Made by a program: the position numbers and the translations under genes. A DNA stretch of 64,000 nt from Escherichia coli (GTDB lineage Bacteria; Pseudomonadota; Gammaproteobacteria; Enterobacterales; Enterobacteriaceae). The notes below the pieces were generated by a model. It saw only the letters and a list, made by a program, of their open reading frames with translations. It did not search any database and was not told where the DNA came from. The DNA is taken from NCBI RefSeq assembly GCF_048403405.1, contig NZ_CP183129.1; one strand, given 5' to 3'. Below, piece after piece: positions 1-64,000 of the stretch (within the stretch, counting starts at the first letter, position 1; each line of letters begins with the position of its first letter).

Positions 1-668
1 CAGTGAATCAGAATGAGGATTCAGTGATTCCTGCTGGATGACATACAAACAGGCTAGGGCAGAAGGTGCGCAAGTTCGTAAGGACTAGCACGGCATGACC
101 GCCATTTTTTATACCATCCTGGAGAAGGAAAACGACACCGGAGAAATTGACCATATCCCGATGCTGAAAACCTTTGTCGTGTTTAATGTCGAACAAATTG
201 ATGGCCTCTCACTGACGGCAGATACCGTTGCCCCACAAGCGACGTTTGACGCGTTGCCACAGGCTGAAAATCTGTTCTGTAACAGCGGTGCTAACATCAT
301 TGAGAAAGGACAAAACGCCTTTTTCATGCCATCAACAGATGAGGTTTTGTTACCTGAACGTCGTTTTTTTCCGATGCCGCTAGCTTTTATGCCACGGATC
401 TGCATGAGATTGTTCACTGGAGCGATGGCAAAAGTCGCCTGAACCGCGAAATGAAAGGAAGATTTAGCAGTGAAAATTATGCATTTGAAGAGTTGATCGC
501 CGAGCTGGGAAGCGTGTTCCTGATGGCGGATCTGGGGATTGTCGGATAGGTTCAGCACGAAAGTTATATTGCTTCTTGGCTGAAAGCACTGAAAAACGAT
601 AAGCGCTATATTTTTAAAGCCGCCAGGCAGCATCGAAAGCGCATCGTTATATGATGGATAAGGTCTGA
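1..668 (+). pseudogene. ArdC-like antirestriction protein (DUF1738-type N-domain plus HExxH metalloprotease domain), decayed copy; 5' end outside window
   Basis: Conceptual translation parallels the intact ArdC at 61927-62901 (WMTYKQA..VRK, FNVEQIDGL, HEIVHW, ENYAFEELIAELG). It requires reading through in-frame stops TGA 14-16, TAG 86-88 and TAG 547-549, plus a frameshift in the T7 run 364-370. Confidence 0.75.
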
Positions 669-1188
669 ACAGAGGAATAAGACGCCGCAAAGGAATGCGG
701 CCTTAACCTTATTTTTGGATCTGGCAGAGTGACATAGATTTCAATTTCCCTGCGAATGCGGACGGTAAAGAGCCCGCTCATCCTGCAAACTACATTTTTA
801 TACTGTTGATAATAGGGTATTCCTTAGTCATGGTAATAAGGCTCAGAAAGCCATATTTAGCTTTCCATAATGGAATATTATCGCCACCTTGAAGAATTCT
901 TTGTTCCGGTTACAGAATCTGCATTTTTATTGAGAGCAAGGGATTTAACCTGCCACGGCGTGGTCAGATTAAGGATGTGGGCATAGAGCGATTTTTCGGC
1001 CATTAATTTGACGCTGATGCTTACTTTAAATTGTTATTATTTTTTGCCCACTTTTTTAATCTTCCATTCGCGTTGGTATAAGGCGAAGATGTATTAAATG
1101 AGATCATTCGGCCCATCGTCCATTTTTTGTATCATGGTTCACCATACAAAACATCATCAGTTCGTTCATCAATAAGCTTTTGTAGTGG

Positions 1189-3778
<2,590 letters not shown>

Positions 3779-3802
3779 GATTTCGGACCTTCCTTAAACA
3801 CT

Positions 3803-3991
3803 TCAGCGGTTGGCTAATTTGAGGTTGATCCATTCATCAATTTCAGATTCGAGCCAGGCTACGCTGGCAGGGCCAACCTTTATTATTGAACGAGGAAAAG
3901 AGCCCCCTTTCATATACAGATAGATTTGCGAGCGTTTCAGACCGGTTTTTTCTTCGACCTGTTTCAGGCGTAATAACTGATGTGATGTCAT
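3803..3991 (-). CDS. alpA: AlpA-family HTH regulator (prophage/island excision-type regulator)
   Basis: MTSHQLLRLKQVEEKTGLKRSQIYLYMKGGSFPRSIIKVGPASVAWLESEIDEWI is the AlpA/Phage_AlpA pattern. The internal ATG at 3989-3991 is chosen over the longer track ORF. Confidence 0.8.
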   Translation of the reverse strand: MTSHQLLRLKQVEEKTGLKRSQIYLYMKGGSFPRSIIKVGPASVAWLESEIDEWINLKLANR

Positions 3992-5212
3992 GATTTTCTC
4001 CAGTGTAGAGTGGGGTTGGAGAAGATAAAAAAGCATAAGCGAAGGTGAAGAAGAAAGCACGTAAGCCCGTATTAAGAGTTTTTGAGTTCTTAATACGTAT
4101 TTCAGTATAATGGTGAGTTAAATCAATAAGGCACTGAAGTGGGAGAACCGCGTTCAAGTGCTGTTTTCAGTGTATCGCCGCTGAATTTGTCAGTAATACC
4201 TTCGGTAGATGCCCATTGTTCGAAAATGGATAAAAGCTTGTAAGGTTTTCCTAGTAATGGACTGATGACTTCATTATGTTTACATGAAAGCCAGAAAAGA
4301 CGAGATAAAGGGCTGGATATGCGTGTCGATGTTGGAGTGTGTTTAATATTTACATAGGCATTCATCAGCTTTTGTAGTTCAGTCAGGCGAATTACAAAAC
4401 AGGAATCTTGTGGTAATTTATAAATAGGGAAATATTCTTTGTCACTGGATTTATGAGTTTCATTCGATTAATGTTGTTATAAATCTCAGATTTTAGTTCT
4501 TCAGGTAATTACATTAGTTGTTGGCTAATTAGTTCTTTTCATGTTATTTTCTCAAACGCTTGAAATAGAGTTCTTGATAATAAAACTGAAATGCCATAAT
4601 TAATACATTGATTGCCTGTGATTGGTGGTGATATATTGATTGAGTGCGCCAGTAAGTGTTGAATTGTTACGAATTCATACCCGATCAGAGTGGTATCAAT
4701 GACCCATTTTTTTAGAATGAATATATTTATCTTGAGTGAGTGTGGTATAATTTATATGTTTAATGAAACAATGTGTATCAAGATAGCATAAACGATCTGT
4801 GAGAGAGTTTCCTATTTTTTTCAATTTAATTTTATTCTTAATTTTTGTGACTTTCCTTAATATAATTGTAGATTGAAAGTATATAGATAAATAAATGTTT
4901 CAAGATAGCGCATGGCGATAAACGTCGCTGTCGGTTAATTGTTTCTCTGTTTTTTTCTGGTTGGCTAGGTATACAGCTTCAGGTATGGTTAACCAATCGG
5001 ATTTATTTTTAATAATAGTATTTTTTGTTTTATTGTTAAACATAATTTTTCCTTATTTATATGAGTGCTAATATATTGATGGTTTTTTATAATTTATTCG
5101 TGTTTTGGTGTGAATATATGAATTGAATTGTCATATCTTTTATATGACCTATAGTCAGTCAAATAATACTTAAAACTAACTGTTAATATATAATTTCATT
5201 GTGGTCGTATAA

Positions 5213-5962
5213 CTATAATAAATGATGTGGCAGGTTGCTTTTTATATCACCCCATGTTAAGAATTTATAGTTAAATGGATGGTGATATGTGATTATGGAT
5301 ATTTTATAGCTATCTAATATTGATTTGGTAATATATGAAAGATGAGCAGAGTAATGCTGTTCTATAAAATATAATTTATCAAATTGATCTCTCTTTATAT
5401 AAAAATCTAAATTCTTAATGATTTCTTCTGATAATCCAATGCCTCTTGATTTAATATAGGCTTCTTTTAATGTCCACATCTTATAGAAATTATGTTTTTT
5501 TTGAGTCTCGTCAAAATAAGATAGGTATTTTTTTTCTTTTTTTGAGAAATAATAATCTATAATGCTATTTATTTCTATATCACGGTTGAAATATTCAATA
5601 TCAATACCAACGGATGATGTATTTGAAATAGCGAGAGCAACACAATTATTTGAATGTGATAAATTGAAGTAAATGCTTTCCTTTGATTCGTTTAAAATAA
5701 ATGGTTTCCCGTACTCATTTTTTGAAAATCTTACATCTTCTGGTGAAATTTTTAAATAAAATGATAAAATATCGCGTAACATGACTCTTGATAGCAAAAA
5801 AATATTTCGTTGTTTTATAAAAGGGTAGTCGAATAACGATGAAATTTCATCGTTATTTAAGATGTGCATTCTGGATTTAGCTTTACTTAAACATGGTATC
5901 GTTTGTAGATTACCAATCCAGATATGCACCTCATTATCTATAAACAAGTTGCTATTACTCAT
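5213..5962 (-). CDS. nrpG: Sfp/EntD-type 4'-phosphopantetheinyl transferase
   Basis: GIDIEY and WTLKEAYIKSRG motifs. It is the last gene of the co-directional siderophore cluster. The symbol is assigned by synteny with P. mirabilis nrpXYRSUTABG, from memory. Confidence 0.8.
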   Translation of the reverse strand: MSNSNLFIDNEVHIWIGNLQTIPCLSKAKSRMHILNNDEISSLFDYPFIKQRNIFLLSRVMLRDILSFYLKISPEDVRFSKNEYGKPFILNESKESIYFNLSHSNNCVALAISNTSSVGIDIEYFNRDIEINSIIDYYFSKKEKKYLSYFDETQKKHNFYKMWTLKEAYIKSRGIGLSEEIIKNLDFYIKRDQFDKLYFIEQHYSAHLSYITKSILDSYKISIITYHHPFNYKFLTWGDIKSNLPHHLL

Positions 5963-5974
5963 TGCATTTGGCTA

Positions 5975-7702
5975 TTAGCATAACGCTTTCTGTTGTAACC
6001 ATAAATGTGCATATAAGCCATTTTTTGCAAGTAACTCAGCATGTTTTCCTTGTTCTGCTATTTTTCCATTTTCCATTACGATAATGTTATCGGCATTTTT
6101 AATGCTATTTAATCGATGGGCAATCATAATGATTGTCTTATCTTTTGATAACAATGATAAAGCTTGTTGAATTAATACTTCTGATGAACAATCGATACTC
6201 GATGTTGCTTCGTCAATCAGTAAAATTGGTGCATTTTTTAATAAAGTTCTAGCAAGAGAAAGACGTTGACGTTCTCCACCTGAGAGTAACATACCACCGT
6301 AACCAATAGGAGTATCATAATTTTGTGGTTTTTGTATAATAAACTCATGTGCATTAGCTAATTTAGCTGCAGTTATTATTTCATCATCGTGAGCATCTGT
6401 TTTTCCCATTAAAATATTATCTTTAATTGTTCCTGAAAATAAAACGACATCTTGATAAACAGAAGATACATATGAACAGAGTTTATCGGAATTTATTTGG
6501 TTAATATTAATATCATCTAGCAATATTTCACCTTGGTTAACATCCCATAGACGAGAAATAAGCTGTAGTAAAGTGCTTTTCCCTGAGCCACTAGGGCCAA
6601 CAATAGCAGTAAAGCTTTTTTCAGGAAAACAGCAAGATATATTATCTAATGTTAATTGACTATTATAAGGATAAATAAAGCTTACATTGTTAAAATAGAT
6701 ATCTGTTCTTATTGGTAATTGAGTATATTTAGGCTCAGAAAGTGGAACCACTTTCATTACTTCTTCTATGCGTTGTAATGATTTTTGTGCATAATTTAAC
6801 AACATACTGGATAATCCTAAATCAAAGAATTGTCGATAAATGGGGAGTGCTAATACAAGGAAAAAAACGAATTGAGAAGGAGAAAGTGAGCCACTAATTA
6901 AACGGCTTGTTCCTATTATCATTAATAAAATAAAACCTGATTCAAGAATAAAACCATAAAGTGCAATCCAAGGGGCAGGCTTGGAATCTAGAACTATTTG
7001 GGTTTTATTTTGTGTTTCTAAGGCTGCTTTTAGTTTTTTCCATGCAGGACCAAGTCGCCCAAAACTACGAATAACCATAATTCCTTGGATATAATCGAGT
7101 AATTCGGATTGTACATTGGCATTAGCATCAGCTGCCTGTTGTGCAGCTTTTAACATTATTTTATGGCTTATGGATAATGCGAACAGAGCGATTGGAATAG
7201 AAAATAATATAATTAAAGTGAGTTGCCAATCTACCCATACTAAGAATAGTGAGAGAAAAACAGGCATCGCTAAAGTACTGATAAACATTCCTAAGAAATG
7301 TGACCAGATATTTTCAATGATCTCTAAATCAGCAGTAAGCCGTGATGCAAGATCACCACTGCGTTGAGAAGAAAACCAGCCAATCGGGATTTTTCGTAAA
7401 TGATCGGCTATTCTTAGACGGGCTTGTCCCATCATTTTATAAGCACCAATAAAAATCATTGGCATACTATAAGTACCAATGACAATACGCAGAACAATAG
7501 ATAAGAGTATTGATAAAAAGTAATAAAATAACTGAGCTAGTGTGATTTTATTGGCAAAAAGATCAATTAATAAAAAATAGAGTAGAATATACGGAATAGT
7601 AGCAAAAAGACCTTCAACTACGGCAAGGCATAGACCCACCATTAAATCTTTATCTTTTTTATTAGAAAGCAAATAACCTGATTTAATTAATTCTTTAATC
7701 AT
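5975..7702 (-). CDS. nrpB: ABC exporter, fused permease/ATPase (YbtQ/Irp7-like)
   Basis: N-terminal multi-TM domain. NBD has Walker A GPSGSGKST, signature LSGGERQRL and Walker B LLIDEATS. There is an 8-nt overlap with the upstream ABC gene. Confidence 0.85.
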   Translation of the reverse strand: MIKELIKSGYLLSNKKDKDLMVGLCLAVVEGLFATIPYILLYFLLIDLFANKITLAQLFYYFLSILLSIVLRIVIGTYSMPMIFIGAYKMMGQARLRIADHLRKIPIGWFSSQRSGDLASRLTADLEIIENIWSHFLGMFISTLAMPVFLSLFLVWVDWQLTLIILFSIPIALFALSISHKIMLKAAQQAADANANVQSELLDYIQGIMVIRSFGRLGPAWKKLKAALETQNKTQIVLDSKPAPWIALYGFILESGFILLMIIGTSRLISGSLSPSQFVFFLVLALPIYRQFFDLGLSSMLLNYAQKSLQRIEEVMKVVPLSEPKYTQLPIRTDIYFNNVSFIYPYNSQLTLDNISCCFPEKSFTAIVGPSGSGKSTLLQLISRLWDVNQGEILLDDININQINSDKLCSYVSSVYQDVVLFSGTIKDNILMGKTDAHDDEIITAAKLANAHEFIIQKPQNYDTPIGYGGMLLSGGERQRLSLARTLLKNAPILLIDEATSSIDCSSEVLIQQALSLLSKDKTIIMIAHRLNSIKNADNIIVMENGKIAEQGKHAELLAKNGLYAHLWLQQKALC

Positions 7703-9461
7703 TATTATTCTCCTGGATTAATTGCCAATGAATAGTGTGACTATAATCATTCCATAATTTTTGATAGGTTGGGCATTGGTTTAATAAATGGGTGTGTGTA
7801 CCTGTATCAATAATCTTTCCATTATCAAGCACAATAATTTTATCTGCGTTAATAATAGTATGTAGGTTATGAGTGATCATAATAACAGTCCGATTCTGGC
7901 ATAGACTCTTTAATGCGCGATAGATCAAAATTTCATTTTCAGCATCAACATTGGCAGTAATTTCATCGAGAAGTAGGATTGGAGAGTTTTTTAATAGTGC
8001 TCTTGCAATTGATAATCGCTGTTTCTCTCCACCTGAAAGTTTATTTCCTTGTTCACCAATTAATGTATTATATCCTGCTGGGAGTTTTTCAATAACATGA
8101 TGAATATTGGCTGCTTTAGTTGCTTTGATAATATCCTCAAATAAGGCATTAGGATTTGCTATGAGTAAATTTTCTAAAATAGTTCCATGAAATAGATATA
8201 CATCTTGAAAAACAACACTTATTTGAGAAAGTAAATCAATTTCTGGCCAGTAGTTGATATCATATTGACCTATTTTTATTTGGCCAGAAGTACAATCATA
8301 AAAACGGGGAATTAGTTTTAATAATGAGGATTTTCCTGCACCACTGTGGCCTACAATTGCAGTTGTTGTACCCGCTTGGGCATTAAAACTAATTTTCTCT
8401 AATATCGGTTTATCACCATGATCCAAACAGACATCTTTAAAAGTAATATCGCTATTTTTAGGGAGAGTAAAATGTTTATCATGTTGTTTATGCTCTGAAA
8501 GTTCAAGGATCATACTGATATGTTTTAAGGTTTGTTTTCGTTGAGCTTGTTCTCCTAGCACAAATGTTAGTCGTAATAACGGCGCAAGTACGAGGGGGGA
8601 TGTCATTAAAAATAAAATATAAGTAGATAAATCAATATTTTGATTCAAATACATCCACCCACCTACTGGTGCTATAATAACGAGATTCGCTGTTAATATC
8701 CCACTAAATACCATCCAAGAGCCTGTACTAGCTTTGACATTATTTTTTATCCATTTAACAGAGGAATTGATAGATTGAGATAATTTACCAAAAGTATGGG
8801 AGGTTAAGTTAAACGCTTTTATTTCTCGTATTCCTTTAATATATTCTCCTATTTCATTAGCAATTTTTTTCTGAATATTCATCCACTCATTGGTTTGTTT
8901 ATTGGCTCGACGCAACATAAGAAGTTGAGCCATAAAAGCAATGGGTAATGGGGTTAGAGATAATAAGGCAAGAGGCCAATTTACATAAAAAAGTAATATA
9001 ATAGCGATAAAGGGAGTCACTATGGCTGAGACGAGATCAGGTAGCATATGTGCGAAAAAACCTTCTAAGCTTTTTATATCATCATTGATAATACGTCGCA
9101 GATTTCCACTGCCATATTGAGCAAAAAATGATAATGGTACTTTACTGATTTTTTTAGCTATTGCGAGTTGTAATTGATGCTGAATATAAAAAGCACCCCG
9201 ATGTGCGGCAATATGACTTATTGCCATTAATCCCCAACGTAAAATTAAAATAATCACAGTGATATAAACTAGATTATTTATTTGTTGAATATTAGGTGAT
9301 GTTGAAAAACAAATCTGGCTGATTTTATAGATGATCCATAATGGTGCTAAACTTAGCATTGTTGAGATTATTGCCATAATAATGCCACTAATCAGAGGGA
9401 GTGGGGCTAATTTTATTAAAATACGAAAGTTAAGTGGCAAAGTATCAATTGTTTTATTCAT
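7695..9461 (-). CDS. nrpA: ABC exporter, fused permease/ATPase (YbtP/Irp6-like)
   Basis: Multi-TM N-domain. NBD has GHSGAGKSS, LSGGEKQRL and LLLDEITA. Confidence 0.85.
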   Translation of the reverse strand: MNKTIDTLPLNFRILIKLAPLPLISGIIMAIISTMLSLAPLWIIYKISQICFSTSPNIQQINNLVYITVIILILRWGLMAISHIAAHRGAFYIQHQLQLAIAKKISKVPLSFFAQYGSGNLRRIINDDIKSLEGFFAHMLPDLVSAIVTPFIAIILLFYVNWPLALLSLTPLPIAFMAQLLMLRRANKQTNEWMNIQKKIANEIGEYIKGIREIKAFNLTSHTFGKLSQSINSSVKWIKNNVKASTGSWMVFSGILTANLVIIAPVGGWMYLNQNIDLSTYILFLMTSPLVLAPLLRLTFVLGEQAQRKQTLKHISMILELSEHKQHDKHFTLPKNSDITFKDVCLDHGDKPILEKISFNAQAGTTTAIVGHSGAGKSSLLKLIPRFYDCTSGQIKIGQYDINYWPEIDLLSQISVVFQDVYLFHGTILENLLIANPNALFEDIIKATKAANIHHVIEKLPAGYNTLIGEQGNKLSGGEKQRLSIARALLKNSPILLLDEITANVDAENEILIYRALKSLCQNRTVIMITHNLHTIINADKIIVLDNGKIIDTGTHTHLLNQCPTYQKLWNDYSHTIHWQLIQENNND

Positions 9462-9479
9462 ATATATTACCTAATCAAT

Positions 9480-10253
9480 TTAATCATTGATAAATTGGTG
9501 ATAAAAATCAATAATAAAACGACAAAAAGTATTTGGGCGTGTAATTGGATAAAAGTGATCTCCAGCGATGCAATTAATAGTGCAATGCTTATCTATCCAA
9601 TCTTGCCATGCTTCAACTTCGTTTTTATCAGCTTCACTATCATGACTACCATACATTAATAAAACAGGGGTATGAAAAAGCCGTTTAGTGCTTTTTTGAA
9701 AAAAATAACGCTCGGTAGCAAGGAAATCAGCACGTAATAATGGCATAAACTGTTTTAACAACTGTGGCTGCTTGATTAATTCAGCATCACATCCACCAAT
9801 GGCAATTAATTGTTGAATAAAGTCATCATCATTTAAATCACTCAGTAATCTCCTTGCTTGAATATGAGGAGCTTGGCAGCCTGATAATATTAGTCCAGAT
9901 AATTCCCAGCCATTTTTTTCTAATTGAATAGCAGTTTCAAAGGCAACTTGGGCCCCCATACTGTGACCGCAAAGTAATAATGAATTATGCCGTGGTGGAT
10001 AAAATTTCTTTATTATTGTTATTAATTCATTGGCTAATAACCCAATATCATTAAAGGCTGGTTCTTTAAATCTGCAACCATGGCCAGAGTAATTAACTAA
10101 TTGACAATTTAACCCTGAAATATCGGTAGATCTCCACGAGTTAAATGCACTATTACTGGCACCAGCAAATGGGCAAACCAATAGGTTAGCATTGTCTTTA
10201 TTTACATTTTGCTCATTTAAAGGAGTAATATATTTGGGAGATTGTTTTATCAT
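9480..10253 (-). CDS. nrpT: Type II (editing) thioesterase, YbtT-like
   Basis: Alpha/beta-hydrolase nucleophile elbow GHSMG, late GDHF motif, about 257 aa, positioned between the reductase and the ABC genes. Confidence 0.8.
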   Translation of the reverse strand: MIKQSPKYITPLNEQNVNKDNANLLVCPFAGASNSAFNSWRSTDISGLNCQLVNYSGHGCRFKEPAFNDIGLLANELITIIKKFYPPRHNSLLLCGHSMGAQVAFETAIQLEKNGWELSGLILSGCQAPHIQARRLLSDLNDDDFIQQLIAIGGCDAELIKQPQLLKQFMPLLRADFLATERYFFQKSTKRLFHTPVLLMYGSHDSEADKNEVEAWQDWIDKHCTINCIAGDHFYPITRPNTFCRFIIDFYHQFIND

Positions 10254-11341
10254 TATTTTCTCCGTCCACTACTTTTGGTGAAGTTCATTCGCTTAAATGG
10301 CGCAATTGTGCCATCAATGGCTTTACCTGCTGTTTGCAATGTTTTTATCCATAATTGAGATAAAGCTAATTGGTAATGGGGTTGTAAAATCATTGGTTTT
10401 TTATCATTAGGTAATTGCCAGCATTTATCTATCTCTGCCAGTAAGTAATTAATAGCTTCTGGTGCTTCACATTCCATCACATCCTGCCAACTATTTGGTG
10501 GAGTATGAAATGAATGAAACAGTGGTTCATCAAGCTCCATCGTGGCAGGAGATTGATACATGGCTTTTTTACTATCTTGGTGATGATGAATATAAAGCGC
10601 ATTATTCCATTCTACTGGCCCATAACTTCCAGCGAGAGTTAAATAACCAGCTGGCCAGCCTAATATCATATGATGCATCACGAGGCTATGCTGATCAGGA
10701 TCGTTAGATGACAAATGTTTTTGTAGGCATAAAAGCAAATCACCAGTAGGGTTGGATAGTCGTAGAAATTGTAGCGGGGTATTATCTTTTTCTAATGTGA
10801 CTGTAATATCATTAGGGTGTAATTTCATTGCTTGGCAATATATATCTAAGGCGGAATAAATTAATTGCCTGCTTGTGATAATTTGTCCCCACACTGGTCG
10901 TTGTTGTATTTGCTGATATATCTTCTGTGTGTTTTCTATCCATAAACGTCCTGCTTTATTATGTGGATAGAGGCTGTTAACGATATAGTGGCAATGCATT
11001 TTTTCTGCTAATGATTGTAGTCTGGTAATTTCATCAGGATGTACAGGATGTTCCTGTACAACCGAGATCCCCCGTTGTAAAAATGCTTGCGCAAGTTGGC
11101 TACCTTCGCCACCAACAATGGCTGATCGCACAACAATACAAGCTAGATCTATTTTTTCAGGTAGTTGATCAAATCGAGTAAAAAGTGGAATACCGAATGC
11201 TTTAGATAATTCTCGAGAACGAGTGCTACCTTTGGAAAAAAGGCCAATAAGATGCCATTTGTCTTGAGGTTGTATAAATGCATTGAGATAAACCTCTCCA
11301 AATTTACTGCCTACAATCACCACTTTTTTTGCCGGTTTCAT
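10253..11341 (-). CDS. nrpU: Thiazolinyl imine reductase (YbtU/Irp3-like oxidoreductase)
   Basis: N-terminal Rossmann-like VVIVGSKFGEVY. Length and position immediately after the HMWP1-like synthase fit. It shows one-nt start/stop overlaps on both sides. Confidence 0.75.
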   Translation of the reverse strand: MKPAKKVVIVGSKFGEVYLNAFIQPQDKWHLIGLFSKGSTRSRELSKAFGIPLFTRFDQLPEKIDLACIVVRSAIVGGEGSQLAQAFLQRGISVVQEHPVHPDEITRLQSLAEKMHCHYIVNSLYPHNKAGRLWIENTQKIYQQIQQRPVWGQIITSRQLIYSALDIYCQAMKLHPNDITVTLEKDNTPLQFLRLSNPTGDLLLCLQKHLSSNDPDQHSLVMHHMILGWPAGYLTLAGSYGPVEWNNALYIHHHQDSKKAMYQSPATMELDEPLFHSFHTPPNSWQDVMECEAPEAINYLLAEIDKCWQLPNDKKPMILQPHYQLALSQLWIKTLQTAGKAIDGTIAPFKRMNFTKSSGRRK

Positions 11342-14300
11342 TAATTACCTCCTTCGGATGGATATCCGTTATTAGAAAGTTTTTGTTGCACCCACTGATC
11401 AATGATTTCGGCCAGATGTGTGCTGGTAGCGCGATCTTGCAGTATTGACCAGTGCTCCCCTGAAAAATAGTGATGTTGGGTATGTGGCGGTAATCGTTGG
11501 TACCACTCTTTTTCAGGTGATGTCCATTCTGTTGGGTGGTTGGTGGCTTCCAGCCATAAACAGGCGATATCATCAGATAATGGTAGGTCACTTTCAGGTA
11601 GGAATGACATAAGTCTTTTAGTGCATGCAAGCTGCTTATTTTCATCTGATGAACTATCTGAGTCATCATGACAAAATTTAATAAAATCATGTCGATAGAC
11701 GGGATCTATTAATACTAATAATACGGAATGATTTTGTTGCGAGAGTTGTTCTGCAAGGTAACTGGCAATAAAAGCACCATATGACCAACCAATAAGAATA
11801 TAAGGGCCAGTCTGTTGTGCTGTTTTTATGCTAGATAAATGTAATGATAACAATGTATCCAAATCAGTTAGTTTTGAAGCATCTGTAACTGTTAATCCCC
11901 ACACTGTATTATTTAACGACTCAGCAAGAGGTAGGTAAACACCGGGATCACCATCAGAAGCATGTACCATAAAGTAGTGGTAAGGTTTTGGAGCAGATAC
12001 AGCGCTTAGAGGTATCAAAGAGGAGTACTCTCGTTGAGATTGCTTTTCCTGCTCTAAATGAGCACAAAAATCGGCTAAGCATGGATAGGTAAAAATCTGT
12101 TGTAATGTTGCTGGATATCCCCGTTGATGTAATTGGCTGATCATTTTGGTTGCAATCAAACTATCTCCTCCAGAACGGAAGAAATCATTTGTACTATTGA
12201 CCTCACGACCTAATAACTCAGACCATAATGCAATGATTTCATTAATCATATTGGTTGGTACATCAGGTATTGCAACAGGTTGTATCTGTTCATTTAGCTC
12301 TTGAGCGGATGATGTTGCTATGCCATTAAGGGTTGCTTCAATATTTTCACATTGGAACAACTCAAAAGAGTCGATATTCTGATCAAGAGAATGAGATAAA
12401 TAATCACGTAATTTACCTAAATAAGGTTTTCCTCCACGAGTGGGAGAGGCTAAAAAGAGTGTTTGTCGCAAAGATGAGGAATCTGTTTGGGGCCATTGAC
12501 CAATAGTTTCAAAACCAGTATTGATTAAAATATCATGCCAACTTTCACTATCAAGCATCGCTTTATTCGTCAATATACGCTTATCTTGATATGCACTTAA
12601 TCCCTCAATAAAGCCAACAGTCGCCATTTGCATAGCACTTTGACACTCGGTTGCTTCGATAAATAATAAATAGCCTTGAGGTTTTAACAGGCTTCTAATC
12701 CGTTTTAGTGCGTGGCCGATATGTGATGCATCATGTAATACATTAGATGCAATGATCAGATCATAGCCATTATCTGGATGATGAGAAAATTGTATTGGTG
12801 CATTAATATCAAAGAGTTGATAGCGCATTTCTCCTACAGCAGTGAATTTTTTTCGCGCTTTATCAAGGAAGTAATGTGATATATCAGTAAAGGTGTATGA
12901 GTAATGCGTATTCTTAAGTACTGCGACTATACCTTGAGTGGTAGCTCCTGTACCTGCCCCTATTTCTAAAATATTGAGTGAAGATGTTGCACCAACCATT
13001 GCACTAACAATATCTTTTGCACATTGATTTAAATAATTTAGTGCAGGGTGTTTGGCGTATAGTGCTGTGGTAATTTCATCTGAATTAAAAAGTAGTGAAA
13101 GAGGAGAAACCTTACCACTAAAGAGTAATTCATGTTGGGTTAGTGATTGTTCAAGGTAATCCCAAAGTACATATTCCCAATCATTAACAGGTTGTTGAAA
13201 TACTGGGGCAGATAAACATAAGTTAATAAACTGTGTTGTGGCATAAAACTGATCACCCTCTTTGGTTAATAAGTGATGCAGGCATAATAAATCTAGCCAC
13301 TGACTAAGTAGCCTCTCATACTGAGGCTTTGCTTTTAAACGAGCCACTATTTCAGCTAGGGTGATTGGTGTGTTTAGCTCGGTAAAAAGAGCATTTCGAT
13401 ACAGTGTGTGACATATGCCATACCGTGCTCGTTCCTCAAATCGTTGCCAACTCTTTTCAATAATGTCACTGAGTGAAGCTGATGGCGAAAGTAAATTAGG
13501 TAACCAATTGGGCTGTTTAATAACGGATAGTGGAATATCAGAAGAGGCTTCAAACAGTAATTGTAGAGGAGGCTCTACTTTCGTATCGTCTTTTACCATT
13601 ACCATAGCATGAGCACGTTTGATTTGCGGATGATTTTCCAATGTTTGCTCGAGTTGTTGATAGCGTGATTGGAGGTGATTATCTATTGCTAAATGTTGAT
13701 ATGAAGGAAGTTGCGCAATAATCTTATCAACTGATTGATTATTATCTTCATCTTGGCATAATTGAGTGATCAAGCTTTGATAATCAGAGAACATCATTGT
13801 TAATAAACCGTCAGCAAAGATGTCATCCATGCAGAACCAATTTAATGTTAGCCCCTCTTTTCCTTCCATTACTTGGTGATCTAACCAAACTTGAGGTGTT
13901 TGCGCGAAGCTATATACGGGTTGGCCGAAAAGCTGATTTAATGCTTCATCAATATTGTCACCATCTAGTGTCATACCTAACATGCTAGTAAATACAATAG
14001 GTAACAGAGATTGGCTACTATCCCCTTTATAGCGTCCCCATTCACGTAAAATCTCTACACCATTTACTTGGGACTTACTTAAATGTTGCCAAAGTCTGCG
14101 CTGTATTTTTGCCATTGACTCATTTAATGTACAGTCGTTATCTAGATAAATATCTATAGGGAGTACAGAGGTAAAATCACCAATAAGTTGTGTAACATCT
14201 GGGTGCCATGGTTGACGATTAAAGAAAGTTAAGTTTAGTGTAAAGGCTGGGTATTTTGTCCAGCGACCTAAAACTAAAGCAAAAAGTGTTAAAAGCCCTG

Positions 14301-17300
14301 CTGATGGTGTAATACCATGCTTTTTCCACCTCTGTTTTAATTTGTCCCATTGCGCTATAGAAACATGATGTTGGAAAGTCGTAAAACGAGGTTGTTCAGT
14401 AATGGATGAATTCTTTATCGGTAAATATGGGGCAGAAGGTAAATCAGATAATAGATCCTGCCAGTAACACCATGCCATTTTCCACTCATCACTGTTACGA
14501 TTTGTTTGATTTTTTAAGCAGTAGTCGCGGAAGGTAAATGTTTGTGGTATTAATTCTTGTCCTGAATAGGCGTTAAATAGATCATCAAACAGAATTTTAA
14601 AGCTCATGGTATCAAACTGCAGTAAATCTAGATTGATATGTAATCTGTAACAATCGTTATTTAGCCAAGAAATTTCAACTTCAAATAATGGCCATGACTC
14701 AGTCGGTAATACCCGATAAGAAAGGGCTTCCCTTATCTGTGTTAGGCTCTCTTGTTGCTCTTGTTGGGTTAAATTTGTTAGGTCATGTTGAATAAAATGA
14801 AAATAAGGAACTTCTTTTAAGATACGTTGTTGTCCATCATCATCTATGATCATTCTCAACATATCATGACGCTGAATAACTTTATTCCAAGCTTTTTCAA
14901 GTGAGGCCGGCTCCCATATATGGCGTTGACAATCCCATTCAAAAATTGCATGGCAAGCAACGCCTCCGTAGTTAAAGAGGTTTTTACGTCCGATCCAATA
15001 GGCGTGTTGAATTGGTGTTAATGGAAATGGGGCATATCGTTCTGACTCCATTGTGTGGGAAATGTTGTCTTGATTATGGAGTGCTTCTGTCACAGTAAAT
15101 TTCTCAGGTGCTGCGGTTCGAATAACTGAGGCTAAACCAGCAATAGTCATATCATCATAAGATTGTTCAGCGTCAATATTGACCGCAAACTGTTTCTTAA
15201 TTTCCGCACTGAGATCGAGGAAAGAGAGAGAATCTAGTCCTAATTGGAATAGTTCAATGTGAGTATCAATATGTTCATCACCAAGACGCAACAGTTGTTT
15301 GATGCATGCTGTTAGCCACTGTTCTAAGTTATCACCAACGCGATAATCAACCCTGTTAGGGCTTACCGGCTCTGTTTGATCCGTTTGAGTTGGGGTTTCA
15401 CAAAGCTGGCGAGTGTGATTAATTTCATGGTTATCATAATGATCATTATGATTAGTCTGATGAAATAAAGGCGTTTTTTGTGTCATTAAAGGTGGAGTCG
15501 CTAAGCGCATTGCAAGGCGACAAGAGGTATTATCTAGCAGACAAGCATCTAAATGTGCCAGTCCTTCCTCAGTAGTAAGCGTACTCATACCTTTGTGTTG
15601 TAATTTATCATGGAGTTGTTTTTCTGCCACAAAGCCAACACTTTGCCATGCCCCCCAAGCGATAGAAATGACGGTTAATCCCTTGATATTGCGACGTGCA
15701 TATTCAGCTAATCCATCTAAATATCCACAAGCGAGGGAATGAGCTGCTTGTCCTTCAGAGCCTATAGTTGCAGCGGCAGAGGAGTATAAAATAAGGTAAC
15801 TGGCATCTGTTTTTTCTAAAGCATCACAAAATTGCTTGGCAGATATCGCTTTAACAGAAAATACGTCAGACATACGCTTAGGGGTGAGTTGTGTCATAAG
15901 TGCATCATCCAAAATACCTGCACTGTGTATAAGCCCCTCAATGCCACCTTCATTTTCAAGCTGAGTGAGTGCTGCATGACATTGAGCGTTATCACGACAA
16001 TCACATGTTAGCCATTTTATTTCTAGCTGGTTAGATTTCTGTAAGTTATTCATCCAATCTAATGCGCTGCTATCAGCTCGTGGTGCCAAAATAGCGATAC
16101 GTTTAGCACCTTGCCTTACTAACCAACTTGCTGTAATTCGACCTAAGCCTCCAAAACCACCAGTAATAATATGCCAGCGCGGGGATACCATGATGTTCTG
16201 CGCTATGATCGTAGAAGATGAGGGCAGTGGGGTTAATTGTGGTAAGTAGCAGCAATGGTTACGAACAATAATTTCATTATTACCTTGTTCTATTTGTATA
16301 AAAGCAGGAACTAATTCAGACCATGAGGCATTTATACCTAAATCAACAATGGCAATTAACCTTGAGCTATATTCTTTTTGAATAGTTTTTAATAAACTTC
16401 GAATACTACGTTGTGCTGGATTAACCGTTTCTATGGCAGTTAATGCCCAGGCTTGTTGCGTGATAACAACAAACCCATCAGACGATGACAGTAATATTTG
16501 GCGGATCTGCTCGGCGATAATTAAAGGATCTGCAAGGTTGGCAACGATTAATTGATTTTCGCCCTGTTCAGAAAGACATCCAATAGCGGATAAAATAGCT
16601 GTGATTTCAGAAGGCAATGTTTGTTGATGGTTAAATATTAATGTTGGCTTGATAAGATCTTGTTCCACACAAGGTGTTAATTGCCATTGGTAGTGTGAAC
16701 TTTGTTGTATCTTGGTGTCACTAGGTAACTCTTGATCAAAGTGATCGTTTTCTGTCGAAACACTGGCGAGAATAATATGTTCACACATATCTTTGGTTTC
16801 TGGTAATGCATCAGGTAACCAGCGAATATGTTGAAATCCTGCTAAGCGACACTGTTGATGCCATAATTCTGGTGATAAAAATAGTTTTCCTTTACGGATC
16901 TTTTCATCATGGAGGGGTAACACCAGTGGGCCAAAAACAAAATCAAATAAGCGAGCTTGTTTGGTTATTTCGCGCATAAGCAAATGACCATTGGAACGCA
17001 GTAAAGTACGAAGAGCAGTTAATGTATCTCCAATATGTTGAGTGGCATGAATAACATTAGCAGCAATAATAATGTCATAATAATCAGATTGAAAACCTTG
17101 TATTTCAGGGGATTGTTGTAAATTGAACTCTCGATAGTTAACAAATGAATATTGACTAAATTTTTGTGCGGCACGTCGGGTGAAGATAGGTGAAATATCG
17201 GTAAATTCGTATTCAACATGTTGTATGGTTGATAAAATAGGTAGCAGCCAAGAGGTGGTTCCTCCCGTGCCACCACCGACTTCAATAATTCGCAAAGGCT

Positions 17301-20300
17301 TAGCCACAGTGGGCTGGTAGTGAGAAAGTAATCCTTTAAGTACCGCGGCAGCAATTTGGTTAAAATAACGACCAAAACTAAAATCTTGATAGAGAACTTC
17401 AACACCTTGAGATGCACCTTCAGGAAAGATCACTGAAACAGGTTCAATCACGCCTGTCATCATATCGTAGAGTTGCTCTCCTGCTCGCTTGACGGTGTCA
17501 GGAATAGATTGAAGACCTTCGCTATCTAATTGTAATTGATGGAATAATAATGGTAATTTATCACTAGAAATAGATTTTATTTTTTTATAGTAGTTGTGCT
17601 GATTTATCTGTTGGTAAATATAATATCCATCCTCAACACAGGCCTCTAATAAACGTACTAATAATTGATAATAGCGGGGTAAAATGCGTCCTGCTCGCAT
17701 AATATCGATTACAGACATGGGGGTATTCAACTCATGGCCTAAACACGAGCATATCATTTTATCGACGTAATAATTATGTAAAGTGGTAAGTGTTGAATTA
17801 AATGAGTTTAAACGAGGAAGATCGAGTGTTGTAAGCGCTTTTAATGCCGTTTCACGACCTTGGCTAATAGGTAAATCAAATGCGCTTTTTTGTGGTTGAT
17901 ATTTTTCACTATCCTTTTTTTCATACCAATAATATTGTTTTTCAAAGGGATAGAGAGGTAATGGTATATAACTTCCTTGAGTTTTAAACAGTGACTGCCA
18001 TGGTAAATCATAGCCTGCAATAAATAGGGTTGTTGCAGCCTGTTGTTTCATCTGAATTTCATCAACTCCCATTCTGGCAGTTGGTATCCAACTAATCTCA
18101 GTAATGCCTTCACGTTCACCAAGATCACTTAATACAGAAGTTGGTCCTAATTCCATAGCATGGGTGACACCATGATTGACTAACGTTTGTATTGCATCTT
18201 GATACATAACTGTATTGCGTAGTTGCTGAGCCCAATATGATGGATGTTGAAGTTCTTTTTGAGAAATTAATTGCCCTGTATAGCCTGAGACTAAGGCTAT
18301 TTTTCCTTGTGAGGCTGATAATGACTCAGTAAATTCCATCAATTGATCAAGAATATTATCAATATAAGAGGTATGAGCAGCACACACGTTATTCATTTCT
18401 CTAAATCGAATATTCTTTGCTTTCAATATTTGAGTAAACTTTTGCATATCATCGGGTTGCCCCGCGAATGATAAGTTGTTATGGCCATTAATTGCAGCTA
18501 ATTCAACATGACATTGTTTAGCAATGATTTGAATATCTTGATATTCTGCAAATACAGCAATCATTTCACCATTAACATGACTTTCCATTAATTGTCCACT
18601 ATATACAGCAAGTGGCATCATTTGTTCGATTGTATAGAAACCAGCGATAACGGCTGCGGCATATTCTCCGCAAGAATGACCTACAATTATTTCAGGTAAA
18701 ATACCGATTGCTCGCCAATGTGCTGCCATTGCGATTTCATAGGCGACAATAGCCGCTTGAATATAACTGGCATTAACAAGTTTATCGCTATGTAGGCCAA
18801 ACATGACTTCTTTTAACGGAAATGTTAAGTGTTGCAGGCATGCTTGCTCACAACGATCGATTGTTTCGGCAAATGTTGTTGAATGTTGGTACATCACTTT
18901 ACCCATAGCAGGATATTGTGATCCCATACCAGAAAATAGCCACGCTATTTTCTTATTTGTTGATGTATGACCATATTGTATTAAAGAATCAGCACTTCCT
19001 TGAGAGAAAGCTAACAGTGAAATATCACTCTCACTTGTTAAGGGGATAGATAAGCGCCATGGTAAGTTGAGTTGTCTTTGCTGTAATGCATTATGAGCCA
19101 GAATGTTTGCTGGGGTAATTTTTATTAATGGTGCATAATCACCAGCAAGTTTTTTTAGACTCTCTTTTGTGGCGGCACTAAGCAATAATGAGTATTCAAA
19201 ATTATTGTCTACCTCTTGTTCAGGTTTGATTGATACTAATGAGTCAGGCAATGATTGCACAATGATATGACAGTTTGTTCCACCAATACCAAATGAAGAA
19301 ACACCAGCAGTTCGTATTCTGCTAGACCAAGCTTTAGGGTTTTTAGGAATGTAGAACGGGCTTTTTTCTATTTGTAATTGAGGATTTGGGTGATTAAAAT
19401 GCATAGATGGAGGAATAAGTGCTTTATTTACCGCTAATATCGTTTTAATTAGGCCAGTGATACCTGCTGCTGTATCCAGATGTCCGATATTGCCTTTAAC
19501 TGAGCCAATAGCGCATTTAGAAGCAGTAAGAGAGCGATCAGCGAAAACCTGACATAATGCACTAAACTCAATTGGATCACCTAATGGTGTAGCTGTTGCG
19601 TGTGCTTCAATAAGTTCAATATCTTCATTTTTAATATCGGCCAGTTGTATTGCTTCTCTAATAACTGAAACTTGGCCTGCTACGGAGGGAGCTGTGAATC
19701 CCGCTTTTTGATGACCATCATTATTAATGGCACTACCACGTAATACAGCAATAATTGTGTTTCCATCCACTAAGGCATCTTCAAGACGACGTAACACTAC
19801 AATACCAAATCCATTACCAGCAAAAGTACCGTTTGCCTCTGCATCAAAAGGACGACAAATACCATCTGGTGAGAAGATCATGCCTTTCTGATATAGATAA
19901 CCACCGGTTTGTGGAAATGTGATACCAATTCCACCAGCAATAGCCATACTGCATTCACCAGAGCGTAAACTTTCACAAGCCATATGTACGGCAACTAAGG
20001 AGCTAGAACAAGCGGTTTGTATAGTTAATGCTGGACCAGTTAAATTTAATTTATATGCAATACGTGTTGCGAGATAGTCTTTATCATTCCCTAATAATTT
20101 TTGCATGCCACGGACATGGCCAATATTGTGCAATGCTAAATCTTGCTGGGCAGGATAGCTGCTCATTCTTGCTGAAGCAAAAACGCCTGTTTTGATGGTT
20201 ATATTGCAAGGGGCATATCCAGCATGCTCTAAAGCATGCCAAGCACCTTGTAAAAAAATTCTTTGCTGGGGATCGATAAGTTCAGCTTCTGAGCGTGAAT

Positions 20301-20556
20301 AATTAAATAGAGTAGCGTCAAAATATTCCGCTTCATCTAACGGCGCGCCACGATTAACAAAATCAGGTGAATGATAAGTTTGTTCAGCGACACCTGCGGC
20401 TTTTAGTTCTTCTTCAGAAAAAAGACGAGAGCTATCGTGTTTATTAATTATGTTATGCCAAAATTGATCAATATTTTGTGCATCAGGGAAGCGACCAGAA
20501 AGACCAATAACAGCTATAGGTTCACTATTACCATAGAAAGTTTCAAAATTCAGCAT
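11341..20556 (-). CDS. nrpS: Hybrid PKS/NRPS, HMWP1 (Irp1)-like: KS-AT-MT-KR-ACP-Cy-MT-PCP-TE
   Basis: Motifs in order: KS TACSSSL / EAHATATPLGD / GNIGHL; AT GHSCGEY; MT EVGGGTGG; KR TGGFGGLGR; ACP LGLDSLS; Cy FPLTPIQHAYWIGR and DLLQFDTMS; MT EIGAGTGA; PCP GGDSLIA; TE GWSYGA. Confidence 0.9.
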   Translation of the reverse strand: MLNFETFYGNSEPIAVIGLSGRFPDAQNIDQFWHNIINKHDSSRLFSEEELKAAGVAEQTYHSPDFVNRGAPLDEAEYFDATLFNYSRSEAELIDPQQRIFLQGAWHALEHAGYAPCNITIKTGVFASARMSSYPAQQDLALHNIGHVRGMQKLLGNDKDYLATRIAYKLNLTGPALTIQTACSSSLVAVHMACESLRSGECSMAIAGGIGITFPQTGGYLYQKGMIFSPDGICRPFDAEANGTFAGNGFGIVVLRRLEDALVDGNTIIAVLRGSAINNDGHQKAGFTAPSVAGQVSVIREAIQLADIKNEDIELIEAHATATPLGDPIEFSALCQVFADRSLTASKCAIGSVKGNIGHLDTAAGITGLIKTILAVNKALIPPSMHFNHPNPQLQIEKSPFYIPKNPKAWSSRIRTAGVSSFGIGGTNCHIIVQSLPDSLVSIKPEQEVDNNFEYSLLLSAATKESLKKLAGDYAPLIKITPANILAHNALQQRQLNLPWRLSIPLTSESDISLLAFSQGSADSLIQYGHTSTNKKIAWLFSGMGSQYPAMGKVMYQHSTTFAETIDRCEQACLQHLTFPLKEVMFGLHSDKLVNASYIQAAIVAYEIAMAAHWRAIGILPEIIVGHSCGEYAAAVIAGFYTIEQMMPLAVYSGQLMESHVNGEMIAVFAEYQDIQIIAKQCHVELAAINGHNNLSFAGQPDDMQKFTQILKAKNIRFREMNNVCAAHTSYIDNILDQLMEFTESLSASQGKIALVSGYTGQLISQKELQHPSYWAQQLRNTVMYQDAIQTLVNHGVTHAMELGPTSVLSDLGEREGITEISWIPTARMGVDEIQMKQQAATTLFIAGYDLPWQSLFKTQGSYIPLPLYPFEKQYYWYEKKDSEKYQPQKSAFDLPISQGRETALKALTTLDLPRLNSFNSTLTTLHNYYVDKMICSCLGHELNTPMSVIDIMRAGRILPRYYQLLVRLLEACVEDGYYIYQQINQHNYYKKIKSISSDKLPLLFHQLQLDSEGLQSIPDTVKRAGEQLYDMMTGVIEPVSVIFPEGASQGVEVLYQDFSFGRYFNQIAAAVLKGLLSHYQPTVAKPLRIIEVGGGTGGTTSWLLPILSTIQHVEYEFTDISPIFTRRAAQKFSQYSFVNYREFNLQQSPEIQGFQSDYYDIIIAANVIHATQHIGDTLTALRTLLRSNGHLLMREITKQARLFDFVFGPLVLPLHDEKIRKGKLFLSPELWHQQCRLAGFQHIRWLPDALPETKDMCEHIILASVSTENDHFDQELPSDTKIQQSSHYQWQLTPCVEQDLIKPTLIFNHQQTLPSEITAILSAIGCLSEQGENQLIVANLADPLIIAEQIRQILLSSSDGFVVITQQAWALTAIETVNPAQRSIRSLLKTIQKEYSSRLIAIVDLGINASWSELVPAFIQIEQGNNEIIVRNHCCYLPQLTPLPSSSTIIAQNIMVSPRWHIITGGFGGLGRITASWLVRQGAKRIAILAPRADSSALDWMNNLQKSNQLEIKWLTCDCRDNAQCHAALTQLENEGGIEGLIHSAGILDDALMTQLTPKRMSDVFSVKAISAKQFCDALEKTDASYLILYSSAAATIGSEGQAAHSLACGYLDGLAEYARRNIKGLTVISIAWGAWQSVGFVAEKQLHDKLQHKGMSTLTTEEGLAHLDACLLDNTSCRLAMRLATPPLMTQKTPLFHQTNHNDHYDNHEINHTRQLCETPTQTDQTEPVSPNRVDYRVGDNLEQWLTACIKQLLRLGDEHIDTHIELFQLGLDSLSFLDLSAEIKKQFAVNIDAEQSYDDMTIAGLASVIRTAAPEKFTVTEALHNQDNISHTMESERYAPFPLTPIQHAYWIGRKNLFNYGGVACHAIFEWDCQRHIWEPASLEKAWNKVIQRHDMLRMIIDDDGQQRILKEVPYFHFIQHDLTNLTQQEQQESLTQIREALSYRVLPTESWPLFEVEISWLNNDCYRLHINLDLLQFDTMSFKILFDDLFNAYSGQELIPQTFTFRDYCLKNQTNRNSDEWKMAWCYWQDLLSDLPSAPYLPIKNSSITEQPRFTTFQHHVSIAQWDKLKQRWKKHGITPSAGLLTLFALVLGRWTKYPAFTLNLTFFNRQPWHPDVTQLIGDFTSVLPIDIYLDNDCTLNESMAKIQRRLWQHLSKSQVNGVEILREWGRYKGDSSQSLLPIVFTSMLGMTLDGDNIDEALNQLFGQPVYSFAQTPQVWLDHQVMEGKEGLTLNWFCMDDIFADGLLTMMFSDYQSLITQLCQDEDNNQSVDKIIAQLPSYQHLAIDNHLQSRYQQLEQTLENHPQIKRAHAMVMVKDDTKVEPPLQLLFEASSDIPLSVIKQPNWLPNLLSPSASLSDIIEKSWQRFEERARYGICHTLYRNALFTELNTPITLAEIVARLKAKPQYERLLSQWLDLLCLHHLLTKEGDQFYATTQFINLCLSAPVFQQPVNDWEYVLWDYLEQSLTQHELLFSGKVSPLSLLFNSDEITTALYAKHPALNYLNQCAKDIVSAMVGATSSLNILEIGAGTGATTQGIVAVLKNTHYSYTFTDISHYFLDKARKKFTAVGEMRYQLFDINAPIQFSHHPDNGYDLIIASNVLHDASHIGHALKRIRSLLKPQGYLLFIEATECQSAMQMATVGFIEGLSAYQDKRILTNKAMLDSESWHDILINTGFETIGQWPQTDSSSLRQTLFLASPTRGGKPYLGKLRDYLSHSLDQNIDSFELFQCENIEATLNGIATSSAQELNEQIQPVAIPDVPTNMINEIIALWSELLGREVNSTNDFFRSGGDSLIATKMISQLHQRGYPATLQQIFTYPCLADFCAHLEQEKQSQREYSSLIPLSAVSAPKPYHYFMVHASDGDPGVYLPLAESLNNTVWGLTVTDASKLTDLDTLLSLHLSSIKTAQQTGPYILIGWSYGAFIASYLAEQLSQQNHSVLLVLIDPVYRHDFIKFCHDDSDSSSDENKQLACTKRLMSFLPESDLPLSDDIACLWLEATNHPTEWTSPEKEWYQRLPPHTQHHYFSGEHWSILQDRATSTHLAEIIDQWVQQKLSNNGYPSEGGN

Positions 20557-20568
20557 GATTAATATCCT

Positions 20569-23500
20569 TTATCTACTATGAGTTCGTAGTTGTAACCGTT
20601 TCTTTCTCTTGTTTTTGTGTTTGTCTCGGTCGGAATATTGCTCACATGTTGGTGAAGTGTTTTGCCAAAGCAATTGCGCTAATGTACTTAGATTTGGACT
20701 AGCGAACAGATCAGTAATTGTAATATGGCTATAGCCATTTTTTTGTAGTGCTGCATGAAGTTGAACCAATTGTAAAGAGCTGGCACCTGCTTCGAAAAAA
20801 TTTGTTTCAGGTGCTAACGTTATTCCAATAACTTGCTTAACAAGTTGTTGTAGTTTTTGTATTGTCTGACCTGTTTTTTGTGTATCAGTAGATTGTTTAT
20901 AATGTGTGTTTTGATTATTTTTGGCATTGAAAACTGGGGTGATGACGAGATTATTGCATCTTGGTATAAGTTTATTTAGTGGCAATTGCCAAGATTGTGG
21001 TTCAGTAGCCAGTTTAGTGAGTATATGTTCATATTGCTGGAACATGGAAAAAATGGTTGTGTAGTCAAATAATTGTTCGACAAAATCCCAGTTTAAATAT
21101 AATTCACCGTCTGACTCATATACTTGATGATCTAGCCATGTTTGTGGTGTTTGTGATATTCCCCAAACAGGTTTTAGCCATGAATGATGAGAAAGAAAAC
21201 CTTCATCATGTTTATAGCCCAATGCACAGGTAAAAACGACAGGTATCTCTATATGAGACATCTGTCGTTGAATTGCCATTTCACGCATTACTTTAATGGC
21301 TGAAACACTACGATGTTGCATATCTTTATGTAAACGTTTTTGCATCATTGAGATACTGTTTGACCAAAGATCACAGGTATACCAATCGAGTAATTGTAAT
21401 GAGGTAAAATCACCAAGTACTTCATTTATTTGAGGATGTACAGGATGCCGATTAAATAATGTCAAATTAATTGTTAACTCAGGGCTTTTACTCCATGCGG
21501 ATAATGTGGCGCAATAAGCAGCAATCAAAAGTGCTGCTGGCGTAACATTATTTTGCTGAGCAACTTGTTGTAGTGCTTGCCAAACAGAAGTAGATAATGA
21601 TGTTTGTAAACGCGAGAAGCGAGGTTGCACAATCTGTGCTGGATCTTTTATTAGTGGCAATTGTGGGGCTGGTGGTAATTGTGGTAAACGCGTTAACCAA
21701 TATTCCCAATCATTTTGTGTGTTAATCGGATAGGCATCACAATCAATATAATCTCGAAAAGTAATATCTAGAGGGATAAATTGGTGATTTGGCTCCATAT
21801 ACAGTGTTTTTAGCTCACTGAAAAATATCTGCATACTCATTCCATCAAGGAATAAGTTATCAAGGCTAATAAAAATATGATCTGGTTGTTCTTTGGTCTT
21901 GATAACTTGAATAGTAAATAAAGGCCAAATTTCTGGATCATAAACAATGTTAGCAAGTTGAGCTCGTAATACTAGAAAAGCGTCACTTTTTTCTGTAGGG
22001 ATATAATGCGTTTTAACGGAATAATAAGGAACTTTTTTAAGTACTTGTTGTTGTCCATTAATAATGACACCACGTAACATATCATGACGAGAAATCAACT
22101 GATTAATTGTACGTTCTAATTTAGGTACATCTAAATTTTCCGCTATAAAATGGACAAAAAAATGTGTACCAACACCCCCAAGTGTAAAATTATTTTGCCG
22201 TCCAACTAAGTAAGCTTGCTGAATATCAGTGAGTGGAAATGGATTGTATCTATACGCCTCGTTATGTGAAATTGCTGGCTGTTTTTCGAAAACTTCGCTC
22301 TGCTTTATATTTTGTGCAAAATCAGAAAGGATCGGATAAGCAAAGATATGCTCCAGTTCAACTTGGTAGCCAATATGGTTTAAATCAGAGATCAATCGAA
22401 TAGCAACTAGGCTATCTCCCCCTTCACGAAAGAAATGACTGTGACGGTGTATCTTGTTGGTGCCAAGGAGCTTTTGCCATATTGTTATGATGATCTGTTC
22501 TTTACCATTGATAGGTTGTTGATTTAGGTATTCTTCTTGGTATTCCTGACAATACAATTTTAATGATTGGTTATCTATTTTGCCATTTGCGGTTAAGGGG
22601 AACTCAGTTAGAAAATAAATATGTTTTGGGATCATATAGTCTGGTAAAAATTGGCGCAAATCATGCTCTAGCTTATTTTTATCTGGTAAATAAATTTTTT
22701 CTGGTGCTTGGTATAACTGTGTCAATATTTCGCCGTTAACTCCTTCACTTTTATAAGTCGCAGTAGAAGCGCTAAAGATATCTTTGCATTTTTTTGCTGT
22801 TAATAATTCATCAGCAGGATCACTACCATTTTGTTGTAATAAAGAGATGCTTATCAGTGATTGTGCAGGGGCATGTAACACTTCTTGTATAAAAATCATT
22901 CCACTCGGAGCACAGAGTGAAACGAATTTTTGTATCTCTTTTTGTGGGCTGTCTAATCGATGAAGATAATTGTTCATCCAAATGATATCTGCACTATATC
23001 GATTTTTATGAAGAAATACTTCTGTAAGAGGCTCAGCATAACTATTTTGATAATCTGATAAATTTTGGTTAGCTTGCGTTACCATTGAAAGAGACTCATC
23101 AGTTAGCAGTAGGGTAACCATATTAGTGGGTAATCGTTGCAGAATATAATTTGCTGAAATACCGCTTCTAGCACCTAATTGAATGATTTTTATTGGCCTT
23201 TTTAGTGAATGATGAAGTTCTCTTATTTGTTGTAGTAAATTTTCTAAGGAGTAGTGCATTCCATCAATACGCATAGTGACTTGTTCTGGTGACCAATAGG
23301 GATCATCAAATAGTGTTAGAGCTGATTTTTTACCTTTGAGTATGTCTGTTAAATTGTTTTTGTGGCGCTGCAAATTTTCTATTAGCGTTCGCTGGGTACT
23401 ATTAGTTGGGGGGGAATTGAGTGTAGTTTGTGGATATTGTGCTATTAAATTTAGCCAATTAGCCATTAATGACTGATAGCTAGCGATAATGCTATGGTCA

Positions 23501-26500
23501 TCTGCTGATTTTTTTTCTGACAAGAGGTTGTCGAAATCAATATTTTGTTCAGTAAGATAATCATATAAAAATCCAGCTATGATTGCCGTTTCTTGGGATT
23601 GTTGTTGTACATTTATTGGGGTTGAGCGCAGATAGTAGAGGGGAGAAAAGGTGCTATTTGAACTGATAATATCCTGGTAATTACCCGAATTTAGTATCAC
23701 AAAAGAGTGTAATGCTTTTTCTTTATTACCATTACCAAGGCATAGTGTAATCGCATTTTGCACACCCTGAAGCTTATTGAATGCAGCATCAATTTCCCCT
23801 GGTTCTATACGGTATCCGCCAATCTTAACTTGGCGGTCACGTCTTCCTAAAAATTCAAGTATACCGCCAGGGAGATATCTTCCCATATCACCTGTTTTAT
23901 ACCAATTTTCACCATTTTGTTTTACAAACTGTTGTGCTGTTTTTTCGGGATCGTTTAGGTAGCCTAACGCAACGCCTGCACCACCAATCCAAAGTTCTCC
24001 TGATACCCAATCAGGGCAATCTTCTCCTCTAGCATTAACAATACGATAACGTTGGTTGGATAAAGGATATCCATAAGGTATCGAGCTCCAGGATGGGTCT
24101 AATGTTGTGACATTAAAATAGTTAGACCAAATAGCGGCTTCTGTGGCACCTCCCATGGCGACTATTTGTCCATCAGGGCAGAAATTATAGTAACGTGTCG
24201 GGAGATCAAGCCCAATCCAATCTCCAGAGAGATAGATTAATAGCAGCGATTGTGGAATGGATGACCCTATTCCTTCTGCATAGGTTAGTAACATATCAAA
24301 CAGTGCAGGTACGCTGTTCCAAAGTGTTATTTTATGTTGGTTAATAAGTCGTAACCATGCATCAGGATTACGGCGCTCATCTTCTTTAACTAATACAAGA
24401 GTCCCTCCGGCATTTAAAACACCGAAAATATCATAAACAGACAGATCAAAATGTAGTGCTGATATGGCAAGTACCCGATCTTTGTCTGAAATGTTATATC
24501 GCCGATTGAGATCAAGGCAGGTATTCATTGCGCTGGCATGGGATACAACAACACCTTTAGGCTCTCCAGTAGAACCTGAAGTATAAATAACATAAGCTGC
24601 TTGATGAGGAGATATATCTATATTGTGTAGTGGTTTATTCTCGGAGGGTTGAACTTTTTGCCAAACAATCCTGTTACAAAATGTAGCATAGATTGAATAG
24701 GATGGATCGCTATCAGATACGATGAGTAATGAAAGCTGAGCATTTTTAGCAATGCGGTTTATACGTTCTTCTGGTTGTAGTACATCAATCGGAACATAAG
24801 TTCCCCCCATTAATAAAATAGCCAGAACGCTAATGATTTGCCCTACTCCTTTTGGCATACATACACCAATTCTGTCTTCTGGTTTATAACCTTGTTGTAT
24901 TATTTGATCACTGAGTATTGTTGCTTTAGATAATAATTTTTTGTAGCTCCATTCCTGAGAGTCGATATCAATGACAGCAATTTTTGATGAATTTGAATAA
25001 TTATGGAAAATAGACTTATGCAGTGTATGTGGTAATAGTGAATTATCTTTTTTGATAACTGATATTCTATTTTTTAATTGTTTTTTAGGAATTAAATCAG
25101 GTTGGGTTTCAATCCAGGCATTAGGATCGTTGGCAAGTTGGCGTATACGAGAAATATAAACATCAAATATTGTTGTTATAACATCATTCCGGAACAAGTC
25201 ATTGTTATAATCCCACTGTAAAACAATATTTCCACTTTTGTTAATTGCCATGTGATCAAGCCAAACTTGTGGGGTTTGTGATATTCCCCATCCTATAGAA
25301 CCTAATACAGATTCTATATTTTTATCAATAAGTGGTTGATTAATATGGCTAGTAAAGACAACAGGACACCCATAAGGATGGGTGCCATTTTTACGAAGGT
25401 CTCTAATGATATCAATACCAGAATAATCAGAATGTTGCCAAGCTTCAATAAATGTATTTTGATTGTCTTTAGATAATGAAATTAATGGTCGATTGTCTGT
25501 TTTCATTTCTAAAAGAATGACATTAGTAAAATCAGCTATAATATTATTAACTGCAGGGGCTAATGGCTTTCTATCAAATAATGTAAAGTTGAGTAATAAG
25601 CTATTTTGGCCAGTCCATCTTGCAAGTACAGATGAGAAACAGGTTGCTAATGCAATGGAAGGTGTAATATTATTTTCTTTAGCCAAATTACTAAAGTTTT
25701 TCCATTCTTTTGAGCTAAATGTCCAGCTAAGGCGTTTAATTTTTATTTTATTTATTTTTTCTGGATCCATATATAATGGCAGAAGAGGAGAGTCTGGTAG
25801 GTTTGGGATTTTATTTTTCCAATATTGATATGCTGATTCTTTGTTTTCATACTGTTTTTTATCTTGTAAATAATGGTAAAAGTCATAGTGCTCATCTAAC
25901 TGAGGCAGTATTTCTCCGCTCAATAATAAACAAAGTTCAGTAAAGAGTAATGAATAACTTGTACCATCTGCAATCAACATATCAATATTAGTACATAAAC
26001 GATATCTGTTGTTAGGTAGCGATATCATGTGAAAATCAATTAACTGACCGCTTTCAACATTTAGTACCTGATGGCTTAATTTTTCCCGTAATTGTAAAAG
26101 TTTTTTCTCATACTCATCTTTTGGTAATTTACTAAAATCATGATATGTAACATATTTTCTATTTGGGTTAGGAGACCAAAATTGTGTACCCTGTTGGTGA
26201 AATACTATATTCAACATGGGATGACGTTTTGATAATAATACTAATGCTTTCTCTAGACTTTCCGGAGTAAATTTAGGGGTGCCATCAAATTCTTGATAAA
26301 TTTGGCAAGCAACACCACCAAGAGTTTGTTTATTCAAACGGCCGACAAAATAGGCATGTTGTATAGGTGTAAGTGAAAACTCACCAGCATTTTTTATTGT
26401 TTTATGTGTATATATATTATCTTTTCTTTCTTTTTTATTTATATCTGATTTTTTTAATATTTTATACCATCCTTTTATTGTTGGATTTAAATACAAATCT

Positions 26501-26673
26501 TTTAATGTTATAGCATAACCATTTTTTTGGAAAATATATAAACATTGCATAAATCCAATTGAATCAAGACCTAATTTTATCAGATTGTCCTTATCTGAAA
26601 ATTTATTTTTGTCAATGTTTATTTGCTTGGAACATAATTCTTTTATGTTATTAATATCACTTAATATTTTCAT
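20569..26673 (-). CDS. nrpR: NRPS, HMWP2 (Irp2)-like: ArCP-Cy-A(with MT-like insert)-PCP-Cy-PCP
   Basis: N-terminal carrier LGLDSIG. Cy1 has FSLTPIQHAYFVGR and DMLIADGTS. A domain has YTSGSTGEPKG ... GRRDRQVKIGGYRIEPGEID, then a roughly 350-aa insert, then NGKID. PCP has GGDSLVA. Cy2 has FPLTDIQQAYLVGR and DNLFLDGMS. Terminal carrier has AGASSLQ. Confidence 0.9.
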   Translation of the reverse strand: MKILSDINNIKELCSKQINIDKNKFSDKDNLIKLGLDSIGFMQCLYIFQKNGYAITLKDLYLNPTIKGWYKILKKSDINKKERKDNIYTHKTIKNAGEFSLTPIQHAYFVGRLNKQTLGGVACQIYQEFDGTPKFTPESLEKALVLLSKRHPMLNIVFHQQGTQFWSPNPNRKYVTYHDFSKLPKDEYEKKLLQLREKLSHQVLNVESGQLIDFHMISLPNNRYRLCTNIDMLIADGTSYSLLFTELCLLLSGEILPQLDEHYDFYHYLQDKKQYENKESAYQYWKNKIPNLPDSPLLPLYMDPEKINKIKIKRLSWTFSSKEWKNFSNLAKENNITPSIALATCFSSVLARWTGQNSLLLNFTLFDRKPLAPAVNNIIADFTNVILLEMKTDNRPLISLSKDNQNTFIEAWQHSDYSGIDIIRDLRKNGTHPYGCPVVFTSHINQPLIDKNIESVLGSIGWGISQTPQVWLDHMAINKSGNIVLQWDYNNDLFRNDVITTIFDVYISRIRQLANDPNAWIETQPDLIPKKQLKNRISVIKKDNSLLPHTLHKSIFHNYSNSSKIAVIDIDSQEWSYKKLLSKATILSDQIIQQGYKPEDRIGVCMPKGVGQIISVLAILLMGGTYVPIDVLQPEERINRIAKNAQLSLLIVSDSDPSYSIYATFCNRIVWQKVQPSENKPLHNIDISPHQAAYVIYTSGSTGEPKGVVVSHASAMNTCLDLNRRYNISDKDRVLAISALHFDLSVYDIFGVLNAGGTLVLVKEDERRNPDAWLRLINQHKITLWNSVPALFDMLLTYAEGIGSSIPQSLLLIYLSGDWIGLDLPTRYYNFCPDGQIVAMGGATEAAIWSNYFNVTTLDPSWSSIPYGYPLSNQRYRIVNARGEDCPDWVSGELWIGGAGVALGYLNDPEKTAQQFVKQNGENWYKTGDMGRYLPGGILEFLGRRDRQVKIGGYRIEPGEIDAAFNKLQGVQNAITLCLGNGNKEKALHSFVILNSGNYQDIISSNSTFSPLYYLRSTPINVQQQSQETAIIAGFLYDYLTEQNIDFDNLLSEKKSADDHSIIASYQSLMANWLNLIAQYPQTTLNSPPTNSTQRTLIENLQRHKNNLTDILKGKKSALTLFDDPYWSPEQVTMRIDGMHYSLENLLQQIRELHHSLKRPIKIIQLGARSGISANYILQRLPTNMVTLLLTDESLSMVTQANQNLSDYQNSYAEPLTEVFLHKNRYSADIIWMNNYLHRLDSPQKEIQKFVSLCAPSGMIFIQEVLHAPAQSLISISLLQQNGSDPADELLTAKKCKDIFSASTATYKSEGVNGEILTQLYQAPEKIYLPDKNKLEHDLRQFLPDYMIPKHIYFLTEFPLTANGKIDNQSLKLYCQEYQEEYLNQQPINGKEQIIITIWQKLLGTNKIHRHSHFFREGGDSLVAIRLISDLNHIGYQVELEHIFAYPILSDFAQNIKQSEVFEKQPAISHNEAYRYNPFPLTDIQQAYLVGRQNNFTLGGVGTHFFVHFIAENLDVPKLERTINQLISRHDMLRGVIINGQQQVLKKVPYYSVKTHYIPTEKSDAFLVLRAQLANIVYDPEIWPLFTIQVIKTKEQPDHIFISLDNLFLDGMSMQIFFSELKTLYMEPNHQFIPLDITFRDYIDCDAYPINTQNDWEYWLTRLPQLPPAPQLPLIKDPAQIVQPRFSRLQTSLSTSVWQALQQVAQQNNVTPAALLIAAYCATLSAWSKSPELTINLTLFNRHPVHPQINEVLGDFTSLQLLDWYTCDLWSNSISMMQKRLHKDMQHRSVSAIKVMREMAIQRQMSHIEIPVVFTCALGYKHDEGFLSHHSWLKPVWGISQTPQTWLDHQVYESDGELYLNWDFVEQLFDYTTIFSMFQQYEHILTKLATEPQSWQLPLNKLIPRCNNLVITPVFNAKNNQNTHYKQSTDTQKTGQTIQKLQQLVKQVIGITLAPETNFFEAGASSLQLVQLHAALQKNGYSHITITDLFASPNLSTLAQLLWQNTSPTCEQYSDRDKHKNKRKKRLQLRTHSR

Positions 26674-26693
26674 TTCTATACCTTAATTATGAG

Positions 26694-27431
26694 TTATTTA
26701 TGGCGGAGGATTGCCATTGGTACAGTACTTGAGCTAATGTTTTCATGGACCAATCCTTCTCTTGATGCCTCCTTAATTACTTGTTCAATTCCAAAAGTAT
26801 ACCAATCTCTTTCTATATTAAAATTTCGTATGACTTTATCGTCTTCTATGATTTTAAAATTCATATTCCAACGAATAGCCTCTTGATCTATAGGTTTGCC
26901 ACTTAAATAAATTTCATAGATATGGTTCCCTATTTTTTTACTATTTAATAGTATCTTAGAAATGTTACAAGGCGTATTAAACGGCATTGTATCTACCAAA
27001 ATAGCACCTTTTTTTTCTAGCCCATTTGCAAGCTTATTCCATAATATTTTTCTATCATTCTGATTAAAATATCCTATACAGCCACATATAATAGCGGCAG
27101 AAAATGATTTTGGTAGAATGGTATTTTGAAATGTATCAGCAATCACAGTTACTTGGTGTTGTATTTCAGGTAACATCATAATTCTTGTCATTAGGCCAAT
27201 ACGCATAGATGCAGACGGTTCAATTGCAAAAATATGTATGTCTGGAAACATTTGCGCAATTATACTTAATTCTTGGCCAGTGCCGGAACCTATATTTAAC
27301 CAGTTGCCTGTTTTTACTCCCATAAACTTCAAGGATTTTATAAATGTATCTTTACGAGTTTCCCAATGAGGTTCGCTTAAAATATCATACATTTCAGCAG
27401 ACTGAGTATAATAATCTTCATAGTTATCCAT
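26694..27431 (-). CDS. nrpY: Stand-alone SAM-dependent methyltransferase
   Basis: Motif I LNIGSGTGQE. About 245 aa. It sits between the MFS gene and the NRPS in the same operon. Confidence 0.75.
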   Translation of the reverse strand: MDNYEDYYTQSAEMYDILSEPHWETRKDTFIKSLKFMGVKTGNWLNIGSGTGQELSIIAQMFPDIHIFAIEPSASMRIGLMTRIMMLPEIQHQVTVIADTFQNTILPKSFSAAIICGCIGYFNQNDRKILWNKLANGLEKKGAILVDTMPFNTPCNISKILLNSKKIGNHIYEIYLSGKPIDQEAIRWNMNFKIIEDDKVIRNFNIERDWYTFGIEQVIKEASREGLVHENISSSTVPMAILRHK

Positions 27432-27462
27432 TCTGTAATTACCTTATTCAATTTCCTACTAA

Positions 27463-28776
27463 TTATACATATTGCTCAAAATTGTTTGATGAAATATTTA
27501 GTTTAAGGCGTTTTTTTATTAATTTAATGGAAATTAGTACTGCGATAAAAGTATAAATAGATGATATTGCAAAAACAAAATGATAAGACCAGTTCTCCGC
27601 TGTCCAAGTGCCTAATAGAGTAGCAATGATTGCTGTAAAAGCATTTGTACATTGGAAAATAGTGAAATCAATACCAGCTTGTTTCAATGAAGATAAGCTC
27701 ATTAAACCAGTGTAAAAAGAAACTAGTCCTGCAGAAAAAAGAATATATTTGAACCCTATAAGTAAAAAAAGTATTTCATGTGGGATATATTTTATTCCTA
27801 TAGCCATGGATATGAAAGTAAAAATTAAACCTTGTAAACCATAGGTAATGAAAATTGATTTCCATATGCCAAATACTTTTATTAATATACCACCTAAAAG
27901 TGTTCCAAATAGGCTTGCACAAAAATTGAAGCTTCCTATTAATAGTGCAATATTATTTAATGTAATATTTATATCTATTAATAGAGGTCCGGTAATCATA
28001 TCTGTGACTCTGTTACCTCCTTCTAATAAAACTACTAATAAAATACCAATTCTTACCTCTTTTCGATTAAATGCATATGATAATTTGGGTATATGGTAAG
28101 TTTCAGATGTGGTTAGTCTATCTGATTCTTTAAAGTAGAGTGTTGGAATTGTAAGTAATATGATGGTTAGAGCTGATATAGCAAATGCAGTATTTAAGCT
28201 AAAATAACTGGAAATTAATAAAAAACCACTAGTGCCTAATAATGCTCCTATTTCTCCTCCGCCAACTTGGGCAATATTTCCCCACCCTCTATTACTTGCC
28301 TTAATCTGTTCTACCGCCATGCCATCACATGCAATGTCAATAGTCGATGTTAAGAATGCACATAGGATAAATATTCCAAAAATCCAAAGATTATTCAGTT
28401 TGCTTATATTATCGTTAGGGTTTATTAGAATAAGTAAAAAAACTAAAAGAGCAACCAATGATTGACCAATAAGAATCAAGTTACGTGAACGGCGAAATTT
28501 TTTTCCAAAAGGTAATCTCAGGCGTTCAATAAATGGAGACCATAAAAATTTAAGTGTCCAAGGAAGCATAAAAAGTGAAGTCAATCCAATTAAAGAGAGA
28601 GAAAATCCTTCACTTCTTAGTAAGGTTGGTACAGATTGCATGATAATCATTGATATAAGGGTTTGGGTGATATAAACCCCACCTATAGCCATAATGATCC
28701 TTCTGTTGGCTGATAACTCATAACAGATTGATTTATAGCAGCAATGATCCTTTTGTTTTTTGTCATTGGTTTGCAC
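27463..28776 (-). CDS. nrpX: MFS transporter (YbtX/AmpG-like)
   Basis: About 12 predicted hydrophobic spans. It is the first gene of the minus-strand operon. The start could be the internal Met (MAIGGVY), about 28 codons downstream. Confidence 0.75.
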   Translation of the reverse strand: MQTNDKKQKDHCCYKSICYELSANRRIIMAIGGVYITQTLISMIIMQSVPTLLRSEGFSLSLIGLTSLFMLPWTLKFLWSPFIERLRLPFGKKFRRSRNLILIGQSLVALLVFLLILINPNDNISKLNNLWIFGIFILCAFLTSTIDIACDGMAVEQIKASNRGWGNIAQVGGGEIGALLGTSGFLLISSYFSLNTAFAISALTIILLTIPTLYFKESDRLTTSETYHIPKLSYAFNRKEVRIGILLVVLLEGGNRVTDMITGPLLIDINITLNNIALLIGSFNFCASLFGTLLGGILIKVFGIWKSIFITYGLQGLIFTFISMAIGIKYIPHEILFLLIGFKYILFSAGLVSFYTGLMSLSSLKQAGIDFTIFQCTNAFTAIIATLLGTWTAENWSYHFVFAISSIYTFIAVLISIKLIKKRLKLNISSNNFEQYV

Positions 28777-28870
28777 TCTATTAACCCACCTTAATATTCA
28801 TGTTTTCTGTTACTCAGCACACTTTCATAAGTATATATAATTTTCATGCTCAAAATGTGATCAACCTCAA

Positions 28871-28903
28871 ATAATAATAACAATGCAAATGATATTAATT
28901 CGC
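28871..28903. promoter_or_regulatory. Candidate Fur-box region in the divergent nrpX / receptor intergenic
   Basis: ATAATAATAACAATGCAAATGATATTAATTCGC contains several NATWAT-type hexamers. The best 19-mer, GCAAATGATATTAATTCGC, matches about 12/19 of GATAATGATAATCATTATC. Confidence 0.4.
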
Positions 28904-28948
28904 ATTAACATTTCGGCGTAAAGTGCCATTGCACATTTTGGGGTTTAT

Positions 28949-30937
28949 ATGGAAAATAAAGGAACTTTATTTAAATCTATATCTTTTGTAGCGGCTACAA
29001 TGGTAACAGTAAGCTCTGTAGCTGCCACAGAACAGCATGATAATACAATAACTGTTACTGCAACTAAGCGCATTCAAAGTAGTTTTGATGTAATTGGTAA
29101 TGTGAATGTTCAAACTGATGAACAGTTAAAAAAATCTTTAGTTAATCAAACTGATGATTTGAGCGCAGTTTTTCCTGAGTTGTTATCTGCAAACCGAAGT
29201 TCGCGTATTTATAACAATATGACTCTTCGGGGCCAATCTTCGGCCGATTTCTTTTCTCCAAGTTTGGGACTGTTTGTTGATGGTGCTCCCCAGCTTTCTC
29301 AATCGTATGCTCAATCTCTTCAAGGGGTTGAGCAAGTTGAGCTACTTAAAGGCCCACAAGGAGTTATTTATGGGCGTGGCACATTGGGAGGGATTATCAG
29401 TGTTATTACCAAAAAACCCAGTAGTCACGCTGAAGCATGGTTAGGGGGGCAATATTTTGGTCAAGGGGAAAGAATCAATACAGGAGGAAGCACTGGCTAC
29501 ATGGAAAACGGCTGGGCTTTTCAGGGGAATGTTAGTCTCGATAGAAATAATGGTTCTTTGAACAATCCAGCATGGGATAAAAAAAATGTTGATAGCAGAG
29601 ATATAAAAGCTGGATGGTTGTCTGCTAATTATATTTCCCCTGATACATTATTTGAGTCTAATTTAAAAGTAGGTGGAGAAAATTACCATTCTCATGAGGA
29701 ATATTTTGTTCCTTTTTCACCTCTTTCACGTTCAAAAATTGATACTGAATGGTTATATGAAACACCTAATCTTAAACGTAAATTAAAAAATATTTCCTGG
29801 AATACAGGTTATGATTTTAATGATGAATGGAAGTTTAAAACGATACTTTCTTATCAAAATATGGATATAGATAGATTGTTTATGGACGGAACGTTACAAG
29901 ATGATTCTCAGGATATTTTGTATTCAGAAGCAAGAGCTAATTATGAGGGGGGGGATTTAAGTGGAATTATAGGGGTATCATTTCAAAAGATGGGTTATAG
30001 ACATGATAATTTATCTGTAGGGAAAGTCGGAATGGGAGGAAAAAAATCTGATAATGATATTTATAATTACTCTGGATATTTTGATGGTGCATACAGGATA
30101 AATGACAATTGGGAGTTAGGTGCAGGGGCTCGTTTTTCTCACGAAAAAGCAAAAACTCGAATGATTATTTTAGAAAAAGGAAAAGGTGAGTCTAATTATA
30201 ATAATAATGCAGTTTTTAATGCCTTTATTCCACGAGCAAGTATCGCCTGGCTTCCAAATGAGCAGAATCGTATATGGTTTGGAGTTGGCCGCGGTTTTAA
30301 ACCTGGTGGTTTTAACAAAGAAGGGGTTGATAAACTAGCTCTGACTTCTTATAAATCGGAAATTGCCACGGAAATGGAATTAGGTTGGAAATGGCACAGT
30401 GTTAATGATAACCATATGGCCGAAATTACTTTATATCAAATAGATAGTAAAGATGTTCAAGGATATGTAGGTGTTATTGGTTATCAGGCATTATCTAATA
30501 TGGGAGATTCAAGAAGTCGAGGGATAGAATATCTTTGGAAATCAAAGCTTACCCCTAATCATAGTATTTCACTGGGTGGCATGTTCAATCAATCAGAGTT
30601 TACCAGTGGAGAACATAAAAATAAAAGACCTGCTTATACTCCTAGTTATAGTTCATTAATTTCATGGGAGGGCTTATATGGCAAGGAGCAAAAGTGGTCT
30701 TCTCGGATTGCAGTCAGATTTAATGGACCATTTTACTTTAATGAGCAAAATAATTTAGAACAAGGGCATTATACTGTTGTTGATGCATCAATATCATGGC
30801 ACCCTACAAAGCAATATGAACTTAGTATCTATGCGAAAAATATTGGTGATGCTTTATATCGAACGTATGCATTTGGTAATAAAGCACAGCTAGGTAATCC
30901 GAGAGAGATTGGGGTTCAGGGAAGTATTAACTTTTAG
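28949..30937 (+). CDS. TonB-dependent siderophore outer-membrane receptor (FyuA-like role)
   Basis: Signal peptide, TonB-box-like TITVTATK, plug motif LLKGPQGVIYGRG, beta-barrel length, and C-terminal ...GVQGSINF ending in Phe. Confidence 0.9.
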   Translation: MENKGTLFKSISFVAATMVTVSSVAATEQHDNTITVTATKRIQSSFDVIGNVNVQTDEQLKKSLVNQTDDLSAVFPELLSANRSSRIYNNMTLRGQSSADFFSPSLGLFVDGAPQLSQSYAQSLQGVEQVELLKGPQGVIYGRGTLGGIISVITKKPSSHAEAWLGGQYFGQGERINTGGSTGYMENGWAFQGNVSLDRNNGSLNNPAWDKKNVDSRDIKAGWLSANYISPDTLFESNLKVGGENYHSHEEYFVPFSPLSRSKIDTEWLYETPNLKRKLKNISWNTGYDFNDEWKFKTILSYQNMDIDRLFMDGTLQDDSQDILYSEARANYEGGDLSGIIGVSFQKMGYRHDNLSVGKVGMGGKKSDNDIYNYSGYFDGAYRINDNWELGAGARFSHEKAKTRMIILEKGKGESNYNNNAVFNAFIPRASIAWLPNEQNRIWFGVGRGFKPGGFNKEGVDKLALTSYKSEIATEMELGWKWHSVNDNHMAEITLYQIDSKDVQGYVGVIGYQALSNMGDSRSRGIEYLWKSKLTPNHSISLGGMFNQSEFTSGEHKNKRPAYTPSYSSLISWEGLYGKEQKWSSRIAVRFNGPFYFNEQNNLEQGHYTVVDASISWHPTKQYELSIYAKNIGDALYRTYAFGNKAQLGNPREIGVQGSINF

Positions 30938-30946
30938 GGTATAGTA

Positions 30947-30979
30947 AAATCCGCCTGCGCCAAAAAGCGGGTTTTTATT
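30947..30979 (+). terminator. Rho-independent terminator candidate after the receptor gene
   Basis: AAATCCGC / GCGGGTTT stem (one G-U pair) with a 12-nt loop, followed by TTTTTATT. Confidence 0.45.
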
Positions 30980-30989
30980 GTCAGCCTTA

Positions 30990-31606
30990 AACCACCACCT
31001 AAGCAGGTGATGATTGACCCTGTGAGGCTATAGCCTGAAGGAAACCCATGTTAAAAAACTACCTCTTACTCACCACAAGTAAAGAGGAAATAACATGGGT
31101 TTATACAGAAGTTCATCACATGTGTATTGACGTTGCAAATATCATCTAGTTTGGACTCCTAAATATCGTTATAATATATTGAAAGATAAAGTAGGAAAAG
31201 AGCTTTATAGAATAATTTATATTCTCTGCATTATGAAAGACTGTGAAGTATTGGTGCTAAATGTTCAGCCAGACCATGCTTATTTAGTTGTAATGATCCC
31301 ACCTAAACTATCAATATCAACACTAATGGGAGTCCTGAAAGGACGTAGTACGATAAGGTTATATAATCGATTTCCACATATACGTAAGAAACTTTGGGGT
31401 AATCATTTTTGGGCTAGGGGATATTTTGCTGATACGGTGGGGGTTAATGAAGTCATCATTAGGCGTTATGTAAGGCATCAGGATAAAGTTGATCAAGAGC
31501 TCGACCAACAAATGGAATTGTTGGGGGATTAATAAAGAATATAGCCCCCTTATAGGGGGCCCAATTTAAAACCACCTCTTTTAGAGGCGGTATTTTACAC
31601 CCGCCG
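30990..31606 (+). mobile_element. IS200/IS605-family (IS200-like) element, boundaries approximate
   Basis: Single Y1-transposase gene flanked by small subterminal hairpins: CACCT-aagc-AGGTG near 31005, GCCCCC-ttata-GGGGGC at about 31544-31560, and ACCACCTCT-ttt-AGAGGCGGT at about 31571-31591. Confidence 0.5.
31095..31532 (+). pseudogene. IS200-type TnpA (Y1 transposase) with an in-frame TGA
   Basis: MGLYRSSSHVY-TGA(31128-31130)-RCKYHLVWTPKYRYNIL...VQPDHAYLVVMIPPKLSISTLMGVLKGRS...FWARGYFADTVG. The stop replaces the conserved Trp before CKYH (TGG to TGA). Confidence 0.8.
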
Positions 31607-31703
31607 TTTTCTTTTTTTTCGGAAAACTAATTTCCTATTGAGAGCGCTTGCTTTTCTGCGCACAGTGTGCCTGTGACTTTATTTTGTTAACTCAGGACAG
31701 AAA

Positions 31704-32366
31704 ATGCGTATGAAAACTCTCCCGATATGTCTTGCCCTGACCTCACTGTTGTTGGGGGGCTGTGCAGACAAGCCAGCCCAGCCTACGGAAGCGGCGGCAG
31801 ACATCGCGATTCCGCTCAACGTCGGTTATGCTCAGCCGCTGCTCCCAGATATTTATCCGTCAGCCCCGGAAGTGGTGCGTTATGACCGTTACCGGCTGGT
31901 TGATATTTCGCCTTCACAGGCACAGCGTTACCCGCTGGAACAAATTGTTCATCTGCGTATTCCTGCTTCCGTCTCCCCGACAGTCGGGGATGCGCTACAT
32001 TATGCCCTGCGTGATTCCGGATATCGTCTGTGCACGTCCGATGGACAGGCGAACCACCTTTATCGTTTGCCGTTACCCGCTGTTCATTATCAGATGGGAT
32101 CGATCCGCCTGAATGTGGCGTTACAGATCCTTGTCGGTCCGGCCTGGCAGTTGTGGGTGGATGATGTGCAACGGGAAGTGTGTTACCGACTTCGTCCGGA
32201 ATACACGCCATCTGCGCCGGATGCAGGAATGAGCGGCGCTTCATCCGTCTCTGTGGTCACCCCACTTTCTGCGGGCAGTACGCCATTACCGGTGCCACCG
32301 GTGCTTAACACTTCCACTGGTCATACCGATGTGAATAAGGTTCATCGCGGAGGGTGGCTGAAATGA
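31704..32366 (+). CDS. pilL: PilL-like lipoprotein, first gene of the GI-type T4SS module (TIGR03748-like)
   Basis: Lipobox LLLGGC. It lies at the head of a translationally coupled plus-strand operon. Family call rests on synteny with the PFGI-1/ICEclc/ICEHin1056 class. Confidence 0.6.
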   Translation: MRMKTLPICLALTSLLLGGCADKPAQPTEAAADIAIPLNVGYAQPLLPDIYPSAPEVVRYDRYRLVDISPSQAQRYPLEQIVHLRIPASVSPTVGDALHYALRDSGYRLCTSDGQANHLYRLPLPAVHYQMGSIRLNVALQILVGPAWQLWVDDVQREVCYRLRPEYTPSAPDAGMSGASSVSVVTPLSAGSTPLPVPPVLNTSTGHTDVNKVHRGGWLK

Positions 32367-33103
32367 CTCATTCTGAAGAATTGTCCGTAACCCCATTACA
32401 TAAAAAAATTTACCGGGGGGTGATTGTGACGGGCGTGGTCGCCTGTGCTCTGGTGGCCGGTATCCCGCTGTTTATCCACAGTAATGTTATCAGTTCACAC
32501 TCAGAGGCTCTGTCACAACTCGGACAACGATTACAGGCGATTGAGATGAAGATGGCTGACTCTGTCACGGATGACCGGATGAATGCGCAACTGGACGTGC
32601 TCCGTCAGGGGCTGACGACGCTAAAACAGGATGTGGCATCACAGCGCGACACCCTCAGAACGGTGACAGCACAGCTGGCGGTGGCCGGCAAACCGGATGA
32701 ACAGATCGCCGTACTGTCTGACGGGCTGGAAAAACGGCTGGCACAACTGGAAACCCGCCAGGCACAGTGGGCACTGGCGTTACATCAGTTGCAGGAACAG
32801 CGTCAGCCGGAACAAAAAACGGTCAATCCCCCGGTTGTCAGGGCAAAACCCGCCACGCCGGAAACTTCCCGTCTCGGGGCTTCTGTCCGTCCATCCCGGA
32901 CCGTGCCGTTTCAGTTAACCGCGATTGAACAGCGGGGCGGTCGTCTTCTTGCCGCACTGGCTCCTGCGGATATTCGTCAGCTGGGGCAGGTACAGTTACT
33001 GCCGGTAGGCGGACGTTATCAGGGCTGGGAAATGACCGACATTCAGACTGATCGTGTGACATTACGTTATCAGGGGCGCACAGTGACGTTGCGCCTGCCA
33101 TAA
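32354..33103 (+). CDS. ICE transfer-region protein: N-terminal TM, coiled coil, C-terminal beta domain
   Basis: Overlaps the pilL stop. One TM (VIVTGVVACALVAGIPLFI) and a Q/L-rich coiled coil. No family recognised. Confidence 0.5.
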   Translation: MAEMTHSEELSVTPLHKKIYRGVIVTGVVACALVAGIPLFIHSNVISSHSEALSQLGQRLQAIEMKMADSVTDDRMNAQLDVLRQGLTTLKQDVASQRDTLRTVTAQLAVAGKPDEQIAVLSDGLEKRLAQLETRQAQWALALHQLQEQRQPEQKTVNPPVVRAKPATPETSRLGASVRPSRTVPFQLTAIEQRGGRLLAALAPADIRQLGQVQLLPVGGRYQGWEMTDIQTDRVTLRYQGRTVTLRLP

Positions 33104-33113
33104 AAGGAATGCC

Positions 33114-33851
33114 GTGATGAAAAACATAAGATGCGTGGTTTTACTGGGTGGGTGTCTGATGTCCGCACCGCTGACAGCTGCACAGTCTGTTTCCGGGGCA
33201 ACCCGACCGGTTCAGATTGAGGCGGGGAAATCGGCTGAGAGTCAGACACAGTCATTGCAGTATGAGGCGCAGGAATGGGGACTGAGTGCGGAGGAGTATG
33301 CCCGTTTTGAGGCGCTGATGAAAGGGCGGCGCGGTATTCAGTCTCCCGGACTGGATCCCCTGACGACATTGGGTATTGAGGCCCGGTCAGACGAAGAGCG
33401 CCGCCGGCTGGCTGAAAAGTGGGTACAGCAGGAATTTGCCAGGGCAGAAAAAGAGCTGGCGTTTCAGCGGGAAGTAGATGCTGCCTGGAAGCGGCTCTAT
33501 GGTCAGGTATTACCGGTCAGTCTGGGAACATTCGGCAGGATGGAACAGGGAACAGCGCAGCGCCGGCAGGCACTGTTTGTGCAGGCGGAAAATTGTAGCG
33601 CGTGTGATGCCCGTCTGGCTACTCTGCTGGCCGGCAAACAGCCGTTTGATATTTATGTGCTGGGGACAAAGGGGGATGATAACCGCCTGAGGGCTTGGGC
33701 CAGACAAAAAAATATCCCGGCAGAGCGCGTCAGAAAGCGGGAAATTACGTTAAATCATGATGGCGGTCTCTCGCTTCAGTACGGACTGACCACCACACCG
33801 GTGGTGATGCAACAGTTACCGGATGGGCGGTGGCGTCCGCTCACACCTTAA
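33114..33851 (+). CDS. ICE protein, PFL_4693 family-like (TIGR03759), thioredoxin-fold with CxxC
   Basis: Signal peptide, CSAC motif (ENCSACDARL), and position before the transglycosylase. Confidence 0.55.
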   Translation: MMKNIRCVVLLGGCLMSAPLTAAQSVSGATRPVQIEAGKSAESQTQSLQYEAQEWGLSAEEYARFEALMKGRRGIQSPGLDPLTTLGIEARSDEERRRLAEKWVQQEFARAEKELAFQREVDAAWKRLYGQVLPVSLGTFGRMEQGTAQRRQALFVQAENCSACDARLATLLAGKQPFDIYVLGTKGDDNRLRAWARQKNIPAERVRKREITLNHDGGLSLQYGLTTTPVVMQQLPDGRWRPLTP

Positions 33852-33860
33852 TCCGGAGGC

Positions 33861-34502
33861 GTGATGCGTAAAAATTCCCTGCTCACTCTTGTCCTGCTGC
33901 TGTTTTCCGTGCCGTTACCGGCTCGGGAGGTGCCGCCGGGCTACCGTGAGGTGGCCCGGCAGGAGAATGTACCAGCAGAAGCCCTGTATTCCCTGGCACT
34001 GACGGAGTCATCCTGGACATTACCGGCACATCACCCGCAGGCCGGTGAAATCCATCCCTGGCCGTGGACGCTGAATGTGGCTGGTAAAGGATACCGTTAT
34101 CCGACACGGCAGGCCGCCTGGCAGGCTTTACAGTCGTTTTTACAGACGACATCCCCCAGACGTATTGATGTGGGGATTGCACAGGTGAACTGGGGCTGGA
34201 ACGGGCATCACTTCCGTTCCGCCTGGGAGGCCTTTGATCCTTATACCAATTTGCATGTGGCCGCCCGCATCCTGCGCCGCTGTTATGAGGCGTCACCGGG
34301 TAGTTGGATCCGTGCCGCCGGCTGTTATCACCATCCGGCGGGCGGTCAGCCCGCAGTACGCTATAAAAATAGTGTCCGGCGTCAGCTGGCGACACTGACG
34401 GGCGGTACACAACCCGTTCCCGCTCATTTACCGGCAGTCAGTACAGATCGGGCTGTATCGTTTGTGTGGATAGAACCGGAGAACAAAACCGATGCGAAAT
34501 AA
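33861..34502 (+). CDS. Lytic transglycosylase (SLT domain)
   Basis: Signal peptide; ALYSLALTESSW (catalytic Glu context), WPWTLNVAGKGY, VGIAQVNW. Confidence 0.8.
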   Translation: MMRKNSLLTLVLLLFSVPLPAREVPPGYREVARQENVPAEALYSLALTESSWTLPAHHPQAGEIHPWPWTLNVAGKGYRYPTRQAAWQALQSFLQTTSPRRIDVGIAQVNWGWNGHHFRSAWEAFDPYTNLHVAARILRRCYEASPGSWIRAAGCYHHPAGGQPAVRYKNSVRRQLATLTGGTQPVPAHLPAVSTDRAVSFVWIEPENKTDAK

Positions 34503-35046
34503 TCCTGAAGAAAAGACAACGCGAGCCTTTTATCCCCTGCCCGTCTTGGGGATGCTGCTGTTTTGCGCAGCCGGCGGCAGTCAGGCGGCATTAACGGTGG
34601 TGGCGGATTATGGCGGGCAACCGGCAGCACCTTTTTATGACGCGATAAATAATGCCCCGAATGAATGGACAGCAAAGCCGGCGTCCCGCCCTCTGCCGTC
34701 CGTGATGGCCCCGTCAATGGTGTTGCCGGTTGAGACACCGGAAATGACGCCGGGGGAGGTGGATGACCGCGTCCTGCATTTACCGGGGATTGGGGCACTG
34801 TATCTGGTGGGGGATGATCCGTTATCCCGGGCATGGCTCACACAGCACGCAGCCCAGCTGAATGCAATGAATGCGGCCGGGATGGTGGTGAATGTGAAAT
34901 CGGAAACCGGGTTACAGGCGCTTCAGGCGCTGGCTCAGGGAGGACTGCTCTCCCCAGCTTCTGGCACCGATTTAGCTCACCGTCTTCAGTTATCACATTA
35001 CCCAGTTCTGATCACGGAAACCGGGTTGACCCAGCAGGTGAAGTAA
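34492..35046 (+). CDS. ICE protein, PFL_4695 family-like (TIGR03765)
   Basis: Signal peptide. Overlaps the preceding stop. Syntenic slot between the transglycosylase and traD. Confidence 0.5.
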   Translation: MRNNPEEKTTRAFYPLPVLGMLLFCAAGGSQAALTVVADYGGQPAAPFYDAINNAPNEWTAKPASRPLPSVMAPSMVLPVETPEMTPGEVDDRVLHLPGIGALYLVGDDPLSRAWLTQHAAQLNAMNAAGMVVNVKSETGLQALQALAQGGLLSPASGTDLAHRLQLSHYPVLITETGLTQQVK

Positions 35047-35243
35047 TGTTACCGCCGATATGGCCTTCAGATGGGGTTGACTCCCCGGCATTCTGGTTGG
35101 CCGTGCTGATGTGGTGCGTGTTCTTTGTTGTGATGAGACTCCTGGGGAAAAAAAACCGTCCTGCCCGCCGTCATCGTCACTGTCACGGGAAAGAATCGCG
35201 TGTACCGGAAAAAGAAAATCCGTCAGATCCTCCCTGGGGTTGA
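35046..35243 (+). CDS. Possible small membrane protein (65 aa), translationally coupled
   Basis: TAATG overlap with the upstream stop. One TM (FWLAVLMWCVFFVVMRLL) followed by a basic tail. No family recognised. Confidence 0.35.
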   Translation: MLPPIWPSDGVDSPAFWLAVLMWCVFFVVMRLLGKKNRPARRHRHCHGKESRVPEKENPSDPPWG

Positions 35244-35252
35244 GTGCAGTGA

Positions 35253-35396
35253 GCACATTGTTTTCCGGACGTGTCGGTGAATTTTCAAACAGTGTTTCCA
35301 GTGGAAACGCTGGATGATTTTTGAACACTGTTTCCACTGGAAACACCGGTGAATTTTTAAACACTGTTTTCCGGGGTAACACCAAAAAAGAGTTTG
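35253..35396 (+). repeat. Four tandem 36-bp iterons; the central two carry the palindrome GTTTCC-N3-GGAAAC
   Basis: Units start at 35253, 35289, 35325 and 35361. Consensus is ACAsTGTTTCCAsTGGAAACrCCGGTGAATTTTTrA. Palindromes lie at 35294-35308 and 35330-35344. The array ends 5 nt before the traD ATG. Confidence 0.85.
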
Positions 35397-35401
35397 AGAG
35401 A

Positions 35402-37549
35402 ATGAGTGATCGTTATGTGATAGAGGCCTGGCTGCGACCGGCGGTGGAATTGAACAGTGCTCTGGTGTCCGGCGGGGCGGCGTTTGTGTGTGCGGTAGCG
35501 CCCTGGGCAGTGGCATTGTCTCCGTCCGTGAGTTATGTCACCGCCGGTGCGTTTGCCGGTTTTTCCGCATTGCGGGCACATCAGGGATTCCGGGTATTAC
35601 GTTACCGCCGGAATCTCCGGCGTCTGCCCCGCTATCAGGTGACGTCGGCACAGGTGCCGGTCAGCCGGCAGCGTCTGTTTCTGGGAAAAGGGTTTCAGTG
35701 GCAGCAAAAACACACGCAACGCCTGCTGGAAACCCAGCGTCCGGAAGTGGAGCGGTATGTTCAGCCGCCGGCACATTACCGGCTGGCCCGGCAGTTTGAA
35801 CTCCGTTTTGAATCCCGTTTTCCGGCGGTTTGCCGGCTTTTGCAAAAAGACAGTTGGCTGAATCCGGTCCGCCCGCTGACGCCGGTGGGGGGGAATCCGG
35901 TGTTACACGGTGTGGAGCCGGATGAGGTGAATGTGACCATGGATTTGCGTGAACGGGTTGGTCATATGCTGGTACTGGGGACCACCCGTGTCGGCAAAAC
36001 CCGTCTGGCGGAAGTGCTGATCACTCAGGATATCCGCCGGGGGAATATCACGATTGTTTTTGATCCGAAAGGGGATGCGGATTTATTGCGCCGGATGTGG
36101 GCGGAAGCGCATCGTGCGGGGCGCAGTGAGGAGTTTTATGTTTTTCACTTGGGCTGGCCTGATATCAGTGCCCGTTATAACGCCATCGGGCGTTTTGGCC
36201 GAGTATCGGAAGTCGCGGGGCGGGTTGCCGGCCAGTTATCCGGGGAAGGGAACAGCGCGGCGTTCCGGGAGTTTGCCTGGCGGTTTGTTAATATCATTGC
36301 CCGGGCACTGGTTGCTCTGGGGGAGCGTCCGGATTATGCCAAAATTTTACGTTATGTCACCAATATCGGGGAACTCTATCAGACATATTCGATGCAGGTG
36401 ATTAAAGCACAACTACCTGATTTGTTTGCCCAAATCGAGAATGCGCAGAACGCGCTGACGGTCGAGGATGTGCCCCGTCATCTGCAAAGTGATCCGAAAG
36501 CTGTGGCTATCTGGGCAACGGAGCTGGCGTTAAGTAGTGAGAAAGGGAAAAAAATCTATGATCCGATTTTGGACGGGCTGCGCAGTGCGATCCGTTATGA
36601 CCGGACCTATTTTGATAAAATAGTGGCTTCTCTGCTGCCGTTACTGGAAAAACTGACTACCGGAAAAACTGCCGCCCTGTTGTCGCCGGATTACACCAAT
36701 ATGCAGGATCCCCGTCCGATTTTTGACTGGCAGCAGGTGATTCGGAAAAAAGGGATTGTATATGTCGGGCTGGATGCGTTATCGGATGCGGAAGTGGCGG
36801 CAGCGGTGGGGAATTCCATGTTTGCGGATTTGGTCTCGGTAGCCGGGCATATTTATAAATTCGGGACTCAGGATGGACTGCCGGAGGATGAGCACGCCGG
36901 AAAATTACCGATCAGCCTGCATTGCGATGAATTTAATGAACTGATGGGGGATGAATTTATTCCGTTACTGAACAAGAGCGGCGGCGCGGGGATTGAAGTG
37001 ACGGCCTACACACAGACCTGGTCTGATATTGAAGCCCGGCTGGGGAATGCGGCGAAATCGGCGCAGGTCACCGGTAACTTTAATACGCTGGTGATGTTGC
37101 GTGTCCGTGAACTGATGACCGCGAAATTACTGACGGAACAGTTACCGGAAGTGGATATTTACACCAAAACCCTGGTATCCGGGATCACCGATATTTCCAA
37201 TCCGAGGCAGGGGAGTGATTTTACCTCCAATACCCAGGACAGGGTCAGTATGGTGGCTAAACCGCTGCTGTTACCGGCAGATATTATTCAGTTACCGAAA
37301 GGACAGGCGTTTGCGCTGCTGGAAGGCGGGAAGTTATGGAAAATCAGGATGCCCCTGCCGGCGGCAGAGGCTGATGCCCTGATGCCACCGGATTTACAAA
37401 AAATCGCACAGTATATGGAGAAAAATTACCGTACCGGCGAAACTTGGTGGACTGCGTCATCATTTTCGGATGCGCGGTATGACAGCGGCGGTATGAATGT
37501 GGCTGAGATGGCACCGGATACCGAAGGGGGCAACGATGGCAACTGCTGA
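35402..37549 (+). CDS. traD: Conjugative coupling protein TraD (TIGR03743-like, ICE/SXT-TOL class)
   Basis: Two N-terminal TMs, Walker A LGTTRVGKT, DxxE-type Walker B region HCDEFNEL, about 715 aa. ATG 35402 is chosen because the upstream part of the track ORF is the iteron array. Confidence 0.85.
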   Translation: MSDRYVIEAWLRPAVELNSALVSGGAAFVCAVAPWAVALSPSVSYVTAGAFAGFSALRAHQGFRVLRYRRNLRRLPRYQVTSAQVPVSRQRLFLGKGFQWQQKHTQRLLETQRPEVERYVQPPAHYRLARQFELRFESRFPAVCRLLQKDSWLNPVRPLTPVGGNPVLHGVEPDEVNVTMDLRERVGHMLVLGTTRVGKTRLAEVLITQDIRRGNITIVFDPKGDADLLRRMWAEAHRAGRSEEFYVFHLGWPDISARYNAIGRFGRVSEVAGRVAGQLSGEGNSAAFREFAWRFVNIIARALVALGERPDYAKILRYVTNIGELYQTYSMQVIKAQLPDLFAQIENAQNALTVEDVPRHLQSDPKAVAIWATELALSSEKGKKIYDPILDGLRSAIRYDRTYFDKIVASLLPLLEKLTTGKTAALLSPDYTNMQDPRPIFDWQQVIRKKGIVYVGLDALSDAEVAAAVGNSMFADLVSVAGHIYKFGTQDGLPEDEHAGKLPISLHCDEFNELMGDEFIPLLNKSGGAGIEVTAYTQTWSDIEARLGNAAKSAQVTGNFNTLVMLRVRELMTAKLLTEQLPEVDIYTKTLVSGITDISNPRQGSDFTSNTQDRVSMVAKPLLLPADIIQLPKGQAFALLEGGKLWKIRMPLPAAEADALMPPDLQKIAQYMEKNYRTGETWWTASSFSDARYDSGGMNVAEMAPDTEGGNDGNC

Positions 37550-38285
37550 GGTACGTCAGGAAACCCCGCGTCACCCGGCAAAAGACCCCGGTTTGCCGGC
37601 TAAATTGTTGTGGCACTGGCCGTGGGCCATCATCGGGGTATTACTGGCCTCCTGGGTATGCAGTCTGTTGATTGAGTGGGTCGGGATTGCGTTTTTCTGG
37701 GCGGACGAAGGGGCGGAGCACAGCCGGCAGGTGATGTTAACCGAGAGCGGGTATCTGTCAGAAGGGTTTACCCGTAGTCTGCTGATGTCCAGTCCGGCGC
37801 AGTGGCTGGCTCATACCGTTGAACAGGCATACCGGTGGCTGTTTGTGGAGTCCGGGCTGATGGAGAGCTGGCAGAACGTGTATCCTGTCAGCGGGAATGC
37901 AGTTGCCCGTGAACTGGATGACTGGCGGATTTGGTTTGTGTCCGAGCTGAGAGACTATCTGCTGGCGACGGTTTATGTGACGCTGACCTTTTTTATCCGG
38001 GTGACTATTCTGGTGCTGTCGATGCCCCTGTTTGTTATGGTGCTGTTGGTGGGCATGGTGGAAGGCTTTAACCGGCGTGATTTGCGGCGTTATGGTGCCG
38101 GGTATGAATCCAGTTTTGTGTATCACCACGCCAAGCGTTTTGTTAAGCCGGCCTTTTTTGTTCCGTGCATGATTTATCTGTCCTGGCCGTCTGCCATTTA
38201 CCCTAATCTGGTGTTGTTACCGGCGGCTCTGTTGTTCGGGCTTGCGGTGGCAGTGGCTACCGCGTCATTTAAAAAATATTTATAG
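37536..38285 (+). CDS. ICE membrane protein, PFL_4697 family-like (TIGR03747)
   Basis: Start overlaps the traD 3' end. Has 4-5 TM spans. Syntenic slot after traD. Confidence 0.55.
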   Translation: MATAEVRQETPRHPAKDPGLPAKLLWHWPWAIIGVLLASWVCSLLIEWVGIAFFWADEGAEHSRQVMLTESGYLSEGFTRSLLMSSPAQWLAHTVEQAYRWLFVESGLMESWQNVYPVSGNAVARELDDWRIWFVSELRDYLLATVYVTLTFFIRVTILVLSMPLFVMVLLVGMVEGFNRRDLRRYGAGYESSFVYHHAKRFVKPAFFVPCMIYLSWPSAIYPNLVLLPAALLFGLAVAVATASFKKYL

Positions 38286-38293
38286 GCGCTGGG

Positions 38294-38328
38294 CAGAGAC
38301 ACACAACACTTGTTTTTGTGTGTCTCTG
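38294..38328. terminator. Bidirectional hairpin terminator between convergent genes
   Basis: Perfect 13-bp inverted repeat CAGAGACACACAA / TTGTGTGTCTCTG with a 9-nt loop. Confidence 0.65.
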
Positions 38329-38372
38329 TCAGCAGACAAGCGGCTAGGCCGCGCGTCAGTGGTGTGATGGGG

Positions 38373-38981
38373 TTATCCTGCGCTGATTGATGGATTGATG
38401 AGTGTGAGCAGTAAATAAAGTGGCGGGTTGTCTGTCGTGATGAGTTGCCAGCCACATTGTGTCAGCAGTTCAGCTAGTGCGGCGATATCACCTCCGATTT
38501 TTACAGGTAGGTGTGCGGTCTGATGACCGTCAGTATCAAAAGCCTGCTCCAGTGCATTTTTGGATAAACAGATGGTGTTGCTGAGCGTATCCGGGCTCAC
38601 CGCATGTCGTCTGTGCCACGATTTATCACTCAATAACTGATAGGCAAAGCCTGCCTCCTTGGCCGATTCAAGCGCATAAGTGAGCCGGAACAGATCGCTC
38701 TGCTCGTGTAATGCGCCTGTACAGGAGCGGTACAGATAATCCAGTTTTTGTGGCAGTTTGGCCCGGCTCCCCAGTGTACGTCCCTGTTGAAGCAGCCAGT
38801 CAATATCCGGCGTAACGTCACGGTCAAAACGGCGTTGCTTTTTGGCGGTTGCCAGCCAGCGTATTAAAAACAGGTTTTTCTGCATGTCGGACTGCACCAG
38901 CCCCTCCCTGCGGGCCAGATGCAGGGCAACCAGTGCACACCAGGCAAAATGCCCAGTTTTTCGGGTGATGGTCTGACTCAT
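38373..38981 (-). CDS. Orphan protein of unknown function, the only minus-strand gene inside the T4SS module
   Basis: 202-aa ORF with ATG start and GC content similar to the backbone. No motif recognised. Confidence 0.5.
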   Translation of the reverse strand: MSQTITRKTGHFAWCALVALHLARREGLVQSDMQKNLFLIRWLATAKKQRRFDRDVTPDIDWLLQQGRTLGSRAKLPQKLDYLYRSCTGALHEQSDLFRLTYALESAKEAGFAYQLLSDKSWHRRHAVSPDTLSNTICLSKNALEQAFDTDGHQTAHLPVKIGGDIAALAELLTQCGWQLITTDNPPLYLLLTLINPSISAG

Positions 38982-39127
38982 AGGCTCACTTTTATTTATT
39001 CATTTCAGCTATTTTCGCAAAAAGCAAGCAATATAAAATTAAAAAATTTGGAAAACTAATTGTTTGCTGTTTTTTCTATCCGCCTTTTTTACCCTGACTC
39101 CACGTTAACCGTCTTTAAGGAGTCGTT

Positions 39128-39454
39128 ATGCGATTATTTTCTCCGCTTATTTCCCTGTTTGCGTTGGTTGTCAGTGCATTTGGGGTATTGCCTGCTCAGG
39201 CCGCTGAAAAAGATGAACTGGCGCTGACGTTAAAGCAGCTCGATCACATCCAGGCCAGCCTGGAGCGCGCCCGTATTCAGGCAAATCAGGACAATCACGC
39301 CCGTTTTTATTTTGATTATTCCCGCGCCTCCAGAGAGGTGGAGATTATCCGGCAGGGGATTGTCCGCTATCTGGAGCCTTCCCGGGCCCAGCCCACGGTG
39401 CCGGTTAATGTGGCGGAGCCGCTGCGCGGGGATTACCGCCGGGAGCAGCGATGA
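39128..39454 (+). CDS. RAQPRD-family ICE protein (TIGR01690-like)
   Basis: Signal peptide and near-C-terminal SRAQPTVP (RAQPRD-motif variant). SD AAGGAG lies 6 nt upstream. It is the first gene of the second T4SS operon. Confidence 0.65.
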   Translation: MRLFSPLISLFALVVSAFGVLPAQAAEKDELALTLKQLDHIQASLERARIQANQDNHARFYFDYSRASREVEIIRQGIVRYLEPSRAQPTVPVNVAEPLRGDYRREQR

Positions 39455-39690
39455 ATCCGTCACAGCAGGCGGCATTTGAGGCTGCTGCCGGCTCGGGGAT
39501 GTCTCCGGCTGTTCTGAATCTGTTGTGTATCGGGGCATTACTGGCGGTGCTGTTTTTATGGGCAGCCTGGGGACTGGTCGATGTTTACCGGGGCTGGGCA
39601 AATGAAAATGTTCGTACTGCAAGGGTGGGGCAGTTTGCTGTCCGGGCAGTGATATTACTGGTGGTCTGCATCTGGATGTTTGCCAGTTGA
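39451..39690 (+). CDS. ICE protein, PFL_4701 family-like (TIGR03758 / DUF3262), 2 TM
   Basis: ATGA overlap with the upstream gene, two hydrophobic spans, syntenic slot. Confidence 0.5.
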   Translation: MNPSQQAAFEAAAGSGMSPAVLNLLCIGALLAVLFLWAAWGLVDVYRGWANENVRTARVGQFAVRAVILLVVCIWMFAS

Positions 39691-39716
39691 GTGTGCTGTT
39701 TAATTTATTTTACAGA

Positions 39717-40100
39717 ATGAAAGGTCATTTTATGGATATGAAATCATTTTGGGGACGTGGTGTCCGTCGTATTGGTGCGTCAGTGGTGACGTTATTCACT
39801 TTATTCAGTCTGATGCCGGCGTATGCCGCACTGCCTTCGGTGGAACCCCCTTCTTCCGGTGGCGGCGGCGGACTGATGGACACCATTAAAGGCTATCTTA
39901 ATGACGGCATTGTGATTGGCGGGCTGGTTGTGGCTGCGACGGCTTTTATCGTGGTGGCCATTGCCGCGGTCACCACGTTCAATGAAGTGCGCGACCAAAA
40001 GGCTGGCTGGGGTAAATTCGGTACAATTATTGTAGTCGGTGTCGTCCTGATTGTGGCGGTCGTCTGGCTGGCCGGAAAATCCGCCACTATTATTTTTTAA
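39717..40100 (+). CDS. ICE membrane protein, PFL_4702 family-like (TIGR03745); possible pilin-like subunit
   Basis: Signal peptide ending AYA, Gly-rich linker, two long hydrophobic helices. Start is uncertain (39687, 39717 or 39732). Confidence 0.5.
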   Translation: MKGHFMDMKSFWGRGVRRIGASVVTLFTLFSLMPAYAALPSVEPPSSGGGGGLMDTIKGYLNDGIVIGGLVVAATAFIVVAIAAVTTFNEVRDQKAGWGKFGTIIVVGVVLIVAVVWLAGKSATIIF

Positions 40101-40112
40101 GCGGAGGCAACG

Positions 40113-40529
40113 ATGCAGACCATCGATTTTATGCCGGATCGCTTAAATGCAGAGCCCACCGTCTTTCGCGGATTTACCACCCATGAAATGTTTGCCGCCG
40201 CCGGTGTCGGTTGTGTGGGCGGGAGCGTTATCAGTATCCCGCTGTTACCGCTGGCCGGGTGGGTGATCCTGCCGACCGGCGCGTTGATAATGCCGCTGTT
40301 GGTGGTGTTTTTTGGCGGCACTTTTCTGACCCGTATCAAACGCGGAAAACCGGAAAATTATCTCTACCGCCGATTGTCCTGGAAACTGCAAACCGGGTTT
40401 GCCCGCACATTGCCGCTGACCGGACGGCTGACTGAAAAATCCCTCATCACCGTATCTCAGGGCTGGTTTTTACGCCGGACGCAGGCGCTGTCACTGTGCC
40501 GGTATATCGCCGGAGGCCGCCATGAGTAA
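40113..40529 (+). CDS. Conjugative transfer region protein TIGR03750-like (VirB3/TraL-like topology)
   Basis: Two adjacent TM helices near the N-terminus, about 138 aa, syntenic slot. Confidence 0.5.
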   Translation: MQTIDFMPDRLNAEPTVFRGFTTHEMFAAAGVGCVGGSVISIPLLPLAGWVILPTGALIMPLLVVFFGGTFLTRIKRGKPENYLYRRLSWKLQTGFARTLPLTGRLTEKSLITVSQGWFLRRTQALSLCRYIAGGRHE

Positions 40530-41166
40530 ATTTCGTCATGCCCTGCAAAACCGGGACCAGCACATTCTGACACTGCGGATGATCTGCGGGGTGCTGGTGC
40601 TCTGCCTGTTTGTGGCCTTTGCCGGCTGGATGCGGGCGCCGGCTAAACTGACGATCCATAATCCGCCGGATTTGCGCTCCGGCAGTACCCGGGCATGGTG
40701 GGAAGTGCCGCTGCCGACGGTGTACGCTTTCAGCTTTTATATTTTTCAGCAACTGAATGCCTGGCCGAAAGACGGCGAGGTGGATTATCCGCGAAAGATT
40801 GCACAGCTCAGTGCCTATCTGACGCCGTCCTGCCGGGCGTATTTTGAGAAAGAGGCCGCTTACCGTACTACGCTCGGGGAGCTGAAAGGGCGTTCCCGGG
40901 TGGTGTATGAGATCCCGGGACGCGGGTTCAGTGAGGATAAAGTCCGGGTGATTGACCGGGATAACTGGATCGTGCGCCTGGATTTGGTAGCGGATGAATA
41001 TTTTAGCGCGGAGCCGGTCAAGCGAGCGACGGTACGTTATCCGGTGAAAGTGGTGCGCTGGGAGGGCGATCCGGAAAGTAATCCGTTTGGTCTGGCCCTG
41101 GACTGCTATGACGGGCTGCCTCAGCGTCTGGAAGCGGCGGAGCAGAATAAGGAGGTCAGTCAATGA
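40522..41166 (+). CDS. ICE protein, PFL_4703 family-like (TIGR03746)
   Basis: Overlapping start, single N-terminal TM, syntenic slot. Confidence 0.5.
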   Translation: MSKFRHALQNRDQHILTLRMICGVLVLCLFVAFAGWMRAPAKLTIHNPPDLRSGSTRAWWEVPLPTVYAFSFYIFQQLNAWPKDGEVDYPRKIAQLSAYLTPSCRAYFEKEAAYRTTLGELKGRSRVVYEIPGRGFSEDKVRVIDRDNWIVRLDLVADEYFSAEPVKRATVRYPVKVVRWEGDPESNPFGLALDCYDGLPQRLEAAEQNKEVSQ

Positions 41167-42059
41167 GCATAAAACGTCATCTGACGGCCTGTGCTCTGGG
41201 GATTTCGGCGGTGTTTTCTGTGGCCGCTCTGCCGCTGCCGGTGCAGGCGGTAGAGCTGGTCCGCTGGGAGCGTATTCCGTTACCGGTTTCTCTGCATGTG
41301 GGGGAAGAGCGCATTGTGTTTGTGGAAAAAAATGTGCGTGTCGGTTTTCCACCGTCTCTGAATGAGAAACTGCGGATCCAGAGTACCGGAGGGGCGGTGT
41401 ACCTGCGGGCGGAAAGCGCCTTCCCGCAGACCCGCCTTCAGTTACAGGATGTGGAAAGCGGGGAAATCCTGTTGCTGGATGTGACGGCCACTGCCGGTAA
41501 AGGGAAGCTGGAGCCGGTGCGGGTGGTGTACAGCGGTGAAGTCAGTACGCAGCGTGACAGTCAGAGCGTCAGACGCAGCGGGCAGGCTGCGGGGGCAGCA
41601 GCCGATGCCGTACCGGAAAGCGTGGACCGCAAAGCGAAAACCCGTTATCCGGCGCCGTTACCGGTCTTACTGACCCGTTATGCCGCCCAGAGTCTGTATG
41701 CACCGTTAAGAACAGTGGAGCCGGTGTCTGGCGTACAACCTTTGCCACTGACCTTACCAAAAACACTGACAGCACTCTACCCGTCTGAACCACTGATCGC
41801 GCGGCCGCTGGCCGGCTGGCAGGCGGCGGAGTACCGGGTGGTGGCGGTGAAACTGACCAATCAGTCCGCTCAGAAAGTCGTGCTGGATCCCCGTCAGTTG
41901 CAGGGGCAGTTTGTCAGCGCCACGTTCCAGCATCAGTGGCTGGACGCGAAGGGCACACCGGAGGATACCACCACAGTGTATCTGGTGATGAAAGGCAAAC
42001 CGGATAAGGCGTTTCCTGCGGAGCCGCCTGTCCGGAGGACGGGAGGGAAAGCCCGATGA
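41163..42059 (+). CDS. ICE protein, PFL_4704 family-like (TIGR03749; VirB9-like role suspected)
   Basis: ATGA overlap, signal peptide, syntenic slot. Confidence 0.5.
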   Translation: MSIKRHLTACALGISAVFSVAALPLPVQAVELVRWERIPLPVSLHVGEERIVFVEKNVRVGFPPSLNEKLRIQSTGGAVYLRAESAFPQTRLQLQDVESGEILLLDVTATAGKGKLEPVRVVYSGEVSTQRDSQSVRRSGQAAGAAADAVPESVDRKAKTRYPAPLPVLLTRYAAQSLYAPLRTVEPVSGVQPLPLTLPKTLTALYPSEPLIARPLAGWQAAEYRVVAVKLTNQSAQKVVLDPRQLQGQFVSATFQHQWLDAKGTPEDTTTVYLVMKGKPDKAFPAEPPVRRTGGKAR

Positions 42060-43552
42060 AAGTGAAATCCAATACGCTGGTCAAAATTCTGGTGCCGTCC
42101 GCACTGGCGTTGGCGGTGCTGATTGGTATCAAAAGCTGCCAGCCCGACACGCCGGTCACCGGCAGCGGACAGGACAACCTGTCTCAGTCAATCAATGACC
42201 TTGACCCAGGGGAGCTGAAGTCACTCGGGATTGAGGGGGATACCCCGGCCGATACACTGAGGACGCTGATTGGCACTATGAAAACGGTACGTGACCGTCA
42301 GGCGGAATTGATCGCCCAGAATGAGAAATTGCTGGAAGAGAATGCGCAGCTGCGTAACCGGCAGCAGAATGTGTCGGGGCAGATCCAGTCTGCGGTGGCT
42401 TCCGTCCGTCAGGAAGCGGAGAGTCAGCAGCGTGCCCTGCAACAGGAGCAGCAGACACTGATGCGGCGTCTGGATAGCCTGGGGGAAACGCTGACAGCAT
42501 CAGGTGGTCAGCCGGCTCAGGGCAGCGGACAAGGCGATATTCCGCTGGGACTGGGGCTGGATACCGGGGGCAGCGGACTGACGGTGAAAGACGGGTTGCT
42601 GTGGGCTGAGCCGCAGGATGCACAACCGGCTGAACCGGGGCGGATGGTGAACGGACAACCGGCTAAACCGGCGTTTCCGACCTCTTTTCTGGAGGATAAC
42701 GCCATTACCCGTCAGAAAGCGGAACTGGACCGGGTGGCCAAAAATCAGCGCACGCTCTCCGGTACAGTGGACGGTGAGGCCCATACCGAACCGGCGTACA
42801 CGATACCGGAGAATGCCACCCTGGTGGGCAGCCAGGCGATGACGGCGTTGCTGGGGCGGGTGCCCATTGACGGTAAAGTGACCGATCCGTATCCGTTCAA
42901 GGTGGTGGTGGGAAAAGACAACCTCACGGCGAACGGCATTGAGTTACCGGATGTGGAAGGGGCGGTGATCAGCGGCTCGGCCACCGGTGACTGGACATTG
43001 TCCTGTGTGCGCGGGGATATCACCTCGATCACCTTTGTTTTTACGGACGGCACGATCCGCACGGTGCCGAAGCCGGCTGACCGGACGGACGGCGGCAGTC
43101 AGGCCAACAGCGGACAGAATGCCCGTAATAACGGCGGGTCGCTCGGCTGGATTTCAGATGAGAGCGGGATCCCGTGTATCAGCGGTGAACGTAAAACCAA
43201 TGCCGGCACCTATCTGCCGACCCTGTTTGCCCTGACGGCAGCGGCCTCGGCCGGGGATGCGATGTCGCAGAGTCAGTATACCGCGCAGAACAACGGGTAC
43301 GGTATCACCTCCTCGCTCTCTGGGGATGCGGGGAAAGCGGCGCTGGGCAGTGCCATCGGCGGCGGGTTTAAGGATGTGGCGGACTGGGTGAAATCCCGCT
43401 ACGGGCAGACCTTTGATGCGGTGTATGTGCCGCCGGGGCAGAAAGTCGCGGTGCATATCAGCCGTCAGATCCCGGTGGATTATGAATCGCAGGGACGCCG
43501 GGTGAATTACGGTTTTTCACTGACAGAGGGTGAGGAAGGAGGTCTGGAGTGA
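42056..43552 (+). CDS. ICE protein, PFL_4705 family-like (TIGR03752; VirB10/TraB-like role suspected)
   Basis: ATGA overlap, N-terminal TM, coiled coil (QNEKLLEENAQLRNRQQ), Gly/Gln-rich linker, C-terminal beta domain. Confidence 0.55.
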   Translation: MKVKSNTLVKILVPSALALAVLIGIKSCQPDTPVTGSGQDNLSQSINDLDPGELKSLGIEGDTPADTLRTLIGTMKTVRDRQAELIAQNEKLLEENAQLRNRQQNVSGQIQSAVASVRQEAESQQRALQQEQQTLMRRLDSLGETLTASGGQPAQGSGQGDIPLGLGLDTGGSGLTVKDGLLWAEPQDAQPAEPGRMVNGQPAKPAFPTSFLEDNAITRQKAELDRVAKNQRTLSGTVDGEAHTEPAYTIPENATLVGSQAMTALLGRVPIDGKVTDPYPFKVVVGKDNLTANGIELPDVEGAVISGSATGDWTLSCVRGDITSITFVFTDGTIRTVPKPADRTDGGSQANSGQNARNNGGSLGWISDESGIPCISGERKTNAGTYLPTLFALTAAASAGDAMSQSQYTAQNNGYGITSSLSGDAGKAALGSAIGGGFKDVADWVKSRYGQTFDAVYVPPGQKVAVHISRQIPVDYESQGRRVNYGFSLTEGEEGGLE

Positions 43553-44034
43553 CGTATTTTGCGAAGCCGGGGGTGCTGGCTGTGACGCCGGTGACGTTTC
43601 CGCTGGTGTTTGTGTTCAGTGCCGGACAGGCCGGTTGTACTGGAAGTCATTTTTGCCTGACGGTGGCCGGTCATCAGGTGTTTGATGAGGAGCAACAGCA
43701 GCTGATTGCCGGCATGTCACCGGCGACGATACAGCTGGCGTGGCAGAGTACCGCCGGTGAGACGCCCGGGGCGGTTCTGTCTGTGGGCCGTCACCGGGTG
43801 GGGCTGAGTGACAACGACATTACCGTTTACCGGTTTGCCCCGCGGGATGAGGCGTGGCCGCAGGACAGTGACTGGGATCGCCTGCTGTACACCGTTTTTA
43901 AAGGGGAGGCGCCGGATAAAGCCGGCTGGCAATGTGTGCCTTTTTCACTATCTGAACTGAGCTGTCACGGTGAGTTTGCCCGGCTGACCTGCCGGGGGGC
44001 GATCCTGAAGGGCGCGGGAGGCGTCATATCATGA
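43549..44034 (+). CDS. Hypothetical protein of the transfer operon (GTG start)
   Basis: GTGA overlap with the upstream stop and ATGA overlap with the downstream start. No family recognised. Confidence 0.4.
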   Translation: MTYFAKPGVLAVTPVTFPLVFVFSAGQAGCTGSHFCLTVAGHQVFDEEQQQLIAGMSPATIQLAWQSTAGETPGAVLSVGRHRVGLSDNDITVYRFAPRDEAWPQDSDWDRLLYTVFKGEAPDKAGWQCVPFSLSELSCHGEFARLTCRGAILKGAGGVIS

Positions 44035-44468
44035 GAATGATGAAATGTGTGATGAAAAGCAGAGTGCTGTGCGCACTGGTGTTGTTGCTGGCCGGCTGTG
44101 CCACCTCCAAAGAGGAGCTGCTGCCGGCGGGAAACAGCGACATGATGGCCATCTGGTCCGGCAGACAGGCTGATCCGAACGGTGCGGCGGACAGCCGGAC
44201 GGTGACGGAGACCGCCCGCAGCGCCCTGCGACGCGCCCTGACGAATGATGAAGCCGCGCGCCTTCAGCAGGCGGACACCGCGTATACCCGGACACAAAGC
44301 AGTGAGATCCATCAGCAGTTTCCGCGTCTGCCGAACCCGGACATGGTGATGTATGTGTTCCCGCATCTCTCGGCCGGCAATCTGCCGGTGCCGGGATACA
44401 GTACGGTGTTTCCGTTTTACCATCAAGTGCAGTATGCCCTGCCGGGTGAGCGTGTGGAGGGCTTGTGA
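44031..44468 (+). CDS. Conjugative transfer region lipoprotein (TIGR03751-like)
   Basis: Lipobox LLLAGC. Sits immediately upstream of, and coupled to, the ATPase gene. Confidence 0.6.
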   Translation: MRMMKCVMKSRVLCALVLLLAGCATSKEELLPAGNSDMMAIWSGRQADPNGAADSRTVTETARSALRRALTNDEAARLQQADTAYTRTQSSEIHQQFPRLPNPDMVMYVFPHLSAGNLPVPGYSTVFPFYHQVQYALPGERVEGL

Positions 44469-47335
44469 TGGGATTTTCATTATTCCGCTCACGCCGGAAA
44501 GCGCAGGCGGTTTCTGCTGAAAAAACGGATGAAAACAAGGCTGACAAAACCGTACACCGCAGTACACCGGCAGAGAATGCCGGTTTAGGCCGTCAGCCGC
44601 TTTCCCGGCCGGGAAAAATGACCCGGGCGGATGAGCAGAAGATTTACCATGCGAATCCGTCCTTTATTGATTACCTGCCCTGGGTGGAATTTCTGGATGA
44701 GGAGCAATGCCTGCTGCTTGATGACGGGGTGTCGGTCGGGGCGGTGTATGCCGTTGAGCCGGCGCCGACGGAAGGGCGCTCTGCCGGCCGTCTGCTCGAA
44801 ATCCGGGATGCGGTGGAGGATGCGCTTCAGGACAGTCTGGATGAGCATGATGATAACCCGTGGGTGGTGCAGTTTTTTTGTCAGGATGAGGACGACGTGA
44901 GCGTCACACTGGCCACATTGCGGGACTATATCCTGCCGGCGGCCCGGGGCACCGCGTTTACCGAAGCCTGGCTGACCGAAATGGCGCGTCATTTACGGGG
45001 GATTGCCCGTCCGGAAGGGCTGTTTAAGGACACGGAGGTGACCGGACAACCCTGGCGCGGACAGCAGCGCCGGACCCGGATGGTGGTTTACCGCCGGCTG
45101 GGGAACAGCTATACCGATCCGATGCCGCCGGTGGCGATGCTCAATCAGATGTGTGACCGGCTGGTCAGCAGTCTGGGCAGTGCCGGCGTGCAGTGTGTCC
45201 GCCAGGACGGGAGGCAGGTGCATCAGTGGCTGCTGCGTCATTTCAATCCGGCCCCTGACTGGGTGGACCGGGAGACGCTGTACCGGGAAGGGGCGTACTG
45301 GCCGGCGGCGGAGGAAGCCCCGGGCACCCTGCCGGTGCTGAAGGATTTTGCGGAAACGCTGTGGTTTACCCCGCCCCGGTCGGATGTGGAAAACGGCGTG
45401 TGGTGGTTTGATAACCTGGCGCACGGTGTGGTGAATATCGAAAAACTGCGTAAAGCCCCGGGGCCGGGGCACCTGACCGGGGAGCAGAAGCGCGGTGACA
45501 AAAATATCAATGCGCTGATGGACCTGTTTCCGGAAGGGACGATGCTGTCGATGACCATCGTCACACAGCCTCAGGATACGCTGGAGCAGGAATTTACCCG
45601 GCTGGGGAAAAACTCGGTGGGGGAAAACACCGACTCGCAACGTACCCGCCGGGACGTGGAAACCGCCAGAGGTTTACTGGGGCACCGCCATAAGCTTTAC
45701 CGGGCCTCCCTGTCATTGCTGCTGCGTGCCGGCTCGGTGGAGGAACTGAACAAAAAGCGCGTGGATCTGACGGCCACGCTGCTGAATGCCGGTCTGGAGC
45801 CGGTGAAGCCGGAATATGATGTGGCGCCGCTGAACGGGTATCTGCGTGCCCTGCCGATGTGTTTTGACCCGCAGACGGATAAAAAACACTGGTATACCCG
45901 GCTGACCTGGGTACAGCACCTGGCCGGATTACTGCCGGTGACCGGGCGCACCAGCGGCACCGGGCATCCCGGCTGGAGTTTCTTTAACCGGGGCGGCGGG
46001 GTGCTGACCTTTGATCCGCAGAATAAACAGGATCGTACCCAGAATGCGCATCTGCTGTTATTCGGTCCCACCGGGGCCGGTAAATCCGCCACCTTATGCG
46101 CACAGTTATCGCAGCTGATGGCGGTCCGCCGTCCGCGTCTGTTTATTGCGGAGGCCGGTAACTCCTTTGGTTTACTGGCGGACTATTACGCCAGTCTGGG
46201 GCTGAGTGTCAATAAGGTCAGTGTCAAGCCCGGCAGCGGGGTGCGTCTGCCGCTGTTTGCGGATGCGCATCAGCTGCTGATGATGGATGAACAGCGTCTG
46301 GCACTGAATGCGGATGAACTGCCAGAGACGGACAGTGAATCTGAGGATGATGACGGGCAGCGTGACATTCTGGGGGAAATGGAAATCTCCGCCCGCATGA
46401 TGATCACCGGCGGGGATGTGCGGGAAGAAGCGGAGCTGAAGCGGGCTGACCGGGCGATGATCCGCCGGGCGCTGATGGCGGGGGCCCGGGCGTCTTATGC
46501 CGCCGACCGGCAGATGCTGCCGGCGGATTTGCAGGAGGCGCTGTATGCCCTCTCCCGGGGGGAAGGTGAAGAGGAAGGGCGGGCATTAAATCCGCAGCGC
46601 CGGGCGAAAGCGGCCGAAATGGCGGAATCCCTGGGGATGTTTACCGAACCGGGCAGTTTTGAGCATGAGCTGTTTAATCTGCCGGGGGAGCTGTGGCCGG
46701 AGGCGGATGTGACCCTGATTGATTTGGGGCACCTGGCGCGGGAAGGGTATGAGGCCCAGATGGCGCTGACGATGGTGAGTCTTATCAACTCCATCAACAA
46801 TATTGCCGAGCGGGATCAGTACCGGGCCCGGGACATTAATTTTGTGGTGGATGAGGCGCATATCGTGACGGTCAACCCGCTGTTATCCCCCTATGTGACC
46901 AAAGTGGTGAAAATGTGGCGGAAACTGGGGGCCTGGCTGTGGCTGGCGACCCAGAACCTCGATGACTATCCGGACTGTGCCGAGAAAATGCTCAATATGG
47001 CGGAGTGGTGGGTGTGTCTGACGATGCCGCAGAAAGAGGTGGAGGCAATCGCCCGCTTTAAGACGCTCAGTGAGGAGCAGAAACAGGTGCTGCTGTCCGC
47101 AGCCAAACTCTCCGGCTGTTACACGGAAGGGGTGGTGCTGGCGCGGAAAGTGGAGGCGCTGTTCCGGGTGGTACAGCCGAGCTTATATCTGGCGCTGGGG
47201 ATGACGGAAAAAGAGGAGAAGCAGCAACGGCGGGTGCTGATGGAGCAATACGGATGCAGTGAGCTGGAAGCGGCGTTCAGGGTGGCAGATGAACTTGACC
47301 GGAAACGGGGGTTACCGCCCCGGGTGCCGGGATGA
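44465..47335 (+). CDS. Conjugative transfer ATPase, VirB4/TraC-like (TIGR03744, PFL_4706 family)
   Basis: 956 aa. Walker A LFGPTGAGKS and Walker B-like NFVVDEAH. Confidence 0.85.
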   Translation: MMGFSLFRSRRKAQAVSAEKTDENKADKTVHRSTPAENAGLGRQPLSRPGKMTRADEQKIYHANPSFIDYLPWVEFLDEEQCLLLDDGVSVGAVYAVEPAPTEGRSAGRLLEIRDAVEDALQDSLDEHDDNPWVVQFFCQDEDDVSVTLATLRDYILPAARGTAFTEAWLTEMARHLRGIARPEGLFKDTEVTGQPWRGQQRRTRMVVYRRLGNSYTDPMPPVAMLNQMCDRLVSSLGSAGVQCVRQDGRQVHQWLLRHFNPAPDWVDRETLYREGAYWPAAEEAPGTLPVLKDFAETLWFTPPRSDVENGVWWFDNLAHGVVNIEKLRKAPGPGHLTGEQKRGDKNINALMDLFPEGTMLSMTIVTQPQDTLEQEFTRLGKNSVGENTDSQRTRRDVETARGLLGHRHKLYRASLSLLLRAGSVEELNKKRVDLTATLLNAGLEPVKPEYDVAPLNGYLRALPMCFDPQTDKKHWYTRLTWVQHLAGLLPVTGRTSGTGHPGWSFFNRGGGVLTFDPQNKQDRTQNAHLLLFGPTGAGKSATLCAQLSQLMAVRRPRLFIAEAGNSFGLLADYYASLGLSVNKVSVKPGSGVRLPLFADAHQLLMMDEQRLALNADELPETDSESEDDDGQRDILGEMEISARMMITGGDVREEAELKRADRAMIRRALMAGARASYAADRQMLPADLQEALYALSRGEGEEEGRALNPQRRAKAAEMAESLGMFTEPGSFEHELFNLPGELWPEADVTLIDLGHLAREGYEAQMALTMVSLINSINNIAERDQYRARDINFVVDEAHIVTVNPLLSPYVTKVVKMWRKLGAWLWLATQNLDDYPDCAEKMLNMAEWWVCLTMPQKEVEAIARFKTLSEEQKQVLLSAAKLSGCYTEGVVLARKVEALFRVVQPSLYLALGMTEKEEKQQRRVLMEQYGCSELEAAFRVADELDRKRGLPPRVPG

Positions 47336-47429
47336 TGAAACGGGTGGAGCAGGGAGTGGGTAAACCGTGTTGCAGCACGGCTTACCCGGCCGCTTCATTG
47401 GGTATGTTAAAAAGAGGAAACATGACGTC

Positions 47430-49655
47430 ATGAAAACGACGGGAGTTAAAGTAACGCTTTTGTCGCTGGTTGTCAGTTATTCCTGCGCTTTACAGGCCAA
47501 AAACGTGTCACTGGGGGACACGGCCGTGGCCACGGGGCAGCACAGTACGGCTGTCGGTGAGGGCAGTATGGCGCTGGGGAACAATATGACGGCGGAACAG
47601 GCGCAGGCGGCGATGAAAGCCCAGAATGCCCTGTTGCAGAACAGGGCGCAGGCGCATGAGCAGTACATGCAGACGCAGGCCCTGTTTGACAGTAAATCGC
47701 TGGCGAACAGCAATATTCTGGAGCGTCAGGAAGCGATGAAACCGTTGTTGCAGCAACAGGAGACCCTGGCGGGTCAGCGTACCGCGCAACAGCAGCAGGT
47801 GACACAGGCACAGCAGGTCGCTGACCGGATGGCACAGATTTATGAACGCAATCTGGGGGCGGTTTCACAGATTGTGGATGAGAATTTTGTGGCGTTGTGG
47901 CAGCAGGGGCAGGCTGACCGTCTGGCTCAGGAAGTGAAAAAACGGGTTGAGCAGGATACGTCGGTCAGTAATGACACGCAGTTTTATGTCAGTTATGTTA
48001 ATGCCTATATTGAAGCGAAAACCAGAAGTGCTCTGGTTAATGAAACCATCAAAGAGAAAACCGGTTCTCAGATTACGACCAACTATCAGGGTGTGGCCCT
48101 GTCCCCGGTACTGAGTGCCGGCCACAGTGATAAAGCGATGCTGTGGTCGGATGCGGTCACGGACAGCGAGCAGAAGAAACAATTATCCCGTTTACACCTG
48201 AATACCGCGGCCCTGAAGGGCGTTGCCGGTTATCAGGAAGAGCTGGCCAAAATCGCCCTGATCACCTCTGCGGACGGGAAAAAGAATCTGTATCAGGCTT
48301 ATCAGAAAAATGCCCGGCAGCAAATTGAGCAGGGGCTCACCGGGGTGACAGAGGCCGGGAAGCAGATCCTGTCAGAGCTGTATCTGGATAACATCGATGA
48401 AGGCACCTTTAATCAGATGGTCAGCGGTATTTTCACCCGCTATGAGAATCAGCTGAACTACCTGATCCAGCTGGATAAGGTCAACAGTTTATCGCCGGAC
48501 AGCCCGGATTATGCCAAAGAGTTACAGCAACTGCTGGTACTGGAAAGCCGTCCCCGGGATAACACCGTCGGGCTGAATACCAACCCGGAGGCGCTGAAAC
48601 AAAAAGTGGATCAGTACCTTCAGGACAATGCGCTCAGTCACACACAGGCCATGTCGTCACAGGCCACACAGCTGAAACAGCAGTTATCGGCGGAAAAAGC
48701 CGTCACCGATCAGGCACTGAAGCAGGCAGAAACGCAACTCTCCCGGCTGGAAAAGGATCTCTCCGCGCTGGATACAAAGTTGTCTGATTTGCGTCCGACG
48801 CAATCCGAGCTGGAAAACATCCGGGATCTGGAGAAGGTGAAAGCCGAACTGGCGCAGAAACAGGCGGAATATCAGGCGGCGGATAAAGCCCTGAATGAGG
48901 CGCAGAGTACGCTGAGTCAGGGTAAACAGGCTGTTGCGGTCGGGGATAAGAGTCTGGCGCTGGGCGAAAAATCCGTGGCACTGAGTGTGGATGCCCGGGC
49001 GCTGGCGAAAAACAGTGTGGCACTGGGGGACGGCAGCCTGGCTGACCGGGATAACAGCGTGTCCGTCGGCCGTGAAGGTCAGGAACGTTTTCTGACGCAT
49101 GTGGCGGCCGGCATTGCAAAAACGGATGCGGTCAACAAAGGGCAACTGGATGAGGAGCGGGATGCGCGTATTGCCGGCGATAAGCAGACGCTGAAACAGG
49201 CCATGGACTACACCGATGTGAGCATTCAGTACAGTGAGGCGAAGATAAACAAGCGGATTACGGAAGAGCAGCAGGCCCGTATTGAGGGGGAGGAACAGAC
49301 CCTGGCGGCCGCAAACCGCTATACCGATGAGACGTTCGGGCAGGTGACCCACACGGTGCTGGACAATGCCCGGCAGTATACCGACCAGCGTTTCAGTCAG
49401 CTGGACAATAAAATCAGTCAGGTGGAGAAACGGGCCAATGCGGGGATTGCCGGGGTGACCGCAATATCTTCCATTCCGTATGTGAACAGTGAGCGTTTTT
49501 CGTTCGGGATGGCGATGGGGCATTACCGTGATGCACAGGCGATAGCCACCGGGGTGCAGTATAAGCCGACGGCCAATACCAATGTGCGCCTGAATGCGTC
49601 ATGGAATAACGGCGGCGATACCAGTATCGGCGCCGGGTTTGCGGTGGGCTGGTAA
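47430..49655 (+). CDS. Trimeric autotransporter adhesin (YadA/Oca family)
   Basis: Signal peptide. YadA-head-like repeats (SLGDTAVATGQHSTAVGEGSMALGNN; KSLALGEKSVALSVDARALAKNSVALGDGSLA). Neck motif SVSVGREGQERFLTHVAAGIAKTDAVNKGQL. Long Q/A/L coiled-coil stalk. C-terminal 4-strand anchor AGIAGVTAISSIPYV...GAGFAVGW. Confidence 0.85.
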   Translation: MKTTGVKVTLLSLVVSYSCALQAKNVSLGDTAVATGQHSTAVGEGSMALGNNMTAEQAQAAMKAQNALLQNRAQAHEQYMQTQALFDSKSLANSNILERQEAMKPLLQQQETLAGQRTAQQQQVTQAQQVADRMAQIYERNLGAVSQIVDENFVALWQQGQADRLAQEVKKRVEQDTSVSNDTQFYVSYVNAYIEAKTRSALVNETIKEKTGSQITTNYQGVALSPVLSAGHSDKAMLWSDAVTDSEQKKQLSRLHLNTAALKGVAGYQEELAKIALITSADGKKNLYQAYQKNARQQIEQGLTGVTEAGKQILSELYLDNIDEGTFNQMVSGIFTRYENQLNYLIQLDKVNSLSPDSPDYAKELQQLLVLESRPRDNTVGLNTNPEALKQKVDQYLQDNALSHTQAMSSQATQLKQQLSAEKAVTDQALKQAETQLSRLEKDLSALDTKLSDLRPTQSELENIRDLEKVKAELAQKQAEYQAADKALNEAQSTLSQGKQAVAVGDKSLALGEKSVALSVDARALAKNSVALGDGSLADRDNSVSVGREGQERFLTHVAAGIAKTDAVNKGQLDEERDARIAGDKQTLKQAMDYTDVSIQYSEAKINKRITEEQQARIEGEEQTLAAANRYTDETFGQVTHTVLDNARQYTDQRFSQLDNKISQVEKRANAGIAGVTAISSIPYVNSERFSFGMAMGHYRDAQAIATGVQYKPTANTNVRLNASWNNGGDTSIGAGFAVGW

Positions 49656-49661
49656 CCGGTG

Positions 49662-49688
49662 AAAACCCGCCGGTCACCGGCGGGTTTT
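49662..49688 (+). terminator. Rho-independent terminator after the adhesin gene
   Basis: 12-bp perfect stem AAAACCCGCCGG / CCGGCGGGTTTT with a 3-nt loop. The A- and T-tracts are part of the stem. Confidence 0.7.
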
Positions 49689-49733
49689 GATGCGCTTTTC
49701 TTCTCTCACCGTTCGTTTGTGAGGACTGACCGA

Positions 49734-50174
49734 ATGAAAAAACGATTTTTATCTCTTTCCGGATTGCTGATGCTGTCGCTGTCATGCCTGCCGTTGACCG
49801 CCGGGGCGGCAGTGGTGCTGTATACCACGCAGGATGACGCTCTGCCGCAGACGGACATCCCGTTTGAGGTGGTGTATCTGGATGCGCCTGAACGCCTGCT
49901 GGATGAGGCCCTGCTTCAGCCGGGGACGGAACTGAGTGAAGCGGATGCCCTGCACATCACCGCCCTGTTACAAAGTCCGGCCTGGCAGGCCAGAGAAACG
50001 GCATTACGGCAGGCTTATCAGGGCGTGGTTCAGGCCTGGCAGCTGGGGGTGTCATCTCTGCCGGCGGTCGTCGTTGATGCGCAGTGGGTGGTTTACGGCA
50101 CCACCGATATTGCACAGGCGGTGACGCAGATACAGCAGTACCGGGAACAACAGGAAGGAGGAGGTCAACCATGA
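49734..50174 (+). CDS. ICE protein, PFL_4709 family-like (TIGR03757 / DUF1525)
   Basis: Signal peptide MKKRFLSLSGLLMLSLSCLPLTAGA, syntenic slot, ATGA overlap with the next gene. Confidence 0.55.
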   Translation: MKKRFLSLSGLLMLSLSCLPLTAGAAVVLYTTQDDALPQTDIPFEVVYLDAPERLLDEALLQPGTELSEADALHITALLQSPAWQARETALRQAYQGVVQAWQLGVSSLPAVVVDAQWVVYGTTDIAQAVTQIQQYREQQEGGGQP

Positions 50175-51145
50175 CCCGACAATCACATCGCCGGCGTCTG
50201 GCGGGGGCTTTGTTACTCGGTTGTTCACTGGTGCCGGTGGCGGAAGCCAGTCTGAGTACCGCCACTCTGGTCGCTTCTGCGGCCTCACCGTCGTGTATCA
50301 GCTGGCGTATCAGCGGGATTTGCTACTGGCTGAAGTGTGGCTGGGGCGGCTGCCGTATCCGGACATCTGTCCGGGTGTCACATTTTATTCCGCAGGCGGT
50401 GGTCTCGGCCTACCATGCCCCGGGTGAAAACCCGTGGCGGGAAATGTCACTGGTCAGCGGGGCGGCCGGCGGGATTGAAAATGCCGTGACCGGCGTGCTG
50501 AGCGGGGTATCTGCCGGGGGCGGAAACAGTGAACAGAAGTTTGAGGCAAAACGTAAAACCGCCCTGCACTTTTTTTATGCGGATGCTATCGGTCATCCGG
50601 CAACCACCCTTATCGGCGGCAGTATTCCGGGGTATTCCTGTGACAGCGCAGCCACACCGCTGTTTCCTTATTACCTGAGCACGCTCGACAGTGTGCCGTG
50701 GCGGCTCGGTGTGCCGGAAATGGCGTATCCGGAAGCGATAATTCCCGGGAAACGGGAAATCGGGGGGCAGAGCCGGGGCAACATGTGGGGAAATCTCTAT
50801 CCGCGCAGCGGTTTTGTCAACCAGCAGGACGGGGATAAAGCGGCGGCTGTGGTGGCGCAGCGCGTGGCAGATATTATGACCCGCACCGGGCAGGCGCATA
50901 CCTATGTGCCCCTGAAAGGCAACCGCCGGGATGGCTATTGGCCGCCGGACGCGGTGACGGAGAATACCGGGACAAAAAACCATAAATGGCAGCGCCTGTC
51001 GCCGGGGCTGAAAAACAGCTGTGCGGTGTTTCCGGATGAGGGCGGAGCACAGGCACAGGACGGTAATTATGCCTGGGCATTGTGGCAGCCGTACAGCTGC
51101 TGCAAGCGCATGGGGCAAAAATTTCTGTACAGCACAACGTTTTAA
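50171..51145 (+). CDS. TraU-like ICE protein (TIGR03756, PFL_4710 family)
   Basis: Signal peptide. Cys-rich CISWRISGICYWLKCGWGGC motif typical of TraU-type proteins. Confidence 0.6.
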   Translation: MTRQSHRRRLAGALLLGCSLVPVAEASLSTATLVASAASPSCISWRISGICYWLKCGWGGCRIRTSVRVSHFIPQAVVSAYHAPGENPWREMSLVSGAAGGIENAVTGVLSGVSAGGGNSEQKFEAKRKTALHFFYADAIGHPATTLIGGSIPGYSCDSAATPLFPYYLSTLDSVPWRLGVPEMAYPEAIIPGKREIGGQSRGNMWGNLYPRSGFVNQQDGDKAAAVVAQRVADIMTRTGQAHTYVPLKGNRRDGYWPPDAVTENTGTKNHKWQRLSPGLKNSCAVFPDEGGAQAQDGNYAWALWQPYSCCKRMGQKFLYSTTF

Positions 51146-51159
51146 GCAGGGATTTTAAG

Positions 51160-52602
51160 ATGATGAAAGCAAAACGACACACGTTTTTTCCGCCGGCGCT
51201 GACACTGATGGTGTTATGCAGTGTACCGGCATTTTCTGTCCGGGCCGGGCTGGATTTTTCTGCCGGTGCGAATGATATCGGCTACGGCGCAAATGTTTCC
51301 GGCGCGGTCTCCGACAAACTGTACTACAACCTGGGCGGCGGCACGGTGTTATCCCAGCCGCCGGGGCGCAGTAATCTGCAACGTCTGGGGATGAGCATGG
51401 GCTGGAACAGTGATCTGATGTGCGGCAATTTTGATATCAAAACCACGGTGGGCAACCAGCTGAACGGGGTGACGGCCGGCTTTAAGAATCTGATGAGTGA
51501 GGTGATCCAGAATGCCACCGGGGCGGTGGCCAGTCTGCCGGCGATGGCTATCCAGCGGGCGAATCCCGGCCTGTATGAAATGCTGACCAACGGGGTGTTG
51601 CAGGCTAATGTGGCGTTTGATAAGGCGCAGCTGAACTGTCAGAACATGGCTAAACGGATGATGGACTTTTCAGAAAATAATCAGTGGACGCAGGCGGCGA
51701 TCCTCGAAGAAGCAAAGAATATCATCAATAACAGTGACGGGGATGCGGTAAAAACTGACCAGCAAATTCAGCAAAGCAGTGGCGATAAAGGGGTTGTATG
51801 GATAGGCGGGAAACAGCGCGGTGGGGTTGGTCAGCCTGCGATTCAGCCGGCGCAGGATTTTGCACAGGCCGGCTTTAATATCATGAACGGTCTGCCGGCA
51901 ACCAGTACGGCCCCGGTGCCGGCCGGCCAGTGTAACGGAGCCGCTTGCAGGCGCTTTGCCAACAGTGAGGAAGCCGCTCAGGTGGTCACACAGGTGCTGG
52001 GCAGCAAATCGGTCCGCACCTGCACCAATCCGGCGGATTGTCAGAGCGGCGGTGAGGCGGAGCAACCGGGCAGTTCCCAGCCAGGAACCGGGCTGGCACC
52101 GGTGCTGGAGACCACCACCCGGGAAAATTTGGAACAGCTGCATAAACTGGTGAACAGCCGGGGCGCGGTCGGGGCGGCAGAGTTGGCGAAACTGAAAACC
52201 GGCAGCCTGACGGTCTCCCGGGGGGTGATTGAAGCGCTGCGCCGGGATCCGGATAAAACGGCATTAACACAGCGTCTGGCCGGTGAGCTGGCGATGGCGG
52301 ACACGATGGAGCTGGCGCTGACGATGCGCCGGATGCTGATCACCGGCCAGGGGGAGCCGAATGCCGGTAATTTTCCGAAAGCCCAGGAGATCGGTAACCA
52401 GTCGGTTGACCAGCTGGATCGCGAAATCGGGATGCTGCAAACGGAAATGGAAGTGCGTAAATCCATTGCCAATAACGCGATGCTGACGGTGATTGAGCGT
52501 GATCAGCAACGGACACAGGCGAACCCTGCCACCCAGACCCCAGATAATACGGATGTGCGTGTACAGGGACTGGAGCAAAACAGTGACACCGGAGGACGTT
52601 AA
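51160..52602 (+). CDS. ICE protein, PFL_4711 family-like (TIGR03755)
   Basis: Signal peptide, conserved Cys pairs, syntenic slot between the TraU-like gene and TraG. Confidence 0.55.
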   Translation: MMKAKRHTFFPPALTLMVLCSVPAFSVRAGLDFSAGANDIGYGANVSGAVSDKLYYNLGGGTVLSQPPGRSNLQRLGMSMGWNSDLMCGNFDIKTTVGNQLNGVTAGFKNLMSEVIQNATGAVASLPAMAIQRANPGLYEMLTNGVLQANVAFDKAQLNCQNMAKRMMDFSENNQWTQAAILEEAKNIINNSDGDAVKTDQQIQQSSGDKGVVWIGGKQRGGVGQPAIQPAQDFAQAGFNIMNGLPATSTAPVPAGQCNGAACRRFANSEEAAQVVTQVLGSKSVRTCTNPADCQSGGEAEQPGSSQPGTGLAPVLETTTRENLEQLHKLVNSRGAVGAAELAKLKTGSLTVSRGVIEALRRDPDKTALTQRLAGELAMADTMELALTMRRMLITGQGEPNAGNFPKAQEIGNQSVDQLDREIGMLQTEMEVRKSIANNAMLTVIERDQQRTQANPATQTPDNTDVRVQGLEQNSDTGGR

Positions 52603-52941
52603 ATGACGAAAGGAAAAACCGGGCGCCGGTTATGGCCGGTGCTGAAAGTAACCGGGCTGACCCTGCTCAGTATGGTGGTGTTGCTGGCGGTGGCTCAGCT
52701 GGGGCTGAGTTATTACGGTGAGGCGGACAGTCTGCGCCGGGCGTTTTACCGTGCCCGCTGGTTCTGGCTGGTCTGGCGGTGTGTGTTGTACGGAGCCGTG
52801 GCGGTTGGATTATGGAAACTGTATCACCACCCGAAAGTCAGTGAGACGGCCCGGCGCAGTCTGAAGCGCAGCGGGCTGGCGATGGCCGCCTTTGTGGCGG
52901 TGAGTGAATGGTCAGTCTGGGCGGGAGGTGACGGCTTATGA
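52603..52941 (+). CDS. Small 3-TM membrane protein of the transfer operon
   Basis: Start abuts the upstream stop. ATGA overlap with traG. Confidence 0.45.
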   Translation: MTKGKTGRRLWPVLKVTGLTLLSMVVLLAVAQLGLSYYGEADSLRRAFYRARWFWLVWRCVLYGAVAVGLWKLYHHPKVSETARRSLKRSGLAMAAFVAVSEWSVWAGGDGL

Positions 52942-54419
52942 TGACAAACAGTTATCTCGAGTATTTTCTCACGCTGCTGGCCTGGGTGGTGAATAACGGA
53001 TTGTGGTCGGTACTGACCAGCACCGGGCTGTTTGCGCTGCCGCTGGTCTTTAAAGTGCTGGGGATCTGGCTGAAAGTGCGGGAAGAGGGGGAGGATGAGG
53101 GTAACAAAGGTTCACTGGCAATTGTGCGTATCGAGAACGCGCTTTACGGCGCCTTTGTGGTGATCCTGTTTTGTTGTGTGCCGTTGATGGAGGTGAGTGT
53201 CAGTACCCTGCAATTTGATACCAGCCGGACCAAAACCTGCGGCACCTGGACCCCGGTGAAGCCGGCGGAATCCGGTTACAGCGGCGTGGTGTCGTCACTG
53301 GATAATCAGACAGCCAAAATCCCGCTGTGGTGGATGCTGGTACATAAGCTGTCGAAAGGGGTGACTCAGGCGGCGGTGGCCAGCATTCCGTGCCGGCCGG
53401 ATTTGCGTCAGGTGCGTTTTGAGGTGCAGCACAGCAACATTAAAAATCCGGCGCTGGCTGCCGCACTTCAGGATTTTACGGATGACTGTTACTCACGTGC
53501 CCTGTATGACTGGAAAGCGAAAGATCAGGGAAAAACACAGGATGAAAAAACGTTACAGGATATCACCTGGATAGGCTCGGCCACCTTTATGAAAGGGGAA
53601 TATCATCAGATCCAGTCACGGACACCGCGGGCGGGCTTTCCCTGGGATGCCGACCGGGATGACGGGTATGCGAATGTCAACGGCAACGGTTACCCGACCT
53701 GTTATCAGTGGTGGAATGATGCGAATGCAGGGTTACTGAAACTTGTCAAAGAGCAGACCGATGAAGGGATGTGGCTGCGTGCCCGGGCGGCGATGAAGCT
53801 GATTAATAAAAACTCGAAAGAGTTTGAGGAGGCCATCGTCCGCCGGCTGGTGAGTCCGGCGAATCTGGATGTCTCCGGCGGCCGGGTATACCGGGGATAC
53901 GGGGGTAATGCGGATATGACGGTGATGAATGAGCTGGCCAGAATGGGAGGGGTAGCCGGGACTTCGCTGGCGTCACTGGGGGCATTCCCTGCCTTTGATA
54001 CGATGCGACAGTCCTTACCGATGGTGCAGGGGCTGATGTTAATGGCGGTGTATATCATGATCCCGATGGTGCTGATGTTTTCGGCGTATGAATTTAAGAC
54101 GGCGATAACGGTGACGTTTGTGATATTTGCGCTGAACTTTCTGACATTCTGGTGGGAGCTGGCACGCTGGATAGACAGCTGGATGATGGAGGCACTGTAT
54201 AATTCCGATACGCACAGTCAGTGGAATATGAACGGGCTTCAGAACACGTCTGATGATGTCATTATGAACCTGGTAATGGGAACGATGTTTTTGGTGTTGC
54301 CGGCGTTGTGGTTGACAGCATTTGGTTGGGCTGGAGCTAAAGTTGGGTCCGAGCTAGGTAATATGACATCTAACGCGACTTCACCTGCGCATAGTGCGGG
54401 GGGAAAGGAGGACAGTTAG
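52938..54419 (+). CDS. traG: TraG-like conjugal transfer membrane protein (TraG_N domain)
   Basis: Polytopic protein with a large periplasmic loop. It is the last gene of the GC-rich module, and composition drops to AT-rich right after its stop. Confidence 0.6.
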   Translation: MMTNSYLEYFLTLLAWVVNNGLWSVLTSTGLFALPLVFKVLGIWLKVREEGEDEGNKGSLAIVRIENALYGAFVVILFCCVPLMEVSVSTLQFDTSRTKTCGTWTPVKPAESGYSGVVSSLDNQTAKIPLWWMLVHKLSKGVTQAAVASIPCRPDLRQVRFEVQHSNIKNPALAAALQDFTDDCYSRALYDWKAKDQGKTQDEKTLQDITWIGSATFMKGEYHQIQSRTPRAGFPWDADRDDGYANVNGNGYPTCYQWWNDANAGLLKLVKEQTDEGMWLRARAAMKLINKNSKEFEEAIVRRLVSPANLDVSGGRVYRGYGGNADMTVMNELARMGGVAGTSLASLGAFPAFDTMRQSLPMVQGLMLMAVYIMIPMVLMFSAYEFKTAITVTFVIFALNFLTFWWELARWIDSWMMEALYNSDTHSQWNMNGLQNTSDDVIMNLVMGTMFLVLPALWLTAFGWAGAKVGSELGNMTSNATSPAHSAGGKEDS

Positions 54420-54493
54420 CAGAACAAGCTATTTCTAAAAAAGTTAACTAATAATATTTTGAAGCCAGCTGCAAAATTTAGTTTTGTGGCTGG

Positions 54494-54901
54494 CTAATCT
54501 TCGTCAATATTTATTCCGTTCATATAATATCCAAAACCTTGGTTGCCATTTCTAAAGTCGTCACTATTGCCAACGAGATTGGATTGCCATTCATTATTGT
54601 TATCAGTGGATTGAATGTTATTTCCTGAAGAAATATCAATGTGTTCTATTACAGAAAATAAAATCACCAACGCTCCAAAGGTAAATAGGATGTACAAACT
54701 GAAATAAGCCAGTAACGCGATGACTGCGAGAGTTATAGATACCAGTGGAATATGCCCCAGCCAACCCGGCATATTTTTGCTTTTGGCGCTTGCCACACAG
54801 TTCTTATCGAAAGCCTTCAATTTTTTGATTAGCCATTTTGCTTTATAAGCTGCTTTTATGCCCCAGCGTTCTCCTCTGGAAGCGGCTGTTTTATCACTCA
54901 T
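54494..54901 (-). CDS. Small 2-TM membrane protein (possibly DUF3742-type ICE protein; unverified)
   Basis: Basic N-terminus (ASRGERWGIKAAYKAKW), two TM helices, Asn/Asp/Gly-rich tail. It is convergent on traG. Confidence 0.4.
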   Translation of the reverse strand: MSDKTAASRGERWGIKAAYKAKWLIKKLKAFDKNCVASAKSKNMPGWLGHIPLVSITLAVIALLAYFSLYILFTFGALVILFSVIEHIDISSGNNIQSTDNNNEWQSNLVGNSDDFRNGNQGFGYYMNGINIDED

Positions 54902-55243
54902 TTCCCCCTCCGGTAATCAGTGAGTCTGATTTATCTCATGCTTGTCGTCTATCGTTAATACAATTTTAGGTCGATTTTTAATCATTGTCTACATCTTGTG
55001 AGTTATGCACATATCCACGGTCACCAAGCCAGTGCAACCCGATGCCAACAAGCAATCGGGTAAACGGGAGCGTACAGGGCATCGGCCCTGATGGTGGCGG
55101 TGGGTATGTGTATAACTTTTTTGTTGCCTTCATATAAAAATCTTATTCTTTCATCTGGATGGATTTATTGAATTTGATTTTTTATGTCAGTTTAAGTAAG
55201 TTTTTAATATGTATCCGAGTCCTTGTATATAGGAGATGATAAT

Positions 55244-55782
55244 ATGAATTTTATTTTTTGGTTTGTGGTCTTAATAGGGGCGGGATATTTGTGGAGGAGG
55301 AGGGGTTGGTTCAGTAAAATAAGGAAGCAATACTCAAGGAGAAAAACAACATTAAATGGTAACAAAGGATGTTTATATAATAAAAAAAATGACAATGATG
55401 CTTTGGAAGGTAATGGGGATTGTAATAATTTTTATTCTGAGAATAAAGAAAGTTTCTTTTGGTTAATGATTGAGAGAGGTATTAAATTTTACAGAAAAGA
55501 ATATTTGACTACGATTACTGAAAAAAATATCATGATAAGTTAGTGAGCTGGTTTGGTGAGAAATGTTATATACATTGTCAGGTTAGTTTAGGGAGTTTAT
55601 TTATATTCCCAAAACAAAAAAATTTTACTGATGAAGAACAAAAACGTTTTTTTTCTGTTTGTAATAGAATGTCCTTGGATTTTATTTTAACATTTAAAAC
55701 TAATATGCCCTTCTTACGTGTTTCTGTTGACTCTATGAAAAATAAACCGCCTGTTTGGGATGTTTATGATAAATCCAAATAA
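55244..55782 (+). pseudogene. DUF2726-like (NERD/nuclease-fold-related) protein, frameshifted
   Basis: ATG 55244 follows AGGAG, then an N-terminal TM. The reading frame breaks at TAG 55541-55543. The next frame continues with CYIHCQVSLGSLF...NRMSLDFILTFKTNMPFLRVSVD, which resembles the DUF2726 core as I remember it. Confidence 0.4.
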
Positions 55783-55868
55783 AAACATATCTGATTGTTG
55801 AGTTTTCGTGATTAAAGATGGCATTGATTATTAATACGATGAAGAACCAACAAGGGGATATTTAATAA

Positions 55869-55907
55869 AGAGAAAAAGGAGGATGTAAAATATTCTCCTT
55901 TTTCTTT
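55869..55907 (+). terminator. Hairpin terminator candidate
   Basis: AGAGAAAAAGGAG / CTCCTTTTTCTTT stem (one G-T pair) with a 13-nt loop, followed by TTTATC. Confidence 0.45.
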
Positions 55908-55915
55908 ATCGGGTA

Positions 55916-55944
55916 TTGACGAAAAAAGAAAGTTTGATTAAATT
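55916..55944 (+). promoter_or_regulatory. Sigma70-like promoter ahead of pseudoknot array 1
   Basis: TTGACG (55916-55921), 17 nt, TAAATT (55939-55944). The array starts about 14 nt downstream. Confidence 0.5.
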
Positions 55945-55957
55945 TACCACGTTACAC

Positions 55958-56176
55958 CGTTGCTTAATGCAACATTGCCAATGCTTCGGTTGTCTGAGAG
56001 AAGCGCCTACGGGTGACAACAATGCCAATCCGGCAATCTGAGAGGAACGCCTACGGGTGATTGCCACTGCCAATCCTCGGGTCATCTGAGACGAGGGCCT
56101 ACGGGCGATGACAGAACTCCGTTCGTCCTTGAAATCGACGGAGGGTGATAACAGAATAGCGTTATCATCAGGATTA
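55958..56176 (+). ncRNA. Tandem pseudoknot array 1 (three units plus two hairpins), STAXI-like
   Basis: Units start at 55977, 56024 and 56069, each GCCAAT-S1-S2-CTGAGA-S1'-GCCTACGGG-S2'. Helix pairs are GCTTC/GAAGC and GTTGTC/GACAAC; CC/GG and GGCAATC/GATTGCC; CCTCG/CGAGG and GTCATC/GATGAC. Hairpins lie at 56117-56143 and 56146-56167. Confidence 0.65.
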
Positions 56177-56389
56177 ACTGCACTTCAGTGACCATGTCAC
56201 AGCTATCCGGTCACTCGGATATCCACAAAAAAGCAGAGTATGCGATAACGTGTATCTGCCTCTTCTGATGTGTTCTGACGAATACGTCCTGCTTTCTGCA
56301 ACCTTTGTATGCCCGGTATGACGCGTTTCCATTGCGCAGCTTTGGAAAGCGGCATCTTCGGAGCAATACATTGAGCAGCAGAATGATGG

Positions 56390-56436
56390 GCGTGCGTCAC
56401 TTTCGTCAAGTGAAACGAAGACAAAGTGACGCACGC
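56390..56436. other. Long hairpin (14-bp perfect inverted repeat) in an untranslated stretch
   Basis: GCGTGCGTCACTTT (56390-56403) pairs with AAAGTGACGCACGC (56423-56436), with additional inner pairs TTCGT/ACGAA. Confidence 0.6.
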
Positions 56437-56824
56437 AAGTGCATACGCTCAGAACGCTTCAATACTGGTCTTACAGCAAAACTGACAATCTGACAGACAT
56501 GTAATGCATTGCTCAGAACGGCTGAAAGTCTTTCAACGCTCAACGTTTATATGATGATAAAAACGTATAACATTATGAAAAAAGGAGAAAAAACGACACG
56601 ATACCAAGGCGACGTCAGGAAACTGACGGACGGAGGTGCCCTGATAACGGGGGCCGGTCTGATGACCGCAAACAGTTCAGAGAACTGATTTGATACCTCT
56701 CAACAACTCAACCTTTTATCGCCCCGGTGCTCAGGTATCTGTCAGGTCGCAGGATGCGCAATATAAAACCGTCGCGCCGGGAAAAGGTAACCAGTTGAGA
56801 GCGAAAGAGGCGGAGAATCAGAGA

Positions 56825-57733
56825 ATGTCCAGAAGAGCAAAAGCCCTGTCCCGTGAAATGCATATCCTTGCACGTCAGGCCGGAGGGAGCTTTAAAACCA
56901 TTGCAGACCGGGTCAAAATTGCAGAACGGGTTGCGGCAGAGCTGGCCGGGTTGAATATTCAGATACGATCTGTTGAGCAACTGAAATCCCGCCATATTGA
57001 AATGTATATCCATGCCCGCAGAGAACAGAATATCAGTTTACGCAGCTGTCAAAACGAAATGTCGGCTATCCGGGCGATATTTCGTGTTGCCGGACGTCAT
57101 AAACTGGCTGACCCTAAACATGAGCGCCTCAGTAATGAGGCGCTGGGGCTTTCAGGTGCCAGCAGGGCTGGCACCCGTACCGCGATATCGGACGAGCGCT
57201 TTCACGAAGCGCTCGCTCGGATTGAGCCTTATGATCAGGGGGTGGCATTAACTATGCAGTTATCCCGTAGTCTGGGATTGAGAAATGAAGAAGCCGTGCA
57301 GTCAGTAAAATCATTACGGACCTGGCAACAGGCGCTTAAAAACGGTAAAGATCGCGTTCATGTGGTTTTTGGGACAAAAGGAGGCAGACCCCGTGAAGCA
57401 TTAGTGCCGGATAAAGCCCGTGTATTAACATTAATTAATAAAGCCATTGAATATGCGGATAAACATAACGGTTATTTAATTAATCGTCCGTCATTACATT
57501 CTGCCAAAGATCGTTATATTAATGTGATGCGACGGATAGGCGGATTTATTCACGAAGAATCAAATCATGGTTTACGGTATGCCTATGCTCAGGATGTTGA
57601 AAAATATTATCTCAGTCAGGGATTCAGTCAAAAGGAAGCCTATGCATTAACCTCCATGGATTTAGGGCATGGTGACGGTCGTGGCGATTATATTAAACGG
57701 GTTTATAGTCAGAAAGGAGATATTGAGGAATAA
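56825..57733 (+). CDS. Tyrosine-recombinase-like protein (phage integrase-fold, Integrase_1-type)
   Basis: Candidate catalytic residues: LGLRNEEA (Arg), HGLRYAYA (His-x-x-Arg), GDYIKRVY (Tyr). ATG 56825 follows GGAG. The TTG-initiated track ORF from 56690 is less likely. Confidence 0.65.
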   Translation: MSRRAKALSREMHILARQAGGSFKTIADRVKIAERVAAELAGLNIQIRSVEQLKSRHIEMYIHARREQNISLRSCQNEMSAIRAIFRVAGRHKLADPKHERLSNEALGLSGASRAGTRTAISDERFHEALARIEPYDQGVALTMQLSRSLGLRNEEAVQSVKSLRTWQQALKNGKDRVHVVFGTKGGRPREALVPDKARVLTLINKAIEYADKHNGYLINRPSLHSAKDRYINVMRRIGGFIHEESNHGLRYAYAQDVEKYYLSQGFSQKEAYALTSMDLGHGDGRGDYIKRVYSQKGDIEE

Positions 57734-57740
57734 GATAAAA

Positions 57741-58352
57741 ATGAAAGTCTGTTTAATTATTTTGTTTATTAATTTTGCTTTTTGTTTTCCGTTAATGGCG
57801 AAGACGTTATTTTTAGGTGATTCATTAACGGCTGTTTATGAAATGTCAGCAAAATATGTTTTGGATGAAAAAATAAAAACAGAATATGTTTCCGGTTCGG
57901 GGTTAATAAATAAAAGTAAAAAAGATTGGATCGCTTTCGTGAATAATTTCGATTTGCGGGAGTTTGATAATGTGATTATTAGTCTCGGAACAAATGATTT
58001 TGTTCAATATGGTTCGGATGAATGGCTGAAATATTACAGTCTGGTATTTCAATTCATTGCTGAAATTCAAAGTGAAAATCCGTTAGCGACAATTGTCTGG
58101 ATATCTCCACCACATTTAAAAAATCCGGAACATGAACGTTATTTAATACATACCCGGCATATAATTAAACACAGTGCGATGTTATTAAATATTCATTATC
58201 TGGATATTAATCAGCCTCATATATTAGGAACGCAATGGCAATCTGTTATTCATAATGAAACTGTACGAACTGATGATGGAATACATATTACCCGTAAAGG
58301 GGGAGTACGGGTGATCAGAGAAGTGGTAAAAATCCTGAATGGGCAGGATTGA
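57741..58352 (+). CDS. Secreted SGNH/GDSL-family hydrolase
   Basis: Signal peptide. Block I FLGDSLT, block III LGTND, block V DDGIHIT. It is markedly more AT-rich than the flanking genes. Confidence 0.75.
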   Translation: MKVCLIILFINFAFCFPLMAKTLFLGDSLTAVYEMSAKYVLDEKIKTEYVSGSGLINKSKKDWIAFVNNFDLREFDNVIISLGTNDFVQYGSDEWLKYYSLVFQFIAEIQSENPLATIVWISPPHLKNPEHERYLIHTRHIIKHSAMLLNIHYLDINQPHILGTQWQSVIHNETVRTDDGIHITRKGGVRVIREVVKILNGQD

Positions 58353-58377
58353 CAAAGATAAAAAAACGGCTAAAAAT
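58349..58377 (+). promoter_or_regulatory. Sigma70-like promoter ahead of pseudoknot array 2
   Basis: TTGACA (58349-58354, overlapping the hydrolase stop), 16-17 nt, TAAAAA/AAAAAT (58371-58377). Confidence 0.5.
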
Positions 58378-58391
58378 GAATCTGCTTATCT

Positions 58392-58612
58392 CGTTGCGTA
58401 ATGCAACTTGCCAATGCTTCGGTTGTCTGAGAGAAGCGCCTACGGGTGACAACAATGCCAATGTTCCGGCAATCTGAGAGGAACGCCTACGGGTGATTGC
58501 CACTGCCAATCCTCGGGTCATCTGAGACGGGAGCCTACGGGCGATGACAGAACTCCGTTCGTCCTTGAAATCGACGGAGGGTGATAACAGAATAGCGTTA
58601 TCATCAGGATTA
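58392..58612 (+). ncRNA. Tandem pseudoknot array 2, STAXI-like (direct repeat of 55958-56176)
   Basis: Near-identical to array 1. Unit 2 has the fuller S1 helix GTTCC/GGAAC (3-nt indel relative to array 1). The array is followed by TTTTT. Confidence 0.65.
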
Positions 58613-58640
58613 TTTTTACGCAACGCTTCATATAACCTGC

Positions 58641-58700
58641 CCGCTGACGGGGAAATCACCCGTCATCAGGGAATTTCTCCGTTTTTTCAGGAGAAATTCA
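58641..58700 (+). promoter_or_regulatory. Leader: conserved ACGGGG...CCCGTCA hairpin plus SD-sequestering hairpin
   Basis: First hairpin: TGACGGG / CCCGTCA (58645-58665). Second: a perfect 10-bp stem GAATTTCTCC (58671-58680) / GGAGAAATTC (58690-58699) with a T-rich loop. The GGAG SD lies inside the stem, and the ATG is at 58701. Confidence 0.6.
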
Positions 58701-59063
58701 ATGAAGGTATCTACATTTCCGGAATCGTCTTTTTTTGACGATCTGCACTCTCTCACGCAACTGCATCACCTCTCAGGTGAGCTCGACATGGTTCTTGCTT
58801 TTGTCCGTCTGGATATTGGCGAGCACCCGGACGAAGATAATTTTCCGCCAAACTTCTGGATAATCAGTGCCGTTGCAGAGCAACTGGGCGCGTTATCTGT
58901 GGAGGCTGATTTTACCCGTCCACATCTTGAGAAAATGGTCCGCGCTGTCTGGAAAGCGGCTGAGCAAACGCCTTATGCGTCTGACTTTCGCCGTATCTAC
59001 AACGATGCGATCAAAAATGCACAGTTTGAAGATCCGGTTGAAGCGCTGATGTTTGGTGCTTAA
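58701..59063 (+). CDS. Hypothetical acidic protein (120 aa)
   Basis: ATG start with the structured leader described above. No family recognised. Confidence 0.55.
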   Translation: MKVSTFPESSFFDDLHSLTQLHHLSGELDMVLAFVRLDIGEHPDEDNFPPNFWIISAVAEQLGALSVEADFTRPHLEKMVRAVWKAAEQTPYASDFRRIYNDAIKNAQFEDPVEALMFGA

Positions 59064-59144
59064 CGGCGGACATTCACTGATTTTATGACCCATACGGGAA
59101 AACATCCCGTGAGGGCTGTATTCCCTTATCTGAGGATAGCCCTT

Positions 59145-59553
59145 ATGACTCTTTTTACATTGAATTATGGTGTTGCCCACGTAATGTCTGGTATTGCCAG
59201 TTATTTATTTCCGCATTCCCGTGTTTCTCAGCAACTGAAGGCCGTTGCTAATGATGCCCGGATGCTGAAAATCACCGCAGAAGAACTGGAGGTGATACGT
59301 TTGGACGAAAAACGGATGTATCAGAGCGGAGATTACAGAGAACTGCCGTTTATTGAGCTTGATTTGTATACAACGGCATTTCGTTTTGGCGCCCTGATTT
59401 ACTATGGACTCGCAAACCGGTGCCCCCGCATTTTTGCTTCACCGGCTGACAGTCATCGCTGAGCGGCTCGATCCGGAAATCTGGAATGAAGCCTGGCGCT
59501 GGGGTTACCGCTGCTGCCTGCAACACGAAAATGAAAAGCATGTAACCGACTGA
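59145..59553 (+). pseudogene. Paralog of the 59629-60051 gene, with a +1 frame break in a C5/T5 homopolymer zone
   Basis: ATG 59145 follows GAGGA. Frame 0 stops at 59460-59462. The +1 frame continues APAFLLHRLTVIAERLDPEIWNEAW..., which aligns to PWPACLLRRLPDIGQRIDAVIWQKGC of the downstream gene. Upstream matches include NYGV/IYGI, DARML/EARTL and LYTTAFRFGALI/LYDAGFAYGRLL. Confidence 0.55.
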
Positions 59554-59628
59554 TTTAACGGACTCACAGGTGTCAGTCAGCTACCCTGAAATGGGGCTGC
59601 TTCCATTTACTGATCAGGTTTGATAACC

Positions 59629-60051
59629 ATGATTTATGGCATTACCCGCGGACTGTTCTTTGTGGCCGATCACGTCTGTCGCTATTCCCGGAGTTGGGAA
59701 TGGCTGATGTGGCTGGTTGAGGAAGCCCGGACACTGCGAAATGTTGAGGCTGATTTGAAACTGGCTGAAAGGTATGCCGGTGAGCAAAACCGCCCTCATT
59801 CCATTTCGCTGATGAAGTGTACGCTTTATGATGCCGGATTTGCTTACGGCAGATTATTACTGTGGCGTGCGGATGGTCTGATGAGACCCTGGCCGGCATG
59901 TCTGCTTCGCCGTTTACCGGATATCGGTCAGCGGATTGATGCAGTGATCTGGCAGAAAGGCTGTGAAGCCGGCTTGGATGAGACCGTCAGTGAATGGATG
60001 GCAATGGAGATGGCTGATGAATACCTTGTCGGTATCGAACTGAGCGACTGA
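59629..60051 (+). CDS. Hypothetical protein (140 aa), intact paralog
   Basis: ATG 59629 (the track ORF starts at TTG 59620). No family recognised. Confidence 0.55.
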   Translation: MIYGITRGLFFVADHVCRYSRSWEWLMWLVEEARTLRNVEADLKLAERYAGEQNRPHSISLMKCTLYDAGFAYGRLLLWRADGLMRPWPACLLRRLPDIGQRIDAVIWQKGCEAGLDETVSEWMAMEMADEYLVGIELSD

Positions 60052-60084
60052 TTTGCCGGCATTCATTCTTTTTTTACTTACCTA

Positions 60085-60147
60085 CCCGACGGGGAAACTC
60101 CCCGTCAGGTGGACGTTTCTCCGTCTTTTTTTACCGGAGAAACACAC
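60085..60147 (+). promoter_or_regulatory. Leader: conserved ACGGGG...CCCCGTCAGG hairpin plus SD-sequestering hairpin
   Basis: First hairpin: GACGGGG / CCCCGTC (60088-60106), loop AAACT. Second: a 9-bp stem GTTTCTCCG (60115-60123) / CGGAGAAAC (60135-60143) with a T-rich loop. GGAGA is inside the stem, and the ATG is at 60148. Confidence 0.6.
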
Positions 60148-60504
60148 ATGTCTGTTTTACTGCCAGAAAACAAACCGTTTTCATTTCTGAGTCTGATCAT
60201 GCAACGGCTGTACCGTTTTTATGACCGTATACCGTTTGTTTCGTCAGGGATACCCGGTGAATTACCGTGGATAAGTAACCGAACCGGCCGGCGCGCTTAC
60301 CGTGCGACGGTGGTGAAAGTGAATCCCCGGCAGTTCAGGATCCGCATTACTGTACGTCTGGGCGCGCATTCGAAAGAATACCGCTTTCATTCGTTGATAA
60401 CCTCGCTGGACAGCAGGACATTTTGTTCCATAAAAGCGGCCTCCCGTGCCGGATTTGCACTGACATACCAGCTGGCACAGGTGCGTTATGCCTGGTGTCG
60501 CTGA
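60148..60504 (+). CDS. Hypothetical basic protein (118 aa)
   Basis: ATG 60148 is preferred over the GTG 60109 track start because of the SD position. No family recognised. Confidence 0.5.
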   Translation: MSVLLPENKPFSFLSLIMQRLYRFYDRIPFVSSGIPGELPWISNRTGRRAYRATVVKVNPRQFRIRITVRLGAHSKEYRFHSLITSLDSRTFCSIKAASRAGFALTYQLAQVRYAWCR

Positions 60505-60550
60505 TTTGTTGTACTGATAGCACCATTGACTTTTTGTTATGACCCCGCCC

Positions 60551-60593
60551 GGCGGATTGATTTCCGTCAGGAGATGAATCCGCCATTTTTTTA
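60551..60593 (+). terminator. Hairpin plus T7 tract directly upstream of the next gene's SD
   Basis: GGCGGATT / AATCCGCC outer stem with inner pairs around CCGTCAGG, followed by ATTTTTTT. SD GAGGA lies at 60602-60606 and the ATG at 60615. Confidence 0.55.
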
Positions 60594-60614
60594 ATCAGAA
60601 TGAGGATTTATCAC

Positions 60615-61127
60615 ATGGGATATACACATTATTTTACACAAAAACAAAGCGTTGACCCCCTGATGTGGCAGAACTTCCGTGAACATCTGGACAAGCTCTA
60701 TCACCACTATCTGGCCAATCCCATATCCGCAGAGCAGATTTGCGGCGGATACCCAGATAAACCTATTGTGTTGTGTGATGGCCTGGAGGAAAAACGGCTG
60801 AATGATGGCTCATTATTCACCGACGACGGTGAGGCGCTTTGTTTTAACGGTAATGCGGCTGATGACATGAATCATGAGACGTTTATTGTTCAGCGCGAAA
60901 TCCCCGTAGAGGACTACTGGGATTTCTGCAAGACAGCATACAAACCCTATGACGTGTTTGTAGTCGCGGCATTACTGTTGTTGTACAACCTGTGCCCGGG
61001 ATATTTTTCGGTCTCTTCTGACGGGGATATCCGGGACTGGCAGCCGGTGCTGGACTATGTCAGTCAGGTATTTCCTTATCTTATCCTGACGTTACCGGAA
61101 GGGATAGGTTTACCGGAGGCAGGATAA
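60615..61127 (+). CDS. Hypothetical protein (about 170 aa; MGYTHYF...)
   Basis: ATG 60615 sits 8 nt after GAGGA. No family recognised. Confidence 0.55.
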   Translation: MGYTHYFTQKQSVDPLMWQNFREHLDKLYHHYLANPISAEQICGGYPDKPIVLCDGLEEKRLNDGSLFTDDGEALCFNGNAADDMNHETFIVQREIPVEDYWDFCKTAYKPYDVFVVAALLLLYNLCPGYFSVSSDGDIRDWQPVLDYVSQVFPYLILTLPEGIGLPEAG

Positions 61128-61774
61128 TGGCCAGAGCCTGTACGATACGGGAACTGATAGCGGATTTATCCCGCTGCAATCCGGAGGCATTCGTCTTGTG
61201 TGAGATGTGGTTCCCCGATGATGTTACCTATGTTGATGAAACGGCTTGTCCGGCAGAGACACGGGCAACATTAACGCATGTTGCACATCATTTTGATGCG
61301 GAGCTGGGGATCAACTGGGACACGCTGGCGTGTGCGTTATCGTGTGTCAGAGATGCTGAGCAGAAGGGACTCGATATTTACTTTTATGCCAGTGAAAAGC
61401 GTGGTACAGACAAAAGCCGGATACCCGCCTCACGTTACGCAGAAGCGGACAGCGACGGCGATATTGAAGTCGGGTATTTCCGTAAGGTTAATGCGCTGTT
61501 TAAGTGGGTGCATGACCATATCGGGGCTTTTGAGAACTGTGAAAAGGTGCTGGTGACAGAGGCCCATCTGCGGGCTTTACAGCAGGACTTGCAGGCACTG
61601 ACACCGGAAAACTGTCAGACACGGTTCCCGACCACTGAGGGCTTTTTCTTTGGTTCAACGGCTTATGATGAGGCGTACTGGGCTGATGTGGAAGGCGTCA
61701 GACGCTGGCTGTCAGAGATAACGGAGACGTTTGACTTTGACGCAGAGTCACTGTTTTTTGTGGCCTGGTGGTAA
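61127..61774 (+). CDS. Hypothetical protein (215 aa; C-terminal GFFFGSTAYDEAYWADVE...FFVAWW)
   Basis: TAATG overlap with the upstream gene. No family recognised. Confidence 0.55.
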   Translation: MARACTIRELIADLSRCNPEAFVLCEMWFPDDVTYVDETACPAETRATLTHVAHHFDAELGINWDTLACALSCVRDAEQKGLDIYFYASEKRGTDKSRIPASRYAEADSDGDIEVGYFRKVNALFKWVHDHIGAFENCEKVLVTEAHLRALQQDLQALTPENCQTRFPTTEGFFFGSTAYDEAYWADVEGVRRWLSEITETFDFDAESLFFVAWW

Positions 61775-61780
61775 TCAGGT

Positions 61781-61852
61781 AAGGTGTTTCCCCGGGAAGC
61801 ACTGAACACATTTTAATCAGTGTTTCCACTGGAAACGCCGGTTGAAAATTAA
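61781..61852 (+). repeat. Two tandem 36-bp iterons of the same family as 35253-35396
   Basis: Unit 1 contains GTGTTTCCCCGGGAAGCAC. Unit 2 contains the perfect palindrome GTTTCCACTGGAAAC at 61822-61836, followed by GCCGGTTGAAAATT. GTGTTTCC recurs at 61784 and 61820, 36 bp apart. Confidence 0.8.
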
Positions 61853-61874
61853 CCATATTGTTTTTTCACCTGAT

Positions 61875-61911
61875 GGTGTATCTCACCGTCAGGACGGGAT
61901 ACACCTTTTTT
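61875..61911 (+). terminator. Strong hairpin plus T6 between the iterons and the ardC ribosome-binding site
   Basis: GGTGTATC / GATACACC outer stem with inner CCGT/ACGG pairs (CCGTCAGG core), then TTTTTT. SD GAGGG lies at 61915-61919. Confidence 0.55.
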
Positions 61912-61926
61912 ATTGAGGGTATTCCG

Positions 61927-62901
61927 ATGAAAAAATCTGACCGTAAACGCCGTCCGGCAGCGGATAAGCCGGTTCGCGATATTTATCAGGAAGTGACTGA
62001 CCGTATTGTGGCCGCGCTGGAAAAAGGCACCCGTCCGTGGAAACGACCATGGCGGCCGTCGGAAGGGACAGGCACCGGTTTTCCGGTGAACGCCCTGACC
62101 GGTCATTCCTACCAGGGGATAAATGTGCTGCTGTTATGGTTGTCGGCGGCGGAGCAGGGCTTTGGTTACGATATCTGGCTGACTTACCGTCAGGCACAGC
62201 AACTGGGTGGCCATGTCCGTAAAGGCGAAATGGCGACGAATACTGTGATATTCAAACCGGTGAAGGTGCCGGCAAAAGACCGTCACGGTGAGCTGCTGCG
62301 GGATGAACACGGTGAGGTGGTGATGACGGAGGTGCCGATGATAAAGGCGAATCCGTTATTTAACATAGCCCAGTGTGATGACCTGCCGGCGCATTTTTAC
62401 GAAAACCGGCGACTACCCGGAGAGGAGACAGCAGGGATAACCCTGCCGGCCACGCACCGGGTGCTGGATATCCTGAATGCCAGCGGCGTGAAGGTGACCA
62501 GTGCGGCGCAGAACCGGGCGTATTACAGTCCGTCACAGGACCGGATTGTGATGCCGCTGTCGTCACAGTTTGACCGGAATGCCGATTACCAGGCCACCTT
62601 ACTGCATGAGTTGGTGCACAGTACCGGTCATCCGTCCAGGCTGGCCCGTGAAGGCATCACCTCATCGTCCCTGAAGTTTGGTGACCCGCTGTACAGTTTT
62701 GAGGAGCTGGTTGCGGAAATGGGCAGCGCTTTTCTTTGTGCGCAGTTAAGCGTCGAGGGAGAAGTGAACCATGAAAGCTATCTTGACAGCTGGCTGCGGG
62801 TACTGAAATCGGACAAAAAAGCGTTGTTCCGGGCCGCCGGGCAGGCCCGCCAGGCCTGTGAGTTTTTACTGAATGTGGCCGCATCCCGACAGGCCGCGTA
62901 G
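61927..62901 (+). CDS. ardC: ArdC antirestriction protein (ssDNA-binding N-domain plus zinc-metalloprotease domain)
   Basis: RPWKRPW, YQGINVLLLW, WLTYRQAQQLGGHVRKGE, FNIAQCDDL, HELVHSTGH (HExxH), FEELVAEMGSAFL. Confidence 0.85.
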   Translation: MKKSDRKRRPAADKPVRDIYQEVTDRIVAALEKGTRPWKRPWRPSEGTGTGFPVNALTGHSYQGINVLLLWLSAAEQGFGYDIWLTYRQAQQLGGHVRKGEMATNTVIFKPVKVPAKDRHGELLRDEHGEVVMTEVPMIKANPLFNIAQCDDLPAHFYENRRLPGEETAGITLPATHRVLDILNASGVKVTSAAQNRAYYSPSQDRIVMPLSSQFDRNADYQATLLHELVHSTGHPSRLAREGITSSSLKFGDPLYSFEELVAEMGSAFLCAQLSVEGEVNHESYLDSWLRVLKSDKKALFRAAGQARQACEFLLNVAASRQAA

Positions 62902-62910
62902 GAGACTGCG

Positions 62911-63210
62911 ATGAACAAAATGACCATTATCCGCTTTCAGTTACTGGTACATCAGTTACTGCAAGTGCATTACGGCATTACGCTGAGTGATACCGGATTG
63001 TCCGATGATGCTGAGGTGTCCCGGATGATTGAACTCGGGATATCGCCGGTATCGGTGGTCAACCGTCTGGTGGATAAGTACCACCTGGATAAACTGAATG
63101 CATCCTGTTATCTGCCGGCATCCCCGTATGTCAGTGACAGCGATGCCTTACTTGCACAGGCTCAGCTGAGCGGTGCCATTAACCCGGATGTCATGCCGGA
63201 TAATCCTTAA
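62911..63210 (+). CDS. Hypothetical protein (99 aa)
   Basis: ATG start 10 nt after the ardC stop. No family recognised. Confidence 0.5.
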   Translation: MNKMTIIRFQLLVHQLLQVHYGITLSDTGLSDDAEVSRMIELGISPVSVVNRLVDKYHLDKLNASCYLPASPYVSDSDALLAQAQLSGAINPDVMPDNP

Positions 63211-63230
63211 CGATTAACGACTGACATCTT

Positions 63231-63294
63231 TCCCGTGAGGGCTTGTTCCTCACGGGATAAGCCCTCTTTTTTATTCTGAAAAGAGGACATCATC
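63231..63294 (+). promoter_or_regulatory. Hairpin terminator plus SD-sequestering hairpin ahead of the DUF1281-like gene
   Basis: Perfect 10-bp stem TCCCGTGAGG / CCTCACGGGA (63231-63257). Then CCTCTTTT (63263-63270) / AAAAGAGG (63279-63286), enclosing the SD. The ATG is at 63295. Confidence 0.55.
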
Positions 63295-64000
63295 ATGCCA
63301 AACTGGTGCTCGAACCGACTTGACATCACCTTACACAACGCGGCGGATATGCCGGCTCTTAAACACTGGATATATGCGGATGATGGGATACCCGCCTGGC
63401 AGACGGCGATAGCACAAAGTCTGCATTTGTTGCTGGCCGGCTGCGCGGGGATACTGAAACCGGTCAGACCGCTGTCTTTTCCGCCGTTACCGGAACTGAC
63501 TTCATACGGTGCAACCGGGCCTGTTTCCCCGGGAAACACGGCTTTCACGCACTGGGTTGACCTGCTGATGACTGCACCGGATTTGACACCGTCATGTTGT
63601 CAGCAAATCCATCAGTGGTATCAGATGTGGTTATCTGAAGGCGGGGCGTACCATTCCTGGGACTCGCTGACGGCGACGCAGAAAGCGAGACTGTCCCCGT
63701 TGTTATCGGGAAGCAGTTTTGACTGGCTTAACCGGTTTACCGGAGAGGATGAGAGCCGGGTGGCGACAGCCTGGGAGGATATTCAGTACCTTCGCAGTAC
63801 CGGAGAAGCCATACCGATGGATATGCGGACTCTGTTACCGACCAGCCTTGCGGCTGAATTACACGGTTTTAACGGCTGTTTATGGAAAACACCGGAGGTC
63901 ATCTGGCGGCAGGCGCGCTGGCAGGCGTTTGCCCCCGGTAACAGTACATATCACCTTTATCAGTGCCGTTATGGTGTGAAATGGCCGAACGGCAGTGGTT
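63295..64000 (+). CDS. DUF1281-like protein (MPNWCSNRL... N-terminus), 3' end outside window
   Basis: Frame checked by hand and open from ATG 63295 to the window end; it is absent from the ORF track because no stop is reached. The MPNWC start is characteristic of the DUF1281/Api92-like family common in plasmid and ICE leading regions, from memory. Confidence 0.6.
   Translation, partial: MPNWCSNRLDITLHNAADMPALKHWIYADDGIPAWQTAIAQSLHLLLAGCAGILKPVRPLSFPPLPELTSYGATGPVSPGNTAFTHWVDLLMTAPDLTPSCCQQIHQWYQMWLSEGGAYHSWDSLTATQKARLSPLLSGSSFDWLNRFTGEDESRVATAWEDIQYLRSTGEAIPMDMRTLLPTSLAAELHGFNGCLWKTPEVIWRQARWQAFAPGNSTYHLYQCRYGVKWPNGSG

Follow-up and report, generated by a model that had tools for sequence, protein, structure and literature searches.

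Comparison with Described Systems

Attenuators in which the read-through transcripts carry a hairpin that blocks the Shine-Dalgarno sequence (SD) are known from the trp leader of Bacillus subtilis, where TRAP acts on trpE, and processive antitermination is known from the operons of lambda N/nut, HK022 put RNA, B. subtilis EAR, and conAn of the pLS20-type plasmids. The Frpo ssDNA promoters are long hairpins with the -35 and -10 boxes in the stem. On the plasmid p576, the Reg576 operators are found before the establishment genes, ardC included, and keep them off in the established state (PMC6294495).

The DNA analyzed here is a 64,000-nucleotide stretch of Escherichia coli (the window), which carries an ICEPm1-type conjugative element at tRNA-Phe with an array of small genes punctuated by structured leaders. 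Like the B. subtilis trp leader, these leaders have mutually exclusive terminator and alternative helices, with the SD predicted to be sequestered in the escaped transcripts, so that one element would exert both transcriptional and translational control. However, the trp leader has an effector, TRAP, whereas no TRAP-like protein, tRNA, ligand, or leader peptide was found for the leaders, and it is present once, at the head of its operon, rather than five to seven times inside one. In addition, it is the terminator fold that frees the SD here, while the escape fold buries it, and the host is a conjugative element.

The array shares with processive antitermination systems a long operon with several intrinsic terminators and a conserved structured RNA just 3' of the promoter, here the STAXI motif, 49-93 nt before the first terminator. 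On the other hand, STAXI has no known antitermination activity, no similarity of the array to put or EAR was found in the Rfam search, which returned only STAXI and EFASI, and these systems have no counterpart of the SD lock. Frpo promoters likewise place a structure beside the anti-defence or establishment genes of conjugative elements, with the common presumed aim of limiting expression to the entry phase (PMC9849209, PMC11541004), but the leaders are short, lack promoter boxes, are polar in the RNA sense, and precede nearly every gene rather than occurring once. Reg576 also recurs in front of each establishment gene, as duplex-DNA operators at separate promoters (PMC6294495), whereas in the leaders a predicted RNA fold combines a terminator with an SD part, and the sigma-70 consensus scan of the array detected no internal promoters. 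STAXI and EFASI (RF01728, RF02957) occur at the same loci and on the same strand as the leaders, which are separate elements 3' of STAXI and match neither model.

The Gene Array and Its Head

The genes served by the leaders (58701..64000, + strand; annotation and family searches) belong to one array at 58.3-64.3 kb, made up of a promoter-like site, the STAXI RNA motif, small unknown genes, ArdC, a CbtA-like gene, and a DUF1281 gene. The six unknown small genes start at 58701, 59145, 59629, 60148, 60615, and 61127, and are followed on the same strand by ardC (61927-62901), the CbtA-family gene (62911-63210), and the DUF1281 gene, which starts at 63295 and continues beyond the window end. Family searches gave no informative matches for the array proteins. 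A strong classical terminator lies 3' of the DUF1281 gene, just outside the window (locus L001, ~26030-26065).

STAXI (RF01728; 58392..58551, + strand, 123 bits) heads this array, as it does every array that carries these leaders, always on the same strand. Leader 1 begins 93 nt 3' of it, and a leader of model R1, described below, begins 49-93 nt after STAXI in 14 of 14 arrays. The sigma-70-like candidate TTGACA-17-AAAAAT (58349..58377, + strand; 10 of 12 consensus matches), 14 nt 5' of STAXI, is probably the promoter of the entire array. A -35/-10 pair takes the same position in most of the 12 related loci listed, with divergent sequences, and the sigma-70 consensus scan of the array, which does not exclude internal activator-dependent promoters, found + strand promoter-like sites only before and just after STAXI. 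Given the location of these sites and the conserved position of the promoter, we infer that the array is a single STAXI-headed operon of establishment genes, comprising the ArdC anti-restriction gene and the unknowns.

Leader Anatomy and the Two Predicted Folds

Five of the seven long intergenic gaps of the array hold the same four-segment leader of ~60 bases, for which two mutually exclusive states are obtained, all folds being thermodynamic predictions. In the first, segments 1 and 3 form a strong hairpin abutting a T6-T7 run, i.e., a predicted intrinsic terminator. In the alternative, the ACGGGG...CCCCGTCAGG hairpin (hairpin 1) forms between segments 1 and 2, the latter carrying the conserved CCGTSAGG word, and segment 3, joined by part of the T-run, forms a helix with segment 4, the SD, across a loop in which the run lies.

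All of the leaders lie on the + strand. Leader 1 (58644..58700, before the gene at 58701; R1 match of 63.7 bits) has hairpin 1 at 58645-51/58659-65, the terminator at 58647-56/58673-82, followed by Ts to 58687, and the SD hairpin at 58671-80/58690-99 (energies listed: -11.7, -16.2, and -12.3 kcal). Leader 4 (60081..60147, before 60148; 66.7 bits) repeats this with hairpin 1 at 60088-94/60100-06, the terminator at 60088-98/60115-25 plus T7 at 60126-32, and the SD hairpin at 60115-23/60135-43 (-13.4, -23.8, and -11.0 kcal). Leader 5 (60551..60614, before 60615) forms a terminator at 60551-65/60570-84 plus T7 at 60586-92 (-22.9 kcal) versus an alternative fold of 60551-56/60563-68 and an SD hairpin at 60573-81/60604-12 (-9.6 and -12.5 kcal), and its orthologs in L003, L004, L006, L007, and L008 show the same two-fold behaviour. 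In leader 6 (61869..61926, before ardC at 61927), hairpin 1 is at 61869-78/61884-93, the terminator at 61875-82/61898-905 plus T6 at 61906-11, and the SD hairpin at 61895-907/61915-26 (-16.2, -15.9, and -14.2 kcal), and in leader 8 (63232..63294, before the DUF1281 gene at 63295) the respective helices are 63232-40/63248-56, 63237-44/63259-66 plus T6 at 63267-72, and 63263-71/63279-86 (-17.1, -21.8, and -9.4 kcal). The two states lie near each other in energy in leader 4 (-24.4 vs. -23.8 kcal) and leader 5 (-22.1 vs. -22.9 kcal), and for leaders 1 and 6 the minimum free energy (MFE) structure of RNA ending at the T-run retains hairpin 1 instead of forming the terminator.

Leader 2 (59091..59147, before 59145) has a hairpin at 59094-98/59106-10 and a long stem at 59108-19/59136-47 (-19.0 kcal) that covers both the SD and the start codon, and as it lacks a T-run, it would be a translational lock only; it is matched by R1 at 27.8 bits (E=8e-4), though absent from the seed. 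No such leader precedes 59629, and the genes at 61127 and 62911 abut the preceding gene.

The first-pass annotation had described structured leaders before nearly every small gene, which holds for seven of the nine gene starts. The hairpins that it quoted, CTGACGGGGAAATCACCCGTCATCAGG (58644-58670), ATACGGGAAAACATCCCGTGAGG (59092-59114), and CCGACGGGGAAACTCCCCGTCAGG (60086-60109), are correct in sequence and position, and the start codons at 58701, 59145, and 60148 agree with the RefSeq annotation of identical E. coli chromosomes. The shared hairpin exceeds chance, given that ACGGG-N3-9-CCCGT occurs four times against 0.27 expected, with three of the four at the named sites, as does the recurrent core CCGTSAGG (15 vs. 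2.3 expected, with 7 of the 15 inside 59107-63255). A repeat search returned one family at 58642, 59089, 60084, and 61868, and also aligned 58646-58687 with 60088-60129 (76% identical). The stems said to occlude the SD do fold as claimed (58671-58699, 60115-43, and 63263-86, at -12.3, -11.0, and -9.4 kcal), and the hairpins with T-runs lie at 60551-60592 and 61875-61911; both types thus exist, but they are the same bistable design and not two separate cases.

Recurrence and Covariation

The same design, in other sequences, recurs in related ICEs and in MPF_G/MOBH plasmids of Morganella, Erwinia, Pantoea, Salmonella, Klebsiella, and Citrobacter, including leaders with no alignable sequence in common. 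R1, a covariance model on the two-hairpin fold with which 920 kb were searched on both strands, gave 77 matches at E<=1. Of these, 66 are on the + strand, where the strong matches end at start codons, while the 11 on the minus strand are weak (<=23 bits) and nearly all overlap leaders. It had no match in 47 unrelated control loci, a strict pattern scan gave three matches in the 4.7-kb array vs. seven in 1.13 Mb of control sequence, and the leaders match no Rfam family. The T-run is carried by 72 of the 97 distinct leaders and is lacking in 25, leader 2 of the window included; a few (L060_4535, L064_4432) keep the segment 1:3 complementarity without it.

When the RNA is truncated at the T-run, the hairpin abuts the run in 44 of the 72 distinct T-run leaders; at least 5 bases of the terminator 3' arm re-pair 3' of the run in the alternative fold in 40 of these 44, and in 43, two or more bases of the terminator 5' arm are available unpaired in the hairpin 1 loop. 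A comparison of homologs, which the first-pass annotation had proposed, revealed compensatory changes in orthologous leaders for both folds. In these small sets of 7-9 sequences, which share common descent, the ArdC leaders have 86% of cells paired in the two-hairpin fold (42-52% in slid controls; 8 pairs changed on both sides) and 89% in the terminator helix (39-65%; 3 compensatory pairs), the DUF1281 leaders reach 98.6% in the terminator helix (37-70%; 3 compensatory pairs; a score reached by 0 of 500 shuffles), and a third leader set reaches 98.8%. Own and foreign partners were also compared in an alignment fitted solely to the other (two-hairpin) fold: the own partner makes the segment 1:3 duplex 5.7 kcal more stable than a foreign one, and in 37 of 54 leaders it outdoes at least 90% of the unrelated partners. 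The attenuation or translational-occlusion scheme offered by the first-pass annotation agrees with this anatomy and is supported by the covariation.

Alternative Explanations

The hairpin and T-run sites are classical in form, and the leaders might be ordinary gene-end terminators or mRNA-stabilizing hairpins between horizontally acquired genes, with no regulatory role, in which case the SD pairing and inner hairpin would be by-products of GC-rich stems beside purine-rich SDs. In a loose energy-based scan, about half of the terminator-like hairpins find a downstream partner at <= -8 kcal, which agrees with this explanation, as does the lack of a detected trigger. It is nevertheless unlikely, given that compensatory changes preserve the SD pairing in the ArdC leaders (GGGATGC/GCATCCC is replaced by GGGATAC/GTATCCC or by GGGGCAC/GTGCTCC), and that segment 4 matches segment 3 far beyond shuffles of the same composition (median z = -3.75; z <= -2 in 32 of 40). 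The design also recurs in leaders without alignable sequence, no such leaders were found in the remainder of the same ICE, and a buried SD is normally selected against. Across relatives, with orthologous leaders counted as independent, the SD is paired with a probability of 0.77 in 66 array leaders vs. 0.57 in 45 other gene starts (p=2.5e-6), and the mean MFE is -34.9 vs. -18.3 kcal (p=5e-15).

The gaps may otherwise hold activator-dependent promoters of separate transcription units, with the leader as a 5' UTR switch worked by a trans-acting protein that recognizes the CCTSACGG/CCGTSAGG hairpin, e.g., an antiterminator or translational activator that binds RNA and is encoded by the element itself. 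In the DUF1281 leader, the sequence of hairpin 1 is the same in 7 of 7 aligned loci (plasmids and ICEs of Erwinia, Duffyella, Pantoea, Salmonella, and Citrobacter), while the adjacent helix varies, and the copies in the window, L006, and L007 have the same arms. CCGTSAGG is 6-fold over-represented, and the variable arm spacing would suit recognition of a hairpin rather than a duplex. Conservation is expected anyway for bases common to two alternative helices, however, and with no conserved promoter-like motif at constant spacing 5' of hairpin 1 and no candidate RNA-binding protein found among the array proteins, this is a distinctly unlikely arrangement.

The first-pass annotation had also raised the possibility of structures that act in the transferred ssDNA, be it as Frpo-like promoters, priming signals, or T-strand protection. 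The array adjoins traI of the conjugative element and also codes for ArdC, which makes a leading region plausible. STAXI, at its head, is found on a 3.1-kb plasmid too, and its discoverers suggested that it works as ssDNA (according to the Rfam text quoted in PMC12370729). Even so, the local inverted repeats have arms no longer than 15 nt, the sigma-70 consensus scan found no promoter hexamers or -35/-10 pair in the leaders, and the T-run and SD give the element a sense-RNA polarity. The mRNA-sense strand also folds more stably (MFE of -28.9 vs. -27.1 kcal, p=7e-4) and has more G.U pairs (176 vs. 116), which favours a structure acting in the sense RNA strand. Taken together, a role in ssDNA is very unlikely.

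Finally, mobile gene cassette boundaries or recombination sites (attC-like or homologous repeats, perhaps for the neighbouring "integrase domain" protein) are the least probable explanation. In its favour, gene content varies among relatives while the leaders remain in place, one window/L003 homology breakpoint falls within a leader hairpin, and a tyrosine-recombinase-like gene is always close by, but the gene order is kept (V A B/C D W E F Z Y ArdC), pointing to gain and loss rather than shuffling, attC-type core sites (GTTRRRY) were not seen by eye, and the SD pairing and T-run are left unexplained.

Proposed Mechanism

The reading that we regard as somewhat more probable than not is that the leaders form one family of cis-acting bistable mRNA elements, in which a terminator and U-tract before the SD provide serial attenuation and translational occlusion. 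Five terminators and one leader with a translational lock alone would punctuate the operon, halting ordinary RNA polymerase stepwise, leader by leader, and the transcripts that escape would refold and bury the SD. If termination and SD occlusion do occur as modelled, these stepwise stops and the buried SD would keep the array transcriptionally and translationally quiet in the resting element. That both folds would switch the gene off is a point against the scheme; no leader peptide, aptamer, or Rfam match that could be a sensing input was found in the leaders, nor any complementarity to STAXI or EFASI, and no trigger of the array was identified. A trigger may nonetheless exist, and the genes may, as the first-pass annotation suggested, be silent until it acts. 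Expression would then follow only if transcription became terminator-resistant or the balance of the folds shifted, and the arrangement looks to be a double lock, of a kind not described before, on genes that aid mobile DNA in settling in a new host.

The Leaders as a Four-Segment Element

The structured gaps that precede the genes starting at 58701, 59145, 60148 and 60615, ardC (61927) and the DUF1281 gene (63295) are referred to here as leaders 1, 2, 4, 5, 6 and 8. In these leaders, the first-pass annotation had described a conserved hairpin, a stem over the Shine-Dalgarno sequence (SD) and a terminator-like hairpin, and all of its sequences and coordinates were right on re-extraction. The motifs exceed chance, with ACGGG-N3-9-CCCGT occurring 4 times against 0.27 expected and CCGTSAGG 15 times against 2.3, while a repeat search places four copies of the recurring hairpin in one family (leaders 1 and 4 are 76% identical over 42 nt), and RNAfold recovers both the stems that occlude the SD and the sites at which a hairpin is joined to a T-run. 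The three features are thus real, yet they are parts of one element rather than separate ones: in the folding models, the leader is one unit of four segments that can adopt either of two mutually exclusive folds. In the terminator fold, segment 1 pairs with segment 3 in front of the T-run, and in the two-hairpin fold, segment 1 pairs with segment 2 (hairpin 1) and segment 3 with segment 4, which contains the SD (SD hairpin).

This design is clearest in leader 4, where segment 1, GACGGGGAAAC (60088-98), has as its partner either UCCCCGUC, which forms hairpin 1, or GUUUCUCCGUC (60115-25), and where GUUUCUCCG may be taken up either by segment 1 or by the SD, CGGAGAAAC. The GACGGGGAAAC:GUUUCUCCGUC helix abuts U7, which gives a predicted intrinsic terminator of -23.8 kcal. 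The same construction, in other sequences, is found in leaders 1, 5, 6 and 8, in which the terminator, hairpin 1 and the SD hairpin have predicted energies of -16.2, -11.7 and -12.3 kcal (leader 1), -22.9, -9.6 and -12.5 kcal (leader 5), -15.9, -16.2 and -14.2 kcal (leader 6), and -21.8, -17.1 and -9.4 kcal (leader 8), so that leaders 1, 4, 5, 6 and 8 all have the form of an intrinsic terminator, with T5-T7 directly 3' of a hairpin of -15.9 to -23.8 kcal. Leader 2 (59091-59147) is made up of hairpin 1 and a 12-bp stem across the SD and the start codon, and has no T-run.

When the leader RNA ends at the T-run, which mimics the transcript while the polymerase is at the U-tract, the terminator is predicted to form (in leaders 1 and 6, the truncated MFE retains hairpin 1), and the full-length leader is predicted to fold into two hairpins, which bury the SD and leave the U-tract in a loop. 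A T-run is present in 72 of 97 distinct leaders, and the terminator is the truncated MFE in 44 of these 72. In 39 of these 44 leaders, the other fold pairs 4 or more bases of the 5' terminator arm with segment 2; in 43, the hairpin 1 loop leaves 2 or more bases of this arm unpaired, which are read as a putative toehold for strand exchange; and in 40, the 3' arm finds partners 3' of the T-run for 5 or more of its bases. Measured against shuffled versions of segment 4, the complementarity of segment 4 to segment 3 has a median z of -3.75.

Covariation and Specificity

The comparison of orthologous leader sets revealed the compensatory changes that the first-pass annotation had proposed to look for, and in both folds. 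In the ArdC leaders, 86% of the cells are paired in the two-hairpin fold (42-52% in slid controls), with 8 compensatory pairs, and 89% in the terminator (39-65%), with 3; in a third leader set, the terminator has 98.8% of its cells paired (46-74%), with 1 compensatory pair, and in the DUF1281 leaders 98.6% (37-70%), with 3, a covariation score that was reached by 0 of 500 shuffles. Pairing of the SD is itself conserved, given that pairing in helix 2 of the ArdC leaders reaches 90.6% and that both partners have changed in 5 of the pairs. Segments 1, 3 and 4 of the ArdC leaders co-vary as a trio, reading GGGCGTAT / ATGCGCCC / GCATCCC in group one and GGCGTGCC / GGCACGCC / GTGCTCC in group three, with segments 3 and 4 reading ATACGCCC / GTATCCC in group two. 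As in a transcription attenuator, then, an alternative helix shares the bases of the terminator, and the covariation indicates that both have been kept in evolution.

The probability of the SD being paired is 0.77 in 66 array leaders and 0.57 in 45 other gene starts drawn from the same records (p=2.5e-6), and the mean MFE is -34.9 kcal versus -18.3 kcal (p=5e-15), with orthologous leaders being treated as independent in both tests. The covariance model of the two-hairpin fold, R1, was seeded with 13 leaders of one type and with this fold only, and returned 77 matches at E<=1 (920 kb, both strands), with one weak match elsewhere in the window and none in 47 control loci, which were distant ArdC genes from the ArdC-alignment profile search of genome contigs. 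The plus strand holds 66 of the matches, including the strong ones, which end at the start codon and include leader types absent from the seed; the 11 minus-strand matches are weak (<=23 bits) and nearly all lie over leaders.

As the sub-families shift by one column, and a single terminator register fails on the R1 alignment, the terminator was assessed by a test of own versus foreign partners, which is independent of the fold behind that alignment. For segment 1, the segment 3 of the same leader is a better partner by 5.7 kcal than those of unrelated leaders, and it ranks in the top 10% of partners for 37 of 54 leaders. In a strict pattern scan, the array had 3 matches and the 1.13 Mb of controls had 7. 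A loose, energy-based scan for refoldable terminators was passed by approximately one terminator-like site in two, so that it does not discriminate and was not used as evidence. Confidence in the structure is high, and in the proposed function moderate.

Genomic Setting and Relatives

A sequence search found several E. coli chromosomes that are 100% identical to 58300-63400, in which the site is an integrative conjugative element (ICE) of the TIGR037xx / MPF_G type at tRNA-Phe. This element is ICEPm1-like, given that taaP and an NRPS/PKS cluster are aboard. The array genes all run in one direction and are flanked by the mating-pair genes on one side and the traI-int end on the other: six small genes with no family match, for which protein-family searches were uninformative, are followed by ardC (61927-62901), a CbtA-family gene and, lastly, the DUF1281 gene, with a strong classical terminator beyond the array, just past the window end. 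The Rfam motif STAXI (RF01728) lies directly 5' of the array at 58392-58551, and a second STAXI, together with EFASI (RF02957), is found at 55958-57733, before an "integrase domain" gene; the recombinase encoded nearby belongs to the Integrase_1 / Phage_int_SAM_2 type. Leaders of this kind are absent from the conjugation genes of the ICE, which are tightly coupled.

Most of the gaps before the small genes do contain a leader, as had been claimed, except for that before gene 59629, which is the only long gap without one. Gene 59145 resembles a frameshifted paralog of gene 59629 (59145-60051), with a common motif, LY.AGF.YG, and a continuing ORF at 59404-59553, and three related loci (L003-L005) hold a single gene here.

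The ArdC-alignment search found only two close loci, in Proteus mirabilis ATCC 29906 and Providencia stuartii, with 100% identical ArdC, and a megablast search against plasmids gave no match, so that a distant-mode search was needed for the plasmid relatives. The array is also present in other E. coli (92-93% identity, differing gene content), in Morganella, in two metagenome contigs and, at approximately 70% coding identity, in MPF_G/MOBH conjugative plasmids or ICEs of Erwinia, Duffyella, Pantoea, Salmonella, Klebsiella and Citrobacter. The Salmonella relative is a record named pSGI4, which is taken, by its name, to be the Salmonella island SGI-4. The order is constant throughout, running from STAXI through the small genes, ArdC and (DUF1281) to TraI, and the leader architecture recurs in these ICEs and plasmids, even though many of the leaders there do not align with the window leaders. 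Leaders also occur in two further ICE contexts, one with STAXI, a small gene, an inverse autotransporter, UvrD and TraI, and the other with topB, STAXI, the STY4534 replication protein and ssb. Among 5426 E. coli genomes, leader 4 matches only this ICE, in 27 of them.

Some strong R1 matches have no annotated gene 3' of them (L062 4543-4607, L061 3756-3818, L066 1760-1818, L064 4827-4885 and L006 3825-3888, all in related loci); they probably point to small genes that escaped annotation or have decayed. In the 32 nt 5' of hairpin 1, 51 of 86 distinct leaders have stop codons in at least two frames (TGAnnTAA-type), often with a loose TTAACC, the stretches in question being 58612-58643, 60049-60085, 60502-60550 and 63208-63231 in the window; it looks as if ribosomes of any frame were kept off the leader.

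An 18-nt palindrome, GTGTTTCC(C/A)C(G/T)GGAA(G/A)C(A/G)C, has two copies in the long gap 5' of the ardC leader (61783-61802 and 61818-61839), which are kept in the Proteus/Morganella-type relatives, and a third within the DUF1281 gene (63522-63539). As these palindromes resemble the operator of a dimeric DNA-binding protein, ardC may own an extra regulated promoter. CCGTSAGG recurs at 42295-43663, where 1.4 kb contain five further copies, on both strands and mostly in a TIGR03752-family conjugation gene.

The stretch CCCGC(G/A)TTG(C/T/A)TATCGT is conserved 5' of traI in three relatives (L001 ~26080-26140, just past the window end, L003 ~7200-7260 and L008 ~3470-3510), and may be part of oriT; the ICEclc literature offered no oriT position applicable to this element. 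If it is, transcription of the array would point toward oriT, as in plasmid leading regions.

STAXI and the Proposed Mechanism

Among 5426 complete E. coli genomes, 727 contain STAXI, an orphan motif since 2010, and in 14 of 14 arrays it lies 49-93 nt 5' of the first leader. In most loci, a sigma-70-like promoter is located 13-15 nt 5' of STAXI despite the divergence of its sequence, with the pair spanning 58349-58551 and 55916-56115 in the window and also being found in L003, L006, L060-L068, L071 and L073. Given this fixed promoter and the close first leader, the array transcript appears to begin with STAXI. On the plus strand, the array has promoter-like sites nowhere but 5' of STAXI and immediately 3' of it, and the one 5' of STAXI has kept its position in the relatives while its sequence changed, so the array looks like one operon.

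Under this arrangement, five strong terminators would have to be passed before ardC and the DUF1281 gene are transcribed. Hairpin 1 would be the first to form, and segment 3 would then invade it through the loop toehold to produce the terminator, at which a fraction of the polymerases would halt. In the transcripts that escape, the A-rich, SD-bearing segment 4 would recapture segment 3 (the U-tract bases are paired 3' in the alternative fold of 20 of the 44 leaders), hairpin 1 would re-form, and the SD would be locked, leaving the array silent in both transcription and translation. Since the terminator fold leaves the SD free, translatable RNA would be expected from a polymerase made insensitive to terminators by processive antitermination or, possibly, by a single-stranded template.

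By its position, STAXI is the obvious candidate for opening the array. That it is a cis-acting processive antiterminator RNA (put-/EAR-like), or otherwise the switch of the array, seems rather unlikely; if it were, the array would be an AND gate, in which the establishment genes are on only when antiterminated or when an ssDNA template is transcribed after transfer, because only the polymerases that read through the terminators would produce translatable mRNA, the terminator fold freeing the SD and the escape fold burying it. STAXI and EFASI also occur at 78-231 and 758-880 in a mobilizable E. coli plasmid of 3140 bp (NZ_CP059920.1), whose sole named gene is "protein rep". This co-occurrence hints at a cis role in replication or transfer, as a single-strand origin, priming site or oriT mimic, and such a role is likewise proposed in the portion of the Rfam text on STAXI that is quoted in PMC12370729.

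No plausible leader-peptide ORF was present in the window ORF list, and a TTG-start ORF across leader 4 (60053-60190) was judged spurious. A search of 55500-64000 with Rfam 15 (E<=5) returned STAXI, EFASI and three weak, chance-level matches (55832-55916), none of them in the leaders, which also contain no Rfam aptamer. A trans-acting RNA was rejected, as the complementarity of EFASI and STAXI to the leaders, assessed in four mobile elements, gave z around 0, with -2.1 as the most extreme favourable value. The EFASI hairpin GACGTCAGGAAACTGACGGAC (56593-56744) has the words CGTCAGG / CTGACGG in common with the hairpin 1 arms, and its Erwinia/Duffyella counterpart has CATCAGG/CTGGTG, with one leader there having CCATCAGGGG; no significant complementarity was found in the EFASI-leader duplex test, and the common word is probably due to chance.

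Alternative Explanations

One rival is that each gene is its own unit, run by a factor that binds hairpin 1. In the DUF1281 leader, hairpin 1 (63232-63256) has arms CCCGTGAGG...CCTCACGGG, which are invariant in 7 of 7 aligned plasmid/ICE loci, from Erwinia, Duffyella, Pantoea, Salmonella and Citrobacter, and identical in the window copy, while the adjoining terminator helix covaries. This pattern suggests recognition of a specific sequence, possibly by a bound factor, and supports this rival. Neither a fixed promoter motif 5' of hairpin 1 nor a candidate factor was found.

A second possibility is that the leaders are plain terminators, in which the pairing of the SD is incidental, although the compensatory changes and the shuffle tests speak otherwise.

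The leaders might also act in the transferred single strand of DNA, as the first-pass annotation had suggested by analogy with Frpo, a long imperfect hairpin whose stem contains -35 and -10 hexamers. Local inverted repeats in the leaders have arms of no more than 15 nt, a promoter scan found no promoter-like hexamer pair in any leader, and the hairpin, T-run and SD occur in this order on the sense strand only. The sense folds are also the more stable (-28.9 versus -27.1 kcal, p=7e-4), with 176 G.U pairs versus 116 in the antisense and 18 A.C mismatches versus 32. These results do not support a Frpo-type role, and the strand statistics favour an element that would work as sense RNA.

Finally, cassette-boundary recombination sites of the integron attC type are argued against by the absence of GTTRRRY cores on reading the leaders, the type of recombinase and the conserved gene order, and would leave the SD and the U-tract unexplained.

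Two further classes were rejected: RNA thermometers (fourU / ROSE), with SD hairpins of -9 to -14 kcal (-19 in leader 2) and no Rfam thermometer match, and REP/BIME/ERIC-type repeats, given that, among the E. coli genomes, leader 4 matches only this ICE and that R1 has no match in the control loci.

Relation to Known Systems and Significance

The leader resembles the trp leader of B. subtilis, which combines a transcription attenuator with an SD-blocking hairpin, and the operon as a whole resembles the terminator-studded operons under processive antitermination. The leaders differ from both, however, in that no sensor was found, in their serial repetition before genes, and in the SD being free in the terminator fold. 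No description of these leaders was found in the literature search.

To our knowledge, the way in which establishment genes are kept silent at rest and expressed on entry is understood for few plasmids, such as F (Frpo) and p576 (Reg576). STAXI gains a concrete context here, at the head of an operon full of predicted switchable terminators, and the choice between terminator and SD lock would be a compact natural RNA device, reusable in synthetic biology. The array suggests a third, RNA-based route by which anti-restriction and establishment genes may be kept silent until entry, in a widespread family of Enterobacterales ICEs and MPF_G/MOBH plasmids that includes ICEPm1.
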